Origin: an uncultured archaeon
GTDB taxonomy: Archaea > Thermoproteota > Nitrososphaeria > Nitrososphaerales > Gagatemarchaeaceae
Direction of reading: 5' to 3'
Length of the DNA stretch: 64,000 nt
Assembly: GCA_963799775.1 (NCBI GenBank)
Contig: CAWCYD010000003.1
Span: forward strand, 1,248,001 to 1,312,000
The position numbers and the translations under genes were made by a program. Of the stretch, positions 1 through 64,000 are shown in pieces; positions within the stretch are counted from its first letter, which is position 1; every line of letters starts with the position of its first letter. The notes beneath the pieces were generated by a model. That model was not told the origin of the DNA. It ran no database searches and worked only from the letters and a program-made list of their open reading frames with translations.

Positions 1-187
1 CCATGCCCGAGCACGCGCCCAGAGAGGAGAGCAACGCTCTCATCGGTCCGATGCCTCGCGCGGTCCTCTTAGAGAGTGAGGAGTCGAAGACTATTGAGTG
101 TCCCGCCTCGTCGCTGCCGACGAAGAGGTCGTTGTCCACCCACTCTACGCTGACCTTTGATGTTGTTTGGGGCTCCTCAGCGCTCAC
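1..187 (-). CDS. OsmC family protein (N-terminal part, runs off window)
   Basis: Hand translation from GTG at 187: MSAEEPQTTSKVSVEWVDNDLFVGSDEAGHSIVFD...GIGPMRALLSSLGACSGM; OsmC/YhfA-type motif; GTGA overlap with upstream stop. Confidence 0.8.
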   Translation of the reverse strand, partial: MSAEEPQTTSKVSVEWVDNDLFVGSDEAGHSIVFDSSLSKRTARGIGPMRALLSSLGACSGM

Positions 188-734
188 TCTATCTTGACCT
201 CTACCGGCCTGGACTTGCCAGAGGCTTTCCCCTTCTCTAGGTAGGTGTCCTCCTTCCCCAGGCGATGTTCACGCTTGCTACGATGGCGTGACGGCCGGCA
301 CCGATGGACTCGGCCGGAATCTCAAACCTCTTGACGACGTCGAGGAACTTGGCGCGCGCGTCGTCCGCATTGAGCGGGATGATGGGTGCGCCGCCCTCTT
401 CGTGCACGATCGCGGCCCATATCCTGTATGGCAGGTCGGGGTCCCTGCTCCAGTAGAACCGCGCTCGCCTGACCTCCTTCCCTGTCGCGTCGAGCTTCTT
501 CCCGGAAGAGACCGTGGTGTCCATCATGAGCCTGACCAGCTTGTCATTGTCCTCCCAGGCCATCGTCCAGACGCTTGGATTGAAAGATTCACGGAGGCCG
601 CCGACCACCCTGAAGCCTACGGTGAGTCCGACCTTGTCTTTCAGGGAGACGACGCCCTTGTCTAAGACTATCTTCACGTCGGCGAGGCTGGTCTTCGGCC
701 AGGAGTAGTCGCTCCGTCTGTCCAAGAGAGACAT
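184..734 (-). CDS. hypothetical protein (frameshift near 250)
   Basis: ORF 237..842 from ATG at 734; after a 1-nt shift continues YLEKGKASGKSRPVEVKIE* to a TGA overlapping the OsmC start. Confidence 0.6.
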
Positions 735-823
735 GACGAATCGGGCTCCCGTGGCCTCCGCGTTATAAGCCTGAGCCGCGCGAAAAACGCCTATATCCTC
801 TGGCAGACCGAATCTGCTCCTCC

Positions 824-1576
824 GTGAGTCCTCCTGCTGCACAGCCGACCGAGAGACGAACTGCAGTCGAGGCGAAGGAGACGTTTGTGGAGAGGCATCC
901 GCACATCGCTGGGAGAGGCCTCATCTCGGCGTCGGCTCTCGGTCTGGCGGACGGCCTCGTGACGAACCTCGCGTTCATGACGGGGTTCAGCGGGGCGGTC
1001 TCAAGCGAGTCGCTCATCAGGTTCGCCGGACTGGCTGCGATGATCGCGGGGTCCGTCTCGATGTTCTTCGGAGGGGCCCTCAGCGCGCGGTCTGAACGAG
1101 ACCTCTTCAGCGCAGATTCGAGGAGGGAGGCGTTCGAGATGGAGCACGAGACCGACGAGGAGGTGCACGAGTTGAAGATGATCTACATGGACAAGGGCCT
1201 GACCGAGGAGGAGGCAGACATGGTTGTGGCAAGGCTGCTCAGCAACAAGGAGAGGTTCCTCGAGGACATGCTCAACAACGAGCTGCACGTCCACAAGGAC
1301 AACCTCCAGAACCCATACAAGCTCGGCGCTGTCATCGGGCTCTCCTTCTTCATAGGGGCGCTTGTCCCGCTCATCCCGTATCTCCTGGTCTCCGTGAAAT
1401 CCTCCGCCCAGACGGCTTCCGTGATCGCGTCTCTGATCTTCCTCTTCGCGGCGGGCGAATGGAAGGGGCGCGTGGTCAAGAGGAAGCCTCTGAGAAGCGG
1501 ACTGGAGACCTTGCTCGTCGGCGCGGTGGCGGCGGGCATCCTGTTCGTGATCGGAAGCGCGTTCGTCTTCGTCTAG
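824..1576 (+). CDS. VIT1/CCC1 family Fe/Mn transporter
   Basis: LGLADGLVT, AGSVSMFFGGALS, SFFIGALVPLIPY motifs. Confidence 0.9.
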   Translation: MSPPAAQPTERRTAVEAKETFVERHPHIAGRGLISASALGLADGLVTNLAFMTGFSGAVSSESLIRFAGLAAMIAGSVSMFFGGALSARSERDLFSADSRREAFEMEHETDEEVHELKMIYMDKGLTEEEADMVVARLLSNKERFLEDMLNNELHVHKDNLQNPYKLGAVIGLSFFIGALVPLIPYLLVSVKSSAQTASVIASLIFLFAAGEWKGRVVKRKPLRSGLETLLVGAVAAGILFVIGSAFVFV

Positions 1577-2705
1577 GCGCCGCAGACCTTCTCGATCATC
1601 TTCTCGTAGATGGAGACCGCCTTTCTGGCTTGCGAGAGCTCCACGAACTCGTCGACGATGTGGATGTCCTTCAGGTCGCCGGGCCCCATCACGACGGACG
1701 GGATGCCGTGCTTGGAGTAGAGCGAGGCCTCGGTCCCGTACGGAGCGACCTCGGACTTGGACCCACTGACTGACTCTGCCATCTTGACCAGCGGATGCGC
1801 ACTCGGGAGCTTCAGCGACGGGCTGTCGTACATGAGCTCCACCCGGGCCTCGAGCGTGGGTCCCTCTTCCTCAGCGAGGACACGAGCGAGCGGAGGCCCC
1901 TCTCCACGAACGCGGTCCCGTGCCTCGGTATCCAGCGCGAGTCGACGATCAGCTCGCACTGCTCGGGGATGACGTTGCTCTTCGTCCCTCCCTTGATGAC
2001 GGTGGGCGTCGCGATCGTGGGGCCCAGGTCGTCGTCCGGTGACTTTGCGAGTGTGCGCTCCCAGAAGGAGATGGCCTCGATGATGTCGGCGCACTTCTCT
2101 ACGGCGTTGACCCCCATGTCCGGCGTGCTCGCGTGGGCGCTCCTCCCCTTCACGATGACGCGGAAGTCCGCGAGGCCCTTGTGAGCCCTGATCGGTCGGA
2201 GGCCCGTCGGCTCGCCTATGACGCCGAACCGTGCGGCGCCTTCCGGGATCGCATTCCGCGCGTAGAGCGCTTTCAAGCCGTCGAACCCCACCTCCTCGCC
2301 GGCGGTGGCGACGAACAAGATCCCTCGTCTGAGGTCTCGGCTCTTGGCCTTGGCCTCGATGGCCTTCAGAATGGCGGCGACGCCGGTCTTCATGTCGGCG
2401 GCGCCCCTGCCGTAGAGCCTGCCTCTTCTCACCGTCCCTTTGAACGGCTGCGAAGACCACGCGGATTCGTCTCCGGCCGGCACGACGTCGATGTGGCCCG
2501 CCAGCAGGAGGCCGGGCTCGCGAGGCCCGAACCTCGCCACCAAGTTCGCGCGTCCGGGCTCGAACACGTCGAGTCGCAGTTCCGCGCCATCGATGTGCAT
2601 GTCAGCCAACTGGTCGCGGATGAACCGAGCGCAGCCCTCCTCGTTCCCGGGAGGGATCTCCGTCCTGAAACCGATCAGGGACCTCGCGAGCTCTACCAGT
2701 TCCAA
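1573..2705 (-). CDS. M20 family deacylase (ArgE/DapE-like), frameshift near 1858
   Basis: GHIDVVP, GRGAADMKTG, GEEVG, GEPT, GPGD..IHIVDEFV motifs split across ORFs 1812..2876 and 1573..2460. Confidence 0.9.
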
Positions 2706-2801
2706 AGCAGGTGGAAGCTGGGCGCGCGTCGTTGTTATTGCTTTCCTGAGACCTGGCGAGCGACTAAGGTTATAGCGGCCGCGGAGGCGCGCGTATTCCG
2801 A

Positions 2802-3608
2802 ATGGCCCGAAAACGACCGGTCGTGGCCCTCTCCGACGTGAGCCTGGTCCTCGACGGGAAGAGAGTCCTGAGCCACGTCGACTGGGAGGTCCTGCCCGGA
2901 GAGAACTGGGTTGTCATCGGGCCCAACGGGGCGGGAAAGACAAGCTTGCTCAGCATCATCAACGGCTACAGGTGGCCCTCGGAAGGGAAGGTCTCTGTCT
3001 TGGCACGGAGGTTCGGTGAGGCGGACCTGAGAGAGCTCAGGACGCAGACAGGTCTGGTGAGCTCATATCTGGACCCGATGATCGGAGGTGAAGAAAAGGT
3101 CCTGGAGCTTGTGCTCAGCGGCAAGTTCGGGTCGACGCGCGTCTGGGGAAGGGTCAGCGATTCGGACGTTGCGAAGGCGAGATCTCTGCTCCGGTCCCTC
3201 GGGTGCCTCGAGCACCTGAACAAGGCGTTGCGGGAGGTCTCGCAGGGCGAGAGACAGAAAGTCGCCATAGCCAGAGCGATGATGGCGAGTCCATTACTCC
3301 TGGTCCTGGACGAGCCTTGCGAGGGTCTGGACATCGCCTCGAGGGAGAGCCTTCTCGACGGGCTCGGGCAGCTCACGTCAACGAGGGGCGGCCCGACGTT
3401 CATCGAGGTGACGCACAGGACCGAGGACGTGCCCCTGGGATTCACTCACGCGCTCCTCCTGAGGGGCGGTCGCGTGGTTGCCGCGGGGCCGCTCGCGTCG
3501 ACGCTGACGGACGCCAACCTGTCGAGATGTCTGGGCGTGGAGCTGGAGCTGAAGCGATGGGGAGGAAGGCGCTACATGGTCCGGGCCAGACGCAGGGGCC
3601 GCATGTAA
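2802..3608 (+). CDS. ABC transporter ATP-binding protein (ModF-like)
   Basis: GPNGAGKT Walker A, SQGERQ signature, LVLDEP Walker B; ATG at 2802. Confidence 0.9.
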   Translation: MARKRPVVALSDVSLVLDGKRVLSHVDWEVLPGENWVVIGPNGAGKTSLLSIINGYRWPSEGKVSVLARRFGEADLRELRTQTGLVSSYLDPMIGGEEKVLELVLSGKFGSTRVWGRVSDSDVAKARSLLRSLGCLEHLNKALREVSQGERQKVAIARAMMASPLLLVLDEPCEGLDIASRESLLDGLGQLTSTRGGPTFIEVTHRTEDVPLGFTHALLLRGGRVVAAGPLASTLTDANLSRCLGVELELKRWGGRRYMVRARRRGRM

Positions 3609-3675
3609 TCTCTCGATCTCCAACGATGCTCTTTTATCTCGCGGAAAGGTTCTTCGCCACAAGTGGACTCGTGAG

Positions 3676-4455
3676 ATGTGGCAGAGACTGGAGGTCGATG
3701 AGATGCCCGCCGAGGAGGAATCCACCCTGCTCGTGGCCCTATCGACGATGGCCCCGCAATACGCGCCCCTCTACTCACATGCGAGAGAGCTCGCGAGGTT
3801 CCTTCTTGGGAAGAAGGAGTTCGTAAGGTTCGCTACGCTCTACTCTTCTTCGCTCCCGGCGTCGGTGGCCATCGAAGAAGAGGGCGTCGCGCGTCTCCAG
3901 TCCAACCAGTTCCACCTCGCAAAGGGTTCGACACGGATCGTGATGCTGGCTGGCGACGGATCGCCCGTGGACGACCAACAAGAGTACGCCCACACAGTCC
4001 TCTCGTTCGCATCGAAGCTGGGCGTCAAGCAGGTAGTCTCAGTAGGCGCGCGCTGGTCGGAATCCCCGACCCCGCCCGGCGTTCCTCTCCGGCCTGTAGG
4101 GTTCTCGACCGACGCGGAGGGGGTCAAGACGCTCGAGGGACTCGGCGTCACCATCACAAAGGGAGAACCCGGGCCTTTCTTTCCGAACCTCGTGGTAGGC
4201 ATGGCCGCCGACTACGGGATGAGAGGCTTCAAGGTGGGCGTCGACCATGGCGAACCTGTCCCGCATCCTCGCTCGCTCATCCAGATCATCGGGTGCCTCT
4301 CTAAGATGCTCGGGATTCAGGTCGAGACTAATAGCCTAGCGGCCCGCGCGAAGGAGATGGACCAACAGGCGCCTCCTGAGGGCCTTCCCGAGGTCCCCGA
4401 AGGAGCGAGGCGGCATATACGGGTAGCCGTGCGGCTCCCGCAAAGCTCTAAATAA
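3676..4455 (+). CDS. PAC2 family (proteasome assembly chaperone-like) protein
   Basis: FATLYSSSLP, GVKQVVSVGA, PHPRS..IIGCLSKMLGIQVET pattern typical of PAC2. Confidence 0.7.
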   Translation: MWQRLEVDEMPAEEESTLLVALSTMAPQYAPLYSHARELARFLLGKKEFVRFATLYSSSLPASVAIEEEGVARLQSNQFHLAKGSTRIVMLAGDGSPVDDQQEYAHTVLSFASKLGVKQVVSVGARWSESPTPPGVPLRPVGFSTDAEGVKTLEGLGVTITKGEPGPFFPNLVVGMAADYGMRGFKVGVDHGEPVPHPRSLIQIIGCLSKMLGIQVETNSLAARAKEMDQQAPPEGLPEVPEGARRHIRVAVRLPQSSK

Positions 4456-4479
4456 CTCCGAAAAGGTTTGCGGTCCAAT

Positions 4480-4830
4480 ATGTCCGTTTCTGAAGAAGTC
4501 GACTTGAAGGAGGTCCAAAAGCAGCTCGCAAAAGTGGTCGACCCAGAGATAGGGATGCCGATAGTCGAGATGAACCTCATCGACAAGCTCGAGATTCAAG
4601 ACGGAATCGTCAACATCGAGTATCATGCGACGACCCCTTACTGCCCGCCCATTTTCGCCCTCAAGATTTCTCAGGACATGAAGAACTATGCGCAGCAGGT
4701 GAAGGGCGTCAAGGATGTGAAGGTCACTGTCAAGGGCCATTATCTGGCTGATGCTGTGAACAAGCAGGTCAACAAGCCCCATGCGCCGCCGCAGCAGCCA
4801 CAGCAGCAGCAACCCACCCAGCCAAAGTGA
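4480..4830 (+). CDS. DUF59/SufT-like metal-sulfur cluster assembly factor
   Basis: VVDPEIGMPIVEMNLI and TTPYCP motifs. Confidence 0.85.
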   Translation: MSVSEEVDLKEVQKQLAKVVDPEIGMPIVEMNLIDKLEIQDGIVNIEYHATTPYCPPIFALKISQDMKNYAQQVKGVKDVKVTVKGHYLADAVNKQVNKPHAPPQQPQQQQPTQPK

Positions 4831-4891
4831 CAGCGGCACGAGGCCGGGACGCGGAGGCTGGCCCCAATTCATCCTTGAAGGGAAGGCCCGG

Positions 4892-5209
4892 ATGGTGGAG
4901 CTCCTGTCCAAAGTCGCAGAGATAGACGCAGCTCTCGAGCGCGTCAGGTCTTCGGCCGACAGGGTGCTGGGTGGTGACGCGTCCTTCAAGGAACAGACTT
5001 ACGAGGACATCTTCGCCCTCAACAACGCGATAGGGAGGCTCGCGCGCGAATGACCCGAGATGATGCGGAGGATGAAGGAGCTGCAGGCCTTTGTGAACAT
5101 GATCACCGTCGGGATAAAGTACGACAGGCCCGATGACGTGCGCGAGGGTCTCTCTGCGGTGGAGAAACTACTGGACGCGATGAAGAAGGAATCTGCTGAA
5201 TCGCCATAA
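4892..5209 (+). CDS. hypothetical helical protein (in-frame TGA at 5051, probably sequence error)
   Basis: Coding-like codon usage continues in the same frame after TGA (PEMMRRMKELQAFVNMITVGIKYDRPDD...) to TAA at 5209. Confidence 0.5.
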
Positions 5210-5242
5210 GGATTTATTAGAAGGGTTGGCTGATTTTCCAGC

Positions 5243-5656
5243 ATGACAGAGACGAAGGTGACGGATTTCGCCGTCGTCAAGGTCGCCGAGGTCGGGTTTG
5301 CGGATGAGGACGGCCTGGAGGGACTCGTGCTCCTAAAGGCGGATCAGATGGACGGCAGCTTCACGATGCGCGCCTTCTCCGGCGAGACAGCCATGCACAT
5401 GTCGAGGTTCGACAAGGGCGACCGGTCCTCGATCCCCTCCGTCTACAACATGATCGAAGAATTCGCCGAGAAGGAAGGGCTCCATCTTGCGGGCATAGAG
5501 GTCTACCCCTCGGGGACTGTGTTGAGATCTGATCTCCAGTTCGTAGGCAAAGGGAAGGAGTTGCTCCTCACGGGTTACAGGGCCTCGGACGCGATAGCGA
5601 TTGCGCTCTTCTACGACGCTCCGATTCTTCTCCATCGCTCGCTGCTCGAGCATTGA
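5243..5656 (+). CDS. bifunctional nuclease (DUF151) family protein
   Basis: RASDAIAIALFYDAPI motif. Confidence 0.75.
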   Translation: MTETKVTDFAVVKVAEVGFADEDGLEGLVLLKADQMDGSFTMRAFSGETAMHMSRFDKGDRSSIPSVYNMIEEFAEKEGLHLAGIEVYPSGTVLRSDLQFVGKGKELLLTGYRASDAIAIALFYDAPILLHRSLLEH

Positions 5657-5703
5657 AAGAAAGTTAAAAGAGACTGCGGAAGCGACTAGGAGCCCGTACC
5701 GTA

Positions 5704-6069
5704 TTGGTCAAGATCTCCTTCAAACCGTATGAGGAGCTCATAGTCCACGAACACCAGCGATTCCCGCTCGATGACATGGTCAGGCTGCGTTGCACCGGGA
5801 TGCAGGTCGGGAGCATCGCCCCGAGCTTCCAATGGGCGGACGGGCTGGTGATGTGGAGGGAGACGTTCCCTCAGAACGAGGAGATAACGAAGGAGAACCT
5901 CGAAGGGCGAGTGCACTGGCTCTGGGTCGGATACTCCGACATGTCAGAATACAAGCCGAGCCTCTCGTACAAGGAGACGAGCGTTACGATCCCCGTCGTC
6001 GACCTGAGCAGCAACCCAGTCTACAGCGCTGCCTCCAAATGGTTGAGGGACCAGAAGGGACCGCAGTAG
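5704..6069 (+). CDS. hypothetical protein
   Basis: 121-aa ORF with host codon usage, TTG start behind an AT-rich promoter. Confidence 0.65.
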   Translation: MVKISFKPYEELIVHEHQRFPLDDMVRLRCTGMQVGSIAPSFQWADGLVMWRETFPQNEEITKENLEGRVHWLWVGYSDMSEYKPSLSYKETSVTIPVVDLSSNPVYSAASKWLRDQKGPQ

Positions 6070-6085
6070 CCCGTTGCCCGTCGGG

Positions 6086-7117
6086 ATGAGAAGAAAGGTG
6101 CCGTCTCGGCCCTCCCTGGGGAAGCTGCCCCCCGAGCTCATGACGAAGTATCTCTTCGGCATGACGGGGGCGAGCTCCAGCAAGGTCGTCGTCGAACCGG
6201 CCCTTGGACTGGACTTTGGCGTCGTGAAGCTTGGCATGGGGGAGGGAAGAAGGGAGAGGTATCTCATCGTCTCCTCAGACCCGATAACCGGAGTTAGCGA
6301 GAAGGCCGGCTGGTACGCGGTCAACGTCAGCGCGAACGACGTCGCGACGAGCGGGAACAGGCCCGGTTTCATGCAGTCTGTGATCCTGCTCGCGGAGGAC
6401 GCCTCAGAGGAGGACGTGAAGCGGCTCTCAGCGGAGATGCACCAGACCGCCGCCGCGCTGGGCATAGCCATAGTCGGTGGGCACACGGAGCGCACGCCGG
6501 GCCTGGAGAGGCCCATAGTCGTCACCACCGCTTTCTCGATCGCGCGAGACTACGTCACGGCAGCCGGAGCGAAGGAGGGCGACACGCTGATGATGACAAA
6601 GACGGCGGGCGTCGAAGGGACGGCGATTCTCGGGACGAGCGCACGTCTCGCAAGACGGTTCGGGAAGAAGACGATGGAGGGTGCTGCAGGGTTCTTCAAG
6701 GAGCTCAGCGTCGTCGAGGAGGCCGTCCAGGCATATGGCACCGGTGCGGTCCACGCGATGCACGACTGCACGGAGGGGGGTGTCCTCGGGGCGTTCTACG
6801 AGATGGCGGCGGCCTCAGGACTGGGTCTGGAGGTGGCCGAGAGGGACATCCCGATAGCCCCAGAGACCAGCAGGATCTGCGGAGAGCTCGGGGTGGACAC
6901 TCTCAAGCTCATCAGCTCTGGGACTCTGCTGATGGCGGTGCGCAAGGGCCACGAGGGCACGGTCAGGGACGCAATCGCGTCGGCCGGGTCGACCGCGACA
7001 ACGATAGGCCGCTTCAAGCGCGGCAGGGTCGTCTTGAGTTCGAAAGGGAAGACGCAGGTGATCGACGGACCGCCCAGGGACGAGATCTGGCGGCTTCACG
7101 AAATGTCGCTGGTGTGA
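6086..7117 (+). CDS. AIR synthase-related protein (HypE/ThiL superfamily)
   Basis: SSDPITG, ANDVATSG, GGHTE, MHDCTEGG, LISSGTLL motifs. Confidence 0.9.
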   Translation: MRRKVPSRPSLGKLPPELMTKYLFGMTGASSSKVVVEPALGLDFGVVKLGMGEGRRERYLIVSSDPITGVSEKAGWYAVNVSANDVATSGNRPGFMQSVILLAEDASEEDVKRLSAEMHQTAAALGIAIVGGHTERTPGLERPIVVTTAFSIARDYVTAAGAKEGDTLMMTKTAGVEGTAILGTSARLARRFGKKTMEGAAGFFKELSVVEEAVQAYGTGAVHAMHDCTEGGVLGAFYEMAAASGLGLEVAERDIPIAPETSRICGELGVDTLKLISSGTLLMAVRKGHEGTVRDAIASAGSTATTIGRFKRGRVVLSSKGKTQVIDGPPRDEIWRLHEMSLV

Positions 7118-7133
7118 TGAGGCACCTCAGACA

Positions 7134-7340
7134 TCATGTCACGGCGCCTTTCTCCACTCTTGCCTCTCCCCCTGAGAAGGCACTGGTCTGCCGACGGTAA
7201 AACCAGTACATGATGATGCCCACGACTATGATGACTACCCCAGGGAAGCCATAGAAGAACCACGTCACGATTCCGAGCAATATCATGAGGAGGGCCGAGT
7301 AGCGGGAAAGTCTGTCGTGGTGCACAGTTACTTTAGCCAT
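7134..7340 (-). CDS. small membrane protein
   Basis: 68 aa, two hydrophobic segments. Confidence 0.6.
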   Translation of the reverse strand: MAKVTVHHDRLSRYSALLMILLGIVTWFFYGFPGVVIIVVGIIMYWFYRRQTSAFSGGEARVEKGAVT

Positions 7341-7464
7341 CTGCGCTAGCCGCTCTCCCGGTCGTGGCCGGCGTTAAAGCTCTCTGACGCCTGGCGTCAG
7401 CCTTCGCCAGCTTTTCGGCGAGCGGCTAGGCACGGGTGGACGCCGCCATGGACGGCTGCTCCGC

Positions 7465-8548
7465 TCAGGCGCTGGCCGCGTTGACCGAGAAGATCGGCGG
7501 GAGGCCGTCCGCGACGAGGGTCCACTTCCCGCCCCCGTTCCTGCTGAAGTACAGCTGGCCCGTGCCCGTGCCCACATAGACCCCGGAGGGGTCCTCCTCG
7601 TCGGTGTCCATCCCTTCTCTGTAGACGTTGTAGTATGAGCCTCGACGGGAGGCCCCTGCCGAGGGGAGACCATGTCTTCCCTCTGTCCTCAGAGTCCCAC
7701 ACCAGGAACCTCCCGCCTGGAGGGATCCGGGCGGCGCCGGACTCCTCCGGGGCGACATACACCTTCTTGGGATCGTTGTAGTCCACGGCGATCGGAAATC
7801 CGAACCTCGAGGGGAGGTTCCCTGCTATGTCCTTCCACGTCTCGCCGTTGTCGTCGCTCCTGTACTGGCCGCAGTGGTTCTGCTGGTAGATCACGTCAGG
7901 CCTCGACGGGTTGCGCACTAGGTGGTGGGGGCACTGGCCCCACTCTGGGTACTTGTTCGGGCTGAAGTCGGCCCTCAGGTTCTTGTTCTTGAAGGACCAG
8001 GACTCGCTCCCGTCGATGGTCTTGAGTATCCCTACCGAAGATATCGCCACGTGCATGGTGTCTGGGTCCCTCGGGTCTACCAGTATCGAGTGCAGGCATA
8101 GCCCTCCTGCGCCCGGGTTCCATTTCGGTCTTGTCTCCTGCCCGTAGAGCCCCTGATCCAAAGCCCAGGTCTCGCCTCCGTCCTTGCTGCGGAAGAGCGA
8201 TGCCGGGTCGACCCCGCAGTAGACGACGTCCGGCTCTTCCTCGGCGCCCGGCTCGAAGTGCCATATCCTCTTCATCGTCCAGTCGGAGCCCTTCGCGAAC
8301 CTGGGCGGCTTCTTCCCCTCCTTCCATGTCCTGCCCAGGCCCTTACTCGTCGCGACCCTGGAGCCGAGGAAGTCGTTGTTGACGGCCGCGAACATCTTCT
8401 TCTGCCGCGGGTCGAACGCGACGTGATAGATGGGAATCCCCTTGAAATGAGGCCCGGACGACCTCCATGTCTTTCTTCCGTCGCCGGACTCGAAGATGAA
8501 CGCCCCCTTCTTGGTCCCGACCATGACCAGATTTCTCGCCTTTGTCAT
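7465..8548 (-). CDS. BNR/Asp-box beta-propeller protein (frameshift near 7640)
   Basis: Repeated S-x-D-G-G-x-T-W boxes; C-terminus in ORF 7465..7758. Confidence 0.85.
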
Positions 8549-8874
8549 CGGCGAGCTTCCTCCAGTTTGCTTTCCTTGGCTCCCGACATTGTCCTACTCC
8601 CTCCCGCCACTGAGGGCAGGATGTAGATAACGTCTCCATCTTTGGTCCTTGTCGATTCCCCCTGTAGCTCCCTGATCTCCTGTTCGTTGACGAAGATGTT
8701 GATGTATCGACGCGTCCTGTCGTGCTCGTCCATTATTCTGTCCTTGAAGGACGGCAGCTTGGAGTCCAGCTGAGAGACGACGTCGAGGACGTCCCTGGCG
8801 CTCTCGATCTCAATCTCTGCCGACCCTCCAGTGTGGTCTCTCAGATGCCCCGCCAGATGTACCTTGATCGTCAA
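8545..8874 (-). CDS. MoaD/ThiS (SAMP-like) ubiquitin-like protein
   Basis: INIFVNEQEIR...DGDVIYILPSVAGG; the tail after GG is probably a frameshift artefact. Confidence 0.85.
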   Translation of the reverse strand: MTIKVHLAGHLRDHTGGSAEIEIESARDVLDVVSQLDSKLPSFKDRIMDEHDRTRRYINIFVNEQEIRELQGESTRTKDGDVIYILPSVAGGSRTMSGAKESKLEEARR

Positions 8875-9005
8875 GGGTCGCGCCTACACGGGGAGGCATC
8901 GGGGTATTTGTTTTTCACTGCGAGCGGCAAGAAGGGTATTGTTAATCGGAGTTGAACGGGATACAATCCTTATCTCACCACTCTTAGGGCCTAGCGTCCG
9001 ACCAA

Positions 9006-9780
9006 TTGCCCAAGGAGACTGGAACGGCAGCGTCACAGACGACGCCTGATGAGCAATCATGCTGGATATGCGGCAGGACATCGAGCGAGATCGGTTCCGC
9101 GCTGTCAGGAGACACCGAGGACGAGGTGAAGATCTCAAAGGAGATTGCGGCGACGAAGGCCGCCCGTGAAGCCTTGGTCTCGAACTCCTCCAAGTGGAGG
9201 GAGGGTGTGCCTGAGCCGTTCAAGGAGTTCGACCTGGCATTCGTCCTCCAGAACGCCGACCAGTTCAGGTCCATGCAGTTCCTAGGCGCCTTGATAGACG
9301 AGGCAAAGAGCACGGTCAGGGAGCTCGACGAGGTCTCCCTCTCAGTGAGGAAGGGCGCGATCATCAAGGTGAGCGGCACCGCCGTCGACGAGTCGCAGCG
9401 GGCCTCGATAGCGGAGAGGTTGAACGAGTTCGAGAAGAGGACCGGGCGCAAGCTCAAGAAGGAGCATGGACCTCCACGACGTCGAGTACCAGAGGCTCGG
9501 CTACATCGCGCGTCTGAGCGGGCTGAAGCTGCTCGACGGCATCGAGTACGTGAAGGAGGCGGGCTTATTCTACTACGACCTCCAGCTCGAGGCCAAGGAG
9601 AGGGCGCGAGTGATAGCGAGCAAGCGGAGACCGGCATGGAAGCTCAGGTCTGTGAGGTTCAAGGACTTCCCGAAGGAGGTCGCTGTCTGCACGGTGTGCG
9701 AGAGGCTGCTGACGGACTTCCGGCCTGTCCCTGAGGCGACGGTCCAGAGCAAGACCTCCAGGCCCGAAGCAAGACTCTAG
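9006..9780 (+). CDS. hypothetical protein with split CxxC...CxxC zinc finger (frameshift near 9465)
   Basis: CWICGRT in ORF 9006.. and VCTVCERL in ORF 9466..9780. Confidence 0.6.
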
Positions 9781-10463
9781 TGGCTCTGTGCCACTCTTTC
9801 TTCCCGGAGAAGAACCTCTGATCCGCTGAGCCTCAGCATGTATGCCGACACCGCGAGCATCCAGGCAAGGACCAGGCCGATGAAGATCCTCTCTGTCAGA
9901 CCTCCCACTTTTGAGGCGAACCTAGGCAAGACTGACGGCCCGAAGAAGAGGAACAGGAAGAAGACCAGAGCGAGGGTTGCGATCGCCTCGGTGTATCGGC
10001 CGAGCCCTTTGAGCGCGGGCTCGCGTGCGAATGCCCGCGATATCGATACGGCCCCGACCGCCGCAGAAAGAAATGCAAGACCGGCGACCACAAGATGGAC
10101 GGTCCCGTGGGCTGTCGCAGGACCGCTCACGTCTGTTGGGGAGACGGAGAGCATGAGCGCGCCTGCTCCCCAGACTCCAAGCAGCGCAAGGCCCGTCTTG
10201 AAGGGGCCCTTCCAAGAGACTATCGATGCGAGGCCATAGACGAAGAGAAGAGAAAAGATCCCGCGATTCACGAAGTTCAAGGCCATTATGTAGCCGTAGG
10301 GGCCCACGGCCAGGTCGCTCTCGGCCTGGCTGATTGGACTGTAGTGAGGCGGGAGCGACTGTGCGATGGCGTCCAGGACGACGTAGAGGACGATGCCAGC
10401 TGCGGTGGCACTGAAGAACGGACGGGCGCCGCGCACTCGCTTGCCATCGGGGTTGCCGCTCAA
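9777..10463 (-). CDS. DUF998 family membrane protein
   Basis: HYSPISQAESDLAVGPYG, PTD, HGTVH, GLTERIF; TTG at 10463 overlaps the true MMPL stop. Confidence 0.8.
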   Translation of the reverse strand: MSGNPDGKRVRGARPFFSATAAGIVLYVVLDAIAQSLPPHYSPISQAESDLAVGPYGYIMALNFVNRGIFSLLFVYGLASIVSWKGPFKTGLALLGVWGAGALMLSVSPTDVSGPATAHGTVHLVVAGLAFLSAAVGAVSISRAFAREPALKGLGRYTEAIATLALVFFLFLFFGPSVLPRFASKVGGLTERIFIGLVLAWMLAVSAYMLRLSGSEVLLREERVAQSH

Positions 10464-13400
10464 GAGGGCTGGTCGCTCTTCTGAGAGGGCGCTGGCTTCA
10501 AAGTCTTTCCGCGGGCGTAGAGGCTCCTCGACCTCCTGAGCACCGAGACCGGGTTGTACCAGTTCCACTTGCCCAGGAAGGACATCACTGCCGGGACGAG
10601 GTAGGTCCATCACGAAGAGCGCGTCCACGAGGATCGAGAACGAGAACGCGAATCCGATCTGCTTGAGCAGGAGGTCGCCCGAGAGCATCAGAGCACCCAG
10701 TGAGCCTGCAAGGATCACGGCTGCAGCCGTGATTATCCCTCCGGTGTTCTCGATGGCCCTGATCACCGCTTCGTTCCTGTTGTCGTCCTTGCGGCTCTCC
10801 TCGCGGACCCTCGTGAGGATGAAGATGTTGTAGTCCATGCCGAGGCCGAGAAGGGTGACGAAGAGGAAGAGGGGCGTTATGAAGAGAAGGTCGTAGTTGT
10901 ACAGCGCCTTGAAGACGAGCTCCGTGAGCGCCAGGGTCCAGATGATGCTCATGAGCACGGAGATGAGGGCGAAGAGGGGGAGCACGAGGGAGTCGAGGAC
11001 GATGAACAGGACCAGTGCGACCCCTACGGCAACGAGGGGCACGACCTGGTCGAACTGGGAGGTGGACACCTGCTTCGTGTCGACGATGGAGCCGGAGGCC
11101 CCCCCGAGGAGCACCTGCGCGACGTCTGGCTTGTTGTCGAACCTCAGATGGAGGTAGCTGCGCATCGACTGGGCGTCGTCGAGCGCCTTGGTCGACGACG
11201 GGTCGATCCTGAAGCTCAGGGTGATGAGGGATGTCTTGTTGTCCCTGCCGATGTTCTGGAGGATCGCGCTCCTCGTCTGGGCGGCCTGAGCATCGGTCCC
11301 GCCCTGTATGGCAAGGGAAGAGTAGTTGACCGGGCGGCCGTATGGCATGGTCGGGCCTGTCACGTTGGCCACGTCGGGGTTGGAGCTCAGGTAGTCGGAG
11401 ATGTTCTGGAGAGCCCCCATCTCGTAGGGGTCGAAAACAGTCCCGTTCCACAAGGGCTTCGTGAAGGAGACGACGACGTAGGAGGGGTTCAGCCTTCCAC
11501 CGCCGAACGCGGAGGTGAGGTGGTTCGAGGCGCTCACAGATTCCAGGTTCTTGGGCGCGCCTGATAGGAAGTCGTAGGTCGGGGTCGTCCCGACGTAGAC
11601 GTAGAGCGCAGGGATCGAGACCAGGAGCGCCACGACCATCAAGCTCTTCGCGTGCTTGACGGAGAAGGCGCCGCTCTTGGAGAAGTAGCCCGACCTCGTC
11701 TCCAGCTTCGAGAGGACTCCCTTGGAGTGCGCGGCGAACCGCCTCCCGGAGGTGGGCCAGAAGATCTTCTGCGGAAGGACCGCCAGGAGGGAAGGGACGA
11801 GCGTGAGCGCGATCAAGAGCGCAACCAAGACGCCTAGACCCACCACGATGCCCATGGTCTGGAGGAAGACGACAGAGGTGAACGCCAGGGAGAGGAAAGA
11901 GATGATGACCGTTGCCCCGCTGGTCGCTATGCTCTCTCCCGCCCAGGTGACGGACGTTATGATGGCCTCGTCGGGGGAGAGGCCTCTGACCCTCTCTTCC
12001 CGATATCGCGAGATGATGAAGACGCTGTAGTCCGTCCCGACCCCGATCACGATGGTGAGGAGGATGGTCGGGATCGTAAAATCGACCTTCGCGATGAAGG
12101 TGCCCGCGAGCACGATGAAGACCTGGGAGATCCCGAGAGCGACTCCAATCCCGCTCAGGGTGACGAACGGGGTCACGACCGACCTGAAGAACAACCCCGT
12201 CGCGACGATGAGCAGGCCTATCGTGACGGGGAGGATGAGCCCGAGGTCGCCCGTGGTCGAGCCTCCAAAGTCCAAGGAGACGGCGTCCCCGCCCGTCACC
12301 TGGACCGCGGATATCCCCGAGTTCGAACTGGAGGGGACGCTCGACAGCCCGTTCGGGAGGCCCATCCCAGCGATTATCGAGCGTATGGCGACGACGTTGC
12401 TGGTCGAAGACTGGTTCTCTGTTATGGAGATCAGCGTTGTATTGGAGTTGGGCGAGACGAAAGAGGAGACCAGGGAAGCGATCCGCGGCCCGACCGAGTA
12501 CCTGCTCGGATGGGACGTGATGCCGGCGGCGAGCCCGTCGAGCTGCGCCTGCGCGGGCTTGGGCCCGAGCGTCATCGCCGCCCTGACGAAGGCCGGCGAG
12601 AGCGCGCTGGAGTTTGCCACGTAGCTTGCCGCGAACTGGGTCAGCTTCTGGTTGGAGGTTGTGGCGCTGCCCAAGTACGTCTGAAGCGAATAGGAGTGGA
12701 GGAGGGCGGTCCCGAAACCGACGCTCTTCGGGATGTAGGTAGCAAGGAAGGAAGGAGCCGACTCGTTCACGGCGAGAGAGGCCCGCGCCACGGCGGTGAG
12801 GTTCTGGGTGGCCGGGCTCGACCAGCTCGCGCTCCAGCTCTCGTTGAAGAGGGAGAGCAGGTGGGAGGTGTAATCCTGATACTCCGTGGAGTTCATCTGG
12901 GAGAGACGAGCCGAGGTCAAAGAGTAGGCCTGCGCGTTCGCCGAGTCCACGTCGCGCGTCTGGTTGTAAGCGCCGGACCACTCGCTCAGGTAGAGCGCCG
13001 GGACGCCATAGAGGAGATCGGCGGTGCTGTTGGCCTGGGTCAGAGCCTTTTGCGCCCCCGCATCGGTCCCGTTGAGGATCGGGTAGAGTATCGAGTAGAC
13101 CGTGGTTACGTTCTGGACGCCTTGAAGGGCCTTGTCAGTGCTTACCTTCTCGACCAGCGCGCGTATGGTGTCCTGGACCGGGGGAGTCGTGACGTTGCTC
13201 CCTGTGACCACGACGACCAGGCTGTTGTTTGCCACCGTGTGCGCAAACTGCGCCTGGATGATGTTTGCCGCCCGTGCGGACTCCAGGGTGCTCCCGGATG
13301 CCGAGCCCTGCGAGAGCGAGAGGACGTTTCCCTCTTGGAGCACCGCGGGGATGAGCGCGACGAGGGCGATGATCCAGAAGGCGATGATCACCCTGTGCCT

Positions 13401-13487
13401 CCTTATGACGAGGCCGCCGAGCCGGGAGAAGAGAGTGCCGCGCGAAGCCCTGGCCTTGCTCGTAGGAGAGTTCCCTCTGGTGGTCAG
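10460..13487 (-). CDS. MMPL family (RND) transporter (extra base near 10609; start uncertain)
   Basis: GVGTDYSVFIISRYREE and GLGMDYNIFILTRVREE; corrected C-terminus VRTYLVPAVMSFLGKWNWY. Confidence 0.9.
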
Positions 13488-13696
13488 TGGCTTTGCTCAG
13501 TCCTCGCCTTCCACCGCGGCCCTCGAAGCCGGTTCTTAAGTCTAGGTCGAGAGAATTCTTGGGTCGAGCCGCAGAAGTCTGACCGGCCGCCTCTCTGCCG
13601 GCTGACAGCATCCGGAAGTGTGGTTTCTGAAACCTTAGGAGTTCGGAGGCTTCACGGTCGCGACTTGGGTCATGCTCGGCGCTAGAACATTTGGAC

Positions 13697-13733
13697 GAAA
13701 GACTTATATCACAAAAGTTCGTTTGTTAACGAA
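13697..13733 (+). promoter_or_regulatory. BRE/TATA promoter with downstream inverted repeat
   Basis: GAAAGACTTATATC followed by TTCGTT-N4-AACGAA (13718-13733) just before ORF 13736. Confidence 0.45.
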
Positions 13734-13735
13734 AA

Positions 13736-13948
13736 GTGTCGAATATGATGGGCGATGAAGAGGACCAGAACCTTAGGCACGACGTCAACTACCTACGGTT
13801 CCTGCTCGAATCAGGCCTGAGCGAGGAGGAGATCACCAAAATCGCCAGTGAACAGAACCCGAAGCTCGAGGTGTGCTTCTCTGAAGAGGCGTGCATGAGC
13901 CAGTCCAGGACTCTAGAGACGGGTAAGTACATAGTACTCATCAGCTAG
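13736..13948 (+). CDS. small hypothetical protein
   Basis: 70-aa acidic ORF behind a clear TATA box. Confidence 0.55.
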   Translation: MSNMMGDEEDQNLRHDVNYLRFLLESGLSEEEITKIASEQNPKLEVCFSEEACMSQSRTLETGKYIVLIS

Positions 13949-13973
13949 CAGCCGGAACATACTCCGTGCTGGC

Positions 13974-16125
13974 CTAGTTCGGGTTCGGGATGAAGTAGGA
14001 CTCGATTCCCCTGTAGCGGAACTTGCTCGCCCGTTTGCCTTCGATGGGTATCTTGGTGCCGCAATCCCTGCAACGGTAGTCGGCATCCAGGTTCCAACCC
14101 GTTATCATGAAGCCATGCCTCTCGATTGCTACTGCGTTGCAGCCCGGGCAGTAGGTGTGCTCGTGTGGGTTGCCGGGGACGTTCCCGATGTAGGCGTAGT
14201 TCAACCCTGCTTCTTTTGCTATCTTGTGGTGCTTCTCGAGGAGTTCGTACGGAGTCACCGCGACGTCGAGCAGCTTGTAGTCGGGGTGGAACCTGGTGAA
14301 CTGGATAGGGACATCAGGCCCTAGGTTGTCGTGGAGCCAGTTGCACAGCCGCCTGGCCTCGTCCAGGTCCCTCTCCCACCTGCGGGATGATCAGATCGGT
14401 GAGCTCGGTGTGGATCTTCTGAGCCTTGAGCTCGAGCAGGGTCTCCTTGATGGGCTCTGCGCTCACTGTCATCGTCTGCCTCCTTTGGAAGACCTCCTCC
14501 CCGCTGCCCTTGTAGTCCACGACGACAGCGTCAACGTATCCCTTGATCGCTCGGACGGCCTCGACGGTCCCATAGCCGTTGGTCACGAAAAGCGTGTACT
14601 TGCCTTTCCGATGGGCCTCCCTCGCCGCGTCGATAACGTACTCGACGAAGATCGTCGGCTCGTTGTAGCTGAATCCCACTCCCTCACAGTCGTTCTCCTC
14701 TGCGAGCATCGGGACTCTCTCGGGCGGGACGTCCTCGCCGTAGACGTCTGTCTCTTTGCTGATGGCATGGTTCTGGCAGAAGAGGCAGTTGTGAACCAGA
14801 ATCCCGTCTGCAACGTAAGTGTGACTCGGTATGCATTCGAAGCCGTAAACGGTCGTTGTCTGCCCGGTGGCCTTGACGTCGAGGACTCGAACCCAGTGCT
14901 TGTCATTTTCCATCACGACATTTTTCAGATGAGCCGTAACCAATTGTCCGATGTCGTCGGCGTGGTTGTAAATCGCCGAGCCCGGGATTCTCACTACTTT
15001 CCAGCCGTTCTCCCTCAGTGTGGCGTCCCTTGCAATGTCTCGTTTCTTGATCCGTTCGTCGTTGTAGTGCCACCATCCATCGACCTCGAAATCGAGCTTT
15101 AGCTCAGGAATCGCGGCATCCAGGATGTACTTGGTTTGAGAGTCTTGAAGCATGATTTCAGGTTTCAGGATAAACTCGCGTTCATAGTTGACGCCTAGCT
15201 TGTCGAGTACCTCATACAAGATGAGCTGCGCCTTCGAAGGGTGCTTGTGAAGCGAAGCTCTAAAACGCTCAATGTTCTTGTGGAGACCGTAGTTGGGGTC
15301 GGTCCGAAGCTTCATCCTCACCGTCGCTTTCATTTTCTCGATGGCCGCCGCATCTCTCATCGGATTCCGAGTCTTCATCATCTCTCGGAGTAGGGCGCGT
15401 TGTGATTCGGGCATGACCTGTTCCTCGGCGTAACATCCATTTCTATGCGTAGCCCACGCATTCACGCCTTGAAGTATCGCACCGCACTTTTTGCACTCAA
15501 ATTCAGACGCCCTTTGAGCCGCAATTCTGCTCGCGGAAGGCTGCGCATACACTCTCAAGATGTGGTCTCCGGGTTTGAGGTCCGCGACTTGCGTCCATCC
15601 ACCTCTCGTCAATACCGGATGGTCGCCAGTAATCAATGTCTTCCGACTCTTCTTCTTCTGGGTTGCTTTCGTACCGCCCCACCACACAGCCCAGAGTTCT
15701 GCTTGCCTTGTCCTGATTTCTGTGACGACATTTGGCCGAGGCTTCGACCCGGACATGTCCTCACCTGTTACGTCGTAGGACCATAGCGCGTCGCCCTTTT
15801 CCAGAGTCTCGACGTTCTTTGTCGAGCCATCGGCGAGCGTGATTCTTGTTCCAGCCGGGTGGCAGTGCCAGTTGCAACTGATCGTCCCGACGGTGAATAC
15901 GTGGGTGCCAGGATGGAAGTGGTTGAAAGGTTTCTTCTCTATCGGATCAATCTGCATCGCAGCTAGCTTCCCATAGACGGAGAGGTAGAGCTTCCCCCCG
16001 ACGTTCTTCCTCACGTAGCAGAAGCCGTGCGAGCCTTCCGGGATCGAGCATCTCCGGTTGCACGCGTCACAGACTATCCTGCCTCCGCCGACAGGATGCC
16101 ACAAGATGCCCTCCTTCTCTACCAT
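13974..16125 (-). CDS. amrS: AmmeMemoRadiSam radical SAM enzyme with intein (frameshift near 14370)
   Basis: CDACNRRC, DPIEKKPFNHFHPG, spliced CNWHCLFC motif, SYNEPT, RFHPDYK, YIGNVPG..HTYCPGC. Confidence 0.92.
14788..15864 (-). mobile_element. intein (359 aa) with Zn-finger and DUF559/Vsr-like endonuclease
   Basis: C1 start CHPAGTRITLADG, block B TGDHPVL, end YVADGILVHN followed by Cys; internal FEVDGWWH...RDATLRENGWKVVRI; lower GC than host gene. Confidence 0.92.
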
Positions 16126-16187
16126 CCTCTCTGTTCTGCCCGAATGTGCGGCCCATCCCTATAAGGGCTGTCCCAGTTCTCGAAGTC

Positions 16188-17056
16188 TCATGACTTTGCG
16201 AAGGTGACCGAGGGGTACCCCACGACCGCCGAATTGTCGCCGGTCGTGTCGCCGCTCGTGGCGTACTTGTTCACGACGCCCCTCGCATACCCAAGGAGTC
16301 TGCACGTCTCCATCACGGTCCCAATGGCCCCGTAGCCGCACGCGGTGATGTTTCGACGCTCCAAGGTCGTGTAGAAGGAGTCGAGGTCCAGCGACTGGAC
16401 GTGCTCGAGGAGCGAGGCGTCTTTCTCCCTCGCCTGCGAGGCAGGCTCGTAGTGCGTGAGGTCAGATGAGGCTATCAGGATCGCGTTGACGTCCGCCTCG
16501 CCCGCCTCTTTCAGGAGCTCGGCAAGTCCCTTCGCCAAGTCTCGGGCGATGGATTTTTCCTGAAAGGCAAGCGAGATGGGGAGGAAGCTGAACGAGTTGC
16601 CATAGAGGTGCTGCAGAAAGGGAAGCTGGACCTCGATCGAGTGCTCTCGCCTGTGCGCCAGGGGGTCGATGTCGACGAAGCCGGTCAGATGGACGATCGC
16701 CTTCGAGGCGTCATCGTCGATCGAGACCCTTCCGAGGGGCGTCTCCCATTCCCCTTCGCCATACGTGGCGACGCCGCTCCCAACCCCGTAATGGTTCGGC
16801 CCCACTATGACGACGAGTTCAGGCTCCGAGATCGCGGAGACGTCCAAGTAGCTGTAGGCTGCGACAGGCCCCGAGTAGGCGTAGCCGGCATGAGGGCACA
16901 CGCAGGCCACGAGCCCGCTGGTCTCCCCCGGCTTGACGATGGAGGGGAGCCTCCCGGGGCCGATCTTGTTGAGGTAAGCGTCTTCGATCGCGCGCTTGAG
17001 ATCTGCGGGGTCCGCGGGATAGAAGGCCCTGCGACGGCCGGGCTTCGAACTAGCAT
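16188..17056 (-). CDS. amrB: AmmeMemoRadiSam protein B (MEMO1 family; frameshift near 17027)
   Basis: RSPAVAG(x)FYP, PHAGYAYSG, EHSIEVQLPFLQ, SSDLTHY, ACGYGAI, VVGY. Confidence 0.92.
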
Positions 17057-17127
17057 CCTCGTCGCAGGGCAAACCGCCTCGTCAAACAAAAGGGTTTAAC
17101 ATGAGGCACAGGGCTCGACGTGACAAC

Positions 17128-17745
17128 TTGCCTCTTTCGCTCGAGCAGGGCGCCCGGTTGGTCTCGATTGCAAGAAGGGCAATCGATTCGACGGTCGTCG
17201 GAGGGAAGGAGCCTGACGGCGAAGAGTTCGACTCGCACGCCGACTCCGAGTTCCTGAAGGAACTCCGTGGGGCTTTCGTGACTCTGAACACCACGAACGG
17301 CGACCTGAGGGGCTGCATCGGCATCCCATACCCTGTGAAGCCTCTCGGGGAGGCCGTGGTGCACGCGGCAGTCGGCGCAGCGAGGCACGATCCGAGGTTC
17401 CCGAGGGTCGACGCTTCGGAGCTAGACTCTCTGATAGTCGAGGTCAGCGCGCTGACCCGGCCCGAGCCGTTGGAGTGCAAGGCTGACGAGCTTGCGAAGC
17501 ATGTGAGCATCGGTCGAGACGGACTGATCGTCTCCGCGGACGGGACCAGCGGGCTTCTTCTGCCCCAGGTGGCGACCGAGATGGAACTTACTCCCGAGGA
17601 GTTCCTCTCGCTAACGTGCCGGAAGGCGGGGCTGCCCCCCGATGCTTGGATCATCCCCGGCGTCAAGGTCCACAGGTTCCAAGCAGAGGTGTTCACAGAG
17701 TCGACGCCGCGCGGGCTGGTCGGCGAAGCAAAGATTCACGCGTGA
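17128..17745 (+). CDS. amrA: AmmeMemoRadiSam protein A (AMMECR1 domain)
   Basis: GAFVTL, LRGCIG, DPRFP, GLLLPQVA, KAGLP. Confidence 0.92.
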   Translation: MPLSLEQGARLVSIARRAIDSTVVGGKEPDGEEFDSHADSEFLKELRGAFVTLNTTNGDLRGCIGIPYPVKPLGEAVVHAAVGAARHDPRFPRVDASELDSLIVEVSALTRPEPLECKADELAKHVSIGRDGLIVSADGTSGLLLPQVATEMELTPEEFLSLTCRKAGLPPDAWIIPGVKVHRFQAEVFTESTPRGLVGEAKIHA

Positions 17746-17761
17746 CGTGGGAGGAGGGGCG

Positions 17762-18469
17762 ATGTCGAGAGATGGTCGCGCGGTCTACAGGCGGCAGTAT
17801 ACGTTCATGGACTACATCCTCGCTCTAGTCTTCTTGGTCATCGCAGCCTTCATCTTCTTCTTCGTGACCGAGGTCGCCTTCGAGAAGACGGGGTTCACCA
17901 GGCTCCAGTTCCTTCTCATCCTCGGCGTGGCGCTTGTGGGAAGCTACGTCGACATCCCCGTGTGGCAACTGAGGAACACGAAGCCCACGGTCGTCGTGAG
18001 GGAGGTCAGGGCGTTCTGGGTCACATACAGGATACCTCAGTACGCCTTGACCCAGGTCACCACGACTGTCGCTGTGAACCTAGGCGGCGCCATCGTCCCG
18101 ATCGTCGTCACGCTGGTCCTGCTGAACGCCCACCCTTCCATCTGGCTGGGCGCTCTTGTGGCGACCTTGCTCACTTCCGTGGCTGTGCACGCGGTGGCGA
18201 GGTATGTCGACGGCGTGGGGATAGTCTCGCCCACGCTCCTCCCACCGATCGCGGCCGTCGTCTTCTCGCTCCCCTTCGTCTCGATGAGCTATCTGGCGAT
18301 AACAGCGTACATCGCGGGGACGCTGGGCACGCTCATCGGAGCGGACCTGACGAACCTGGGCAAGATCTCGGAGGGCGGAACACATGTGGCGAGCATCGGA
18401 GGAGCGGGGAAGTTCGACGGGATCTTCATGACCGGGATAGTCGCTGTGCTGATCGCCTCGCTGATCTAG
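17762..18469 (+). CDS. DUF1614 membrane protein
   Basis: AVNLGGAIVP, GTLIGADL, SIGGAGKFDGIF. Confidence 0.85.
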   Translation: MSRDGRAVYRRQYTFMDYILALVFLVIAAFIFFFVTEVAFEKTGFTRLQFLLILGVALVGSYVDIPVWQLRNTKPTVVVREVRAFWVTYRIPQYALTQVTTTVAVNLGGAIVPIVVTLVLLNAHPSIWLGALVATLLTSVAVHAVARYVDGVGIVSPTLLPPIAAVVFSLPFVSMSYLAITAYIAGTLGTLIGADLTNLGKISEGGTHVASIGGAGKFDGIFMTGIVAVLIASLI

Positions 18470-19467
18470 ACCATGCCTGGAGGGGATTCCCTCCGCGTCT
18501 TCGTCCCGAGGATCACCTCCAGGATGTCGGTGACCGTGACCATCCCCCTCACCTTCCCTCCCTCGAAGACAAACGCCATCGTCACACCGCCCGCGCGCAT
18601 CTTGTCCATCACCTTGGCCGCTGTCTCGTCGCTCTCAACGCGGGCAGGATTGAGCATGTAACGGCGGACGTTGTCGCTGAAACCGCCGGCGTCGAAAGCC
18701 CGGAAGAGCGAGCGGAACGTGACAGCCCCCACGTAGGCATTGATCTTTGCGTCGTAGACTGGGAGGTTGGGGTGGTTCGACTTGCCCATCAGACGGAGCG
18801 CCCCCTCCACGGTAGAGTTCGCGTCTACAGCGACTATCTCCTTGATGGGCGTGAGCAGGCCTCCCGCGTTTGTCTTCGAAGAGGCGAGGGCGGACCGGAG
18901 AATCCTTCCGGAGTCGGGCTCGATGTGCCCCGCCTGCTCGAGCTGGATGAGGAGACTCTCGAACTCGTCCACGAGGTCATCGTGCTCGTATCCCGGCTTT
19001 CCCACCACGGCCTCCGAGAGGGACCTGGCCACGCTCGTGAGTGGGACAGCGATCGGAGCCAGAACCGCCAGCATAATGCTCGTCCCGGGAGCCAGGAAGA
19101 GGGCCATCCTTACCGTGTTCTCTATTCCGATGGCCTTTGGGAGGAGGTTGAGGAAGACCATTATCACGAGGGAGACGACGACCACCGTGAATGCCCAGCC
19201 CCCGATCCCAAAGACGCTGGAGAGGATGAGCCCCGTGCTGCCTGTGATTATCACGTCCGCGAAGGTGGAGACGAAGGTCGTCGAGCTGACCAGCTTCGTC
19301 CTCTCAGAAACTATCTTGATCGCCTTGGTCGCCCTCGAGTTCCCTTCGGTGCTCTCCGTCGAGAGCGCCAAGGGCCTGAGCGTGAGGAAGGTGGCCTCGA
19401 CCAGCGACATCCAGAACGAGACGACCACCGCCACGCAGAGCGCGAGGTAGACATACCAGACGACCAT
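18466..19467 (-). CDS. CNNM (DUF21) + CBS domain membrane protein
   Basis: SLVEATFL, NLLPKAIG, CBS pair ending GMVTVTDILEVILG. Confidence 0.85.
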   Translation of the reverse strand: MVVWYVYLALCVAVVVSFWMSLVEATFLTLRPLALSTESTEGNSRATKAIKIVSERTKLVSSTTFVSTFADVIITGSTGLILSSVFGIGGWAFTVVVVSLVIMVFLNLLPKAIGIENTVRMALFLAPGTSIMLAVLAPIAVPLTSVARSLSEAVVGKPGYEHDDLVDEFESLLIQLEQAGHIEPDSGRILRSALASSKTNAGGLLTPIKEIVAVDANSTVEGALRLMGKSNHPNLPVYDAKINAYVGAVTFRSLFRAFDAGGFSDNVRRYMLNPARVESDETAAKVMDKMRAGGVTMAFVFEGGKVRGMVTVTDILEVILGTKTRRESPPGMV

Positions 19468-19542
19468 CTACTGGCGAAAAAATTCTCAACGGGCTAATAA
19501 ACACAAGCGCAATCGTCTGCGGCAGAGCTTGGCGCCTACTGC

Positions 19543-19989
19543 TCATTTCGTGTAGTATAGCGCGATGAAATAGAAGGCGTATGCGCCTATCGCGCTTCCT
19601 CCCATCTGCATCGTGCTCCCTGCCGCCGTGAAGCCGGACAGGACGAAGAAGTATCCGCCCACTCCCGCGACGACGACGGTGAGAAGGCCCAGCGCCGCGG
19701 ACACCTTGACGCTCCTCCGCCGATACCTCAGGGAGACTACGAGCACACCTATCGCGGAGAGCAGGATTAGGAATCCCTCCATCCCGTGCCAGATCATGAA
19801 CAGCCCGCCGCTCACGACGGCCTGGAAGAACCCGCCGATCGATTGCGCCGGCGCCGGAGCTGCCGGCGAGGTCGTCACGAAGACGTTCACAAAGTCCCCC
19901 GTCCACAACTGAAGGGTCAGGAGTATGAGGGTGGCCGCTATCGAGAGACGGAGCGGTCGCCAGCTCTTTGCCTCGAAGCCCCCTTCCAA
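19543..19989 (-). CDS. hypothetical 4-TM membrane protein
   Basis: 148 aa with four hydrophobic segments. Confidence 0.65.
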   Translation of the reverse strand: MEGGFEAKSWRPLRLSIAATLILLTLQLWTGDFVNVFVTTSPAAPAPAQSIGGFFQAVVSGGLFMIWHGMEGFLILLSAIGVLVVSLRYRRRSVKVSAALGLLTVVVAGVGGYFFVLSGFTAAGSTMQMGGSAIGAYAFYFIALYYTK

Positions 19990-20099
19990 CGCCAGACAGG
20001 ACCGGGAGAGTTTGATAATAAATCTGCGTCTGTCCCGGTCCCGAGCTCCGTCTAGTCAACTCGGAACGGGGCCTCCCAAAGGATATATCTCGGCGACGG

Positions 20100-21089
20100 T
20101 TGATGGCGGCGTTGAAAGTCCTCGAATCGATACGCGGAGCGATGGACGAGTTCGATGCCTTCTACGACTCTACCTCCAGACAGGAGACGCCCGATGCTAG
20201 GAAGAGGGCCATCTCCTCGATCGTGCGTGCCAAGGGAGAGTGGGCGACCCCCAACGGGCGAGAGACGATCGCCGGAAAGCTCTCAGACCTCGTCGTGTAC
20301 AGTCTAGAAGAGACACGGGCCATGACCGGCGGGGAGGTCGGGGAGCTCATCCTCGGTGCGCTGGGGACGAACTCTCAGGAGGTCGATTCGGCCATGAGGA
20401 TGAAGATACTCTCGGACAGGCTCGAGCACCTGGTCGAAGACGCGGCGGGCGCGGCCAAGCTGTTCCCGGCGAAGCAGACGGAGGAGTGGGGCAGCCACGA
20501 CATGGTGTACACGAGAGAAATCGACGGATGGGAGGTGACACTCGGCTACTTTCCCGAGTACCTGCGACCGCGGGTGGTGTACGGGCAGGTGGGCATCTCG
20601 CCCCAGATCAGCAAGAGCCTCGCGATGTCGCTAAGGTATCACCTCGCCAAGCATCATCTCGTCTCCAAGAGCGACGAGGACGACTCTGCGTTTCTCACGT
20701 TCATGAAGAGCAAGGAGCTGGACAAGCTTGCGAGCCTCTACAGCATATCCTATGAGCTTCCGCCTATGGGGACGGCCAACCGAGGACAGACGCACAAAGC
20801 GATGGGAGGCTACAGCGTCATGCTCTCGTCCCTCGAGACGGACCTGCGGAACTCGCCATACTCGGCAGAGAAGCTGCTGAGGTCGGTCAACTCGGTCAAC
20901 GTATTCCATGACGACGAAGGGATAGGTGTGCACATGATTGCGGAGTTCCCTAGGGGTCACCCGGACATCGGTCAGAACCTGACGTTCGCTTTTGGCGCTG
21001 ACTTCTTCAAACTCTCGAGGCAAGAGTGGCAGGATTTCAAGAAGATACCTCAGCTCGCGGTCGCTGCCCTCGAGCCGCTGATGGGCTAG
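20100..21089 (+). CDS. hypothetical protein
   Basis: 329-aa ORF, host codon usage, TATA-like GATATAT upstream. Confidence 0.7.
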   Translation: MMAALKVLESIRGAMDEFDAFYDSTSRQETPDARKRAISSIVRAKGEWATPNGRETIAGKLSDLVVYSLEETRAMTGGEVGELILGALGTNSQEVDSAMRMKILSDRLEHLVEDAAGAAKLFPAKQTEEWGSHDMVYTREIDGWEVTLGYFPEYLRPRVVYGQVGISPQISKSLAMSLRYHLAKHHLVSKSDEDDSAFLTFMKSKELDKLASLYSISYELPPMGTANRGQTHKAMGGYSVMLSSLETDLRNSPYSAEKLLRSVNSVNVFHDDEGIGVHMIAEFPRGHPDIGQNLTFAFGADFFKLSRQEWQDFKKIPQLAVAALEPLMG

Positions 21090-21173
21090 GCGAGGCCGCC
21101 CTAGCCATGATGCGCATCGAGCACGTCGGAGTCCCGACGATAGCCGCGATCCAATGACCCGGCCCCGGGTCTC

Positions 21174-21458
21174 TTAGCCCTCTTCGACCACTTCTTCGGC
21201 GCTCCGGACCCGGATGATGCTGTAGGACCATAGGAGACCCTTTTCCTTCATCTGCCTCATGTCGAGGAGCATCCGAGACTTGAAACTCAGACGGGCAGAC
21301 TTCTCAGGGATGTTGATTCCCTGGGTGCGCAAGAGGTTTGTGAACGTCTCGAACGCTTTGGTGTGGACTATGTAGCGATATTCAACAGTACTTTCCCCTG
21401 TTTCGCGCAGAGAAATCGGTTTCTCCACGATGCTACATCGGATATCCTGCATTTGCAC
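21174..21458 (-). CDS. hypothetical protein
   Basis: 94-aa ORF, lower GC, no recognised motif. Confidence 0.45.
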   Translation of the reverse strand: MQMQDIRCSIVEKPISLRETGESTVEYRYIVHTKAFETFTNLLRTQGINIPEKSARLSFKSRMLLDMRQMKEKGLLWSYSIIRVRSAEEVVEEG

Positions 21459-21564
21459 TGCTTTAAAGCGTCGCTCGGTTAGTTCTGTATCAATCGAATT
21501 GCCTAAAATCGTCCTCCCGGGGGCCTCGCGAAAGTGGTTTCTGACAAATCCCCGGTGTCTAGCC

Positions 21565-22026
21565 CTACTCGCTGAGGGCCTTGTTGCTCTCGCGAAGACG
21601 GATGCTGAGGGCCTTTAGGAGGTTCATCGCGATGTCACCGTTGGAACGGACGAGGGCTCGGAAGTTCCATATCGGGACGACGATGCAGCTCGTCTCGGAG
21701 ACCGCGGCGACGTCGGAAGACCGGGGACTCCGGTCGAGCAGGGACATCTCCCCGAAGAAGTCCCCCACCCCGAGTTTCGCCAGCACGCGCTGCTTCCTCC
21801 TGACCTCGACGTCGCCCTCGACAATGAGGTAGAAGGCGACTCCTTCTTCGCCCTCGCTCTCTATCACCTTCCCCGGAGGGTAAGACTGCTGCTTTCCGCT
21901 GGTCAGGATCGACCTTAACTGCTTCTCCTTGAGGCCTGAGAAGAGCGGGACGGATCGTATCCTCTCAAGCAGTCCCCTCTCAGATTCGCCGGCCAATACG
22001 AGCCTCGTTTGTTGGAGTTTCGTCAT
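21565..22026 (-). CDS. cyclic nucleotide-binding domain protein
   Basis: GDFFGEMSLLDRSPRSSDVAA. Confidence 0.9.
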   Translation of the reverse strand: MTKLQQTRLVLAGESERGLLERIRSVPLFSGLKEKQLRSILTSGKQQSYPPGKVIESEGEEGVAFYLIVEGDVEVRRKQRVLAKLGVGDFFGEMSLLDRSPRSSDVAAVSETSCIVVPIWNFRALVRSNGDIAMNLLKALSIRLRESNKALSE

Positions 22027-22118
22027 TTAAGCACATCGCAGGGCCAAACGGGACGACGCTCGCGGCAAGATTCCGTAAGGACATTTTTTTAGCGACAGGC
22101 CACGGATTCAAGGCGCTG

Positions 22119-22469
22119 ATGAATCCCTGGCCGACCCCGATTGGTCTCGATGCTATCACTGAAACCACAGTGAGGTTCGCAATCTTGGCGTTGAACGGGA
22201 AGGACAGGAGACGCTGGTTCGATCTGTTCTCCGCTAGGCCTCGGTTCTCGGACGACGGTATGACGCGCGACTTTGCAAGATGGTGCGATGACGAGCTCTT
22301 CGGCTCCGTCAGGGCATACATATTCTCCATCGACAATGTGGAGGAGGGAGGACTGACCTTCTACGCGAGCTACCACTCAGACAAGTGGGGAGACTTCAAG
22401 ACCTTCTGGAAGTTCACGTTGACCGATGGGAAGATCTCAACGTTGGACGTTGGCGCGACCGATTACTGA
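22119..22469 (+). CDS. SnoaL/NTF2-like protein
   Basis: YHSDKWGDFKTFWKFTLTDGKISTLDVG. Confidence 0.6.
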   Translation: MNPWPTPIGLDAITETTVRFAILALNGKDRRRWFDLFSARPRFSDDGMTRDFARWCDDELFGSVRAYIFSIDNVEEGGLTFYASYHSDKWGDFKTFWKFTLTDGKISTLDVGATDY

Positions 22470-22548
22470 CCGAGGAGCGAGCGCCTGTTGCCGAATCCTT
22501 GCTGATGGATGAATTCGCAGGCCGTTAATAACGCGGAAAAGCCGTTCT

Positions 22549-22848
22549 TCACTTCTTCCGGGGCTCCCTCATGCCTTCCAGACTGTCCTTGAAGGACCCC
22601 AGTGGGTGGACCTCCCGGTCCATGACCAAGTTGGAAGGTGACCCGAAGAAGATCTCGCCGAGCTCCTCGAGCGTCTCGGTCTCCAAAACGTATCCGTCAC
22701 CGAGGATGTCGAGGCACGGCCCTCCGACTATCTTCCCGGCTTTCTCGAGCTTTCTCTTGTACTCGAGGTCGGCGGTCGCCACCTTCACAAAATCCGCTCG
22801 GTCGAATTGAACTCCGGTCCTCACCTTCTCCAAGACGAAGAATCGCAT
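22549..22848 (-). CDS. small dimeric alpha-beta barrel protein (muconolactone isomerase/YCII-like)
   Basis: LEKAGKIVGG...VLETETLEELGEIF..SP...EVHPL. Confidence 0.55.
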   Translation of the reverse strand: MRFFVLEKVRTGVQFDRADFVKVATADLEYKRKLEKAGKIVGGPCLDILGDGYVLETETLEELGEIFFGSPSNLVMDREVHPLGSFKDSLEGMREPRKK

Positions 22849-22900
22849 GAGCTGAAGGCCCGGGCAGGAGTAATAAGGGTTCGAGACTTGCTCGAAACGA

Positions 22901-25093
22901 CTACTCGTTGTCGATGAACTCGGAGGCCTTCGGTGCATCTTCTGGAAGGCCCTTGCGCTTCCGAATCGACTGGACCAGCGGCAGGAGCATGTTCGTCGGA
23001 ACCGCCTGCCAGAGCTTGAAGTAGGTGTTCCAGACCGCCCTCCCCGCCGTCGCTCCTCTCATCTCCTCGCTCAGGTCCATCGTCTCCGCTGCAGGGATCT
23101 CTCCCTCGACTATGGTGAGCGCCTCGCGCTGCTCGATGTTCAGGAGCTTGCCCCTCTTACCACTGATGACGCTCGTAATCGCGCCTATCTGGTCTGAGGG
23201 GCCCTTGACCTCTATTCCCAGGACGGGCTCGAGGAGCGTGGGGTTGCCGAGGAGCATCGCGCCGAGGATGGAACGTCTCGTAGCCGGCATAAGCTGCGCG
23301 TAGGTCCGGTGGGCCGCGTCCTCGTGGGGCACGTAGTGCGTGAGAGTGGCCTTGATCCCCCTGCAGGTTTCGTAAGCGAGGGGGCCGTTCTGCATGACGT
23401 CCTCGAAGCCAGAGCGCATGGTGTCCATTGACTCTTGCAGGAACTGGACTCCCTTCGTCTCCTCGCAGAAGAGGTTGCCCTTGGGGTCGACCTCCACGAC
23501 CGTCCTCGAGGTGTCCGAGTCCCAGCCGTGGTCGCGCAGGAGCTTCACTATCGTCTTCTTGTCGGTGGTGTCGCTCAGCTCCCCCTTCCGGATTAGCTCG
23601 ACGATGTCCGGGGCGAGCGGCTCGACCTTCATGAATATCTTGTTGTGGCGGTTGGGCGACTTGCTCATTATCGGCCCCGCCCCCTGCCTGATGGTCTCTC
23701 GGTAGTTGGTGATGGGCTCCGAGGTGATTATCTCCAGCCCTTGGCGCTGGATCATCGTGGTGGCGATCTCCAGGTGGAGGACGCCCATCCCCGCCATCAG
23801 GGTCTCGCCGCTCTCCTGGTTGATCGTGATGATGAGGTTCGGGTCCTCGATGTTGAGCCTGCGCATCGCCTCGACGAGCTTGGGGAGGTCGCGCGGGTGC
23901 TTCGCCTCGACCGCCTGCGTCACGACCGGCTCGGAGACGTAGTGGATGGACTCGAAGGGCACCACGTCCTTGAGCGTGGATATCGTCTCGCCCGAGCGGA
24001 TGTCGAGACCCAGTATGGCGGGGATGTTGCCCGCCGGGAGCGTGTCGACTATCTCGCGCTGGAAGCCCATGAAAATCTGGACCGACTGGATCTTCCCCTC
24101 GCGCTTCGAGTTGAGGAGATAGACCTCGTCGCCGTTGCTTATCTGGCCCGAGAAGAGCCTGCCCACTCCGACCAGACCCGCGGCCGGGTCCACCACGACG
24201 TTGGTGACCATCATGACCATGGGGCCGTTCTCGTCGCAAGCGAGCAGCGCCTTGCCGACGTCGCTGTCGAGGTTCCCGCCTGACCAGATCTTGGGGATGC
24301 GGTAGGCCTGCGCCACGTGGGGCGGCGGATGGTGCTTGACGACCATGCCGAGGAGCGCCTCGTGGAGCGGGAGCTTCGGGCCGAGGGTCTTGGGGTCGCC
24401 CGTCGTGTACGCCTCGTAGATGTCCTTGAAGCCCATCCCGGTGGCCTTGGCCAGGTCCGAGTTGAAGCCCCACTTGTCCTTGCTCGAGCCGAACGCGACC
24501 ATCGAGTCCTGGATCTTGACCTTCCAGAGCTCCCTGTACTGCGGCTCCGCGTGGGTCTCGACGAGGCGGTTGAAGTCCGCGACGATGTTGAAGAGCCACT
24601 TTTGCATCTGATCGGGGTTTAAACGGAGTTCTTTGATTAAACGGTCGATTTTGTTGATGTATAGGACAGGACGGACCCGTTCTTCGAGCGCCTGGCGGGT
24701 GACAGTCTCCGTTTGCGTCATTATGCCTTCTACGCTGTCAACTACGACGATTGCGCCGTCTACGGCTCGTAATGACCTTGTTACCTTCCCAGTGAAGTCA
24801 ATGTGCCCCGGAGTGTCAATCAGGTTGATAACGTAGGGAGTTCCGTCCTTTTCGTAGTAAAGCGTGACATTCGCGGCCTTGATGGTCATCTGCCGCTGCT
24901 GCTCTAGCTCCATGTAGTCAAGAGCGAGCGCTTGCCCCGCAACCGAGGGAGAGAGCATCCCGCACGCCGCTAGGAGGGAGTCCGCCGTGGTAGTCTTCCC
25001 GTGGTCGACATGGGCGATGATTCCCATGTTCCGCAGCTGCTCGCGGTTGTGGACGATCTTCAGCGCTTCAGAGGTGGACTTGAACTTCGGCAT
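22901..25093 (-). CDS. fusA: archaeal elongation factor EF-2
   Basis: AHVDHGKTT, DTPGHIDF, NKID, KSPNRHNK, HEDAAHR; 730 aa. Confidence 0.98.
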   Translation of the reverse strand: MPKFKSTSEALKIVHNREQLRNMGIIAHVDHGKTTTADSLLAACGMLSPSVAGQALALDYMELEQQRQMTIKAANVTLYYEKDGTPYVINLIDTPGHIDFTGKVTRSLRAVDGAIVVVDSVEGIMTQTETVTRQALEERVRPVLYINKIDRLIKELRLNPDQMQKWLFNIVADFNRLVETHAEPQYRELWKVKIQDSMVAFGSSKDKWGFNSDLAKATGMGFKDIYEAYTTGDPKTLGPKLPLHEALLGMVVKHHPPPHVAQAYRIPKIWSGGNLDSDVGKALLACDENGPMVMMVTNVVVDPAAGLVGVGRLFSGQISNGDEVYLLNSKREGKIQSVQIFMGFQREIVDTLPAGNIPAILGLDIRSGETISTLKDVVPFESIHYVSEPVVTQAVEAKHPRDLPKLVEAMRRLNIEDPNLIITINQESGETLMAGMGVLHLEIATTMIQRQGLEIITSEPITNYRETIRQGAGPIMSKSPNRHNKIFMKVEPLAPDIVELIRKGELSDTTDKKTIVKLLRDHGWDSDTSRTVVEVDPKGNLFCEETKGVQFLQESMDTMRSGFEDVMQNGPLAYETCRGIKATLTHYVPHEDAAHRTYAQLMPATRRSILGAMLLGNPTLLEPVLGIEVKGPSDQIGAITSVISGKRGKLLNIEQREALTIVEGEIPAAETMDLSEEMRGATAGRAVWNTYFKLWQAVPTNMLLPLVQSIRKRKGLPEDAPKASEFIDNE

Positions 25094-25195
25094 GGCCTAT
25101 CCTTGTTTCAAAACGCTCCCGACCAAGTATAGTTATAATGTTTTACGTGGATTGACGACCGGGCCGGGCCGCTTCGATGCTTCGAGGAATCGTAG

Positions 25196-25913
25196 CTATT
25201 CCGAAGTCATCGCTTCAGACCAATGCTTCGAGCTGGCCCAGACCTCTGGAGTGTAAATGTAGTAGGTGAGCTGGTCTGCTTGCTCCTGGCGCTCGATTAC
25301 GTACTTCCTCTTATCAGTTCGAATGTTTTCGATTATTCGGTTTGTGACCGGCCTGGCGCCACCCCGACCTAAGACAATGACAGTGTGATGAACCTGCCCC
25401 TTCGAGCCGTATCTTCAAGGTACGTGCAGTGATCGAAGCGATGTCAACGCTCTTGATGAAAAAGGCGAAGTCCTCAGAGACTTTTAGGAACGAGATGAAT
25501 CTCGACTGGACTTCCCCCGGAGAAGAGTGAATCTTAGCAAGCCGTGTCAACAACTCTGCCACGATACCTCGCTGAGCCAGCTCCGCTATCCGAAGGGCGG
25601 AAGTTCCAAATCTAGTGACAATCTTCTGTCGGAGATCTTCCAGCCTTTCGGGGTGGCTCTCGAGCGATCGAAGAGCAAGTCCCATTTGGATCTGAATGCC
25701 GATTACCCGCTCCTCTTTTGGGACGAACGGACCTATCATCTTCCATTCGGCGGAATTTCTTTCTTGCTTTACGGTGTTGATGTTTTCGCGATCTTTTATG
25801 AACGCGATCTCTTTGTTTTGGAATCTCTTGATTAGTTCGGGTATGCGTTCAACGGTGAATTCGATTACTGCCCCGGCTGCACCTGCGGCAACTTCCTCGC
25901 CGGGTGAGGACAA
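25196..25913 (-). CDS. hypothetical protein (frameshift near 25400)
   Basis: ORF 25314..25913 continues after shift as QVHHTVIVLGRGGARP...WSEAMTSE* to 25196; lower GC. Confidence 0.6.
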
Positions 25914-25916
25914 GCG

Positions 25917-26186
25917 TTATGGGACTTCCCCATATTCTTCCATGTAGGACGCGATGCTGAGCGGATTATCGTCCAAGACGATCGTGCTCCCAGGGAAAAT
26001 CACCATGTTCTCGAGACGGATTGGCTTGTCGATGTATTTGTCAAGGACTCTTTGCCCGTTCTGCGTCACGTAGACCCCTTTCTCATCGACGTCGAATCCG
26101 AGCCCCTTCAGGAGCCTTATCTTGAATTCCTTTGGCGCATCTTTGAAGCTAACTAGTTCCAACTTGTACCCTCCCTCTCCTGGCAA
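25917..26186 (-). CDS. hypothetical protein
   Basis: 89 aa, 3 nt upstream of the previous gene. Confidence 0.65.
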   Translation of the reverse strand: MPGEGGYKLELVSFKDAPKEFKIRLLKGLGFDVDEKGVYVTQNGQRVLDKYIDKPIRLENMVIFPGSTIVLDDNPLSIASYMEEYGEVP

Positions 26187-26457
26187 TAGGATAATGACGA
26201 AGAGTCATCGCGGTATAAAGCTACCGGGGCCGCCTTAAGGTCGCCAATGTCAACCTTGTGTGCCATTTGGGTTAGCATCGGCTCCAGCAGCTCGCCTTGG
26301 TTATGGCTGACACTTCGGAATATAATACTTTTCGAAGATTTCTCATTATAATCATTGTGAAGGGGTAATCCGTTCGACCTGGCGCGTCCCTTAGGCCCCA
26401 TAATTCATGGTTGGGGGCGGCGCTCATAGATACCACTACACCATTTCAATGACTTGG

Positions 26458-26684
26458 ATGGCTCCCTCGCTTACCGAAAGAGACCGTAAAGAGTTGAAAG
26501 AAATCCTCGACAATCCCGCGAGGAGCGCCGAACTCGCTAACAAGACGATTGATGCACGGGTTCTGCAATGACTCGAGTTTCGGAGATACTCAAGAAGGTT
26601 AAGGAACCAATCCTGACTGCAACCTTGCCTTCGAAGAATCCTTTGAAGCAAAGACGTAACGGGGCAGGGGGTCAAACACCTTGA
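26458..26684 (+). CDS. two-ORF cassette X copy 1 (ORF1 26458-26571, ORF2 26568-26684, truncated)
   Basis: MAPSLTERDRKELKEILDNPARSAELANKTIDARVLQ* and MTRVSEILKKVKEPILT..., paralogous to 30497 and 37311 copies. Confidence 0.55.
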
Positions 26685-28081
26685 GTGTGACGATTTCGCT
26701 CCCTTTGATCAACGTCCTCTCTTTCGCGTTGATGGCATTCCCATCTTCGATTACAGTTCGCACGCCGCCTTTCTTGAGTATCTCTCGAACGAGCGGCCAC
26801 GGGTCATTCGGAAGCCGGCTAGCGTTCAGCTGGTCGACCCAAATTCCCGCTTCCTTGGGTTCCATTCCATGCGACGCCTCCCATTCCTTGGATCTGCGTA
26901 TCACATCCGCAATCTTCCCAAGAAGCTCGGTCCATTCAGGAGATTCTTCGTGTGTGTTGTCAATCGTAATGAGGTATTGCGGCGACACCATGATATCGAA
27001 GGGAGCAACCGGGTCAAAATCTCGCAGAAGCCCGGATATCACCGAGTTGTCCTGTGGCGCTGGACTGGCTCCCACGGTCACTTCGACTCGAGGGGTCCAG
27101 CCGCCGCCTTTGAAGTCTATTGCGTTCTTGACGTTGGCCTCGAGCACGTGTTTCCAGGTCGGCTCGCTGGTGTCGATGTAACCTCTTCGCAGGTTCCTGA
27201 ATCTTTGTGGCCAGCTGCTGCGCCGCGTCTCCTACGAACCCCCGCAAGACGTTGCCGCCGTAGAACCCAGCTCCGAGGAGAAGGCCGATTCCCACGGACC
27301 ATATCAGCACGAAAGCCACATTCAGAGGCCCGATTGTGGTGGGATCCAATGTGAGAATCTGGGTGCTGGAGAGAGGATTCTCTGACGGAAATCCGTCGCT
27401 GAAGTAGGCCCATTCAGCATAGCCGAATGCGAACGACAGGAGCGCTATCGCGACACCCGATTGCCAAGATGAGCTGAGCGCCTTGTTCATCCAGAAGGCG
27501 ATGATCAGCGTCATGAAACCAGGAAGGAGGATGAGCGCGAGCGAAACGGGGATCAGGACTCCCCCGAGCGGGAGGCTTGCGGGAGTCGAAGACTGGATGG
27601 AAAGGCTCTCCTGGGCATTCCCAACTGATGAACTCACAAGCAGGAATAGCGTGTATTGACCCGCGGGCGTTCCCGGAGGCACGTTGACCTGGAACTGGAG
27701 GAATTCGGTCCCGTTCGGTTGGAGTGGCAAGAGTGAGTAGCCGAGGGACGAACGTACCGAAGCACTTGAAGCGGAAGAACTGTATTGAACGCACGGATTT
27801 GTATTCAGTTTGGGAACCGTTGGTGTCGAGCCCTGGAGGCTAGAGTTCCAATGCGGAGGAGCAATCAAGCAGATCTGCAATGCGGTCGCGTTCGCTTTTC
27901 CAGTGTTGGAGATCAGAGCGGTCAGTGTGAAATTCTGCGTCTCGAGTACCTGGCTAGGTGAGGCAAATGTCTGGAGGGTTATCCCGTCTCCCGACGCCGC
28001 GTTAGAGGGCAAGAGAGGATACGCAAACAGAGTAGCCACGGTGGAGAATAGAAGGAGGAGCCACCAGCGCCTCACTTCCAT
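26599..28081 (-). CDS. secreted Ig-like (NEW3/CARDB-like) domain + multi-TM membrane protein (frameshift near 27210)
   Basis: Signal peptide MEVRRWWLLLLF, FQVNVPPGTPAGQYTL, three TM segments, cytoplasmic tail in ORF 26599..27147. Confidence 0.6.
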
Positions 28082-28340
28082 GAGGGAAATTGCTGCGGCT
28101 TGCTTAAAGCCTCTCGCACAGGATTCTCGAACGTCTAATGGAATGTGGCTTTTTGAGAGGCAGGCCGCCTCGAGCACGAGCGTGGGCAAGTGGAAGGGCT
28201 GCGAGTACAACTCGGCCTGCCCGAAAGGTTTGTTCAGGCCGCCGTGACTTGAAAGGTCCGATGGCGGCCCTCCATATGTCTCCTGCCGACGAAGGGCTTT
28301 CTCGGGCTTGCTTTTATACTCAAACGCACTAATACAATCC

Positions 28341-28706
28341 GTGTTCTGTCCAAAGTGTGGAACGCAGAACGCGGACGGCGCCGCTTTTTGCGTAAGCTGC
28401 GGCCAGAGTCTTTCCGCAGCGCCGCGAGCAGATTCGGCGGGGCCGTCACTAGGGGACAGGAGCTCGAACAAGAACCCCTGGATCGCGGCGATTCTGAACC
28501 TATTATGGGGCTTGGGCTATGTCTACCTCGGCTTGAAGAAGGTACTGGGAGTTCCGACGATCGTGTTCGTCATCCTGGCGCTCGTCCTCGACATCATCCT
28601 CGGGATCTTCACCGCTGGGCTTGCGAGCCTCGCCTTGGCGATACTGCTCGCGGTAGACGGCTGGCAGAAGGCCAAAGGCGGCAAGGGATTCGTCAGCGCA
28701 GAATAG
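28341..28706 (+). CDS. zinc-ribbon + TM2-like membrane protein
   Basis: FCPKCGTQNADGAAFCVSCG, KNPWIAAILNLLWGLGYVYLG. Confidence 0.85.
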   Translation: MFCPKCGTQNADGAAFCVSCGQSLSAAPRADSAGPSLGDRSSNKNPWIAAILNLLWGLGYVYLGLKKVLGVPTIVFVILALVLDIILGIFTAGLASLALAILLAVDGWQKAKGGKGFVSAE

Positions 28707-28811
28707 GTAGCGGCTGTCCGAGAATCACGTCGCCTATTCCGCCGCCCGATGTGGATGGTCAGAACGGCGCGACCGGCTGTGGCCGAGAAGCCTGCTTCCG
28801 GTGGACGGGGG

Positions 28812-28886
28812 TCATGTCGACAGGTACCTTTCCCCCTTTAGCAGCCTCATCGCCATGATGAAGAGCGCCATGTAGTGTGAGTCCAT
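28812..28886 (-). pseudogene. duplicated 3' end of the NUDIX gene at 30773
   Basis: MDSHYMALFIMAMRLLKGERYLST* vs MDSYYMTLFIMAMRLLKGDRYLSI*. Confidence 0.8.
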
Positions 28887-28956
28887 CCCCTGACGCGAGC
28901 CTCTCTAGACGGACATCGGAAACCTGTATAGCCCTCTGCCGCCCGAGACTATTCCC

Positions 28957-29280
28957 TTGCCGACCTGCCCAAAGTGCGGTAAGTTCATCAGCGAGAGCCA
29001 CTATGAGAGGCACCTCCGGCGCTGCGGCATCGAACGAGATGAAGAGCCTCGGATTACAAGCCAGTCGGTGGCGCGAATGCTCGAAAGCCGCGAGCAACGG
29101 AACGAGCCCGGCCACCCGACCGAGGAGCAACATGCTGGGACCCACGCGGGAACTGACTATCCGCCCGACGAAGAGCCCCGCGGGACGAACTGGACCAAGG
29201 TCGCCGCCTACTTTGTCATATTCCTGCTAATCGGCTCCACCGTGGTCTTCTTCTTGCTCTACTTTCTCTCCGTACTCTGA
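28957..29280 (+). CDS. Y copy 1: Zn-finger (CPKC..H...C) protein with C-terminal TM anchor
   Basis: MPTCPKCGKFISESHYERHLRRC ... NWTKVAAYFVIFLLIGS. Confidence 0.7.
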   Translation: MPTCPKCGKFISESHYERHLRRCGIERDEEPRITSQSVARMLESREQRNEPGHPTEEQHAGTHAGTDYPPDEEPRGTNWTKVAAYFVIFLLIGSTVVFFLLYFLSVL

Positions 29281-29297
29281 GGCGGGGTTCACAGGCG

Positions 29298-29468
29298 ATG
29301 TCCACCTCCCAGACTTTGGAAGAGGAGCCATACGAGTGGGCGTACGACGCCCCCCAGGGCAAGTGGGTCAAGGTCACGGCGAAGAACAGCAACGGGAGGA
29401 AGTGCGGCCGCTGCGGGTGTGCGTGCCCGTGCAACTGCCCCGACTGTCTCCACCATTGCTGCTCGTAG
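29298..29468 (+). CDS. Cys-rich metallothionein-like miniprotein copy 1 (56 aa)
   Basis: MSTSQTLEEEPYEWAYDAPQGKWVKVTAKNSNGRKCGRCGCACPCNCPDCLHHCCS*; below ORF-track cutoff; two paralogs. Confidence 0.8.
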   Translation: MSTSQTLEEEPYEWAYDAPQGKWVKVTAKNSNGRKCGRCGCACPCNCPDCLHHCCS

Positions 29469-29477
29469 GGCGCCTCG

Positions 29478-29664
29478 TCACCTTGAATGGGCGTTGAGGC
29501 AGCGGACCGCCTCGTCGGTGACCAGTATCCGGTCGGCTGTGACCGTCTCCTCGACGGTGAAGGAGACGATCCTCACGAACCGCAGGCCCGCCAGGTCGCG
29601 CGCGGCCACGGCGGTCTGGACTCCTTTCGATGGTGAGCTTGAGCTCGACCTTCTTGTCAGGCAT
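29478..29664 (-). CDS. Z copy 1: 61-aa hypothetical protein (extra A near 29626)
   Basis: MPDKKVELKLTIEGVQTAVAARDLAGLRFVRIVSFTVEETVTADRILVTDEAVRCLNAHSR*, paralog of 36965..37150. Confidence 0.7.
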
Positions 29665-29876
29665 CAAGGCGCGCTTGCTCGGGATACGCCCTAAAGGCCG
29701 GGGCGGACAAGAATTCTTTACCAGGGACTCGGGGCCCCGGACTTCGGGGAAGGTTATCAGAAGGCGTAATCCGCCGCCCAACATTTTTTAGGTCGGAAAG
29801 GTTGCTGCGCGAGAAGAGGGTTTGTCCTCATGCTGAGGAAGAGTCGCTCCCGTGCAGAATGGCCTGGTGGTCCTCG

Positions 29877-30302
29877 ATGAGCGAATCCGATGAAAATGAG
29901 AGGTACTATTCGGCGCTCGGCCTTCCTCCAGACGCCACCTTCGAACAGGTGAAAGCGAGGTTCAGGGAGCTCAACGACGCGTATCTCAAGATACTCGAGC
30001 TGTCGCGGGCGACAAAGGCCGGCACACCCCTTCAGGCCTCCTCGACCGATGAGGAAACAGGCCAACACGCACCGCAACTCGATGCAAATCCAAAGCAGCG
30101 GTTCTCGCCTGCTCCAGAGACGCACACCGAGCCGATATGGAAGCTCAAGGAAAGATTCGCGAAAGGAGGCATTCAGAAAGCCGAGTTCGAGAAACGGGCG
30201 AAAGACCGCTGGAACTATCTCAAGAGCAGACCCTTCAGCGAGCTGACAGACGCCGAATACGAAGAGAGGCTAAAGGGGTTTGACGGGCTGAAGTTTCTAT
30301 GA
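29877..30302 (+). CDS. J-domain-like (no HPD) + SHOCT-like protein copy 1
   Basis: YYSALGLPPDATFEQVKARFRELNDAYLKIL; PIWKLKERFAKGGIQKAEFE. Confidence 0.75.
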   Translation: MSESDENERYYSALGLPPDATFEQVKARFRELNDAYLKILELSRATKAGTPLQASSTDEETGQHAPQLDANPKQRFSPAPETHTEPIWKLKERFAKGGIQKAEFEKRAKDRWNYLKSRPFSELTDAEYEERLKGFDGLKFL

Positions 30303-30496
30303 CGATAGACGCCAAATTTCCGCAACTCCCATGGGGGATGTTTCCTTCTCCCCGGGTTTGTCGTCCGCCCTGCTCGAGACAGGTCTCGAGTCTTATGGGA
30401 AAGGTGGGGAGCCTATATGTTAACCGAGTCTAGCCGCGGAAGCCGGATAGGCGTTTAAATATTGCAAACAGATATTTTGTCGATTAGGTGTGCGAG

Positions 30497-30753
30497 ATGC
30501 TCACAGAAGAAGAGCGAAAGAGAGTCAGAAAAATCCTCGACGACCCGGTGAAGAGCGAGGAGCATGCGAATAGGGCGATAGACGCATGGATCCTCCAGAG
30601 AAAGATCTCCCGGAAATCCTCGAAAAGCTCGAGAAAACCCTGATGAAGCGCATTCCTCTCGCATATGAGAAAAGTCCCGACGACCTCTTCGATGAGCTAT
30701 CGGCGCTGGACTTAGTCTGGTCGTTAAAGGAGAGAATCACGCACAAGGCGTAG
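30497..30753 (+). CDS. two-ORF cassette X copy 2 (ORF1 30497-30643, ORF2 30586-30753)
   Basis: MLTEEERKRVRKILDDPVKSEEHANRAIDAWILQRKISRKSSKSSRKP* and MDPPEKDLPEILEKLEKTLMKRIPLAYEKSPDDLFDELSALDLVWSLKERITHKA*; TTTAAATA upstream. Confidence 0.7.
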
Positions 30754-30772
30754 GCCCCTATGCGAGGGCGTT

Positions 30773-31423
30773 TCAGATTGAGAGGTACCTGTCCCCCTTT
30801 AGCAGCCTCATCGCCATGATGAAGAGCGTCATGTAGTACGAGTCCATCTTTGGGACGAAGCTCCCCTTCGTGACCTCCAGCTTCGCCTCCGTCGCCTTCC
30901 CCGCCCTGTCCCACTCGACCCCCGCCGCCTTGATCTTCTTCGCCCGCCCCGAGAAGAGCCTCAGGCCGTCCCATATCCTCACCTCCACGAGCGCCCGGAC
31001 CTCGAGCGGGTCTACCCTATAGGCCCGGAGCGGCCGGTCGTCCCTGATGAAGAAGACCTCGGCTATCTCCCGCTTCGAGAGCCCGTCGAAGCCCGACACG
31101 TCGACCCGGCTCCCCAGGGGGACGAGCTTCTCCACGCCAGGGGCGATGCCAATCTCCTCCTTTATCTCCCGCGCCACGTCCTCGAGCTGCTCCCCGGCCT
31201 TGTAGTGCCCGCCGACCGTGCTGTCGAGTAGGCCCGCGAAGGTGGGCTTGTCCTCACTCCTCACCTGGAAGATCACCGCCCCGCCCTTCCTTTTCGTTAC
31301 TATCCAGCAGTGGAGGTTGAGGTGCCAGAGGCCCTTCCTGTGGGCCTCGTTGCGCGTGACCACCCCGATCTTCTTCAGGGACTCGTCGTAGACGTCCACC
31401 GGCTCGTCGTCGGGCGATTCCAA
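30773..31423 (-). CDS. NUDIX hydrolase (IDI-1-like)
   Basis: AHRKGLWH, GLLDSTVGGHYKAGE...REIKEEIGI. Confidence 0.88.
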   Translation of the reverse strand: MESPDDEPVDVYDESLKKIGVVTRNEAHRKGLWHLNLHCWIVTKRKGGAVIFQVRSEDKPTFAGLLDSTVGGHYKAGEQLEDVAREIKEEIGIAPGVEKLVPLGSRVDVSGFDGLSKREIAEVFFIRDDRPLRAYRVDPLEVRALVEVRIWDGLRLFSGRAKKIKAAGVEWDRAGKATEAKLEVTKGSFVPKMDSYYMTLFIMAMRLLKGDRYLSI

Positions 31424-31543
31424 TACCGTCTCGCCGAGGTGCTGGCCGCTGATAAACGTGAACTCGACTCTTGCACTGTGAGGTGGCCTGTTGGAGAGGA
31501 CTTTGGAAACACGTATAGGCCTCTGGCCGACCACGACCATTAT

Positions 31544-31750
31544 TTGTCGACCTGTCCCAGGCCCCATTCCTTCCATGCCACCCTGGCGACCCCGCGGACA
31601 GAAAGTCCGGAAAAGGGGGACGACTACGGCCCTCCCAGCCCGGAGCAGGGCGGGATAAACTGGACGAAGGTCGCCGCGTTATTCGTCCTGTTCCTCCTCA
31701 TCGGCTCCTTGGTGATCTTCTTCGTCCTCTACGCCCTCTCGCTGATGTGA
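31544..31750 (+). CDS. Y copy 2: membrane-anchored peptide (Zn finger lost)
   Basis: MSTCPRP...NWTKVAALFVLFLLIGSLVIFFVLYALSLM*; upstream region similar to that of 28957. Confidence 0.6.
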   Translation: MSTCPRPHSFHATLATPRTESPEKGDDYGPPSPEQGGINWTKVAALFVLFLLIGSLVIFFVLYALSLM

Positions 31751-31986
31751 GCGTCAGGGACCCGCTACGGCCAGCGAGCTCCTCGCCCTTTGTGGGCGCC
31801 TCCCAACCCTGAATAATGGGTGGGATAATGGATGGGAGAGATGCGCCCCGCGCGGCTCGTTCCTTTCCTGATGCCTGCGGCCTCGCTCGTCGGCGAATCC
31901 CTGATGTCGCGACAGCTGGACACCCAATCTGGACGTCGGGCTCGCCCTGCCGGTCGCCTTTGGCCTGGCCTTCTGGGGAATCTTGG

Positions 31987-32415
31987 ATGAGCGATACGGA
32001 CGATAGGGAGAGCTACTACGCGACCTTGGGCCTCCCTCCGGATGCCACCTTTGAACAGGTGAAGTCACGCTTCAGGGAGCTCAATGAAGCGTACCTCAAG
32101 ATACTCGAGCTGTCACGAAGCAGCGCAAAGGCCCGTGCGCCCGGTCGACCCGCTCAAGCCGATAACGGCGCTGTTCGGCCCAGTCCGCATCCAGACACAA
32201 ATCCAAAGCAAGGGGCCTCGCCTCCGCAAGAGACGCGCACGGACCCGATAGCCAAGATCAAGGCAAGGCTCGCAAAGGGAGAGATCCAGAAAGCTCAGTT
32301 TGAGAGGCTGGCAAAGGAACGCTACGACTATCTCAAGAACAAACCCTTCAGCGAGTTGACGGAGTCCGAGTTTGAGGAGAGGCTCCATGGGTTTGAGGGG
32401 TTGAAGTTCCTATGA
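31987..32415 (+). CDS. J-domain-like (no HPD) + SHOCT-like protein copy 2
   Basis: YYATLGLPPDATFEQVKSRFRELNEAYLKIL; PIAKIKARLAKGEIQKAQFE. Confidence 0.75.
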   Translation: MSDTDDRESYYATLGLPPDATFEQVKSRFRELNEAYLKILELSRSSAKARAPGRPAQADNGAVRPSPHPDTNPKQGASPPQETRTDPIAKIKARLAKGEIQKAQFERLAKERYDYLKNKPFSELTESEFEERLHGFEGLKFL

Positions 32416-32452
32416 CCTCGGTCGCGCAGCCCGGCGAAGCGTCGGAGCCGGC

Positions 32453-32599
32453 ATGGAGCTCTACGAATGGCTCTATGACAAGGTGGAGAACAAGTGGGTC
32501 AAGATAACTGCGAAGAACATCCAAGGGAGGAGATGCGGCCGCTGTGGGTGCCCTTGCCCCTGCGCGTGCCCGGATTGTCTGCATCAATACTGCTCATAG
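32453..32599 (+). CDS. Cys-rich metallothionein-like miniprotein copy 2
   Basis: MELYEWLYDKVENKWVKITAKNIQGRRCGRCGCPCPCACPDCLHQYCS*; true start may be the ATG at 32412 overlapping the J-like stop (1-nt shift). Confidence 0.78.
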   Translation: MELYEWLYDKVENKWVKITAKNIQGRRCGRCGCPCPCACPDCLHQYCS

Positions 32600-32878
32600 A
32601 ATTCTGTTCTCCCTCTCTAGATTCCTGCTTGCCGGCTCGGTAGTCATCTTATCATCCTCTGCGCGCCTTCCCTAATGTGACGCGCTTGGGCTTCAGAGCA
32701 GTGGCGCTTGGGTGCTGTCTAATCTTCGTTTGGTTTGGCGTGATATGCATTCGGTTCCAAACGGCAACTCGACAGAGCCATTTCTTGGTAAGCCTAAAAT
32801 CAATCCTAGCTGAGAGACGCATCCCTCGCACAAGCGAGAAAGGCACTCGAACGGTAAGATTGTCGTGAGAGTATGAAT

Positions 32879-33112
32879 CTAGGTAGAATGTGCTACTCCT
32901 GCCCTACCCTTGGCTTTTTGACGCAACCTGACATAGAACAGTGTGAAAAACGCCCAACCAAAGGCGAGCGCTGGGACCGCGCGCTCGAGGCTTAGCGAGC
33001 CGAGAACAAAACCGGGTAAACTAACCCCTAAGTAGAGGAGCATCATCAAAACAATGAACTTTACGTATCCTTTAGACGCTATCCAATCCCTGAATCCCGA
33101 GAGCGGGTCCAA
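32879..33112 (-). CDS. small 2-TM membrane protein (candidate immunity protein)
   Basis: 77 aa, starts 6 nt after the halocin-like gene, same low GC. Confidence 0.6.
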   Translation of the reverse strand: MDPLSGFRDWIASKGYVKFIVLMMLLYLGVSLPGFVLGSLSLERAVPALAFGWAFFTLFYVRLRQKAKGRAGVAHST

Positions 33113-33118
33113 GAGATA

Positions 33119-33965
33119 TCACCCATATCCTAATGCTTCACAGGCAGCCGCGCAAGCTGCATCAATGACATCGTATTCCTCTATAACGAAGACTATAACC
33201 ACGGCTGCTAGAATACAGACACCAAATGTGGAGATGATGCAGGCCACGAATACCACAGCTATGGTCACGATCACCACAATCTCGCACACAAGGTCACAAT
33301 CCTGATCCATATCCACCGAAATCGTGCCGCTTACGTTGAGATTCGCAGTTGAACGGGGCAGCATGGCTCCCATTTTTAGAAAGGAGGCCGCCATCAGCGC
33401 GTAGTACGAGCCGAGCTGTCTGATTGTAGAGTTTTGTGAGGCAATGTCTTGGGCAGCAACTATGCCAAGCCCGGCCGCGTTTCCTAGGAGCTGGTTGGTG
33501 AGGGTGGACGTGTAGTTCAAGACGAAGACGTCTCCCAGCTTGAGGTCTCTACCTTTGGGAATGATATTCGCTCCGAGGACTGCCAAGTATCGACTGCTGC
33601 TTGCATTCCGCGCGAGGCTCTCCAGAATCGTGACCGTGTAGGTATTCGCGACCTCAGTGTACTGGAGATAGACAATGCTCGTTCCTTTGGTAGTGCCGAC
33701 CGATGCCATCAGCGTCGATTCTCCTCGACTCAGCGTTGTATTTGAAAAACCTTCCAAGCTTGCCTTTCCGGAAGGGATGCTCGGCATAGTCTGCGGCATA
33801 GAGAAGGGCTTTTCTGAGTTCAAATGAAATGGCGAGTTCATTTCGTACACGTTGCGGATTTGAATAGGCACTTGATTAGTTGCGCCGGAAGCGGGTGTTA
33901 CCGGGTAAGATAAAGACAACAAACAAACCGGCCAGAAAGATTCCGCCTAACTCGCGTATCCTCAA
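33119..33965 (-). CDS. secreted precursor with C-terminal halocin C8-like Cys-rich hydrophobic domain (frameshift near 33921)
   Basis: Signal peptide MRIRELGGIFLAGLF/LLSLSYPVTPASGA; C-terminus DCDLVCEIVVIVTIAVVFVACIISTFGVCILAAVVIVFVIEEYDVIDAACAAACEALGYG. Confidence 0.6.
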
Positions 33966-34088
33966 CGCTTGGGAAAAAGGCGTGAGATAACGATATATGC
34001 GTTCCGTCAAGAATTTCGGTGATTCTTTTGGTTTTCTCCCCAATTTCCGGCTGACCTATGCCATAACCTATGGGACACGCTCCCTAGC

Positions 34089-34288
34089 ATGCTCTACGTC
34101 GAGGACAGGTTCGCGAACTATGTCCCGTTCCTTGAGCTTGTCGCCCTCAGGTGACGAGCAAGGGAGAAGAGGCTACCGCGAAGATGCAAGGCTATGTCCT
34201 GAATCTACAGGATATGCTGGGGAAGACCTACGATGCAAGAGACGTCACGTATGACCTCAAGGTCGACCTCGAAGAAATAATCTGGTGA
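34089..34288 (+). pseudogene. gene fragment
   Basis: Coding-like MLYVEDRFANYVPFLELVALR / VTSKGEEATAKMQGYVLNLQDMLGKTYDARDVTYDLKVDLEEIIW* with a frameshift. Confidence 0.35.
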
Positions 34289-34310
34289 GGGCTGAGCTAG
34301 CGCGAGACCG

Positions 34311-34388
34311 CGCCGTTGGCTTCGTAATCTTCCTGCTAATCGGCACGTTTGTGACCTCTTCGTGCTCTACGGACTTTCGCGGGTGTAG
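34311..34388 (+). pseudogene. Y copy 3 remnant (TM anchor only)
   Basis: AVGFVIFLLIGTFV..FVLYGLSRV* matches the Y C-terminus. Confidence 0.6.
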
Positions 34389-34392
34389 GAGC

Positions 34393-35361
34393 CTAGGGAC
34401 TCGCGAGGGTCAGCGACGTCACGCTCGTCGTTTCGCCGAGGGTGGTACCCTGCTCGCTAATCTGCGTCTGCTCGTATAGGATCATCGTTAGGCCCGTCCC
34501 CTGGACCGTCCCTATGCCCTCGACGAGGTTGCTCAGCGTGGTCCCGCAGTAGGTCAAGGGAAGGGACTTCAGCGTGTAGTAGGTCATCTTCACCTGCGTC
34601 GGCCCGAGGGAGACGGTCGTCGAGTTGAGGACCGCGACGTTCGGGTCAGACACGACCCCGCTCGTGTAGGTGCTCGCGTGGAACAGAATCAAGAAGGACG
34701 AGACGTCGGCCTGACCCATGGCCTCTGCCGAGGCTCCGGTGGAGTTGCCCAGGACCGGCGAGCTCACGCTCGTGGCCGTCCCGTTGGGGGCGAACATGTC
34801 GACTGTGGAGACGTTGAACCCGGTGATGCTCGTCGTGAAGTTCACCTCGTAGTACTCGAGGGAGCCTATCGTGGGCCGTCCGATAATCTGGTAGGACGAG
34901 CTCGTCGCCAAGCCCATAGTCCCGACGATGTTAGATGTCACGGTCATCTGGGAGAAATTCCCGAAGAGCTCGGCCAAAGTCGCGTTTCCGGGGCCCTCGT
35001 TGTAGAGGCCGGTCAGGTTGCCCACCAAAGCGCTGACGGTGGAGTTGAGCTGGGCCATGCTTTCCGTGCTGTTGAACAGGCAGGGAATGGAGGTGGTCGA
35101 AGACGAGCTCGTGCTGGTCGTAATCGGGATCGCGCTGCTCGGCGAGCTCGTCGAGCTCGTTGAGGTAGCGGTGGTCGACATCGAAGAGGTGGAAATGGCC
35201 TCGGTGCTAGAGGAAGACGTGCTTCCGCTGGAAGAAGGCGCCTGTGATAGCGAGAGGACGGCCGCCGCTCCGACGGCAGAGACCCCGATTACCGCTACGA
35301 CGACAAGGGCCAAGACCCTTGGGACGCCTGCGCGTCTGGCCAAACGGGAAGAGTCCGCCAA
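34393..35361 (-). CDS. Ser/Thr-rich membrane-anchored extracellular protein
   Basis: N-terminal TM, S/T linker, many NxS/T sequons. Confidence 0.75.
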   Translation of the reverse strand: MADSSRLARRAGVPRVLALVVVAVIGVSAVGAAAVLSLSQAPSSSGSTSSSSTEAISTSSMSTTATSTSSTSSPSSAIPITTSTSSSSTTSIPCLFNSTESMAQLNSTVSALVGNLTGLYNEGPGNATLAELFGNFSQMTVTSNIVGTMGLATSSSYQIIGRPTIGSLEYYEVNFTTSITGFNVSTVDMFAPNGTATSVSSPVLGNSTGASAEAMGQADVSSFLILFHASTYTSGVVSDPNVAVLNSTTVSLGPTQVKMTYYTLKSLPLTYCGTTLSNLVEGIGTVQGTGLTMILYEQTQISEQGTTLGETTSVTSLTLASP

Positions 35362-35644
35362 GTGCCGGAGTTCAACAGGCGCCGAGCGAACTTATGGGTT
35401 GTGAAGGCCGAATCAATATTCCAGCGGCCAGTCGATGTCTCCAAGTCCAGAGAATGGGAAGGAGCCCAGGGAGAAGATTGTTCCCATATCATAATATCCA
35501 AAACAGACACTTTTGGTCACCTTGCTGAGAGGCCGACCTCCGCATATCCCCATTTTGCCTTTGCCGCAGCGCTAGCGGCAGTCCTCCTAGTCCGAGCGAG
35601 GCAAGTCCCTCGAGGCCGCTAACCGCGAATCATAGACGAGCTCG

Positions 35645-35773
35645 TTAAGACTTGTCGTTCGCCCCCCGTCTTCTACCCCTGACTGCCCGGTCTACCATCT
35701 TCTCGAAAGCCGCGTCGTCATTGAGAAGCCTGTCCAGCTTCTGTAACTCCTTTTTTGTCAGTGGCTTGCTCAA
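35645..35773 (-). CDS. 42-aa distant homolog of cassette X ORF1
   Basis: MSKPLTKKELQKLDRLLNDDAAFEKMVDRAVRGRRRGANDKS*; TATAAAG upstream. Confidence 0.45.
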   Translation of the reverse strand: MSKPLTKKELQKLDRLLNDDAAFEKMVDRAVRGRRRGANDKS

Positions 35774-35889
35774 GGACTTTGCCTCTGGGTCGTCGAAATT
35801 GGAGGTGAGGCCGTCTAATGACTGCCGATTTGATTGCAGTCTTTATACCGAGCTCCGCATCTCGAATGGATTGCAGTTGCGAACCTTCG

Positions 35890-36144
35890 CTAGATCGGCC
35901 CCTTGTGCGCCTTGAGGACCACAGAGCTTGCGGTGCTCCTGATTCCTTTGACCTTCATGATCTTGTGTTCGAGGAGCTCCCTGAAGTCCTCGAGGGTGTC
36001 CACAGAGAATAGCGTCAGGAGGTCGAACTCTCCGGTGACCTCGTAAAGGTGCACAAGGTCTTCGAGCTTGGATAGGGCTACGACTACGTCATCCATCTCA
36101 GGCTTCTCCACAAAGATTTCTACGAAGACCAGGAGACGGGGCAA
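35890..36144 (-). CDS. Lrp/AsnC ligand-binding (RAM) domain protein
   Basis: LYEVTGEFDLL...KIMKVKGIRSTASSVVLK. Confidence 0.88.
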   Translation of the reverse strand: MPRLLVFVEIFVEKPEMDDVVVALSKLEDLVHLYEVTGEFDLLTLFSVDTLEDFRELLEHKIMKVKGIRSTASSVVLKAHKGPI

Positions 36145-36291
36145 CCCTAAACGTCATGCATCGGGGGTCACTTGGTGATATAACTTCCGCGGGGGAGAAG
36201 TACACATGGCGCCACCCTCCAGGCCGTGGCCTGGTGGTCTCATGCCTCTTGTGACGAGGACGCTCGAAGATAGATGGAGGGATCTCTAGAG

Positions 36292-36477
36292 GTGTCAGCC
36301 TCCCAGCCTCCCGAGGGGTCTGAGAAGAACGAGGAGCCATACGAATGGGCCTACGACCAGGCTCAGAACAAGTGGGTCAAGATAACGGCGAAGAACAGCC
36401 AGGGCAGACGGTGTGGTCGTTGCGGGTGTAGTTGTCCCTGCACGTGCGCGGATTGCCTCTTCCAGTGCTGCTCGTAA
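36292..36477 (+). CDS. Cys-rich metallothionein-like miniprotein copy 3
   Basis: ..EEPYEWAYDQAQNKWVKITAKNSQGRRCGRCGCSCPCTCADCLFQCCS*. Confidence 0.8.
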   Translation: MSASQPPEGSEKNEEPYEWAYDQAQNKWVKITAKNSQGRRCGRCGCSCPCTCADCLFQCCS

Positions 36478-36526
36478 CTCCGTTGCGCCCATTTCGCGAC
36501 CCAGGAAGGGCTCCACGCTGGACGCT

Positions 36527-36838
36527 TTAGCTGGTGAGAGTGAGCTCTATCTTTACGTCCTCGGGAATCGAAAGCTTCGTTATCTGCCTCATGGCCCTGT
36601 CGTTCGGCTCCACATAGATGAGCCTTCTGTGAATCCTGAGTTGCCAGTGGTCGAACGTGTGGGTACCCTCGCCCGTTGGGGCTTTCCTAGTGGTAATCTT
36701 CAGCGTCTTGGTTGGCAGAGGCTGCGGGCCCACGCTCTTGACGCCCGCCTTGTCCGCGATATCCTTAATCTCCCAGGCAAGCCTGCCCAGCTCATTAAGG
36801 TTGGAGCTGGTCAGCTTGATTCTCGCATACTGTGGCAT
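36527..36838 (-). CDS. rpsJ: 30S ribosomal protein S10 (uS10)
   Basis: ARIKLTS, GPQPLPTK.LKITTRKAPTGEG, WQLRIHRRLI. Confidence 0.95.
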   Translation of the reverse strand: MPQYARIKLTSSNLNELGRLAWEIKDIADKAGVKSVGPQPLPTKTLKITTRKAPTGEGTHTFDHWQLRIHRRLIYVEPNDRAMRQITKLSIPEDVKIELTLTS

Positions 36839-36964
36839 TGTCTTTGGGACTCGCGTCTAGGCTTGCTACTTAGGCCTTTGCCAAATCGCCCGCGAGATCC
36901 TGCAACGAAGGAATACGGACGCCCCATGCCTCGATCGGAGCATCTCCTGGCTAAGGCCGTTGGT

Positions 36965-37150
36965 TCATCTTGAAGGAGGGTTCAGGCAACGCACTTCCTT
37001 GCTGGTGACAAGCACCCGGTCGGTCGTGACCGTCTCTGTCACTGTGAAGGACACCATCCTGACGAAGCGCAACCCCGAGATGTCCCGCTCCGCGAAAGCG
37101 ACCTGCACCTTCTCGACGGTGAGCTTGAGCTCCACCATCTTGTCCCGCAT
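36965..37150 (-). CDS. Z copy 2: 61-aa hypothetical protein
   Basis: MRDKMVELKLTVEKVQVAFAERDISGLRFVRMVSFTVTETVTTDRVLVTSKEVRCLNPPSR*. Confidence 0.72.
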   Translation of the reverse strand: MRDKMVELKLTVEKVQVAFAERDISGLRFVRMVSFTVTETVTTDRVLVTSKEVRCLNPPSR

Positions 37151-37310
37151 CAACCCTCGAATGCCCCAATAACGGCCTAATGGCGGCCACAGACAAGAAA
37201 TCTATACCAGAGGCTCAGGCCCCGCGTCAGCCTGCGGCCAAGGACCCAGGTTGCGAGAGCTATGCCGCCATGGCCGCTTAAATTCAACGACGCACTGTCT
37301 GGCCATTTGG

Positions 37311-37585
37311 ATGACCTCCTCGCTTACCGAAAGAGACCGGAAAGAGTTGGAAGAGATTCTCGCCGACCCCGTGAAGAGGGCAGAGCTAGCCAACAGGGCG
37401 ATTGATGCGTGGGTTCTTCAGGGGCTTCCAAAGTCGAGACGATCCTCAAAGAACTCGAAGAAACGCTCCTGACGCGCATTCCTCTCGCCTACAAGAGAAG
37501 CCCGGAGCGATTCTTCAGAGAACTCTCGACGCTTGAGATTGTGTTAGGGATTAAAGAGAAATTGAGGCACAGTTCGCCGCAGTGA
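37311..37585 (+). CDS. two-ORF cassette X copy 3 (ORF1 37311-37472, ORF2 37409-37585)
   Basis: MTSSLTERDRKELEEILADPVKRAELANRAIDAWVLQGLPKSRRSSKNSKKRS* and MGSSGASKVETILKELEETLLTRIPLAYKRSPERFFRELSTLEIVLGIKEKLRHSSPQ*. Confidence 0.7.
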
Positions 37586-37735
37586 GCAGGTCGCCCTGCC
37601 CACAAACGGAGCGAGCAGACAATGCTTATGGCAGGCTCGAAACTTCCCGCGCAGACGAAAGACTTGCAGCGCTCTAGCGTCGTCCCAAAGAAGAAGAAGC
37701 CTCCGCACTAGGCATTACGAGGAACCGACCCAGCC

Positions 37736-38284
37736 TCATTCGTGGTATTTCTTCTCGCCCGCTCGGATCGCCACCTTGAGCCAGTTCTCCTGCGGCGGGA
37801 GGGGGCAGACGAATCCTTCGTTATAGGCGCAGTAGGGGTTGTAGGCGTAGTTGAAGTCCACGAGGTATCTGTCGTCGTGCTGGACCTCCATGTCGAGATA
37901 CCGCCCCGACCCGTAGGTCTCCTTCCCTGAGGTCGCGTCCCTGAAGGGGACGAAGAGGTTGCGGTCTTCGCGCTCGGCGGACTGGTAGGCTAGGAGCTGG
38001 AATGGCGGGCCGTTGAGAGTTAGGTCGAAGCGGCCCACCTTGTTGAAGAGCTGGCGCGTCCCTTTGCTCGTGGTCATCATGAGGCCCCGCTCTGGAGACC
38101 TGCTGAGCTTCGTGTCGAAGCGAAAGGCAGGGTCCGGCTCGAAGTAGTTGAGGCCCACAAACTGACTGGAGTGCGCGAACGGCGAGTCGGGGCCGTTCCG
38201 GAAGAATTCGTTCTTCTGCTCCCTGAACCTGAGAAGGGCTCGCCTCCAAGTCTCGAGCTCATCAGGCTGCATCGTGGGTCTCAT
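37736..38284 (-). CDS. DUF1684 family protein
   Basis: FVPFRDATSGKETYGSGRYL, DFNYAYNPYCAYN..FVCPLPP. Confidence 0.9.
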   Translation of the reverse strand: MRPTMQPDELETWRRALLRFREQKNEFFRNGPDSPFAHSSQFVGLNYFEPDPAFRFDTKLSRSPERGLMMTTSKGTRQLFNKVGRFDLTLNGPPFQLLAYQSAEREDRNLFVPFRDATSGKETYGSGRYLDMEVQHDDRYLVDFNYAYNPYCAYNEGFVCPLPPQENWLKVAIRAGEKKYHE

Positions 38285-38361
38285 GAGAGGAGTCAAGGAT
38301 AACCTTTCTCAGTGGTCCGCCACCAATGCTTAATTCGAGGCGTCAAAGGCCCGCATGTTGA

Positions 38362-38703
38362 TTGGTGGAAGAGAGAGTGGCTGAATCAACGAGAAGGACG
38401 ACGGCAATCAAGTACAGACGGCTCGACGACCTCGTGAAGTTTGTGAGCATGACCCCGCAGCCTTTTCTGAACCACATCGAGCGGGCTGGGAAGCATCTCT
38501 ACTTCTTCGTGCTGCCGTTCTCGGGCGGGCTCTTGGTCTCCTACCTCTCGGCTGACAAGAAGATAGAGGGCGAGTATATCACGATCAACAGGATGTCGGG
38601 ACGCTTCTCGGCCTCGAGCAAGCCTAGCTTCGACGCCCAGTCTCTAGACATGCCGATCCTTGAGGTCGAGGCCACCGACCTCTTGGACGCCATGACGTCC
38701 TAA
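38362..38703 (+). CDS. hypothetical protein
   Basis: 113 aa, host codon usage, TTAAT upstream. Confidence 0.65.
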   Translation: MVEERVAESTRRTTAIKYRRLDDLVKFVSMTPQPFLNHIERAGKHLYFFVLPFSGGLLVSYLSADKKIEGEYITINRMSGRFSASSKPSFDAQSLDMPILEVEATDLLDAMTS

Positions 38704-39017
38704 GCTCAGGCGCCGCCGAAATCGACGAACTCGGCAAGCGGATGGACGTGACTCAACGTCTCGCCGTGGTCGAGGAGCAGCTCAAGGAGCTGCGGACGAG
38801 AGCCTAGTCTATCCAGATGGAACTCAGGATGGGCAGCTGCCCGTCGTCAGGAGAATGGACCCGGGACTTGCCATTTTCCGACTCTTTCTTGACCGCCAAG
38901 TCAAGCGACAAGCCTTTGGCCACCGGCGCATGCCGGTATTTAGGCTCCAGGAACATTCTTCTAGAATCATCGTGCGATGACTCGTTCCAAAACCTATTAT
39001 CGGACTAGCCCGGGAGC

Positions 39018-39377
39018 ATGGTAGGCCCGATGGACTCTCTCACAAAGCTCAAACTGACTCTCGCCATAATGGCGAGCAGAGTCCGACCCAGAAAGAGACG
39101 TGTTGATTTCGGGGCGCCCAGTCCTCACAGCCAGCGTTGGGACGAGAGGGAGAGGACGGAGTCCATGCGCGCGCAGCAGGTCGGCGCGCAAGGCTCGCGT
39201 CGTGCCCTCAACATGAGGGTCTTGGCGCTCATCGGCACCATGTTTGCTATCTCGCTCTTGGCCGACCTCCTCCTGCCCCCTATCATGGGCACCGCAGTGA
39301 GCTTGGCACTCTTGGGCGGCGCGCTCGCGTACATTTTGTATGTGAGGCGCAAGCGCTCTTCATATCGGCCGATGTAG
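39018..39377 (+). CDS. hypothetical membrane protein
   Basis: Two C-terminal TM segments. Confidence 0.55.
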   Translation: MVGPMDSLTKLKLTLAIMASRVRPRKRRVDFGAPSPHSQRWDERERTESMRAQQVGAQGSRRALNMRVLALIGTMFAISLLADLLLPPIMGTAVSLALLGGALAYILYVRRKRSSYRPM

Positions 39378-39398
39378 CAGCCCGCGAAAAATAGCCCG

Positions 39399-39650
39399 TT
39401 ACTTTCCGAGCGCCTTGCCAAGCAGGGCGTAGAATTCCTCCGCAGCCTCTAAAGAGAGGTTGAACCCCTGCTTCGTGGGCCCGCTGTAGCGGTTCCCCTT
39501 CACCCACGCTCGCATCGCGACCACTTCGCGCTTGTCCCTCTTCGTCACTCCCCGCTGGAACTTCACGACGGTTGCCTCGCCGAGCTTGAGCTCCCCGACG
39601 TCGCTCACCTGCTCCCAGTATTGTTGCCCGCCACCCGTCTCTTCTGACAT
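39399..39650 (-). CDS. PC4/YdbC-like ssDNA-binding protein
   Basis: VAMRAWV...GPTKQGFNLSLE matches the PC4 signature. Confidence 0.65.
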   Translation of the reverse strand: MSEETGGGQQYWEQVSDVGELKLGEATVVKFQRGVTKRDKREVVAMRAWVKGNRYSGPTKQGFNLSLEAAEEFYALLGKALGK

Positions 39651-39777
39651 CTCGCTAACCTGCCATTGCTTACCGCCCTCTGCCTTAAGTCGCTATCTCT
39701 CGGCTGATGCATCAGAAGACGGCTAGGCTGTGATTGGGGAACTTTATCTGCGGCCCAAACGCGGCGCGCATCGTCAC

Positions 39778-40836
39778 ATGAGCCCCGACGAAGCGCTGAA
39801 CGAGAAGGTCGCAAAGAAGATCCTGACAGAGACCCTCCGGATGAAGAGGGGCGAGACTCTGACGATAGAGACCTGGAACAACGGTCTCGCATTCGCCCAG
39901 AGGCTCGCGCTTGAGGCGAAGCGGATGGGCGTCATTCCCGTGATCGTTTTCGAGGACGAGCAGGGCTACGTCGACGGCGTCAAGGTCACGCCGAAAGAGA
40001 TACTGGGGACGATGGGCAAGCAAGAGTACGGCCTGCTGTCAGGATCTGACGCTTACGTCTTCATCCCCGGGCCGCCCATCGGCGCATACTCCCCCCGCCT
40101 CACCAAACAGGAGCACTCTGACTCGACAAAATACAATACCTCGTGGTACGAGGCAGCGGAGAAGGCGAAGCTGAGGGGGGCAAGGCTCCCCTGGGGCTAC
40201 GTGGGAAAGGAATACGCGAAGCTCTATTCGAAGGGGCCCGAGGAGTTCGCACGGGCGCAGCTAAAGGCGGCCCTCGCAGACTTTTCGCAGCTTTCGGCCA
40301 CAGGCAGAGCCGTTGGGAAGGTCTTGCTCGACGGGACAAAGGCGACCCTCATCTCTCCAGGAGCGAGACTGGAGCTCGTGCTACAAGGCGACGCGGAGCT
40401 GGAGGATGGGATGGTCGACCAGGCCGATGTTCTGGGCGGGTACAACATGACCTTCGTTCCCCCAGGCTATTTCATGAAGCAGGTCGATACGACCTCCGCC
40501 AACGGAAGGGTCAAGCTCTCGCCGTCGATGACCCGGCTCGGTCTCCTTCGAGATGCCGAGCTGGAGTTCGACGGGGGAAGGCTCACGAGGTGGAAGAGCG
40601 AGAGTGCGGGCAAGGTGCTTTCGCAGCTCGTAGAGGCCGTGCCTTACGAGAATCGAACCTTGTCGTCGATAATGGTGGGGCTCAATCCCTTGATGAAGTA
40701 TGACTTTGGTCAAGACAGGATGGTCTGGGGCTCCTTGAACCTCGCTGGGTTCGGGTTCGCCGGGGTCGTGAGGAAGGGCACCCTTAGGGCGGGAGACAGG
40801 ATCATCGTCGACAAGGGCAGCCTCTCCTTCCCGTAG
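39778..40836 (+). CDS. aminopeptidase T (M29)-like protein
   Basis: AKKILTETLRMKRGETLTIETW, MTFVPPG, TSANG, LEFDGG, VGLNP. Confidence 0.7.
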   Translation: MSPDEALNEKVAKKILTETLRMKRGETLTIETWNNGLAFAQRLALEAKRMGVIPVIVFEDEQGYVDGVKVTPKEILGTMGKQEYGLLSGSDAYVFIPGPPIGAYSPRLTKQEHSDSTKYNTSWYEAAEKAKLRGARLPWGYVGKEYAKLYSKGPEEFARAQLKAALADFSQLSATGRAVGKVLLDGTKATLISPGARLELVLQGDAELEDGMVDQADVLGGYNMTFVPPGYFMKQVDTTSANGRVKLSPSMTRLGLLRDAELEFDGGRLTRWKSESAGKVLSQLVEAVPYENRTLSSIMVGLNPLMKYDFGQDRMVWGSLNLAGFGFAGVVRKGTLRAGDRIIVDKGSLSFP

Positions 40837-40924
40837 CACCCGTATCCTGTCAATTCTCTCGAAGCCCGAGGTGGATTCGATTTGGCTCTGCTGCGTTAAT
40901 GGGGTCCAGGCCTTTACTCTCAAC

Positions 40925-41068
40925 ATGACTCAAGCATATTGCGTGAAGGAGAAGACGAAGAGAGACATTTCCTCGCCCCGCGAAATCACAATGAAGAACG
41001 GACGACGCGCGATGCAGGGAACCTGCTCCTCCTGCGGCACGAAGCTTTTCAGAATCCTGGGCAACTAG
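40925..41068 (+). CDS. DUF5679 small basic zinc-ribbon protein
   Basis: AYCVKEKTKR...MKNGRRAMQGTCSSCGTKLFRI. Confidence 0.8.
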   Translation: MTQAYCVKEKTKRDISSPREITMKNGRRAMQGTCSSCGTKLFRILGN

Positions 41069-41180
41069 GACTCCCAGCGACCCTTTCTGGGCCATTGGCG
41101 CCAGCTCCATCGGAGATACTGGCGCTGCGGGCCCGAATGGGACGCGTGGGCGCTTTTATCCTCATTCTCATTCTGTAGCC

Positions 41181-41532
41181 ATGTCACCGACGCTCGTCCT
41201 TGACGTGGTCTCGAACGGGAACACAGGCCTGGCGCAGCTAGCATCCGCATCCACAGCGGCCGTTAACTCGACGTCCACGGCGGGCATAATACCCGAGATT
41301 CAGAACTTCGCGAACTCAGTCGCGGCCAACGCCAGCCTGGTCACAGTGACGCTGGACAACGCCATCCTCGACATGGCAAAAGCGGCTGTCGTGCTCCTGA
41401 TAATCTCCGGGGTTCTCCTCTGGTTCTCTAGAATCGGCAGGAGATTGGGGAAGTGACCTCGTGGAGGGAGGGATCATAATCGCCGTTTTCATCGAGTTCG
41501 TGGTCCCCTTCCTGATGAGCATACGCTATTGA
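41181..41532 (+). CDS. small 2-TM protein, VirB2/TrbC pilin-like layout (frameshift near 41454)
   Basis: AVVLLIISGVLLWFSRIGRRLGK then DLVEGGIIIAVFIEFVVPFLMSIRY*. Confidence 0.55.
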
Positions 41533-41623
41533 CGGCCTCAGACCTGCTGTCCCGTTCGTCAAGGGTAAGCCCTGACAGAGGATTCAAAAAGGGGGAAGAG
41601 AGTTTGACGCTCGAACAAGCAGC

Positions 41624-42232
41624 ATGGTCGATTCCAAGGCGTGGATTGGTCCGCTCGTCGTCGTGGTGCTAATCCTCGCTGCGGGGTACCTGGTCGCCTA
41701 TCCGACCTTGGCCTCGCAATCGCAGACCCAGTCGCCCGCCGCCACCGTCGAACAAACGAACACCGTCACGGTCACAGCCACCGCGACAGGCGCTTCCCCC
41801 GCCGGCTCCAGTGGACAAGCGACCACCGTCACAGTAACCACGGCCCTCTCTTCGTCCCTCGCCTACACGGTGAACCTGGCCTACAAGGCGGGCATCGGCT
41901 TCTATCTGGTGGACTCGTCAGGCCTTACCCTGTACTTCAGGGCGACCGACCCGGGAAACGGGACGAGCACTTGCACAGGGGGGTGCATCACCTTCTGGCC
42001 GGTCTTCTATGCTGGGCCCGGGCCCATCGTCCTTCCTCCCAACCTCAGCGCAAGCAGCTTCGGGAACGTCACGCGCCCGGATGGGAAGCTGCAGACGAGC
42101 TTCGACGGATACCCCCTCTACTACTTCCCTACCGACAAAGCGCCTGGGCAGACAACCGGGGAGGGGAAGAGCAACTTCTACGCCTGCTGCACTATCCCGG
42201 GCACGACCTCAAGCAGCACCACCTCTGGCTGA
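41624..42232 (+). CDS. COG4315-type secreted repeat protein (Yx(FWY)xxD)
   Basis: GLTLYFRATD, CTGGCITFWP, GYPLYYFPTDKAPG. Confidence 0.85.
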   Translation: MVDSKAWIGPLVVVVLILAAGYLVAYPTLASQSQTQSPAATVEQTNTVTVTATATGASPAGSSGQATTVTVTTALSSSLAYTVNLAYKAGIGFYLVDSSGLTLYFRATDPGNGTSTCTGGCITFWPVFYAGPGPIVLPPNLSASSFGNVTRPDGKLQTSFDGYPLYYFPTDKAPGQTTGEGKSNFYACCTIPGTTSSSTTSG

Positions 42233-42250
42233 GGAAGCAGGGGGCGACAA

Positions 42251-42841
42251 TTGACCGTCGATGAAAGAAGGATGACCGAGAGAGTCATCTCGTCCAAGGT
42301 GATCTACAAGGGAAGGGTCGTCAAGCTCCGAAAGGATGTCGTCAAGTTGCCGGACGGGAGGCGGGGCACGCGAGAGATAATGGAGCACCGGGGGTCTGTC
42401 GCGATAGTCCCGATTCTCGACGACGGGAGCATCGTGCTCATCAGGCAGTTCCGGCTGGCGACAGGTGGCGTGATCTGGGAGGTCCCCGCGGGCGGGATGG
42501 AGCGCGGGGAAGACCCCGAGACGTCTGCGAGGAGGGAGCTCGAGGAGGAGACCGGGTACCGCGCCGGGAAGATGGAGCTGCTCTTCGAGGCCTACCTTGC
42601 GCCTGGCTACAGCATGGAGCTCATGCACTTCTTCCTGGCCAGCTCGTTGAGGAAAGGAGAACAGCGGACCGATGAGGAAGAGGTCATCGAAGTCCGACGT
42701 TTGAAGCCAGCCGCCGTCGTCCGCATGGTAAAGTCGAACCAGATAAGGGACGCCAAGAGCATCGCTGCGCTCGCATATCTGCAAGCCTCGGGGAAGCTGG
42801 GCGCATCCGGCGGCGGAAGGCCAGCGACCCGCCGATCGTAG
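42251..42841 (+). CDS. ADP-ribose pyrophosphatase-like NUDIX hydrolase
   Basis: WEVPAGGMERGEDPETSARRELEEETGY. Confidence 0.92.
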   Translation: MTVDERRMTERVISSKVIYKGRVVKLRKDVVKLPDGRRGTREIMEHRGSVAIVPILDDGSIVLIRQFRLATGGVIWEVPAGGMERGEDPETSARRELEEETGYRAGKMELLFEAYLAPGYSMELMHFFLASSLRKGEQRTDEEEVIEVRRLKPAAVVRMVKSNQIRDAKSIAALAYLQASGKLGASGGGRPATRRS

Positions 42842-42971
42842 ACGACAGTTTCAGCATTCTTATTAGCCACTTTCGGAAAATCGCTCACGCTTGATGCGAC
42901 CCTCGTGTTGCCAGGGTCATCGTCTCAAAGCCCTGAATCCAGAATGAATCTCGTGAAGTGAGCCGCCCTCG

Positions 42972-45900
42972 ATGATTGGAAAGTTGGAAAGTCTGCGCCT
43001 GCCCGGTCCGTCGACCCGGCGAAGGAAGCGGGGTGCCGGAAGGGCGATCCTAGGCCTCTCGTTCATCGCCATCCTCCTCGTCTCCTCGATTGGAAACGCC
43101 GCGTTTTCGGTCTTGAAAGCGGCCCCGCAGACCCAAGGTCGGGAGCCTCTTGCGACCGCGGCGGTCCCAAGGATCATCAACACGCAGGGCCTCCACGGCC
43201 CCGTGAACCCGTTCATCGACATCTACTCTGGATATTCGCAAGAGCCGGCGCCGATGGGGATCGCCGACTACGGAATCGGGCCGAGCGGGGCATATCAATA
43301 CTCGACCAACTCGTCGTTGGGCACAGTCGACCTCGTGACCCTCTCCGCCAAGAACTCCACGGGCTACCCCTGGATCTCGATCCAACTGAACGTGAATCTG
43401 CAGTTCACCAACGGAGGAAGAACATCGGTCTACTGGGTGCAGGACGTGGCCTACCTTGACACCTTCAACAACTCGGTCTTCTTCATCGACAACGTATGGA
43501 ACTCGTCGACCCGCGGAGCGGGGATGAGAGGCGGCATCCAGGGCAACGGGGTCGTCGCCCGCTCCGGGATCCAGACATACTACTATGACGTCGCCGATGC
43601 CTCGCTCTCTGGCAACGGCGTCGAGCTCGTCTACCCGTCCCTCGTGCAGCTCCGAGTAAACTCGACTGTCAACGCAGCCAAGCAGCCCATTGTGACCTTC
43701 GAGTACAACGATGGCTTTGGCTGGGAGGAGTACGACTCGGTCGATTTCGCGTTCGTCCGCCAGCTGACGTCGATGAGCGGGTTCGTGGTCAACGGGTTCA
43801 GCTACAGCCCTGTCAACTACTACGACTCCGAGCTCATCCTGGGCGGACCTGGAGGCGGCGCGTCGACGGCGGACCTGGGTTCGGACGTCAGCCTTCAGCT
43901 GGAATACTGGAACGGCCACAACTACCAAGTGATCACAAACGCCTACGACTTTGGAAGCGACACTGGAGAGACGATCTCGAATGTGCTCGCTCAGAAGGGG
44001 TACAACCAGGTCAACGGAGGCGTGGAGGCCCAGATCCAGAGCGCAGCGGGTTCAGTCGGGAAGATCTGGGACCAATCAGCCGTCAGCATACTGGACCTGA
44101 AGACCTCGATCGCCTCGGGGTCCTCGCCGTCACCAACTCGTCCAGCGCGGCAGGGACGTCCGGGCAATATCCGTTCACGAACGGCGAGGTCACCGTCACT
44201 CTGCAGCCCGGGTCTATGAGCTCCAGGTCTACTCGGGCACGACGATAACCACCGAGGGAAAGTACTCCCTGACGGCGGGTCAGCTCCTGCAGCTCCGGAC
44301 CCCTCTTGGAATCATCCCCTTCACCTTGAGCTTCTCGGTGGTCGGAGGGGGCTCCGGCTACTCTCCCCCGACTCTCACGTACGTCAGCAGCGGCGCGACA
44401 TTCATGTCCCCTCTTGGGAGCGCGGCGACGGTCTATCAGCTGGACTCGGGGACCACGTGGTCGGTCTCCTCGCAGCTTCCAGGTTCGACGGGGACACAGA
44501 GGTGGATGACGGCGCAAGCCACCACGGGGGCCGCGTCGTCAGGCCTTTCCGAGGTCATGACCTACTACCACCAGTTCCTCGAGACCGGCTCATACTCGGT
44601 CAGTGGAGGAGGCACCGGATACTCTGCGCCCTCCGTCTCGGTTACGCAGTTCGGACAAAAGGCATCCCTCCTCTTGGGGACCACGACGTCCTCCTTCTGG
44701 CTGGACAGCGGGAGCCAGTATTCGGCGGCCGCCACTCTGCCCGGGTCCAGCGGCGTTGAGCGATGGTTCGCATCTGTGCCTACAGGGACGGTCACCGGCC
44801 CTGGCTCGCTCCTGTTCAACTATGCCAACCAATTCTATCTCGGAGTCTCTGGAGGCGCTGCGCTTTCCCAGTGGTACGGCGTCGGGGCCCTGGCCAAGGT
44901 GAGCCAGCCGATCGCTTACGGCCGGTCGTCGGGCACGGGACAGAGGGTGTCATCCTATTCGGTGGACGGTGGGCCTCAGACGACGGTCCCACCGGGCCAG
45001 GGGAACTTCACAGTGTCGGTCACGATGAACGCCCCCCACACAATCACCTTCGTCTCGGTCGCGCAGTATCAAGTGGCCCTCGACAGCGTCTCCTCCCAGG
45101 GGCTCGCTTCGATCACACCGCCCACGATAAGCGGAGACCCCTACTGGTATGACTCCGGCTCGAAGGTGAGCGTCTCGATAAACGGCACTTGGGGCAGGTC
45201 TGGGGGGCAAGGCACTCGACTCGTATCCTACTCGATCAATGGAGGGACACAGGTCCAGGTGCAGTCGAAGGGGCCGGTCTCAGTCCTCTCCGTCCCAGCA
45301 ATCTCGGCGCCAGAGTCGATAACGGCCAGGTCGATCACCCAGTATCTTCTTGACACCAGCGGCGGCTCCGTCGCCTCGATCACCCCCACCGCCCTGACCT
45401 CCGACCCAGGGTGGTACGACGTCGGGACGACGGTGAACGTGCTCTACAACTATTCCTGGAACGAGACGTCAGGACAGGGCAGGCTCAACGCAGTGTCGTA
45501 CGCGATAGACTCGGCGCCTCCGACGCCCCTTCCAAGGCAGGGAGGCGGCACCTTCAGCGTGGGATTGTCGATGGACGCGCCCCATCAGATCGCAGTGGGG
45601 CCGGTGAGGCAGTACCTGCTCGCCTATTCCGGAGGCTTCGGAGTGACCCTGTTCCCCCAATCCCAGACGGGGGACGGCTTCTACGACGCAAGTTCGAGCG
45701 TCACGTTGACGAGCGACTACTCGACGGACATCGTCCCCGGGCAGGAGAGACAGGTGCTGACCGGATACACGCTCGACTCTACCGACGTGACGATAGGTCC
45801 CAACACGACGGGCACTTTCACCACACCTCCGATCGTCATGGACTCATACCACACCCTAACCTTCCATTCTGGGATCCAAGACCTCGTGAAGTTCTCCTTC

Positions 45901-46458
45901 ACCGACGGGACGGGATCGGATGTCATCACCCCTAGCTCCTTCGCGATCCAGGTGAATAACACGCTCGAGAATCAGAGCACGTCCAGCCCCGAGCTGTGGA
46001 TCGACAACGGGACGAGCTTCACGGTCGCGGGGGTCACCTGGGAGGGGGTCGACGTAAAGCCTCTCAGCGTGACCGTCTACTCGGTGACCGGCCCCGCCAA
46101 CGTCGCAATCAAGGCCAGAGCGTATCCCGCCAATGTCAAAGTCGTCGACCTGTTCGGTCTGGCTATCGCGGGAGCCCAAGTATCGGCGAGGTTTGCAAAC
46201 GGGACCGCGGCGACCAGGCCCACCAACTCAAGTGGCTTGGTCGGCTTTGGTCTCGTCCCGATAGGGACGTATCAGGCTACGGTCTCGAGCTTCGGGTTGA
46301 CCGGTTCGAGCTCTTTGGACGCATCGACGAGCCCTACGGCGACTTTGAGGGCTCCCCTGAGCACGCCTGTGGTCGCCACCCTGTCCGTCCTGGTCGCGGC
46401 GGTCCTGATCGCCCTTCTAGTGGTCAGACGACGCGGTCGAGTGCGAACCGCCACGTAA
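42972..46458 (+). CDS. thermopsin (peptidase A5) with repeated beta domains and C-terminal TM (frameshifts near 44120 and 44215)
   Basis: PAPMGIADYG, SIQLNVNL, YWVQDV, FIDNVWN, DSELILGGPGGG, DFGSDTGET. Confidence 0.88.
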
Positions 46459-46550
46459 AGCGATCTAGCCCAACGCAAGTTTGTGTCATCGGCAGGTCTG
46501 CGTCCGGTTCTTATACGACGACTCGTCTCTGACGTCTGCTCTGACCGAAC

Positions 46551-47381
46551 ATGGCAAGTTCGTCCTCCCATGGCTCGCCCAGGCCGACCGCCATCCTTCC
46601 TGACGACCTGGAGATCAGCAAGCCGGTCTTCCTAAAGTCCTACGAGGCGGCGGTAAGCTCTCGCAGGAAGAGACTCCGGGCCCTTGTGAAGAGCCCGGAC
46701 GAAGAGGCGGTTCACGACGCGCGCACCGCGGTCAGGCGGCTCGAGGCGCACATCGAGGTGCTCCCCGGTAAGGTTCGGAGAAGCGCGAAGATGGCCGAGC
46801 TGCAGAAGAGAGACGACAGGGTGATGAGACTGACCGCTGAGGTCAGGGATCTGGACGTCATCGTGGAGGAGGTGGTGAGGCAGGACGCCGCGGCGAAAGA
46901 ACGGCTGCTGTCGAGGATTGACGAGGACAGGATGGAGGCCTGGGAAAGAGCGGCGGCTGCGATGGCCGCTGGCCTGAAGGCAAGACCACCAAGCATTGAC
47001 CCAGAGGATCTCTCACAGGCACGGCTGCAAGAGAGATTCGAGAAGGTCGCCCGAAGGCTGGCCCGCGAGATCGAGAAACTGATGCCCTTGGTCGTGGCAG
47101 ACCCCGATGAACATGAACGGCTGCATAAACTCAGGATAAAGTGCAAAAAGCTCCGGTACGTGCTCGAGTTGGCGCTGGTCGAGAACTCTCCTCTGGTGGC
47201 AAGGCTCTCTCGGTGGCAGACCGCGCTTGGCGAAGTCCACGATTGGGACATGACCCTGTCGTATCTTAACTCTCTCGATCCTCCGCCCGAGAGGGACCTT
47301 CTTTTGAGAGGAGAGAAGAGGCGCGAGAGGCAGTTCCGCGCGTTCGCGAGGTCCACCCGGGCTCAGGGAGCGGCTGGCTGA
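46551..47381 (+). CDS. CHAD domain protein
   Basis: EAVHDARTAVRRL, VRDLDV, LHKLRIKCKKLRYVLE, LGEVHDWD. Confidence 0.9.
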   Translation: MASSSSHGSPRPTAILPDDLEISKPVFLKSYEAAVSSRRKRLRALVKSPDEEAVHDARTAVRRLEAHIEVLPGKVRRSAKMAELQKRDDRVMRLTAEVRDLDVIVEEVVRQDAAAKERLLSRIDEDRMEAWERAAAAMAAGLKARPPSIDPEDLSQARLQERFEKVARRLAREIEKLMPLVVADPDEHERLHKLRIKCKKLRYVLELALVENSPLVARLSRWQTALGEVHDWDMTLSYLNSLDPPPERDLLLRGEKRRERQFRAFARSTRAQGAAG

Positions 47382-47447
47382 CCTTTCCTCGCTTCATGCA
47401 CACGCGGTCGTCCTCCGCTTTAATACTCCGGTCGCCCGAACTCCCAC

Positions 47448-47627
47448 GTGGCAAAGAAGCGCAGCAACCGGAACTCCATCACGATCACGCTCGTCAGCAT
47501 CGCCATAGGGCTTGTCGCCCTGATACTGAATCGCTCCCTCTTCGACCTTTTCTTCGTGCCGATAGTCATAGGGGTGCTGTGGAGGGACGCCGACAGGATA
47601 GGGGCACCTGCAAAAGCGGCTCTCTGA
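47448..47627 (+). CDS. small membrane protein (59 aa)
   Basis: MAKKRSNRNSITITLVSIAIGLVALILNRSLFDLFFVPIVIGVLW...; TTTAATA upstream. Confidence 0.55.
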   Translation: MAKKRSNRNSITITLVSIAIGLVALILNRSLFDLFFVPIVIGVLWRDADRIGAPAKAAL

Positions 47628-47741
47628 GATGGAGGCCAAGGCACCGAAAGACCAACCCCAAAGCTCGTCCTGAGCCGCAAACGAATCTTAGATAAGATTC
47701 GAGGGTTCGTGCCTTAATCGACTGCGCAACGGGAGGAGGAG

Positions 47742-48041
47742 GTGGCTCTGCCCCAAATGATATTCCTCGACGTCCTGGTGAACCTCGTCCACTGGTTCCC
47801 AAGCGCTCGGCTCCTCTTACAAGAGGACATCCTCACCGGCTTCGCTGACCTCTTCGGCGGCGTGGTCCTCCTGATCATAGGGGTGCTCGTCATCGTCTTG
47901 ATCGTGGCCGCCGCGATAGTGTTGCTGCCTGCCATAGTCCTGGCATTTCTGGTTTGGTTGGTGACGGGGAGTTTCTTCTACGCCGGGATAGTCTTCCTTC
48001 TGGTCGCTCTGATCAGCATCGTGGCGTATGCCGGCGACTAG
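47742..48041 (+). CDS. small hydrophobic membrane protein
   Basis: Almost entirely hydrophobic C-terminal 65 aa. Confidence 0.6.
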   Translation: MALPQMIFLDVLVNLVHWFPSARLLLQEDILTGFADLFGGVVLLIIGVLVIVLIVAAAIVLLPAIVLAFLVWLVTGSFFYAGIVFLLVALISIVAYAGD

Positions 48042-48125
48042 ATCTCCTTACGTGACCTCGGAGATGAGCGGCAAGAGGACATGATGTTTAATTAGAAACC
48101 TCGGACTCTGCGGTCTGAAGGCTTC

Positions 48126-49539
48126 TTGGCGAAGCGGGCGGCTACGACTCCCTGGGTCTCGGATGACATGCTCACACTCAGCGAGGCCGCCGCTCTCGTA
48201 GGCAAGACGACCAGCAACATCTCGTATCTGATCCAGTACGAGCGGTTGAGGCGATACGACCCTCGGGGCAAGCCCGTCAGAAGGGCGAAGAACGGGGCAC
48301 TGAGAGTCTCGAAGAAGGAGCTCCTGGGGTACGCCGAGGGCTGGAACCGGAGAGTCGAGTCCCGGATGCAGGAGCTGAGGATAAGCGACAGGTCGATCGC
48401 ATTCCTTGACGTCCCTGAGAGGGACAGGACAAAGCACGTCCACAGGCTTCATCCCTATCTGGGGAAATTCATCCCGCAGCTCGTGGGCCACTTCCTATCA
48501 GGATACTTCAAGCCTGGAGATTTGGTGCTGGATCCGTTCGCCGGTAGCGGGACCACGTTGGTCGAAGCGAGCGAGAGGGGTATCAGCTCCCTCGGGATTG
48601 AGGTCTCCAAGTTCAACGTCATGATCTCCAGGGTGAAGCTCGCCAGGTACGACGTTCGCCTGGTAGAGGAGGAGACGAGGGACATCCTGAGAAGGACGGC
48701 GGAGTTCAGCGCCAAGGAATTCCGTGACGACAGAGGGGCAGAGATGGATGAGCATCCAAGCGGGCTGGGCGGGTACTTGGAGACCTGGTTCGCCCCGCGG
48801 AGCCTCCGGGAGATGCGCTTCTATCGGGCACCTCATACCAGAATACCAGAACCAAGAACTTCTGAAGGTGCTGCTAAGCAGGACGGCGCGGTCCTGCAGG
48901 CTCGTCCATCACTATGACCTCGCGACGCCGACCTCGCCCGTGAGAGGCCCATATGTCTGCCACAAGCATATGGGGAAGGTCTGTTCGCCGGTTACGACGA
49001 TCCTTCCCAGGCTGAAATTCTACACCTCGGACACCGTGAGGAGGATCGCAGAGTTCGATTCTTTGAGAAAGCAGGCCGAGGCTCTGGTGATCGAGGGCGA
49101 CGCCAGGACCATCAAACTGCAACGGGAGATGTCGGCCTCCAACGAGTTCGCGACGGAGAAGGTCTCAGGCGTCATCACCTCTCCCCCTTATGTCGGGCAG
49201 ATAGACTACCACGAGCAGCACAGGTACGCGTACGAGCTTCTAGGCATCGACAGGCGTGACGAGCTCGAGATAGGGCCGAAGACGAAGGGGAAGGGTGCGC
49301 TCGCTCAGAGGGAATACGTGAAGAGCATCGTGAAGGTGCTCGAGAACATCTCGCCCGCCATGGCTCCCCGGGCATCGATACTCTTGGTGGCGAACGACAA
49401 GTTGGGTCTCTATCCTGGCATATTCGAAGACGTAGGGATGCGGGTCGAAGTGACCTTCGAGAGACCTGTCGAAGACAGGACTGAGCGGGACAAGAGGCCG
49501 TACTCAGAGACCGTGTTCTTGGCGCGCATCGTGAGATGA
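48126..49539 (+). CDS. amino DNA methyltransferase (probably N4-cytosine) with N-terminal HTH (frameshift near 48828)
   Basis: HRLHPYLGKFIPQ, DPFAGSGTT (motif I), ITSPPY (motif IV); N-terminal LTLSEAAALVGKTTSNISYLI. Confidence 0.88.
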
Positions 49540-49573
49540 CCACGAGGGCGCAGATGGTGCAGTGAGCCCGGGC

Positions 49574-49987
49574 TCAATCTTCGGATTTCTCGATTCTCTT
49601 CGTCACAACCTTGCCTAGGGTCTCTGCCTCCCGCTTCAGCTCTTGCGCATCCCTCTCTGCCTTCTCGATGCCTTCCCTCCAAAGTTGTGAGACGATCGGC
49701 GCCAGCGTCAGCACGAGCGCAGTGATGACCGAGCCGACGGAGACGAAGGCCATGATGGAGGCAAAGAGCTTTCCCGCATCGGTCACCAGCTGAATCGGCG
49801 GTCCTTGCCCCGTCGCCAGCATGCTCTCAAAGTAGATCGCGTTCACCCAGTTCATCCCTTCGATCTCGTGGAAACCGATTGTCCCGACCACCATCACCAC
49901 GGCTATCCCTGAGACAGCGTAGAAGACCCTCCTCTTCGCGCTGAGGGACAATGAGGGGGCCTGTTGTTGGGCTGCCGCCGAGTCCAC
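49574..49987 (-). CDS. 2TM potassium channel-like protein
   Basis: GTIGFHEIEGMNWVNAIYFESMLATGQGP...AGKLFAS. Confidence 0.7.
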   Translation of the reverse strand: MDSAAAQQQAPSLSLSAKRRVFYAVSGIAVVMVVGTIGFHEIEGMNWVNAIYFESMLATGQGPPIQLVTDAGKLFASIMAFVSVGSVITALVLTLAPIVSQLWREGIEKAERDAQELKREAETLGKVVTKRIEKSED

Positions 49988-50079
49988 GCTTCCTGGGTCG
50001 GCGGGGCTTTACTAATGTCTAACTGGAACTCGCCACCACAACCCTAAACTAAGAGCCAGGCCCCGAAATGAGGACGGCC

Positions 50080-50584
50080 TTGGACACGTTCGATGCGATC
50101 TCGACAAAAATGGAGGTCCGTGAGTTCATCTCAAAGAAAGTCCCAGATGAGACGAAGAGGAAGATCCTGGAGGCTGCGAGGCTGACCGGTGTCCTCGATG
50201 AACACGCAGCACTGGCGGTTCATCCTGGTCCAGGACCGCTCCAACCTGAAGAGGCTCGCCTCGGACAGCACCTCAGGCAAGTGGGTCGAGGGGGCTGACT
50301 TCGCCATAATCGTCCTGATAGACCCCAAGGTACCCGGGAGCAACATCGACACCGGGAGGGTGGTCCAGGACATGGAGCTCGCAGCCTGGAACTTCGGCGC
50401 AGGTTCAGGGATCTTCACGGGGATCGTCGAGGGCGACCTGAGGAGGGACTATGGGGTCCCAGACTCGCTAAAGCCGGCGGCTGTGCTCGGGTTCGGTTAC
50501 GCAAAGAAGAAGCTGTTGGGGAAGAAGAAGAGGAAGCCTCTCGAGGAGCTCGTCTTCGTGGAGCGATACGGCGAGAAGATCTAG
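50080..50584 (+). CDS. nitroreductase family protein (frameshift near 50190)
   Basis: KILEAARL / SSMNTQHWRFILV, DTGRVVQDMELAAWNFGAGS. Confidence 0.88.
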
Positions 50585-50649
50585 GTCGCCGGCCTCCCCT
50601 GAAGAGAGAATAGAAAAGCGGAAAAGGAGGCGTCGAGCACGACAGTGAC

Positions 50650-50992
50650 ATGTTCTCAAAAGAATTCAGCGTCGCGGTAGTAGTCTCAGACCCCAAAAAA
50701 TCCGCGTCGTGGTACGCGGAGAAGCTAGGGTTCGAGACTTCTGAAGAAGGTCACTGGGTCACCGCCTGGCAAAAGGGCGCGAACTGGAAGCTCCATCTCT
50801 GTGAGGGAGAGCTGGAACCCGGAAACACAGGCATATGCATCTACAGCGACGACGTGAAGGGCACGGTCGCGGACCTGAAGAAGAAGGGAGTGAAATTTGC
50901 GCAGGACTACACGAAGACCAAGTGGGGAGAGACAGCGCAGTTCAAGGGCACCGGATGGGAACATCATCTGGATCTCGGCCGGAGGCCCGTAG
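50650..50992 (+). CDS. VOC/glyoxalase family protein (frameshift near 50948)
   Basis: VSDPKKSASWYAEKLGF, KTKWGETAQFK / PDGNIIWI. Confidence 0.85.
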
Positions 50993-51070
50993 ACCGCTTC
51001 ATCAGTCTGTCTGCAAGACATCATTGGCGCTTAATACATCACCGAGCGATTCAGAAGTGTCGCGATCACC

Positions 51071-51343
51071 GTGTCGCCAGCCGCCCCGGTCCTGGATTGG
51101 ATGTTGGTGGTGAGCATCCTTGCATTCTTTGCGATGGGTGTCGACAAGCTTCTGGCAGTCGGAGGCCTGCGTAGGATAAGCGAACGGACACTCTGGTTAG
51201 CCGCGCTCGTCGGAGGCTTCGTCGGTGTGTTTCTGGGAGGCTACGTCTTCCATCACAAGACATCAAAGACGGAGTTCTGGCCGCCGGTGCTAGTCTCTGC
51301 GATCATCTGGGTCGCAGCATTCGCTTTGATCTTTCACCTGTAG
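51071..51343 (+). CDS. DUF1294 membrane protein
   Basis: MGVDK..A....RRISERTL, GG, FHHKTSK. Confidence 0.88.
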   Translation: MSPAAPVLDWMLVVSILAFFAMGVDKLLAVGGLRRISERTLWLAALVGGFVGVFLGGYVFHHKTSKTEFWPPVLVSAIIWVAAFALIFHL

Positions 51344-51368
51344 CGACTCCAAGTCCATCGGCGAACCT

Positions 51369-52664
51369 TCAGTCGCCGACCTCGGCCGCGGTCGGGATGC
51401 TCTTGACCCTTCGGACCGGAGAGAAGAATACCCAGAGGAAGGCCAGGGAGCCCCCAAGTGCCCCTATCACCAAGGCGGGGTACAGACCCAATGTCTGCCC
51501 GAGCAGTCCGCCTAGCAGAGAGCCGATGGGCAATATGCCTGACACCACGAATCGCATCGTCGCGTTGAGCCTGCCCTGAAGCCGCAGGGGAACGAGGGCC
51601 TGCCTGTAGCTGATCTGGTTGACGTTGTAGAGCACAGCCCCGAAAGACGTGACGAAGAACGCGAGTATCAGGAAGTAGCTCCCGTAGGGAGGGGCGGCGA
51701 GGATGAAGATGAGGGAACCCAACGAGCAGAACGCCGCTGAAGAGACGATGAGGGCGCCGACCCTCAGGTGAATGGCTAACCTGCCGGCCGTGAGGCCTCC
51801 AAGAAGGGACCCGGCGCTGCCTAGCGCGAGCATGACCCCGATGAGAAGTGGGCTCATCTTCAGGACGTTGACCGCGTACAGCAAGAGCACCGCGAAGACC
51901 GCGCCTGAGAACAGGTTGAAAGTCGCGGTGCATCCCGCTATAGACCAGAGTCTCCTCTCGTGCAGCACGACAGAAAGGCCCTCTTTGATCTCCTCGATAA
52001 TGGGCCTCCTCGAGCTTTGGGGCTTCGACTCCTCTCTTCGTTTGATCGAGCTGAGGAAGGACGCCGACCACATGAAGGAGAACGGGTTGAAGAGAAGGGC
52101 CAGCGGTGCCCCTACTATCTGGACCAGTCCTCCGGCAAGACTTGGGCCGACTACGCCCGCAGCAGCGGCGCTTGCCTGGAGCTTACCATTGGCCTCGGTG
52201 AGTTGTTCTCTGCCCACCAGAGAAGGGAGGTATGCCTGGTAGCTGATGTCGAAGACAACGGTGAACGTCCCGATCGCGAAGGTCACCACGTAGAGCAGGT
52301 CTAGACTGAGCAGGCCCAAGAGAAAGGCGACGGGGACGCTCAGAGCCAGGACCGCCCGGGAGACGTCGCTTAATATCATCAGCCGGCGCCTCCGATACCT
52401 GTCTGCCCACACACCGGCGAGCAGCCCCAAGATCAGGAACGGGACGTTCGCGAGAGCCTGCAAGAGTCCCATCTGCGCCGCCGTCACATGGAGTATCAGG
52501 ACCGCAGTCAGCGGGAAAGCGAGGGCCGCGAATTGGTCGCCGACGAGCGAGACTGTCTCTCCGGACCACATCTTGAGGAAGTCGCGATGATGCCAGAGAC
52601 TCTTGCTTGGCCCCACGACGACCTCCTTCTCGTCATTTGGAGAGGGATCCCCAGCTCCGCTCAA
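51369..52664 (-). CDS. MFS transporter (DHA3-like)
   Basis: GVWADRYRRRRLMILSD, ~12 TM segments. Confidence 0.92.
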   Translation of the reverse strand: MSGAGDPSPNDEKEVVVGPSKSLWHHRDFLKMWSGETVSLVGDQFAALAFPLTAVLILHVTAAQMGLLQALANVPFLILGLLAGVWADRYRRRRLMILSDVSRAVLALSVPVAFLLGLLSLDLLYVVTFAIGTFTVVFDISYQAYLPSLVGREQLTEANGKLQASAAAAGVVGPSLAGGLVQIVGAPLALLFNPFSFMWSASFLSSIKRREESKPQSSRRPIIEEIKEGLSVVLHERRLWSIAGCTATFNLFSGAVFAVLLLYAVNVLKMSPLLIGVMLALGSAGSLLGGLTAGRLAIHLRVGALIVSSAAFCSLGSLIFILAAPPYGSYFLILAFFVTSFGAVLYNVNQISYRQALVPLRLQGRLNATMRFVVSGILPIGSLLGGLLGQTLGLYPALVIGALGGSLAFLWVFFSPVRRVKSIPTAAEVGD

Positions 52665-52719
52665 TCACTCGAATAGGGGCGCCCTCCGTATTTGAACGAC
52701 ACCTGAGGCCGCCGCTTCG

Positions 52720-52917
52720 CTAGTTCGGACAGTCCGGCAGCTCAGACCATTGCGTGAGCGGGCCCTCGGATTTCTCGAGCTCGTAGATGGCCACCGGCCC
52801 GAACTCGCCTGTCTGCTCTAGGAAGTCTTTCAGGTTGCGAGCCTCGGTCATCGAACTCTTGGGGAACCTGTTCACCGTTCCTCCCGATGCAGTCGCTACT
52901 ACGGTGAGCCTTCGCAT
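52720..52917 (-). CDS. small hypothetical protein
   Basis: 65 aa, divergent from an AT-rich promoter region. Confidence 0.5.
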   Translation of the reverse strand: MRRLTVVATASGGTVNRFPKSSMTEARNLKDFLEQTGEFGPVAIYELEKSEGPLTQWSELPDCPN

Positions 52918-53082
52918 TATTCCTCTCCGCTATATTCCTAGTATATTAGAGAGATTGCGCGAAATATTCAAACGCGAATAGACGGCGAAGGCGCGTTTGT
53001 CTCTCAACCTTCGTCGACATCCTCTTCTTTTTGGAAGGTGGATATGGAACAAAGCCTCGAACGCTCTTATACTCCATAAGAC

Positions 53083-53904
53083 TTGGTTATCAGGTCGAGG
53101 AAAGAAGGAAAGGTGCGTTCGAACAAGACGTTGTTGAGGGCAACAACAATTGTCATGATTCTTCTGACGATTGCAACGCTCGCCTTGCCGGTCTCGGCGA
53201 CGACATACTCAGTAATCGTCCAGACGGATGCGTCATCCTATTCAGGCGCGACACCGATCCATATCACTGGAAATGTCAGCCCTGCTCCGGGGCCATCGAC
53301 GGCGGTTATCATCACAATCTACAACAACGCGAACAAGTCGGCGGCTGCCGATGTGGGATACGCACCCGCAAATGCAGCGACAGGCGCCTTCAACTACACA
53401 TCGGTTCCCGGTGGGAATGCGGCATGGACGAGCGGCACGTTCACAGTCAACGCCACGTGGGGGGCAAATGGTTACACCGCGATAGGGACGACGACGTTCA
53501 CGTACAGCCTGCTGACGACTACAAGCTCGACGACGACTTCGACGACAACGAGTAGCACGACAATAAGCAGCACGACCACGACTAGCAGCACCCAAACGAC
53601 AACCTCGACCACCACAAGCAGCACTATCAGCAAGACGAACTCGACGACCAGTTCGACAAGCACCACCAGCAGCACGTCCTCTACGACCACGACGACGCCA
53701 CCGGTCACAATCACCTCGACCGTGACCTCGACACCGACGACGAGCTCCTCGAGCTCCTCATCGACGACATCGAGTTTGGGCACGGGCCTCGGCTCTCTCA
53801 CCTGGGTGATAGTCGCGGCGGTATTGGTGATACTGGCAGCTGTGGGCCTAGTGTTCTGGAGGAGGAAGGTTGCCAGCGATTATAGCAAGTCGGCGACCCG
53901 CTGA
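53083..53904 (+). CDS. Ser/Thr-rich surface protein with C-terminal TM anchor
   Basis: Signal peptide, Ig-like beta domain, T/S tract, TM + RRK. Confidence 0.8.
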   Translation: MVIRSRKEGKVRSNKTLLRATTIVMILLTIATLALPVSATTYSVIVQTDASSYSGATPIHITGNVSPAPGPSTAVIITIYNNANKSAAADVGYAPANAATGAFNYTSVPGGNAAWTSGTFTVNATWGANGYTAIGTTTFTYSLLTTTSSTTTSTTTSSTTISSTTTTSSTQTTTSTTTSSTISKTNSTTSSTSTTSSTSSTTTTTPPVTITSTVTSTPTTSSSSSSSTTSSLGTGLGSLTWVIVAAVLVILAAVGLVFWRRKVASDYSKSATR

Positions 53905-53964
53905 GCTTCGACAGCCCGACGAAATCCCTTTTTATCCGACCAAGGTGCCTGCGACGAACATAGG

Positions 53965-54348
53965 TTGAGGTTCCGCTTCTACTACGCAGGGATAAGGGTC
54001 AGAGACATGAAGCGCTCGCTCGACTTTTACAGAAAGGCGATGGGCATGAATGTCGTCAACAAGGGGACCATGCCTCACGGGGGCAAGTTTGTGCAGCTTA
54101 GGGGCAAGGGGTCCAAGCAGACTCTCGAACTGAACTGGTATCCCTCCGGGAGCAGGTTCTACTCCGATTATGTGCCCGGCGAGGAGATGGACCATCTCGC
54201 CTTCGTCGTCAAGGACGCGGCCAAGGCGTACAAGGAGCTCATCTCGAAAGGCGCGACGCCCGCCGTCCCTCCGAAGGAGTCAAAGGGGACGGAGGTGTAC
54301 GTGAAAGACCCTGACGGGATCTGGATAGAGCTCCTCTCATCGGGATGA
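53965..54348 (+). CDS. VOC family protein (glyoxalase I-like)
   Basis: IRVRDMKRSLDFY, LELNWY, DHLAFVV, KDPDGIWIEL. Confidence 0.9.
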   Translation: MRFRFYYAGIRVRDMKRSLDFYRKAMGMNVVNKGTMPHGGKFVQLRGKGSKQTLELNWYPSGSRFYSDYVPGEEMDHLAFVVKDAAKAYKELISKGATPAVPPKESKGTEVYVKDPDGIWIELLSSG

Positions 54349-54363
54349 AGGGCGGTCGGCAGT

Positions 54364-54622
54364 CTATCCTTCGAGCAGCAGTCCTAGTCGCTTCTCATAG
54401 TCGACACCAGGTCCCATGCCCCGGGCGTCCAAGACGACCTTTCCATCCATCAGCACGACCGGGATGGTGTCCCAATACTTGTCATGGAGCTCAATGTCGC
54501 TCCCGATGTCGAGGACGCTTCAACCGGAAACCGCGGGTAGACGAAAGATGGTCCAGCGCGTCCAGGACCTTGTCGCAGACGTGACACCCTTTCTTCGAGA
54601 CGAGAGTGACCTCCCTCTGCAC
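54364..54622 (-). CDS. glutaredoxin-like (DUF836) protein (frameshift near 54517)
   Basis: VTLVSKKGCHVCD ... DIGSDIELHDKYWDTIPVVLMDGK. Confidence 0.8.
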
Positions 54623-54648
54623 GAGGGGATGGACCTCTTCCGGTCCAT

Positions 54649-55011
54649 CTATACTTTGCTTTGGTTGGACGCTGGGGCCTGGAGCGCCGTCATCTGAGGG
54701 GCCGGGGGAGGTGCCGCCTCTGCGGCCTCTTCCTGAAGCTTCCTCTTGGCAATCAAGATCCTCACTCTCTGTTGGCATTGGATCGCCCTGTCGCTGAACG
54801 CCTTCCACGGAGTGTAGTCCTGGGTGCCTTTGGCCAAAAGAAGGAGCAGGTCAGCGGCTTGGAGGTAGTCGACGATGGAGTCGCCGAACCTTCCCGCCTT
54901 TTCCTTTGCGATGGCTTCGTTGACCAGGTGGGTCGCGTACCACTCTATCTTCTGCATCCTCGAGCCCTGTGCCGCTTGAGCCGGCCTCTGGGCTGCCTTG
55001 ACCTCTGGCAT
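54649..55011 (-). CDS. stand-alone MIT-like domain protein
   Basis: ATHLVNEAIAKEKAGRFGDSIVDYLQAADLL...FSDRAIQCQQRVRIL resembles the Vps4/CdvC MIT three-helix pattern. Confidence 0.6.
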   Translation of the reverse strand: MPEVKAAQRPAQAAQGSRMQKIEWYATHLVNEAIAKEKAGRFGDSIVDYLQAADLLLLLAKGTQDYTPWKAFSDRAIQCQQRVRILIAKRKLQEEAAEAAPPPAPQMTALQAPASNQSKV

Positions 55012-55150
55012 ACGCTCGTCCTGACGCTAGCCCTCCCGATAGCCATCAGTGTCACATTTCCTCAACAATAGTGCGAAGTTGGGCGGACCCTCGGCCAGCC
55101 CTTGAATTTGCCCGCAGGAATGTTAATCTGGACGCCTCATCGGGCCAGGA

Positions 55151-55700
55151 ATGAAACGAGAGATGGTCCCTTCAAAGCAAGTCAGCGGCAAGTGGCTCCT
55201 CGTCCTCTCTGTGGGGGCGATAATCATCTCTCTCGCCTTCGTCGGGGTCGCGTACGTCGCGCTCTCCCCAGCCCAGGGGGGCACTCTCTTCGGGGCACCT
55301 CTTCATCAACGAGGGAGGGTTCTCCAACTCCACAGCGGGCGCGACCGCATCTTACAACGCGACGCTGACCGCGCATAACGGGAACGGCTCGATCCTCTTC
55401 ACGTTCCTCTCTGGGACCGACCTCCTGTCCAACCATCTCGTGTCCATCTCAAACTATACGGTCTCGGTGAACCAGGTCTCGGTCACCATGAACGGGCATT
55501 CATTGACCCTCCCATGGGAAGTCAATGACACAGTCTGGGCGGGCACCTACGACAGCAACTACATCGCATCGTGGGGGCCTTCGGCCCCCTCCTATGAGGT
55601 GCGTGGCCAGATCACGCCGTCCGTCTTCGGACTGCCTCCCAAAGACTACGTGGAATTCAGATTCGAAGCAGAGAGCGGCGAAGCGGCGGCGTGCTGCTAG
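55151..55700 (+). CDS. hypothetical membrane-anchored protein (frameshifted)
   Basis: N-terminal TM in 55151..55378, beta-rich remainder in 55440..55700. Confidence 0.55.
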
Positions 55701-55818
55701 CGGACAGGGGAAGAGAGATTCGGAGATTGCTCTGTTAAAATCTGAAACTTATTCCGAATTCCAATTCCAGGATGCGGCTCATTATATCGCGTAGCTTGCA
55801 ATCCCTTATCGAACAAAC

Positions 55819-56550
55819 ATGCAAGTGAACAGAGGCAAACTCCAACTCCTCACAGTCGCTGCGATGCTCGTCCTGGTCTCAGGCGGGATCGCCGCGTACG
55901 CGAAGAACCAATCCGTATCGGCGGCCAACGCATCTGCGCCTGCGCAGGTGGCGCTGGTCCCCGACACGACCAACTCGACTTCCTCCTCCACCACGACGTC
56001 GACATCCACCCAGACGACTTCCTCGAGCTCGACCGTGACGTCGACCGTCACCGTGACGACGACGGCATCGAGCACGACCACGACCCCACCCGCGCCACTA
56101 TGCCAGTCTCCATCGGCGACCGAGGTTGGCAGGCTTGTCTTGCCGATAACGGCGGCCGGAGCGACATCCACAGGGTCCATATCCTTCCCAATCAGCAAGG
56201 GATGCATCGCCTACATCACCTCGGTGGGCGGCATCTTCAACGTCCAGATCGTCCTGCGATACGCGAAGCCGGTGACCCAGTACAACGTCGTGCTGGTCGC
56301 CAACAGCACGGGCTACACGCTTGGAAGCATGGTCACGGGTCCAGATGGATCCGGGCAGATGCAGAACCAAGTCCTCCTGAAGCCGGGCACCTACGTGGTC
56401 TCGCTCCAGATCCTCGACACATCATCCAACCCAGGCCAAAGCACCCTTGTGCTGCAGACTGCCCAAGGGACTATCGTCTCCCCGCCGTTCCCAACCCCTA
56501 ACAGCGCACAGCAGCCCAACCAGCACGGCGACTCCGACGGGGACAAGTAA
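55819..56550 (+). CDS. secreted Thr-rich protein
   Basis: Signal peptide, T/S linker, beta domain with two Cys. Confidence 0.75.
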   Translation: MQVNRGKLQLLTVAAMLVLVSGGIAAYAKNQSVSAANASAPAQVALVPDTTNSTSSSTTTSTSTQTTSSSSTVTSTVTVTTTASSTTTTPPAPLCQSPSATEVGRLVLPITAAGATSTGSISFPISKGCIAYITSVGGIFNVQIVLRYAKPVTQYNVVLVANSTGYTLGSMVTGPDGSGQMQNQVLLKPGTYVVSLQILDTSSNPGQSTLVLQTAQGTIVSPPFPTPNSAQQPNQHGDSDGDK

Positions 56551-56654
56551 GACACCTTTCTTGGAAGGCAGGGCCAACAAACCGTTGGCCTGCCTCCTTC
56601 CCTCTCTTTTTCCGAATCGAACTCATTTATAGTCAGACGACGGAATTCTCAGGC

Positions 56655-58016
56655 ACGAGAGCAGCAAGAGCACCCCGGTCCGAATTCTCCAGTTACCATG
56701 AGAAGCTAGCACAGGGAAAGACCACGTGCGAGGAGGCGGTCAAGGAAGAGCTCGAGAACATCGGCGAGCTCAAGCGCCTCAACGCCTACATCACCATCTT
56801 CGACGGAGAGCACGGGATAGCGCTCTCCAGGGCCCGCGCGCTCGACGGCTCGCCAGGGCAGAAGAAGAGGTTCGAGGGGCTGTATGGTATACCGCTGGCG
56901 ATAAAGGACAACATCTTCTTCGGAGGCTTTCCGACGACGGACGCCACGTTCTACTTCAAGGACTTCGTCCCGAGCCAGAACGCAGACCTGGTAGACGACG
57001 CTCTCGCTCTCGGGTGCATCCCTCTGGGGAAGACAAACCTGCACGAGATAGCCTTGGGAGCGACGTCTGCGGCCTCGTACTTTGGGCCTGTGCTAAGTCC
57101 GCTCGACCAGAAGAGGGTGGCCGGAGGTTCTAGCGGAGGGTCGGCGGTCTCCGTTGCGACCTCCAAGGGCCCTGTCTTGGGGTTCGGGTCGGACACCGGA
57201 GGTTCGATAAGGGTGCCCGCGGCCCTCTGCGGGATAGTCGGCTTCAAGCCCACCCAGGGCGCGCTAAGCTTGGAGGGGGTCTTCCCTCTGAGCGCGACAC
57301 TGGACCATGCAGGCCTCCTCACCCGGACGATGCCCGACATGACGACCGCTTTCCTCGAGCTTACGAAGAGCCGTCGGAAGGCCAGCGGAAACGAGCGACG
57401 GAAGGTCAGGGTCGGCGTCCTGACGGGACACTTCTTCGAAGAGACGGAAGAGAGGATCTCGGCCAACTTCTGGAGAGCCATGAAGAGGATGGAGTCCTCG
57501 GGGAACTTCTCGGTGAAGGAGATCCCGACCGACGCGAGCTACGAGAGGTTCACCCGTGCAAGAGGGGCGATCCAGCTCAGCGAGGCGGCATGGTTCTTCG
57601 GCGAACTCGTGGGGGATGAGAAGGTCGCGGCGAAGATGGACCCTGACGTGGTCACGCTGCTCAGACGAGGGATGAAATTCGGGCAGGTCCGATATCTTGG
57701 GGCGAACCTCACGAGGCTCGAGTCGATCCGCATATTTGGGCGCATGCTCAAGGAGGTCGACGTTCTCGCGATGCCGACGACGAGGGCCGTGGCGCCCAAG
57801 CTCGACGACGTGCGAGGGAACGAGGCAGGGAAGCTCCGGCGCGTGCTTCTCCAGAACACGGAGGTCTTCAACCTGTGCGGCTTTCCCGCACTGAGCATCC
57901 CTTCCAACCCGGGCTCAAGAGAGCTCCCCACCGCCATCCAGCTCTCGGGCAGGCTCGGAGACGACCAAGAAGTGCTACTTGCGGGCGAGCTGGCGATGCA
58001 GGCGATAACGCGCTAG
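56655..58016 (+). CDS. amidase signature family protein (start uncertain)
   Basis: GIPLAIKDNI, GKTNLHE, GGSSGGSA, GSDTGGSIRVPA; frame is open upstream of 57054 without a canonical start. Confidence 0.9.
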   Translation, partial: TRAARAPRSEFSSYHEKLAQGKTTCEEAVKEELENIGELKRLNAYITIFDGEHGIALSRARALDGSPGQKKRFEGLYGIPLAIKDNIFFGGFPTTDATFYFKDFVPSQNADLVDDALALGCIPLGKTNLHEIALGATSAASYFGPVLSPLDQKRVAGGSSGGSAVSVATSKGPVLGFGSDTGGSIRVPAALCGIVGFKPTQGALSLEGVFPLSATLDHAGLLTRTMPDMTTAFLELTKSRRKASGNERRKVRVGVLTGHFFEETEERISANFWRAMKRMESSGNFSVKEIPTDASYERFTRARGAIQLSEAAWFFGELVGDEKVAAKMDPDVVTLLRRGMKFGQVRYLGANLTRLESIRIFGRMLKEVDVLAMPTTRAVAPKLDDVRGNEAGKLRRVLLQNTEVFNLCGFPALSIPSNPGSRELPTAIQLSGRLGDDQEVLLAGELAMQAITR

Positions 58017-58033
58017 TCGAGCGACGCAGGTCG

Positions 58034-58702
58034 CTACTTGCCCAGCTTCTTGATAAGGTCCTTGGAGCTCGAGACGCCCGACAGGTACCAATAGCGGATG
58101 TACTGGAGACCCACCTGGTGCTGGACGTCGCTGAAGGCCTCGACCCCGTCCTCGACCACTTCCACCTCGTATCTGCGGAAGAAGGCGTCCGCAGCGGTGT
58201 GGCGAACGCAGCAGTCCGTCGTCACCCCGGAGATCACCAGGGTGTTGGCTCCTTTTCCTCCGTAGAGGCTGCGAAGGATGTCGTCGAGCTCGGTCTGCTG
58301 GAAGCTGCTGTAAGTCGACTTTGGGACCACGTAGTCCCTCCGCTTCGGGGCTATCTCCTCGATCACACCGGCGCCCTTGGTCCCTCTCATCGCGTGCGCC
58401 TCCCACCTGTTCAGCTCAAAGTCGGACGGCTTGTGGGAGTCGTTGCAGTATACGACCGGGATCGCGTTGGCCCGCGAGGCGTCCAGGAGCGCGGCGACGT
58501 TGGGTATCTTTGGGACCATCCTGTCGCACTTCAGGACACCGTAGATGAAATCGTGGAGCATGTCGACCACGAGGACGGCGTACCTCCGGTCTTGACGATA
58601 GACCAGGGGCTCCTTGAACGAGGCGGGCGGGTAGACGACGGAGCGCGCCTCCATCTCCGCCATTGCGCGGCCGTCTTTCCCGTGGCCGTGTGCGTGTGGC
58701 AT
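58034..58702 (-). CDS. isochorismatase-family cysteine hydrolase
   Basis: LVVDMLHDF, KSTYSSF, GVTTDCCVRHTAADA. Confidence 0.9.
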   Translation of the reverse strand: MPHAHGHGKDGRAMAEMEARSVVYPPASFKEPLVYRQDRRYAVLVVDMLHDFIYGVLKCDRMVPKIPNVAALLDASRANAIPVVYCNDSHKPSDFELNRWEAHAMRGTKGAGVIEEIAPKRRDYVVPKSTYSSFQQTELDDILRSLYGGKGANTLVISGVTTDCCVRHTAADAFFRRYEVEVVEDGVEAFSDVQHQVGLQYIRYWYLSGVSSSKDLIKKLGK

Positions 58703-58751
58703 GGACCGGAGGAGCTCCGCCCCCTTAAAAATCGATGCGCTCGGTGACAGG

Positions 58752-59520
58752 TCAGGGTGCCTGCTATGACTTGGATGGTCCCGACCATCCAGTCCGGATG
58801 TATCGAGCAGTCGTATCTGTAGCTGCCTGCCACGGTGAGGGTGACGGTGTAGGTCTGCCCTTCGTTCAAGATCCCAGAGTTCCACGGTTTTGCCCCGGCG
58901 GGGATGTTGACTGACTGGACGGTGTGCTGGACGTAGTCCTGGTCGTTCCAGACTATCGTGTTGTTGACGCCGACGACGACCTTGATCTTCGAGGGCGTGA
59001 AGTTGAGCGACTCGTTGTTCCCGACGTCCTGCGGAAGAATGATCTGGACGGCGCCAGGCTGGACGGACGACGTGGAGGTGGCCGACGTCGTCGTGGTCGA
59101 GGTCGTCGTCGAAGCCTGGGTCGTTGTGGTGCTGCTGGTGCTCGTGCTGGATGTGGTGAATGATGACGTCGTGGAGGTCGTCGACATGGTCGTTGAGGTG
59201 GATGTCGAAAGACTGGAGCTGCTGCTCGTGATCGCGGTAGAGGAGGCCGAGTAAGACGAGCTGGTCTGAGAAGTCGCCGCGGAGGACTGTGTCGTCGTGG
59301 GAGTGGTGAGGCTCCCGTTTGATGAGGAGGACAGGGTGATTGTCTGGGTTGAGACCGTAGTAGTGGTGGTTATCCTGGTGTAGTCGCCGGTGGGCTGTGG
59401 GCGCTGTAGGTAGGCCTCCGCTGCGAAAAGGCTCGCGACCAGCAAGAGTATCACGCCCGCTATCAGCGCCAGAGTCGAGGCGGTAGTCGCCCTACGGCGC
59501 GACTTCATCCGGATGTACAT
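58752..59520 (-). CDS. membrane-anchored blue copper protein (plastocyanin/azurin family) with Thr/Ser linker
   Basis: HTV ... YDCSIHPDWMVGTIQV type-1 copper ligands; real stop probably at 58752 after a 1-nt shift. Confidence 0.85.
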
Positions 59521-59563
59521 CTTCCCCGCCGCATCTCGCGGGCCACCTTCATAACGCTCGCGC

Positions 59564-60820
59564 CTAGATGACCGATAGCTTCTCGTAGGTCGTGTCCAGG
59601 ACTTCGGTCTGCTGGATCCCGAACCAGTCCTCCAGGACGGTCGCGTAGCTCTGCCTAAAGTCGATGTTCCAGAGCAGGTTGCCTGAGGAGTCGAGGTTGC
59701 TCAGGCTCGGATAGGTCCCGTAGAGCCCTGGGCTGATGGACCCGCCGATCATGAACTGGGGGAGGGCCGTCCCGTGGTCCGTCCCGGCGCTCCCGTTCTC
59801 CTTGACACGCCGCCCGAACTCTGAGAAGGTCATCATCAGCGTGTCGTTGGCGCGACCCTGCGCGGAGAGGTCGTTGTAGAACGCGCTCACCCCGTCCGAG
59901 AGCTGTTTCAAGAGAGGGTCTTGCGTCTTCCTCTCCCCGCCGTGTGTGTCGAACCCGCCTAGAGTGACGTAGACAATCTTGGGGTTGATGCTCGAGACTA
60001 TGACCCCCGCCGCGAGCTTGAGCCTCTGGGAGAAGTCGTCGGTGGGATAGGTGACCTGCGGCGTGTAGCTGTTCGCGGCAGCCTGGATCACCGCGGAGGC
60101 AGAGATCGCGTCCAGTCCCGACTGCATCATCTGGTTGACGAGGGCGTTATACTCGCCGCACGCGCTGCACGCCGTCTCGTTGAGCTGCTGGATGAAGCCC
60201 GTGCTCATGGTGTCGCTCCTGTTCAGCGGGGCGATCTTGAAACCAGCGACCGTGTTGAACGATAGGGGCTGGGCCGTGACTCCCGTGAGGGTCTGGGGGA
60301 CGAGCTCTTGCAGGTTGACCGCCGTCGCAGGCGAGTCCATCGCGTTCGCCACGTCCATGTAGCGCCCGAGCCATCCGTTGGAGAACGGCATGTCGGGTTC
60401 CGCGCTCTCCCAGATCGCCGTTGCTTCGAAGTGCGAGAGGTTCGGGTTGGGGTAGCTCACACCCTGGATTATCGCGACGCGGTTGCTCTTGTAGAGGTCC
60501 ATCATCCCTGACATCTGGGCGTTGAGGGCGATGTCCCCGTCGATCGGGAGGATCTCGCTCGAGGTCAGACCTATCGTGGGCCTGTTCTGCAGGTACGCGG
60601 ACTGGCCGTAGGGCACGACCGTGTTGAGGCCGTCGTTCCCGCCCATGAGCTGGATTACGACGAGCGTCTTGTTGGACGCGTTCTGGAGCGTGGCGGTCTG
60701 CGCCTGGTTGGCGTCCGTAGCCTCCATCACCGTCGGGCCGAGGCTCAGCGGCGTGACGGAGGGTATCCCCGCCACCCTGGCTGCGAGCTGTCTCAGGAGA
60801 TCTCTTCGAGCGTTCTTCAA
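59564..60820 (-). CDS. DUF1501 family protein
   Basis: LVVIQLMGGNDGLNTVVP, SHF, GWLGR, GGFDTH, SEFGRRVKENGSAGTDHG, DFRQSYAT. Confidence 0.92.
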   Translation of the reverse strand: MKNARRDLLRQLAARVAGIPSVTPLSLGPTVMEATDANQAQTATLQNASNKTLVVIQLMGGNDGLNTVVPYGQSAYLQNRPTIGLTSSEILPIDGDIALNAQMSGMMDLYKSNRVAIIQGVSYPNPNLSHFEATAIWESAEPDMPFSNGWLGRYMDVANAMDSPATAVNLQELVPQTLTGVTAQPLSFNTVAGFKIAPLNRSDTMSTGFIQQLNETACSACGEYNALVNQMMQSGLDAISASAVIQAAANSYTPQVTYPTDDFSQRLKLAAGVIVSSINPKIVYVTLGGFDTHGGERKTQDPLLKQLSDGVSAFYNDLSAQGRANDTLMMTFSEFGRRVKENGSAGTDHGTALPQFMIGGSISPGLYGTYPSLSNLDSSGNLLWNIDFRQSYATVLEDWFGIQQTEVLDTTYEKLSVI

Positions 60821-60831
60821 CTCATTTCACC

Positions 60832-62307
60832 TCAATTCAGGTTGTAATACGGGCTCGCCATCGCGAGGCGGACCGTATTTCTCGTCATGTCGGTCGGGTT
60901 TGTGAAGTTGGCCGTCGACGACTGGATCACGGACAGCACCTCGGAGGGCATCCCATCGGGGAAGAGGGTGTTCGCGATGGTCTGGACGCCTGTGTCGAGC
61001 GAGGCGCCGTTGCCGAAGAACTGGATCGGGTTGAGCAGGCTCGCCGCGTTCTGGCTGGTGGTCTGGATGTTGAGCGGGAAGTTGTAACGTTCCATTATCG
61101 AGCCGGTGTTGATCCACAGCATACCGATCGGCCATCCGAAGACGCTGGGCGGGTCGAAGAGCAGCTGCCCCTGGTTGTTCGTCGTGGAAATCATGTTGCC
61201 TGGGTTCGCCGTCGCGCCGAGGGAACGTAGGCCGCCGACCAGGTACTCTGTCGGGCTCTTCACGTTGGCGAGATAAGCCTGGTTCGAGATGAACTCCGGG
61301 GACGTTAGGATTGACTCGACCATCGCCCTGATGCTGTAGCCGCTGTCGAAGTAGACAGCGGAGAGCTTCTGGATGGTCTGGGGGGTCGGATTGGGATAGC
61401 CGAAGAACTGGAAGAGTTCGGTCGAGAGGTTCGTCGCGGTCTCGGGGCGGGCGACCAGGATGTCGACGATGTCCTGAGGACCGAAATTCCCTGACTGCCC
61501 GAGATAGGTCTTGGTGCTCGTGTCGTGGTTCGCCGCTATGAAGACCCCCTGTCCGGTGGAATTGATCGAATAGCCGGTGAAGGCCTTGGCCCCGTTGGTC
61601 ACGTCGTCCTGCGTGTAGGGGCCGCGCCCGGTCGAGAAGACCTCCATCACCTCCCTCGCGTAGTTCTCGTTCGGGTTGTTCTTCCTGTTCTCCACCCCGT
61701 CTAGCCAGACCAGCATGGCGCCGTCCGAGGTTATCCCCATGAGAAGGTCGTAGAAGTTCCCCAGGGCGTTCGCTCGGAGGAACTCGTTCTGCTGATACAT
61801 CAGGTAACCGTTCTGGACCTTGGAGATGGCGGTCGCGAAGTGGTTGTGCCAGAAGAGGGTCATCTTCTCCTCGAGGGGCCTGGGGGTCGCGACCATCCTG
61901 TTCAACCACCAAGTCGCAAGGTTGTTCTCCTCGTTCTGCCCTGACGGGACCGTCCCTGAATAAGACGTCCGGATGTTCGGCTGGATTGCGTTCAGCGCGC
62001 TGTTGTCTATCTGGGTGTAGTTGATGAGGTACTGGACGGCGCCTTCGAACCCCATCGCCTGGAACTTGGCCTGTTCTGCTGGGCCGCCGCCGAATCCCGT
62101 CCTCCTCAGGAGGTGGGCGATCTGGACCTGGTCCGGCATCGGGGCATTGGGGTCCACGGAGTCGAAGGAGGTGCCGCTAGGAAGAAGGCCCGCCATCTGC
62201 GCGCCCGCAGAAGCGTGAGCCACTTTGAGCAAGTCTGACCCGAGGACCGTGACCGCAGCGACGCCCGCGGTCGTCGCAGAAAGCTTGAGGAAGGCTCTCC
62301 GGTCCAT
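60832..62307 (-). CDS. DUF1800 family protein with Tat signal
   Basis: MDRRAFLK; HLLRRTGFG, LEEKMTLFWHNHFAT, PNENYAREVME, PPSVFGW. Confidence 0.92.
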   Translation of the reverse strand: MDRRAFLKLSATTAGVAAVTVLGSDLLKVAHASAGAQMAGLLPSGTSFDSVDPNAPMPDQVQIAHLLRRTGFGGGPAEQAKFQAMGFEGAVQYLINYTQIDNSALNAIQPNIRTSYSGTVPSGQNEENNLATWWLNRMVATPRPLEEKMTLFWHNHFATAISKVQNGYLMYQQNEFLRANALGNFYDLLMGITSDGAMLVWLDGVENRKNNPNENYAREVMEVFSTGRGPYTQDDVTNGAKAFTGYSINSTGQGVFIAANHDTSTKTYLGQSGNFGPQDIVDILVARPETATNLSTELFQFFGYPNPTPQTIQKLSAVYFDSGYSIRAMVESILTSPEFISNQAYLANVKSPTEYLVGGLRSLGATANPGNMISTTNNQGQLLFDPPSVFGWPIGMLWINTGSIMERYNFPLNIQTTSQNAASLLNPIQFFGNGASLDTGVQTIANTLFPDGMPSEVLSVIQSSTANFTNPTDMTRNTVRLAMASPYYNLN

Positions 62308-62553
62308 CTTTCACTTCACTGGCTCCATGTGTCAGTGTGGACAGCATATTAGGGCACGGAGAGTGGAATTGGAGTTTTCAATATTATGGTTGGAAGCTAA
62401 CGGAAAATATGAAAGATTTCTCGTTTTGAGATCCCCACTGGAGGAGAGGATGACAAGATGGAAGCGTCCAAAGGGAAAGGTCATGTAAGGCTCTCGTCAC
62501 CCAGGGAGGGATTTTGTGGGCGTTAACTGTCGTAGCCTGATGTTTGTCAATCC

Positions 62554-63054
62554 TCAACCTATCGCCATTATCGCCTCTTTCTTCTTCAGCGCCGCGAGCG
62601 TCTGCGTCGGTATGTGGTTCTTCCTGCCAACGACCTCAATGACCTCGCTCCAAACCACGTCCTTCACTCCGGCCATAGCCTTCACGTCCTCGATCAGGTC
62701 CATGAGTTCCTCACCACCTTGGACAAATATCTCTGCCCTGAGGTCGATGTTGAACTGCCCTATGGTCCTCGCGACGTAAGCGACCTGGTCGCGCTTCAGC
62801 AATTCTTTTCCTATCGCCAACGTTCTTCCTCCCCCAGTAGAAATCATGAACTCTATCTGTCGCAAGCCATACTTCTCCAAGGTCGAGGAGTACTTTATCG
62901 CCAGGTATTCGTCCTCCGCTTCTTTGCGCGTTCTCTCGGCGGCTTTTCGAGAGATCCCTAACTTCTCTGACAATAGCTGCGAAGCCATCGCGGCGCGAGT
63001 AGCAAGAAGGTCTTGCAGCATTTCCGCATCATGTTCAGCGATCGAACGAGCCAT
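62554..63054 (-). CDS. Lrp/AsnC family transcriptional regulator
   Basis: N-terminal HTH (LSEKLGISRK) and RAM domain (YVARTIGQFNID...AGVKDVVWSE). Confidence 0.75.
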   Translation of the reverse strand: MARSIAEHDAEMLQDLLATRAAMASQLLSEKLGISRKAAERTRKEAEDEYLAIKYSSTLEKYGLRQIEFMISTGGGRTLAIGKELLKRDQVAYVARTIGQFNIDLRAEIFVQGGEELMDLIEDVKAMAGVKDVVWSEVIEVVGRKNHIPTQTLAALKKKEAIMAIG

Positions 63055-63273
63055 CGCGAATGCATGAAGGCGGGGATTATTAGGCTTGAGACTTTCTGGA
63101 TTTTTCCTTCAAGGCCCTCCTGCTCGCGGATGAAGTCGTGGAAGAGGGGGACCCCTCAATCATGGGCGAATCCTCGTTTGTCAGCCCCGTGGGACGAGTT
63201 CTTGGCAGAACCAGGGGGGAATCAAACTTATATACCTAGTAACCATTGACTACTAGATAGGAGAATCTGAGCT

Positions 63274-63624
63274 TTGAGCCAGACGACGCAGATAACACAA
63301 GAAGTCCTTGACGAATGCAAGATAGTCCACGCGACCTGGAACGAGCTGACAAAGGTCTGGACGCTCCCAGTGATACACAGCCTTGGACTGAAAGAGCCTG
63401 CGAGGTTCAACGAGCTAAAGCGCAGGACCGAGGGCATCAGCGCCACCAGCCTGGCCGAGAGGCTGACCGAGCTCGATAGGCAGGGCATCGTCCAACGGAA
63501 GGTCTACCCGGACACACCGCCGAGGGTGGAGTACTCTCTCACGAAGAAGGGGTGGGAGCTCCACGCGATCCTAGGCGAGTTGTCCACCTGGGCGATAAAG
63601 TGGGGCAAGTCAAAACCACAGTAG
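63274..63624 (+). CDS. HxlR family transcriptional regulator
   Basis: RFNELKR, LAERLTEL, VYPDTPPRVEYSLT. Confidence 0.92.
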   Translation: MSQTTQITQEVLDECKIVHATWNELTKVWTLPVIHSLGLKEPARFNELKRRTEGISATSLAERLTELDRQGIVQRKVYPDTPPRVEYSLTKKGWELHAILGELSTWAIKWGKSKPQ

Positions 63625-63649
63625 CCGAAAGGACCGCGCTAGGAGATTC

Positions 63650-64000
63650 CTAGGCGCCCGAAGGCTGCTGCTGCGTGACGCAGTGGATCCCGCCAAAGCC
63701 GTAGACCAGCTCACGCGAGTTAATCGGCACGATCTTCCTTCCTCTGAAGAGGTCACGCAGGGTCTCGAGCGCGTCGTCGTCGCGCTTCGCGTCGTCGAAG
63801 ACCGGGACCAGCACTGCGGAGTTGGAGATCAAGAAGTTAGCGTAGCTGGCAGGGAGCCTCCCATCCTCCGCCTTGACCTCGTGTGGCATGGACATTGGAA
63901 TCACTTCGAGGCGCCTGCCGTTGGCATCTTCGTAGCTGGAAAGCAGAGCCACGTTCTTCTCCAGCGCACGATGGTTTGCGTCGCTCTCGTCATCCTCAAT
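63650..64000 (-). CDS. agmatine deiminase family protein (C-terminal part)
   Basis: RLPASYANFLISN, GFGGIHCVTQQQP. Confidence 0.92.
   Translation of the reverse strand: MEDDESDANHRALEKNVALLSSYEDANGRRLEVIPMSMPHEVKAEDGRLPASYANFLISNSAVLVPVFDDAKRDDDALETLRDLFRGRKIVPINSRELVYGFGGIHCVTQQQPSGA

Follow-up and report, generated by a model that had tools for sequence, protein, structure and literature searches.

The part of our 64,000-nt window between 26.4 and 37.6 kb contains a cluster of very small genes that recur as partly decayed copies (Table 1). With a probability of roughly 0.6, we regard it as a lineage-specific paralog cluster that arose through several local duplications, separate from one another and each followed by decay; some copies may have come from congeners. 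Such old, partly decayed duplicates represent ordinary birth-and-death without a new multi-gene system. The locus lies on a 2.06-Mb contig of a 2.47-Mb metagenome-type assembly (G000), and its host is a soil Nitrososphaerales archaeon that does not oxidise ammonia; amoA was absent from all 25 genomes of the family searched.

Table 1. Members of the repeat cluster and the genes lying between them, in window coordinates.
Feature	Position	Strand	Description
Xa1	26458..26571	+	37 aa, no basic tail; Xa HMM E=5e-27
Xb1	26568..26684	+	degenerate: internal deletion, altered C-terminus; basis, DNA alignment with X2 and X3
o132	28308..28706	+	zinc-ribbon and membrane protein; Pfam Zn_Ribbon_1 35.9 bits
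NUDIX 3' fragment	28813..28887	-	75 nt, pseudogene remnant; 89-93% nt identity to 30773-30848
Y1	28957..29280	+	107 aa, TTG start; Y HMM E=1e-48
CysRich1	29298..29468	+	56 aa; 9 Cys in last 21 residues
Z1	29478..29663	-	frameshifted (one extra nucleotide after about codon 14); Z HMM match limited to positions 16-62
J1	29877..30302	+	141 aa; Pfam SHOCT 16.9 bits, below cut-off
Xa2	30497..30643	+	48 aa
Xb2	30586..30753	+	55 aa; Xb HMM E=4e-35
NUDIX hydrolase	30773..31576	-	longest ORF; Pfam NUDIX 33.8 bits, cut-off 21.1
Y2	31544..31750	+	68 aa; Y HMM covers positions 30-92
J2	31987..32415	+	142 aa; Pfam DnaJ 18.7 bits (below cut-off; positions 1-26 of the 63 in the profile)
CysRich2	32453..32599	+	48 aa; 8 Cys in last 21 residues
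Low-GC insert	32879..33922	-	two orphan ORFs (77 and 267 aa), outside every repeat family
Y3 remnant	34321..34416	+	transmembrane part only; 75.5% identity to Y2 over 98 nt, E=3e-10
322-aa protein	34393..35361	-	Ser/Thr-rich, secreted or membrane; single-copy native resident
Solo Xa	35645..35773	-	other subfamily, no Xb partner; aligns with Xa of cassettes in G018, G019 and G000 C3:619 kb
Lrp/AsnC ligand-binding domain protein	35890..36144	-	stand-alone, 84 aa; Pfam AsnC_trans_reg 50.8 bits, no HTH part
CysRich3	36274..36477	+	67 aa; 9 Cys in last 21 residues
Ribosomal protein S10	36527..36838	-	Pfam Ribosomal_S10 82 bits
Z2	36965..37153	-	62 aa, intact
Xa3	37311..37472	+	53 aa, basic tail
Xb3	37409..37585	+	58 aa; GTG start within Trp codon of Xa3

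The initial annotation had reported that small-gene families and a NUDIX gene recur between 26458 and 37585, and on this point three methods agree: a repeat search over 25-39 kb found nine direct-repeat families, self-blastn returned ten pairs (E 3e-10 to 2e-69, identity 70-93%) and profile HMMs recovered all named copies. CysRich and the Xa/Xb pair are each present three times, Y twice with a remnant, J and Z twice, and NUDIX once with a short fragment. DNA identity between copies is 61-81%, and 93% for the NUDIX fragment. Elsewhere in G000 there are four more Xb copies and weak partial matches to Xa, Y and Z, with none to the other families; the genome is 82% complete, and confinement to the locus is valid for its assembled part. 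The previously noted likeness of the regions upstream of the Y copies (28907-28953 and 31495-31541; score 37, with 300 shuffles reaching at most 23) and of the Z copies (29627-29737 and 37113-37223; 74%) was confirmed, which indicates that promoters were copied along with the genes. The duplicated pieces are self-contained small genes with their own promoters and do not form one operon-like unit.

Most pairs of copies are under purifying selection (dN/dS 0.04-0.34 for Cys, J, Xa of X1-X3, Z and Y; 0.63 for Xb). Values of dS run from 0.7 to >3 in the Cys, J, Xa, Xb, Z and Y families, whereas the NUDIX fragment is much more recent (dS 0.058, dN 0.12; a single synonymous change at 18 sites, P=7e-5 by a binomial test against pS 0.5). 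The earlier statement that the copies mostly stay open needs correction: alongside the constrained intact ones, Z1 carries a 1-nt frameshift, Xb1 is degenerate, Y2 has lost its zinc ribbon through an in-frame deletion while keeping promoter, TTG start and transmembrane helix, and there are the Y3 and NUDIX remnants and one solo Xa. A supposed J remnant near 36242 had to be dropped: its similarity did not exceed shuffled controls and the J HMM gave no match there.

The copying of one six-gene unit about three times is not supported: the start-to-start offset of copies is family-specific (1961-7487 nt), the NUDIX fragment is younger (dS 0.06 against at least 0.7), the trees are discordant, and a third copy is missing for J, Z and NUDIX. 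What stands of the earlier proposal is local amplification followed by pruning. Units A and B are, however, both ordered X-NUDIX-Y and then Cys and J, and since they share X-NUDIX-Y at least one duplication of a multi-gene block is likely. The duplications can be called separate only to a degree. The copies may have been generated by unequal recombination between repeated genes, for example between the three co-oriented X cassettes; in each pair one copy would go on serving the original function and its partner would drift or die. The cluster occupies a plastic segment within a neighbourhood that is otherwise conserved.

According to the abstract of a published study (PMC7603488), gene duplication has been a main force behind genome expansion in Nitrososphaerales. 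The cluster resembles the cases presented there in being a local family expansion in a soil archaeon of this order and in comprising families with duplicates in one lineage but single genes or losses elsewhere. It differs in scale and content, as the abstract deals with gene-family numbers across whole genomes and mentions coenzyme genes and genes for carbohydrate transport, whereas the duplicates here are unnamed genes of 37-142 aa within 11 kb in a lineage without amoA.

The initial annotation went further and proposed that X-NUDIX-Y-J-CysRich-Z may be one co-functioning stress or metal-response system, its unit amplified about three times and then pruned. The order common to units A and B and the constraint on the copies agree with such a system, and so do some pairwise neighbours in the relatives (22 genomes of the same genus): Y and Cys are adjacent in G013 (4.3 kb from EF-2) and in G006 (near o368 and DUF1684), NUDIX and Y lie 1.3-10.5 kb apart in four of the seven relatives with an orthologous NUDIX (G018, G022, G016 and G017), and NUDIX adjoins Z in G006. 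All six families are present in G017. Nevertheless, the six do not occur together in any of the 22 congeners, where the families are present as single copies, in a patchy distribution and mostly without linkage; they are scattered both in G017 (one 12-kb Z-Y-NUDIX group, Cys 190 kb away, J on other contigs and Xb elsewhere) and in G006 (five families over three contigs). CysRich, found in 13/22 congeners, has Y as a neighbour in only two and otherwise stands among unrelated genes (eight loci scanned), the 10 kb around J are free of the other families in all three relatives that have it, Xb-like cassettes are dispersed, orientation and spacing of the families vary, and copy ages and trees conflict. 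Unlinked occurrence in related genomes was the very observation that the annotation had named as speaking against joint function, and the co-functioning system is therefore not supported; we consider it quite unlikely. Overall, its observation was partly confirmed and its interpretation partly supported.

A looser association does recur. The backbone around the locus (EF-2 ... DUF1684, o113, o368) keeps its synteny in relatives and contains the same resident small genes there, and NUDIX, Y, Z, X and the zinc-ribbon gene o132 reappear in the EF-2...o368 neighbourhood of 4-5 relatives, as in G016 (EF-2, NUDIX, o113, Y, o132, Xa and o368 in 17 kb), G017 (EF-2, NUDIX, o132, o368, Y and Z) and G018 (NUDIX, Y, o132, the 322-aa gene and Xa-like/Xb). 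This loose linkage could reflect function rather than inherited synteny. The NUDIX orthologs (7/22 congeners, 60-90% identity) start to align near residue 51 of the long ORF, the true start of which is probably near 31426; the product is likely a nucleotide-diphosphate hydrolase. Y1, with orthologs in G013, G006, G022, G018 and G007 and a conserved upstream motif, combines an N-terminal zinc ribbon with a C-terminal transmembrane helix, a layout that suggests a tail-anchored membrane protein.

Two of the tiny families, CysRich and X, merit study of their own. CysRich is an unnamed Nitrososphaerales family with (near-)invariant Cys columns across 24 diverse members and, in its N-terminal half, a conserved aromatic beta-hairpin similar to one Kelch blade motif; no match was found among PDB sequences. 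Metallothioneins are known to undergo tandem amplification, such as that of yeast CUP1, and CysRich resembles them in the 8-9 Cys per 21 C-terminal residues (spacing CxxC, CxC, CC) and in the three constrained copies in one locus, although the N-terminal hairpin is a difference and none of the 24 members had a Pfam metallothionein match at E up to 10. Judged by its sequence, CysRich is likely a small protein binding metal through its cysteine cluster, and a stress or metal role is hinted at only by the Cys pattern of this one family.

The history of the CysRich copies raises the question of whether most extra copies are xenologs, acquired by recombination with DNA of other congeneric species and not duplicated in place. 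A single clade of Cys1-3 was rejected by the AU test (p=0.0065); the G000 copies grouped with single-copy genes of G013, G006, G008 and G015 without resolved branching, on end branches of 0.20-0.23, longer than the 0-0.12 of the others. By nucleotide identity each copy is about as near to a congener gene (Cys1 81% to G006, Cys2 79% to G008, Cys3 78% to G006) as to the other copies. As their mutual distances are close to those from orthologs in other species, duplication in situ requires either an ancient ancestor that was already multi-copy, losses then occurring repeatedly, or import from relatives. Z1 and Z2 are likewise each nearer to G022 than to one another, in a tree whose branching lacks resolution, and Z2 shares 76-82% aa identity with Z of G022, G017 and G006; two low-GC inserts also show uptake of foreign DNA by the segment. 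However, J1 and J2 are sisters (support 97/96), the remnants and the in-frame deletion variant are as expected for decay after duplication, and mobile-element genes or att-like repeats were not seen. The gene trees comprise 141-432 columns and few taxa, and such short alignments cannot separate old duplication from transfer. We regard wholesale import as unlikely.

In the J pair, J1 is the fast-evolving copy (end branch 0.36 against 0.11) and J2, which is 67-69% identical in aa to its counterparts in G018, G006 and G017, the conserved one. J-domain proteins require an HPD motif. The N-terminal helices of J1 are J-domain-like and its C-terminal part is SHOCT-like; the family matches DnaJ positions 1-26 with its N-terminus and SHOCT positions 1-24 with its middle, but both below the Pfam cut-offs, and has no HPD at the expected position. 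Its last 30 residues recur in other proteins (145-250 aa) across the genus. A J-like/SHOCT-like adaptor is the likely role.

What had been taken for a single gene X is a pair of overlapping genes, forming a cassette that occurs in multiple dispersed copies, with six Xb-like matches in G000 and matches in 16/22 congeners. The Xa1 stop overlaps the Xb1 start (ATGA), Xa2 and Xb2 overlap by 58 nt in the -1 frame, and Xa3 and Xb3 share a dual-coding overlap of 64 nt. Xa1 and Xa3 are 81% identical over 114 nt, while the Xb HMM gave no match to Xb1. The gene previously called X-like is indeed related to Xa, but as a solo member of another subfamily (59% identity to a G018 Xa-like gene). From the predicted products, Xa/Xb is likely a two-protein addiction-like or regulatory pair. 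Like type II toxin-antitoxin systems, it consists of small, co-oriented, overlapping genes, is multi-copy, dispersed and often degenerate or solo, and encodes one basic-tailed and one acidic, helical product. Unlike them, it has no match in PADLOC, Pfam, PHROGs or NCBIfam, both proteins are as short as about 37-60 aa, the two genes share about 60 nt of dual-coding sequence, and natural single-chain fusions exist (P0126, P0168), which would be unusual for a toxin and its antidote.

Many small self-contained genes with their own promoters, a variable neighbourhood and low-GC patches (25.1-26.4 and 32.65-34.3 kb; GC 0.511 at 32650-34300, 0.596 in the window) are also what a mobile element or integron-like cassette array may look like. 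As the initial annotation had stated, integrases, transposases and attC-like repeats were not seen: the Pfam scan of 28 ORFs revealed none of these enzymes and no recombinase, and the repeat search found no attC-like intergenic element. Nor did the region yield any tRNA or Rfam family, PADLOC matched 0/20 proteins, PHROGs gave only weak matches (NUDIX, o132, J1, J2), and the flanks with their resident small genes are syntenic in relatives. An element of this kind is very improbable.

The least credible explanation, and an extremely improbable one, is that the metagenome-type assembly joined sequences of different co-occurring strains or species into a chimera. The divergence of the copies is close to that between species of the genus, and a contig of run X1 carries a related NUDIX variant with 13 differences. 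Against this, EF-2, DUF1684, o113 and o368 have no duplicates in G000, copy order differs, fragments and pseudogenes occur among the copies, and the contig is very long. Short run X1 contigs match several parts exactly, with no joints reported; one of 244 nt equals 32370-32613 without difference, across the J2/Cys2 junction.

Several genes of the segment lie outside the repeats. The insert described earlier as halocin-like matched no family above threshold, and its ORFs have no second copy in G000. The single-copy native resident o132 has homologs (62-68% identity) in the same neighbourhood of G016, G017 and G018, and the 322-aa protein shares 74% aa identity with the G018 gene beside Y, o132 and the Xa-like/Xb pair. 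The "Lrp" gene does encode an AsnC_trans_reg domain, but only as a stand-alone ligand-binding domain, with a 65% paralog at C3:276259. Ribosomal protein S10 is encoded twice in the genome, the second copy (C2:123816) being 82.5% identical.

Between 26.4 and 37.6 kb of the window, small-gene families recur well beyond chance, as the initial annotation had reported from inspection. A repeat search found nine direct-repeat families in the 25–39 kb segment, sensitive self-blastn gave ten pairs with 70–93% identity (E 3e-10 to 2e-69), and profile HMMs that combined the copies with orthologs retrieved every copy. The inventory comprises CysRich (three copies, all intact, with 8–9 Cys in the last 21 residues), X (three copies in the locus), Y (two copies and a 96-nt remnant), J and Z (two copies each) and a NUDIX gene (one copy and a 75-nt 3' fragment). 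X does recur three times, each copy being a pair of overlapping genes, Xa and Xb, and not the single gene first described; the 'X-like' gene is a solo Xa belonging to another subfamily, and the presumed 'J remnant' near position 36242 lacks support, its local alignment scores not exceeding those from 300 shuffles. That the copies mostly stay open is true of CysRich and untrue of three others: Z1 carries a 1-nt insertion outside any homopolymer, Xb1 is degenerate, and Y2 has lost its zinc ribbon through an in-frame deletion, with promoter, start and membrane helix retained. The similarity noted upstream of the Y copies and of the Z copies is real in both families. A short motif about 25–30 nt before the TTG start of Y is also found in two congeners (G013 and G006, loci L030 and L031), and this promoter-like element, kept in three species, suggests that Y may be expressed from leaderless transcripts with a TTG start.

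The genome under study (G000) is 2.47 Mb in three contigs with a GC content of 0.59 and is 82% complete by marker genes; the contig carrying the locus (C3, with the window at 1248001-1312000) measures 2.06 Mb. The genome's placement in Nitrososphaerales follows from the source names of homologs and from a eukaryote-type topoisomerase IB at a locus of one relative. Beyond the locus, the assembly holds no copy of CysRich or J, one distant relative of Z on contig C2, matches to Y through the zinc-ribbon N-terminus only and one weak match to Xa. Xb has six matches in the genome, with four further copies or cassettes outside the locus.

A single unit copied about three times, the history proposed at first, does not fit these copies, since their offsets, gene order, ages and trees disagree among families. 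Start offsets from copy to copy are family-specific (1961–7487 nt). Units A and B have X-NUDIX-Y in common and then run Cys-Z-J and J-Cys, respectively, and unit C shows yet another order that includes an S10 gene. Nor are these collinear blocks of one age, dS being 0.058 for one pair versus 0.7 to more than 3 elsewhere. By Nei–Gojobori estimates, dN/dS is 0.04–0.16 for the CysRich pairs (dS 1.1–3.3, near saturation), 0.27 for J1–J2 (dS 0.9), 0.19 for Xa of X1–X3 (dS 0.73), 0.20 for Z1–Z2 (dS 1.04), 0.34 for the membrane part of Y (dS 0.83) and 0.63 for Xb (dS 0.74), which is partly dual-coding with Xa. The outlying pair is the NUDIX fragment and the full gene, with one synonymous and six non-synonymous changes. 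One change per 18 synonymous sites is far fewer than expected from the other pairs (binomial P = 7e-5), and the fragment, which is freely decaying, is therefore the product of a much younger event or of conversion. In a CysRich nucleotide tree of 16 rows, Cys1–3 group with single-copy genes of G013, G006, G008 and G015 at weak support (73/71), their own end branches being longer (0.20–0.23), and a tree uniting the three was rejected by the AU test (p = 0.0065). J1 and J2 are sisters (97/96), J1 evolving about three times faster; the Z tree gave no supported resolution of the placement of Z1 and Z2. The initial observation was largely right and its evolutionary interpretation partly so: amplification with pruning did take place, in several events of different age and not in one.

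An assembly artefact, in which strains are joined into a false repeat, is opposed by the single-copy state of the backbone genes, by the 2.06-Mb length of the contig and by the copies themselves, which differ in order and include fragments. Short contigs of one sequencing run (run X1) match the stretch exactly at several places, including the J2/CysRich2 junction, with no joints reported, and are weakly in agreement with the assembled arrangement; this run covers 18 of 30 bins. The three runs mapped consist of contigs of only 150–300 nt at low depth, none of them spanning the locus, and one DNA run contained 14% of the sampled words. All runs containing part of the window are labelled soil metagenome, and no RNA run is listed as containing the stretch. 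One short contig of run X1 over the NUDIX gene has 13 differences and a depth above that of the exact-match contigs, which points to a related strain or species apparently living in the same habitat.

The searches also speak against an integron or mobile cassette array. No integrase or recombinase Pfam family was found in the 28 ORFs, no repeated intergenic or border element in the repeat search, and no tRNA or Rfam family, in agreement with the earlier statement that integrases, transposases and attC-like repeats are lacking. PADLOC and PHROGs returned nothing more than weak PHROG matches for NUDIX, the zinc-ribbon gene o132 and the J copies. Two low-GC patches (against 0.596 for the window), both with orphan ORFs, show the segment to be a recipient of foreign DNA as well. 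One of them encodes a 267-aa protein with a Cys-rich hydrophobic C-terminus, labelled 'halocin-like' in the initial annotation; no family matches it above threshold.

Coordinates of the features discussed (window positions unless a contig is given)
Feature	Position	Strand	Remark
Low-GC patch 1	25100-26400		GC 0.507
X1 cassette	from 26458		
Y motif, first copy	28907-28953
X2 cassette	30497-30753		
NUDIX short contig, run X1	30812-31117
Y motif, second copy	31495-31541
Low-GC patch 2	32650-34300		GC 0.511
267-aa protein	33119-33922	-
322-aa gene	34393-35361		resident gene
Lrp/AsnC ligand-binding domain protein	35890-36144	-	84 aa
Lrp/AsnC paralogs	C3:276259; C3:1949770		65%; 43%
CysRich3 beta-hairpin	36340-36390
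S10, copy in locus	36527-36838	-
S10, second copy	C2:123816-124124		82.5% protein identity to first
X3 cassette	37311-37585
Z-like ORF	C2:128835-128996		35% identity
EF-1alpha candidate	C3:297845
CysRich genes in G154 (locus L083)	C14:25428-25601; 27307-27474	+; -	2 kb apart

The families had also been proposed to form a co-functioning stress or metal-response system, and unlinked families in related genomes had been named as the outcome that would speak against it. Among the 22 other genomes of the genus, CysRich occurs in 13 (always as one copy), Xb-like genes in 16 (multiple copies being common), Y, full-length or as its membrane part, in 8–9, the orthologous NUDIX in seven, Z in three, and full-length J in three (G006, G017 and G018), with none of the other families within 10 kb of it. 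No congener (0/22) has all families together. In G017, which has six of the six, a 12-kb stretch contains Z, Y and NUDIX, CysRich adjoins an S10 copy 190 kb away, J sits on other contigs and Xb at yet another place; in G006, five families are spread over three contigs. The flanks of CysRich in eight scanned loci are mutually unrelated, its neighbours including PriX, a NUDIX gene, a cNMP-binding gene, GNAT, methyltransferase, PIN, KaiC, CAAX protease, MFS and, in one relative, a eukaryote-type topoisomerase IB. Because the families are dispersed in G017 and G006, that proposal falls by the test set for it, and the functional part of the first interpretation finds no support. The case is a caution against inferring such a system where genes have been duplicated together in a single genome.

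The arrangement in relatives is nevertheless not random, the locus sitting in a backbone common to the genus. G016 carries EF-2 (95% identical), NUDIX, o113, Y, o132, Xa and o368 in 17 kb, each once; the G017 neighbourhood contains EF-2, NUDIX, o132, o368, Y and Z, and that of G018 NUDIX, Y, o132, the 322-aa gene and an Xa-like/Xb pair. A Y-CysRich pair lies 4.3 kb from EF-2 in G013 and close to o368 and DUF1684 in G006. With the same small genes in the shared backbone of relatives, they are native residents of this neighbourhood, and G000 has a local expansion of them. Gene duplication is already reported in PMC7603488 as a major force in Nitrososphaerales (a literature search on the subject also returned PMC10640624), and the locus is therefore a new example of a known process: ordinary archaeal genome growth, by local copying of small genes that bring their own promoters, after which a copy may be retained, altered or dropped.

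The more interesting content of the locus, cheap to test and mostly below the usual annotation length cut-offs, lies in Xa/Xb and CysRich. Xa/Xb, a pair of overlapping mini-genes without a name or an entry in any domain library, is a widespread cassette. Outside the locus, each of the 13 Xb genes inspected is preceded by an Xa that overlaps it, and Xb alone accounts for at least 139 unnamed clusters in MAGs of Nitrososphaerota or Thaumarchaeota. The overlap is about 60 nt in most cassettes and up to 154 nt; read in one frame it gives Xa its basic tail, and in the other it supplies the acidic beginning of Xb, whose start codon usually falls within a conserved Trp codon of Xa (the X2 and X3 copies; loci L048-L056 and L070-L075). 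In two cases Xa and Xb occur naturally fused in frame (P0126 and P0168; lengths 99 and 73 aa), which links the two halves functionally. Overlapping, co-oriented, multi-copy and dispersed small genes are the layout of type II toxin-antitoxin modules; Xa/Xb shares this layout and not the family membership, no known toxin or antitoxin family matching it in PADLOC, Pfam, PHROGs or NCBIfam. A complex prediction for Xa with Xb scored 0.01, which gives no verdict either way, and an AF2 model of the P0126 fusion, made without an alignment, was all-helical (pLDDT 61) with only the Xb hairpin moderately confident. Programmed frameshifting was rejected as the main reading: of 15 cassettes, 11 are offset by -1 and four by +1, a common slippery site was not seen, and 14 offer Xb a start codon in its own frame, in many cases within the conserved Trp codon; gene callers also give Xb as a separate protein of 51–62 aa.

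CysRich is a conserved, constrained and unnamed Cys-rich miniprotein family, likewise absent from domain libraries. A profile of 14 sequences retrieved 33 representatives at E <= 0.001 among 1.84 billion proteins; 20 of the 22 matches fetched are small proteins (53–151 aa) with the hairpin and the Cys motif, and the remaining two are long Kelch-repeat proteins matching the hairpin only. The N-terminal hairpin of CysRich matches single Kelch blades (P0006 and P0026), with nine such stretches in P0006. A wider profile gave 44 clusters in a large protein database, the named ones being 'hypothetical protein' from Nitrososphaerales or Nitrososphaeraceae MAGs; it had hits in 14 of 201 Nitrososphaerales genomes, and in none from the two families sampled 40 deep. 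G154, from another genus of the same family, has two CysRich genes, and duplication of CysRich is therefore not unique to G000.

Across 24 members, six Cys columns are invariant and three more are at least 90% conserved. These dense motifs (CxC, CxxC, CC) resemble those of metallothioneins and would be compatible with a metal-thiolate role, inferred from the Cys pattern alone; unlike metallothioneins, the 24 members match no metallothionein family model in Pfam at E up to 10. In an AF2 model (pLDDT 69) a beta-hairpin is combined with a Cys tail of irregular structure, and Foldseek found no PDB match to this model at E up to 0.001; a PDB profile search gave no hits, and the best ESM Atlas scores for CysRich3 and Z2 (0.79–0.80) were within the range of shuffled sequences. 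None of the 15 titles listed by a literature search on metallothioneins or cysteine-rich proteins in archaea and Thaumarchaeota was relevant. A RiPP precursor was rejected, with no maturase-like neighbour in G000 or in eight relatives' loci and with a Cys core that is conserved, not variable. The marker amoA (PF12942) was found in none of 25 family genomes searched, G000 included, and in four other families of the order in the same search; ammonia oxidation thus seems to be absent from this lineage, and a copper link through it was rejected on these grounds. A reading that joins both families, to which we would give roughly one chance in eight, is that CysRich might be an undescribed archaeal metallothionein analogue (a beta-hairpin with a Cys9 metal-thiolate knot behind it) whose copy number rose in this soil archaeon in response to metals, through dosage or specialisation; unequal recombination among Xa/Xb copies would have set off the amplification, and Xa/Xb would then be a new, Nitrososphaerota-wide, addiction-like cassette with a dual-coding overlap of about 60 nt.

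Among the other members, the NUDIX gene has a predicted NUDIX hydrolase domain (PF00293, 33.8 bits versus a cut-off of 21.1), its matches to IPP isomerase and YfcD models being weak and under their cut-offs. J lacks a complete J domain: its DnaJ match reaches 18.7 bits versus 27.8 and spans profile positions 1–26 of 63, no HPD motif is visible in J1 or J2, and the family has J-domain-like and SHOCT-like pieces, each below Pfam cut-offs. Z matched no described family in Pfam, PADLOC, PHROGs, NCBIfam or ESM Atlas. The gene called Lrp does have the ligand-binding domain and stands alone, without the DNA-binding part; it has two paralogs on the same contig. Neither S10 copy of G000 adjoins the EF-1alpha candidate, and eight of the 23 genomes of the genus (G000 counted) have 2–4 S10 matches, the single-contig genome G007 having three. 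A distant Z-like ORF is found some 5 kb away from the second S10, echoing the adjacency of S10 and Z2 in the locus, and may reflect an older segmental duplication.

What the first reader, a model, noticed from the sequence alone, without database searches (positions are those of the whole stretch)
29298..36477. Three paralogous metallothionein-like miniproteins (CGRCGCxCPCxCxDCLxx(C/Y)CS)
Seen: ORFs at 29298-29468, 32453-32599 and 36292-36477 have 9, 8 and 9 Cys in the last 21 residues, preceded by a conserved YEW(A/L)YD-x4-KWVK(I/V)TAKNxxGR segment; Cys codons vary between TGC and TGT. Established: dense CxC/CxxC arrays are the hallmark of metallothioneins (SmtA, MymT), which are poorly documented in archaea. 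Inference: a new archaeal Cu/Zn-binding family with an aromatic beta-hairpin N-domain, or alternatively a RiPP precursor with conserved leader and Cys-rich core. No signal peptide and no adjacent maturase were seen.
Basis: partly seen in the sequence, partly recalled or inferred. Interest (0 to 1): 0.75.

Follow-up and report, generated by a model that had tools for sequence, protein, structure and literature searches.

The report
Unnamed nine-cysteine archaeal miniprotein family
Three small genes in this soil archaeon encode members of an undescribed protein family whose tail carries nine tightly spaced cysteines, most likely a metal-binding cluster resembling metallothioneins, a protein class that is poorly documented in archaea.

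Summary
Three paralogous ORFs (29298-29468, 32453-32599, 36292/36274-36477, all +) encode 48-67 aa proteins with 9, 8 and 9 Cys in the last 21 residues. They are real genes: across 15 distinct same-genus sequences, 41 of 47 third codon positions vary against 18 and 18, and median dN/dS is 0.106.

They belong to a wider, unnamed family. It has 20 small proteins among 1.84 billion representatives and occurs in 20 of 301 genomes of the order. It was found in none of 400 other genomes of the phylum. The host family lacks amoA in the genomes searched.

The architecture is an acidic tail, a beta-hairpin and a rigid 20-residue module, CxxCxCxCxCxCxxCxxxCC. Pfam, NCBIfam, PDB sequences and three fold libraries gave no significant match.

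No maturase and no conserved neighbour appeared in 16 loci, so a RiPP precursor is unlikely. A cytosolic metal-thiolate cluster protein, metallothionein-like by composition but not by homology, is the best reading. It is untested: no metal or expression data exist. The three copies lie in a diverged segmental duplication. Interest is moderate.

The parts
29298..29468 (+). CRP1, 56 aa, 9 Cys. Acidic N-tail (MSTSQTLEEEP), hairpin, Cys9 module.
   Evidence: It lies 17 nt downstream of the zinc-finger/TM gene.
32453..32599 (+). CRP2, 48 aa, 8 Cys. The penultimate Cys is replaced by Tyr, and there is almost no N-tail.
   Evidence: GGAG lies 5 nt before the ATG.
36292..36477 (+). CRP3, 61 aa from GTG 36292, or 67 aa from ATG 36274. 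9 Cys.
   Evidence: It is the closest copy to the orthologues of G008 and G013 (82-84% identity).
36270..36281 (+). ATAGAT (TATA-like) followed by GGAGGG (Shine-Dalgarno-like), upstream of GTG 36292.
   Evidence: This is inference from the sequence only.
28957..29280 (+). 107-aa protein with an N-terminal CxxC...HxxxxC finger and a C-terminal TM helix. It is the co-oriented upstream neighbour of CRP1. Context only; a functional link is not shown.
   Evidence: The same gene stands directly upstream of the CRP gene in G013 and G006 (L023, L024).
31310..31750 (+). ORF whose C-terminal 44 residues (TM helix) are paralogous to 28957-29280. Part of duplicated cassette 2.
   Evidence: D7, D9.
29802..30302 (+). 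166-aa protein with weak J-domain-like and SHOCT-like matches. Cassette 1.
   Evidence: below cut-offs. It is 60% identical to 31816-32415.
31816..32415 (+). 199-aa paralogue of 29802-30302, directly upstream of CRP2.
   Evidence: D2, D5.
29478..29609 (-). Small conserved ORF convergent with CRP1. Its N-terminal part lies in another frame of 29377-29784, so it is possibly frameshifted. Paralogue of 36965-37153.
   Evidence: D4, D6.
36965..37153 (-). 62-aa small ORF, the intact paralogue of 29478-29609.
   Evidence: No Pfam match.
30488..30753 (+). Two short overlapping ORFs (h1 and h2) that are repeated at 37251-37585. h1 is also repeated at 26404-26568.
   Evidence: D3.
37251..37585 (+). Paralogous h1/h2 pair near CRP3.
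30773..31576 (-). NUDIX hydrolase gene between cassettes 1 and 2. A 76-nt remnant of its 3' end, 89% identical, lies at 28812-28887.
   Evidence: D8.
36527..36838 (-). Ribosomal protein S10 paralogue, convergent with CRP3.
   Evidence: PF00338, E = 3.7e-23. A second copy lies on contig C2.

Best explanation
The three ORFs are genuine protein-coding genes of an undescribed small-protein family that, in the genomes searched, is confined to the archaeal order Nitrososphaerales. Each protein has three parts: a variable acidic Ser/Thr/Glu/Pro-rich N-tail, a two-stranded aromatic beta-hairpin ((Y/F)E(W/Y)..D....K(I/V)T), and a length-invariant 20-residue module, CxxCxCxCxCxCxxCxxxCC, preceded by NxxGR. 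No signal peptide or membrane segment is visible in the sequences, so the protein is probably cytosolic. The nine thiols most likely wrap one metal-thiolate cluster, for which the M(II)3Cys9 cluster of the mammalian metallothionein beta-domain or a Cu(I) cluster would be the chemical precedent. The hairpin would pack against this cluster as a cap. The likely role is buffering, storing or handing over Zn, Cu or Cd. Shown: gene reality, family, architecture, distribution, absence of known homologues. Inferred: metal binding, stoichiometry, physiological role.
For: The genes are real and constrained. Among 15 distinct genus sequences, 41 of 47 third codon positions vary against 18 and 18 for first and second positions. 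Median pN is 0.129 and median pS 0.675; median dN/dS is 0.106 on the 64 of 105 pairs where dS could be computed.

In a 53-sequence alignment seven Cys are invariant and two more are at least 90% conserved. The module has the same 20-residue length in 52 of 53 sequences.

The number of Cys in the module is 9 in 31 sequences, 11 in 14, 10 in 7 and 8 in 1. Odd and variable counts fit thiolate ligands better than fixed disulfide pairs or a 4n zinc finger.

The module also occurs alone, without the hairpin, in proteins of about 43 aa with 11 Cys in four genomes of the same genus. It therefore behaves as an autonomous unit.

With the deeper alignment AlphaFold2 gives the hairpin and the Cys module pLDDT 80-89, so this is a defined compact domain.

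The gene stands alone. Its neighbours differ in nearly every genome. In 6 of 15 genus loci it has its own conserved TATA-like element, ATAGACTTA, 35-46 nt upstream of the start and unique in each locus.

Presence is patchy and copy number varies: 3 copies here, 2 in G162, 1 elsewhere, and none found in 9 of 22 congeners. That is typical of accessory stress genes. As recalled knowledge, metallothionein genes are known to amplify.

The Cys fraction is 15% overall and 43% of the last 21 residues.
Against: No metal-binding or expression data exist. No RNA run was on offer for this stretch.

No Pfam metallothionein family, nor any other family, matches at E <= 1.

Several non-Cys residues (E, K, T, N, G, R, G, P) are at least 90% conserved. 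Aromatic or His residues occur inside the module in 36 of 53 sequences. Classical metallothioneins lack both features (recalled).

No metal transporter or metalloregulator is a consistent neighbour. In the 16 loci there was only one YbjQ, one non-heavy-metal-type P-type ATPase and two NosD-like proteins.

A confident fold prediction without metal and a basic K/R-rich stretch around the first CxxC fit a structural zinc domain equally well.
Confidence: 0.45

Rival explanations
1. A structural zinc-cluster (zinc-finger-like) miniprotein. Its metal site only holds the fold together. Its job is to bind a macromolecule, either a nucleic acid or a protein partner, as a regulator or adaptor, like the zinc-finger micro-proteins described in haloarchaea (recalled).
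For: A hairpin followed by a GRxCxxCG knuckle is the layout of a zinc-ribbon half-site. The best PDB sequence matches are weak and not significant, but they are zinc-binding segments: the Unc-13 C1 domain at E = 0.38 and ribosomal protein eL34 at E = 0.88. Residues K30, T32, N35, G38 and R39 before the first Cys are at least 90% conserved, which suggests a specific surface. AlphaFold2 predicts a defined fold. Copy 3 and the G017 orthologue lie near an S10 paralogue.
Against: Nine to eleven Cys in 20 residues exceed what a single zinc finger needs. The module exists without the hairpin and basic stretch. No partner gene is conserved. The distribution is patchy, unlike a core regulatory factor.
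Confidence: 0.25
2. An iron-sulfur or otherwise redox-active thiol protein, acting as a small electron carrier, a redox sensor or a thiol buffer.
For: Dense Cys in a cytosolic small protein. There is a very weak PDB sequence hit to a 4Fe-4S binding protein (E = 9.5) and a weak NCBIfam hit to the GSU3128 (seleno)protein family (E = 0.069, 13.3 bits against a cut-off of 110).
Against: The spacing CxCxCxC with CPC is not a recalled ferredoxin or HiPIP motif. The hits are far below significance. No Fe-S assembly or redox partner genes are conserved nearby.
Confidence: 0.1
3. A RiPP precursor. The conserved N-part would be a leader recognised by a maturase, and the Cys-rich tail would be the core that is cross-linked, as in ranthipeptide/SCIFF-type peptides.
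For: Small size, several copies within 7 kb, and a Cys-rich C-terminus. A radical SAM gene exists in the window at 14317-16125. One of 16 loci (G013) has an Rce1-like CPBP protease next to the gene.
Against: No radical SAM/SPASM, YcaO, LanB/C/M or MNIO/DUF692 protein was found among the scanned ORFs: 81 around 8 distant loci (81 of 84 called within +-4.5 kb) and 50 around 8 genus loci (the nearest 50 of 95 called). The window's radical SAM gene is 13 kb away and belongs to the AMMECR1-Memo-radical SAM trio. The supposed core is the most conserved part. Neighbourhoods are not conserved.
Confidence: 0.04
4. A disulfide-rich, knottin-like peptide, for example an antimicrobial or a toxin.
For: High Cys density, small size, lineage-specific expansion and a confident compact fold prediction.
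Against: No signal peptide or export motif is visible; the N-terminus is acidic (my own reading of the sequences). Cys counts are mostly odd, 9 or 11 in 45 of 53 sequences. No immunity or transport gene is conserved nearby.
Confidence: 0.05

Closest known systems
Bacterial metallothioneins of the SmtA/BmtA type (Pfam PF02069, recalled accession)
   Same: About 55 aa, cytosolic, 9 Cys, with a small beta-hairpin-containing fold around a single thiolate cluster (Zn4Cys9His2 in SmtA, recalled). They are accessory genes.
   Different: No sequence match. The Cys spacing differs and there are no His ligands. No fold match to any PDB chain. No adjacent SmtB/ArsR-type repressor.
Beta-domain of vertebrate metallothionein (M(II)3Cys9 cluster) and fungal Cu-metallothioneins
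   Same: Nine Cys in about 20-30 residues, arranged as CxC, CxxC and CC. This is the chemical precedent for one cluster held by nine thiolates (recalled).
   Different: Unrelated sequence. This family has a conserved aromatic hairpin and conserved non-Cys residues, and AlphaFold2 predicts an ordered fold without metal.
MymT, the mycobacterial Cu(I) metallothionein (recalled)
   Same: A small (53 aa) lineage-restricted prokaryotic Cys-rich protein found outside the classical families.
   Different: No detectable similarity: nothing beyond the family itself and hairpin-only repeat proteins was recovered in 1.84 billion representatives.
Csp copper storage proteins, reported in Nitrososphaera viennensis (PMC7785015, passages read)
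   Same: Cys-rich (18 Cys, 15.3%) cytosolic metal store described in the same archaeal order.
   Different: Csp is a four-helix bundle of about 120 aa (recalled). The present proteins are 48-67 aa with a hairpin plus a Cys module and are unrelated.
SCIFF/ranthipeptide precursors
   Same: Peptides of about 45-60 aa with a conserved N-part and a Cys-rich C-terminus.
   Different: Those are always encoded beside a radical SAM/SPASM maturase (recalled). None is present here.
Kelch and WWE repeat hairpins
   Same: The hairpin motif (Y/W)EW..D...(N)KW.K matches repeats of Kelch proteins (3 of 5 tested) and WWE proteins (2 of 5 tested). There are weak Foldseek rows to the HUWE1 WWE domain (E about 7).
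   Different: Only one hairpin is shared. There is no propeller blade or WWE half-barrel, so this is probably a generic aromatic hairpin.

Membership tests
Metallothionein (operational class) | Low molecular weight (under 10 kDa) | tested here: met
   5.6-7.4 kDa.
Metallothionein (operational class) | High Cys content in CxC, CxxC and CC arrays | tested here: met
   8-9 Cys per protein (about 15%). The module is CxxCxCxCxCxCxxCxxxCC in 30 of 53 sequences, and richer variants occur in the rest.
Metallothionein (operational class) | Few or no aromatic residues | tested here: not met
   Conserved Y/F, W and W/Y in the hairpin. There is at least one aromatic or His residue inside the Cys module in 36 of 53 sequences.
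Metallothionein (operational class) | High metal content bound in thiolate clusters | not testable with these tools
   Needs purified protein and ICP-MS, ESI-MS or spectroscopy.
Known metallothionein sequence families in Pfam (including the bacterial family) | Match to the family HMM at or above the gathering score | tested here: not met
   hmmscan of the three proteins at E <= 1 returned only DUF4227, at E = 0.06 and 13.7 bits against a cut-off of 27.
RiPP precursor | A maturase or modifying enzyme encoded next to the precursor | tested here: not met
   None among 81 and 50 neighbouring ORFs of 16 loci, nor within 13 kb in the window.
RiPP precursor | Conserved leader with a more variable core | tested here: not met
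   The Cys-rich C-terminus is the most conserved part and the extreme N-terminus the most variable.
Zinc ribbon / classical zinc finger | Two CxxC (or C/H) knuckles on hairpins giving one tetrahedral site, and a fold match | tested here: inconclusive
   One CxxC knuckle follows a hairpin. The rest is a CxC array. No Pfam zinc-ribbon hit and no fold match.
Any curated protein family (Pfam, NCBIfam) or solved structure | Significant sequence or fold similarity | tested here: not met
   The Atlas best score was 0.76, below its lead threshold.

The most novel reading that the evidence does not exclude
This is the first metallothionein family native to Archaea. It would be a hairpin-capped single Cys9 thiolate cluster protein that arose within Nitrososphaerales, exists in a hairpin-bearing form and a bare 43-aa form, and is amplified to three copies in this non-ammonia-oxidising soil lineage as an adaptation to metal stress or metal scarcity.
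Probability: 0.35. Interest if true: 0.75.

Novelty: new variant of a known kind. Interest (0 to 1): 0.55.

Why it matters
Cytosolic metal buffering in archaea is poorly understood. In the library searched, no paper holds the phrase 'archaeal metallothionein'. None of the 14 papers that mention both metallothionein and Thaumarchaeota has either term in its title or abstract (listing only). For this order the passages read name only Csp-type stores (PMC7785015).

A small, easily expressed protein with nine invariant Cys gives a directly testable candidate. If it binds metal, it adds an independently evolved metallothionein architecture: a hairpin plus a rigid Cys9 module. It would also be a marker for metal adaptation in soil Nitrososphaerales, including ammonia oxidisers that depend on copper. 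If instead it is a structural zinc miniprotein, it still defines a new fold-level family of archaeal micro-proteins.

Tried and rejected
- **Chance or non-coding ORFs:** rejected by the codon statistics.
- **Coding on the opposite strand or in another frame:** overlapping ORFs are also 'conserved', but wobble variation falls on the third position of the + frame.
- **Known families:** Pfam, NCBIfam and PDB sequence searches gave nothing significant.
- **Fold searches with the pLDDT 76.7 model:** Foldseek against PDB gave a best E of 3.0. VIA-align against 48,161 chains gave 0 with Z >= 2. BFVD gave a best E of 1.6.
- **ESM Atlas:** best score 0.76, a viral cluster, below the lead threshold.
- **First AlphaFold2 run:** with 24 close sequences it was poor (pLDDT 57.4).
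- **Expression:** no RNA holder was listed for window 28900-37600. Only one soil DNA run held a 0.14 share of the words.
- **Earlier findings of this scan:** nothing by place, sequence or words.
- **Conserved neighbours:** all-against-all clustering of ORFs around 8 genus loci and the window found only the CRP gene itself shared by all.
- **Wider collections:**
  - The search for related loci with A4 failed for lack of a conserved stretch.
  - With A5, genome contigs gave no confirmed relative among 121 pattern matches.
  - With A5, viral contigs gave none among 353 pattern matches.
  - With A5, metagenome contigs gave 2 loci.
  - With A2, viral contigs gave 6 weak partial matches. Five cover only 17 residues. 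One is a 46-aa ORF of unclear kinship.
- **Origin of the Lys-rich distant clade:** no source gives a name, so it is undetermined.
- **Order of duplication:** the tree is too short (72 columns) to resolve it.


Full report
**1. Observation**

The ORF list shows the three ORFs at the stated places on the + strand:
- 29298-29468, 56 aa
- 32453-32599, 48 aa

Their alignment has 32 invariant columns. These include YEW, YD, KWVK, TAKN, GR and the tail CGRCGC.CPC.C.DCL..(C/Y)CS. The last 21 residues hold 9, 8 and 9 Cys.

The own genome (2.47 Mb, 3 contigs, 81.67% complete) holds exactly these three copies; a fourth match at E = 1.3 is noise. A six-frame scan for CxCxCxC found 14 places, of which 3 are these ORFs and the other 11 bear no resemblance.

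**2. They are real genes**

Orthologues occur in 13 of 22 other genomes of the same genus. They were found in none of 14 genomes of other genera of the family and none of 24 genomes of other families of the order (three-sequence profile).

I extracted 16 genus sequences. One (L007) has DNA identical to L006 and was dropped, leaving 15. Over the 47 codons from two residues before YEW to the last residue:
- 18, 18 and 41 columns vary at codon positions 1, 2 and 3.
- Median pN is 0.129 and median pS is 0.675 over 105 pairs.
- Median dN/dS is 0.106 on the 64 pairs where dS could be computed.
- The three window paralogues have pN 0.12-0.19 and pS 0.60-0.74.
- Cys is coded by TGC 91 times and TGT 43 times (all).

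Selection therefore acts on this frame. The paralogues are as old, at silent sites, as the species of the genus.

Starts are ATG, or TTG/GTG at one aligned position. For copy 3, GTG 36292 gives MSASQ, which aligns with MSTSQ of copy 1 and of the orthologues, and it has GGAGGG 10 nt upstream. ATG 36274 remains possible.

In 6 of 15 genus loci an element ATAGACTTA(ATGC) lies 35-46 nt upstream of the start. It occurs nowhere else in those 3-kb loci. I read it as a TATA-box-type promoter of a free-standing gene; this is inference.

**3. A wider family**

A profile of 24 close sequences (A2) was searched against 1.84 billion cluster representatives and gave 30 hits at E <= 1e-3.
- Twenty are small proteins of 59-151 aa that cover nearly the whole profile.
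- Ten are long repeat proteins matched only by the hairpin. Of 5 tested, 3 are Kelch and 2 are WWE proteins.

A second search with a mixed alignment found 35 proteins. The only organism names that sources give are 'Nitrososphaerales archaeon' and 'Nitrososphaeraceae archaeon'.

Whole-genome scans gave this distribution:
- 20 of 301 genomes of the order, counting the own genome: own genus 9 of 13, a sister genus 4 of 47, and single genomes in six other families. One of those, at E = 6e-4 in a 305-aa frame, is doubtful.
- 0 of 400 other genomes sampled over the phylum, 59 of which are from three other families of the same order.

amoA (PF12942) was found in none of 7 genomes of the host family, nor in the own genome. 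It was found in all genomes of four other families: 8 of 8, 7 of 7, 7 of 7 and 7 of 7. The host is therefore probably not an ammonia oxidiser. The family nevertheless also occurs in two amoA-bearing families.

**4. Anatomy**

The 53-sequence alignment A4 has as invariant columns one Glu (of YEW) and seven Cys. At least 90% conserved are K30, T32, N35, G38, R39, G45, C46, P49 and C59.

The Cys module is 20 residues long in 52 of 53 sequences. The spacing is CxxCxCxCxCxCxxCxxxCC in 30 of them and richer variants in the rest. Cys counts are 9 in 31 sequences, 11 in 14, 10 in 7 and 8 in 1.

The N-terminal 3-22 residues are acidic, rich in Ser, Thr, Glu and Pro, and variable. No signal peptide or TM segment is apparent from the sequence.

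AlphaFold2 with 24 close sequences gave pLDDT 57.4, with only the hairpin ordered. With the 53-sequence alignment it gave 76.7. Ten-residue block means were 51, 73, 89, 85, 85, 80 and 63, with strands at 17-22 and 27-32. The Cys module is thus predicted as part of a compact domain. I could not read the coordinates, so the Cys geometry is unknown.

Relatives without the hairpin also exist. Proteins of about 43 aa with 11 Cys occur in four genomes of the genus, and similar ones in two other families.

**5. Comparison with what is known**

Nothing significant was found:
- Pfam at E <= 1 gave only DUF4227, 13.7 bits against a cut-off of 27.
- NCBIfam gave a best E of 0.069, at 13.3 bits against a cut-off of 110.
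- The PDB sequence profile gave best E values of 0.38 (Unc-13 C1 domain) and 0.88 (eL34); both matched segments are zinc-binding.
- Foldseek against PDB gave a best E of 3.0.
- VIA-align against 48,161 chains gave none with Z >= 2.
- BFVD gave a best E of 1.6.
- The Atlas gave a best score of 0.76.

Literature searches:
- 'archaeal metallothionein' gave 0 papers.
- 'metallothionein' with 'Thaumarchaeota' gave 14 papers, none with either term in title or abstract (listing only).
- In PMC7785015 (passages read) the Cys-rich Cu store named for N. viennensis is a Csp protein.
- PMC3407056 (passages read) states that T. gammatolerans encodes no metallothionein route.

**6. Genomic context**

Neighbours are not conserved. 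Clustering of ORFs around 8 genus loci and the window found only the CRP gene shared by all.

I ran Pfam scans of ORFs around 16 loci:
- Eight distant loci: 81 of the 84 ORFs called within +-4.5 kb. The three dropped ORFs overlapped the CRP gene itself.
- Eight genus loci: the 50 nearest of the 95 ORFs called.

These scans showed no radical SAM/SPASM, YcaO, lanthipeptide or DUF692 enzyme and no recurring metal-resistance gene. Isolated items were:
- NosD-like proteins in 2 loci
- YbjQ in 1 locus
- a non-heavy-metal P-type ATPase in 1 locus
- cyclase-TPR proteins in 4 loci
- an Rce1-like protease in 1 locus
- NUDIX in 1 locus

A small zinc-finger/TM protein stands directly upstream of the gene in the window (28957-29280) and in G013 and G006.

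**7. The window's cassette**

The three copies sit in a diverged segmental duplication with DNA identity of 61-89%. The layouts are:
- Copy 1: [NUDIX remnant][ZnF-TM][CRP1][small ORF, -][J/SHOCT-like][h1/h2]
- Copy 2: [NUDIX][TM paralogue][J/SHOCT-like][CRP2]
- Copy 3: [CRP3][S10 paralogue, -][small ORF, -][h1/h2]

Copy 1's context is found in G013 and G006. Copy 3's nearness to S10 is found in G017.

In a tree of 72 columns the 20 genus sequences form a clade (SH-aLRT 98), but the three window copies do not group together and the inner forks are unresolved. Old paralogy with differential loss, or exchange within the genus, would both fit. I cannot decide between them.

**8. Interpretation**

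The data support a cytosolic small protein whose conserved function resides in nine thiols at fixed spacing.
- Odd and variable Cys numbers, the autonomy of the module and the stand-alone, accessory, copy-number-variable gene favour a metal-thiolate cluster protein in the manner of metallothioneins.
- The conserved basic and aromatic surface and the ordered predicted fold keep a structural zinc-cluster adaptor alive as the main rival.
- RiPP, Fe-S and disulfide-peptide readings have little support.
- Membership in any known metallothionein family was tested and not met. The claim is 'works like', not 'is a member of'.

**9. Verdict**

The family is new to the databases searched. The function is unproven. 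Novelty: a new variant of a known kind (a Cys-rich metal-binding miniprotein), if the main reading holds.

Noticed in passing
window 14317-17742: A 603-aa radical SAM ORF (14317-16125, -) carries an intein splicing domain and a DUF559 domain. It sits beside Memo (16191-17072, -) and AMMECR1 (17101-17742, +), forming the AMMECR1-Memo-radical SAM trio.
   Followed up: no
window 36527-36838 (-); G000 contig C2 123822-124127: The genome has two ribosomal protein S10 genes that are 83% identical at protein level. The window copy lies in the duplicated cassette next to CRP3. An S10 gene also lies 2 kb from the CRP gene in G017 (L020).
   Followed up: partly
L044, L048, L049, L050 (G011, G020, G006, G013); L057, L059: Short relatives of about 43 aa consist of the Cys module alone with 11 Cys (for example ...CxKCGCxCPCSCxCCRRGCCS...). 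They co-occur with the long form in three genomes. None was found in the window's genome.
   Followed up: partly
L009, L013-L017, 35-46 nt upstream of the start: A conserved ATAGACTTA(ATGC) element, unique in each 3-kb locus, lies in otherwise unrelated upstream regions. It is probably the promoter or an operator.
   Followed up: partly
window 29377-29784 (-) and 36965-37153 (-): A small conserved ORF of 62 aa with no family match is convergent with the CRP genes. The copy near CRP1 is split over two frames, so it is a possible frameshift or pseudogene.
   Followed up: no
window 30773-31576 (-), 28812-28887, 42251-42838; L018 10115-10633: NUDIX hydrolase genes or remnants lie beside CRP copies in the window and in G007. 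Separately, the CRP hairpin matches WWE-domain repeats (ADP-ribose binders, recalled) in 2 of 5 long hits tested. This is possibly coincidence.
   Followed up: no
L053 (G162) 9023-9205 (+) and 10905-11087 (-): Two convergent family members lie 1.7 kb apart and flank four small ORFs without a family match. This is another lineage-specific duplication.
   Followed up: no
L070 7992-8132 (+) (viral contig): A 46-aa ORF ends in CDGCGCVCPCECPDC..C.C and overlaps a 164-aa ORF in another frame. Whether it is a relative or a chance match is open.
   Followed up: partly
L064 521-733 (+) (metagenome contig, low G+C): A member of the Lys-rich distant clade lies among many short ORFs and a 561-aa ORF without a Pfam match. 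The origin of this clade, cellular or mobile element, is unknown.
   Followed up: partly
window 22904-25093 (-), 42972-44216 (+): An EF-2 gene and a thermopsin-family protease gene flank the region. The stretch from 25 to 36 kb between EF-2 and S10 is filled with short lineage-specific ORFs, and G+C dips to 0.53 at 32-34 kb.
   Followed up: no
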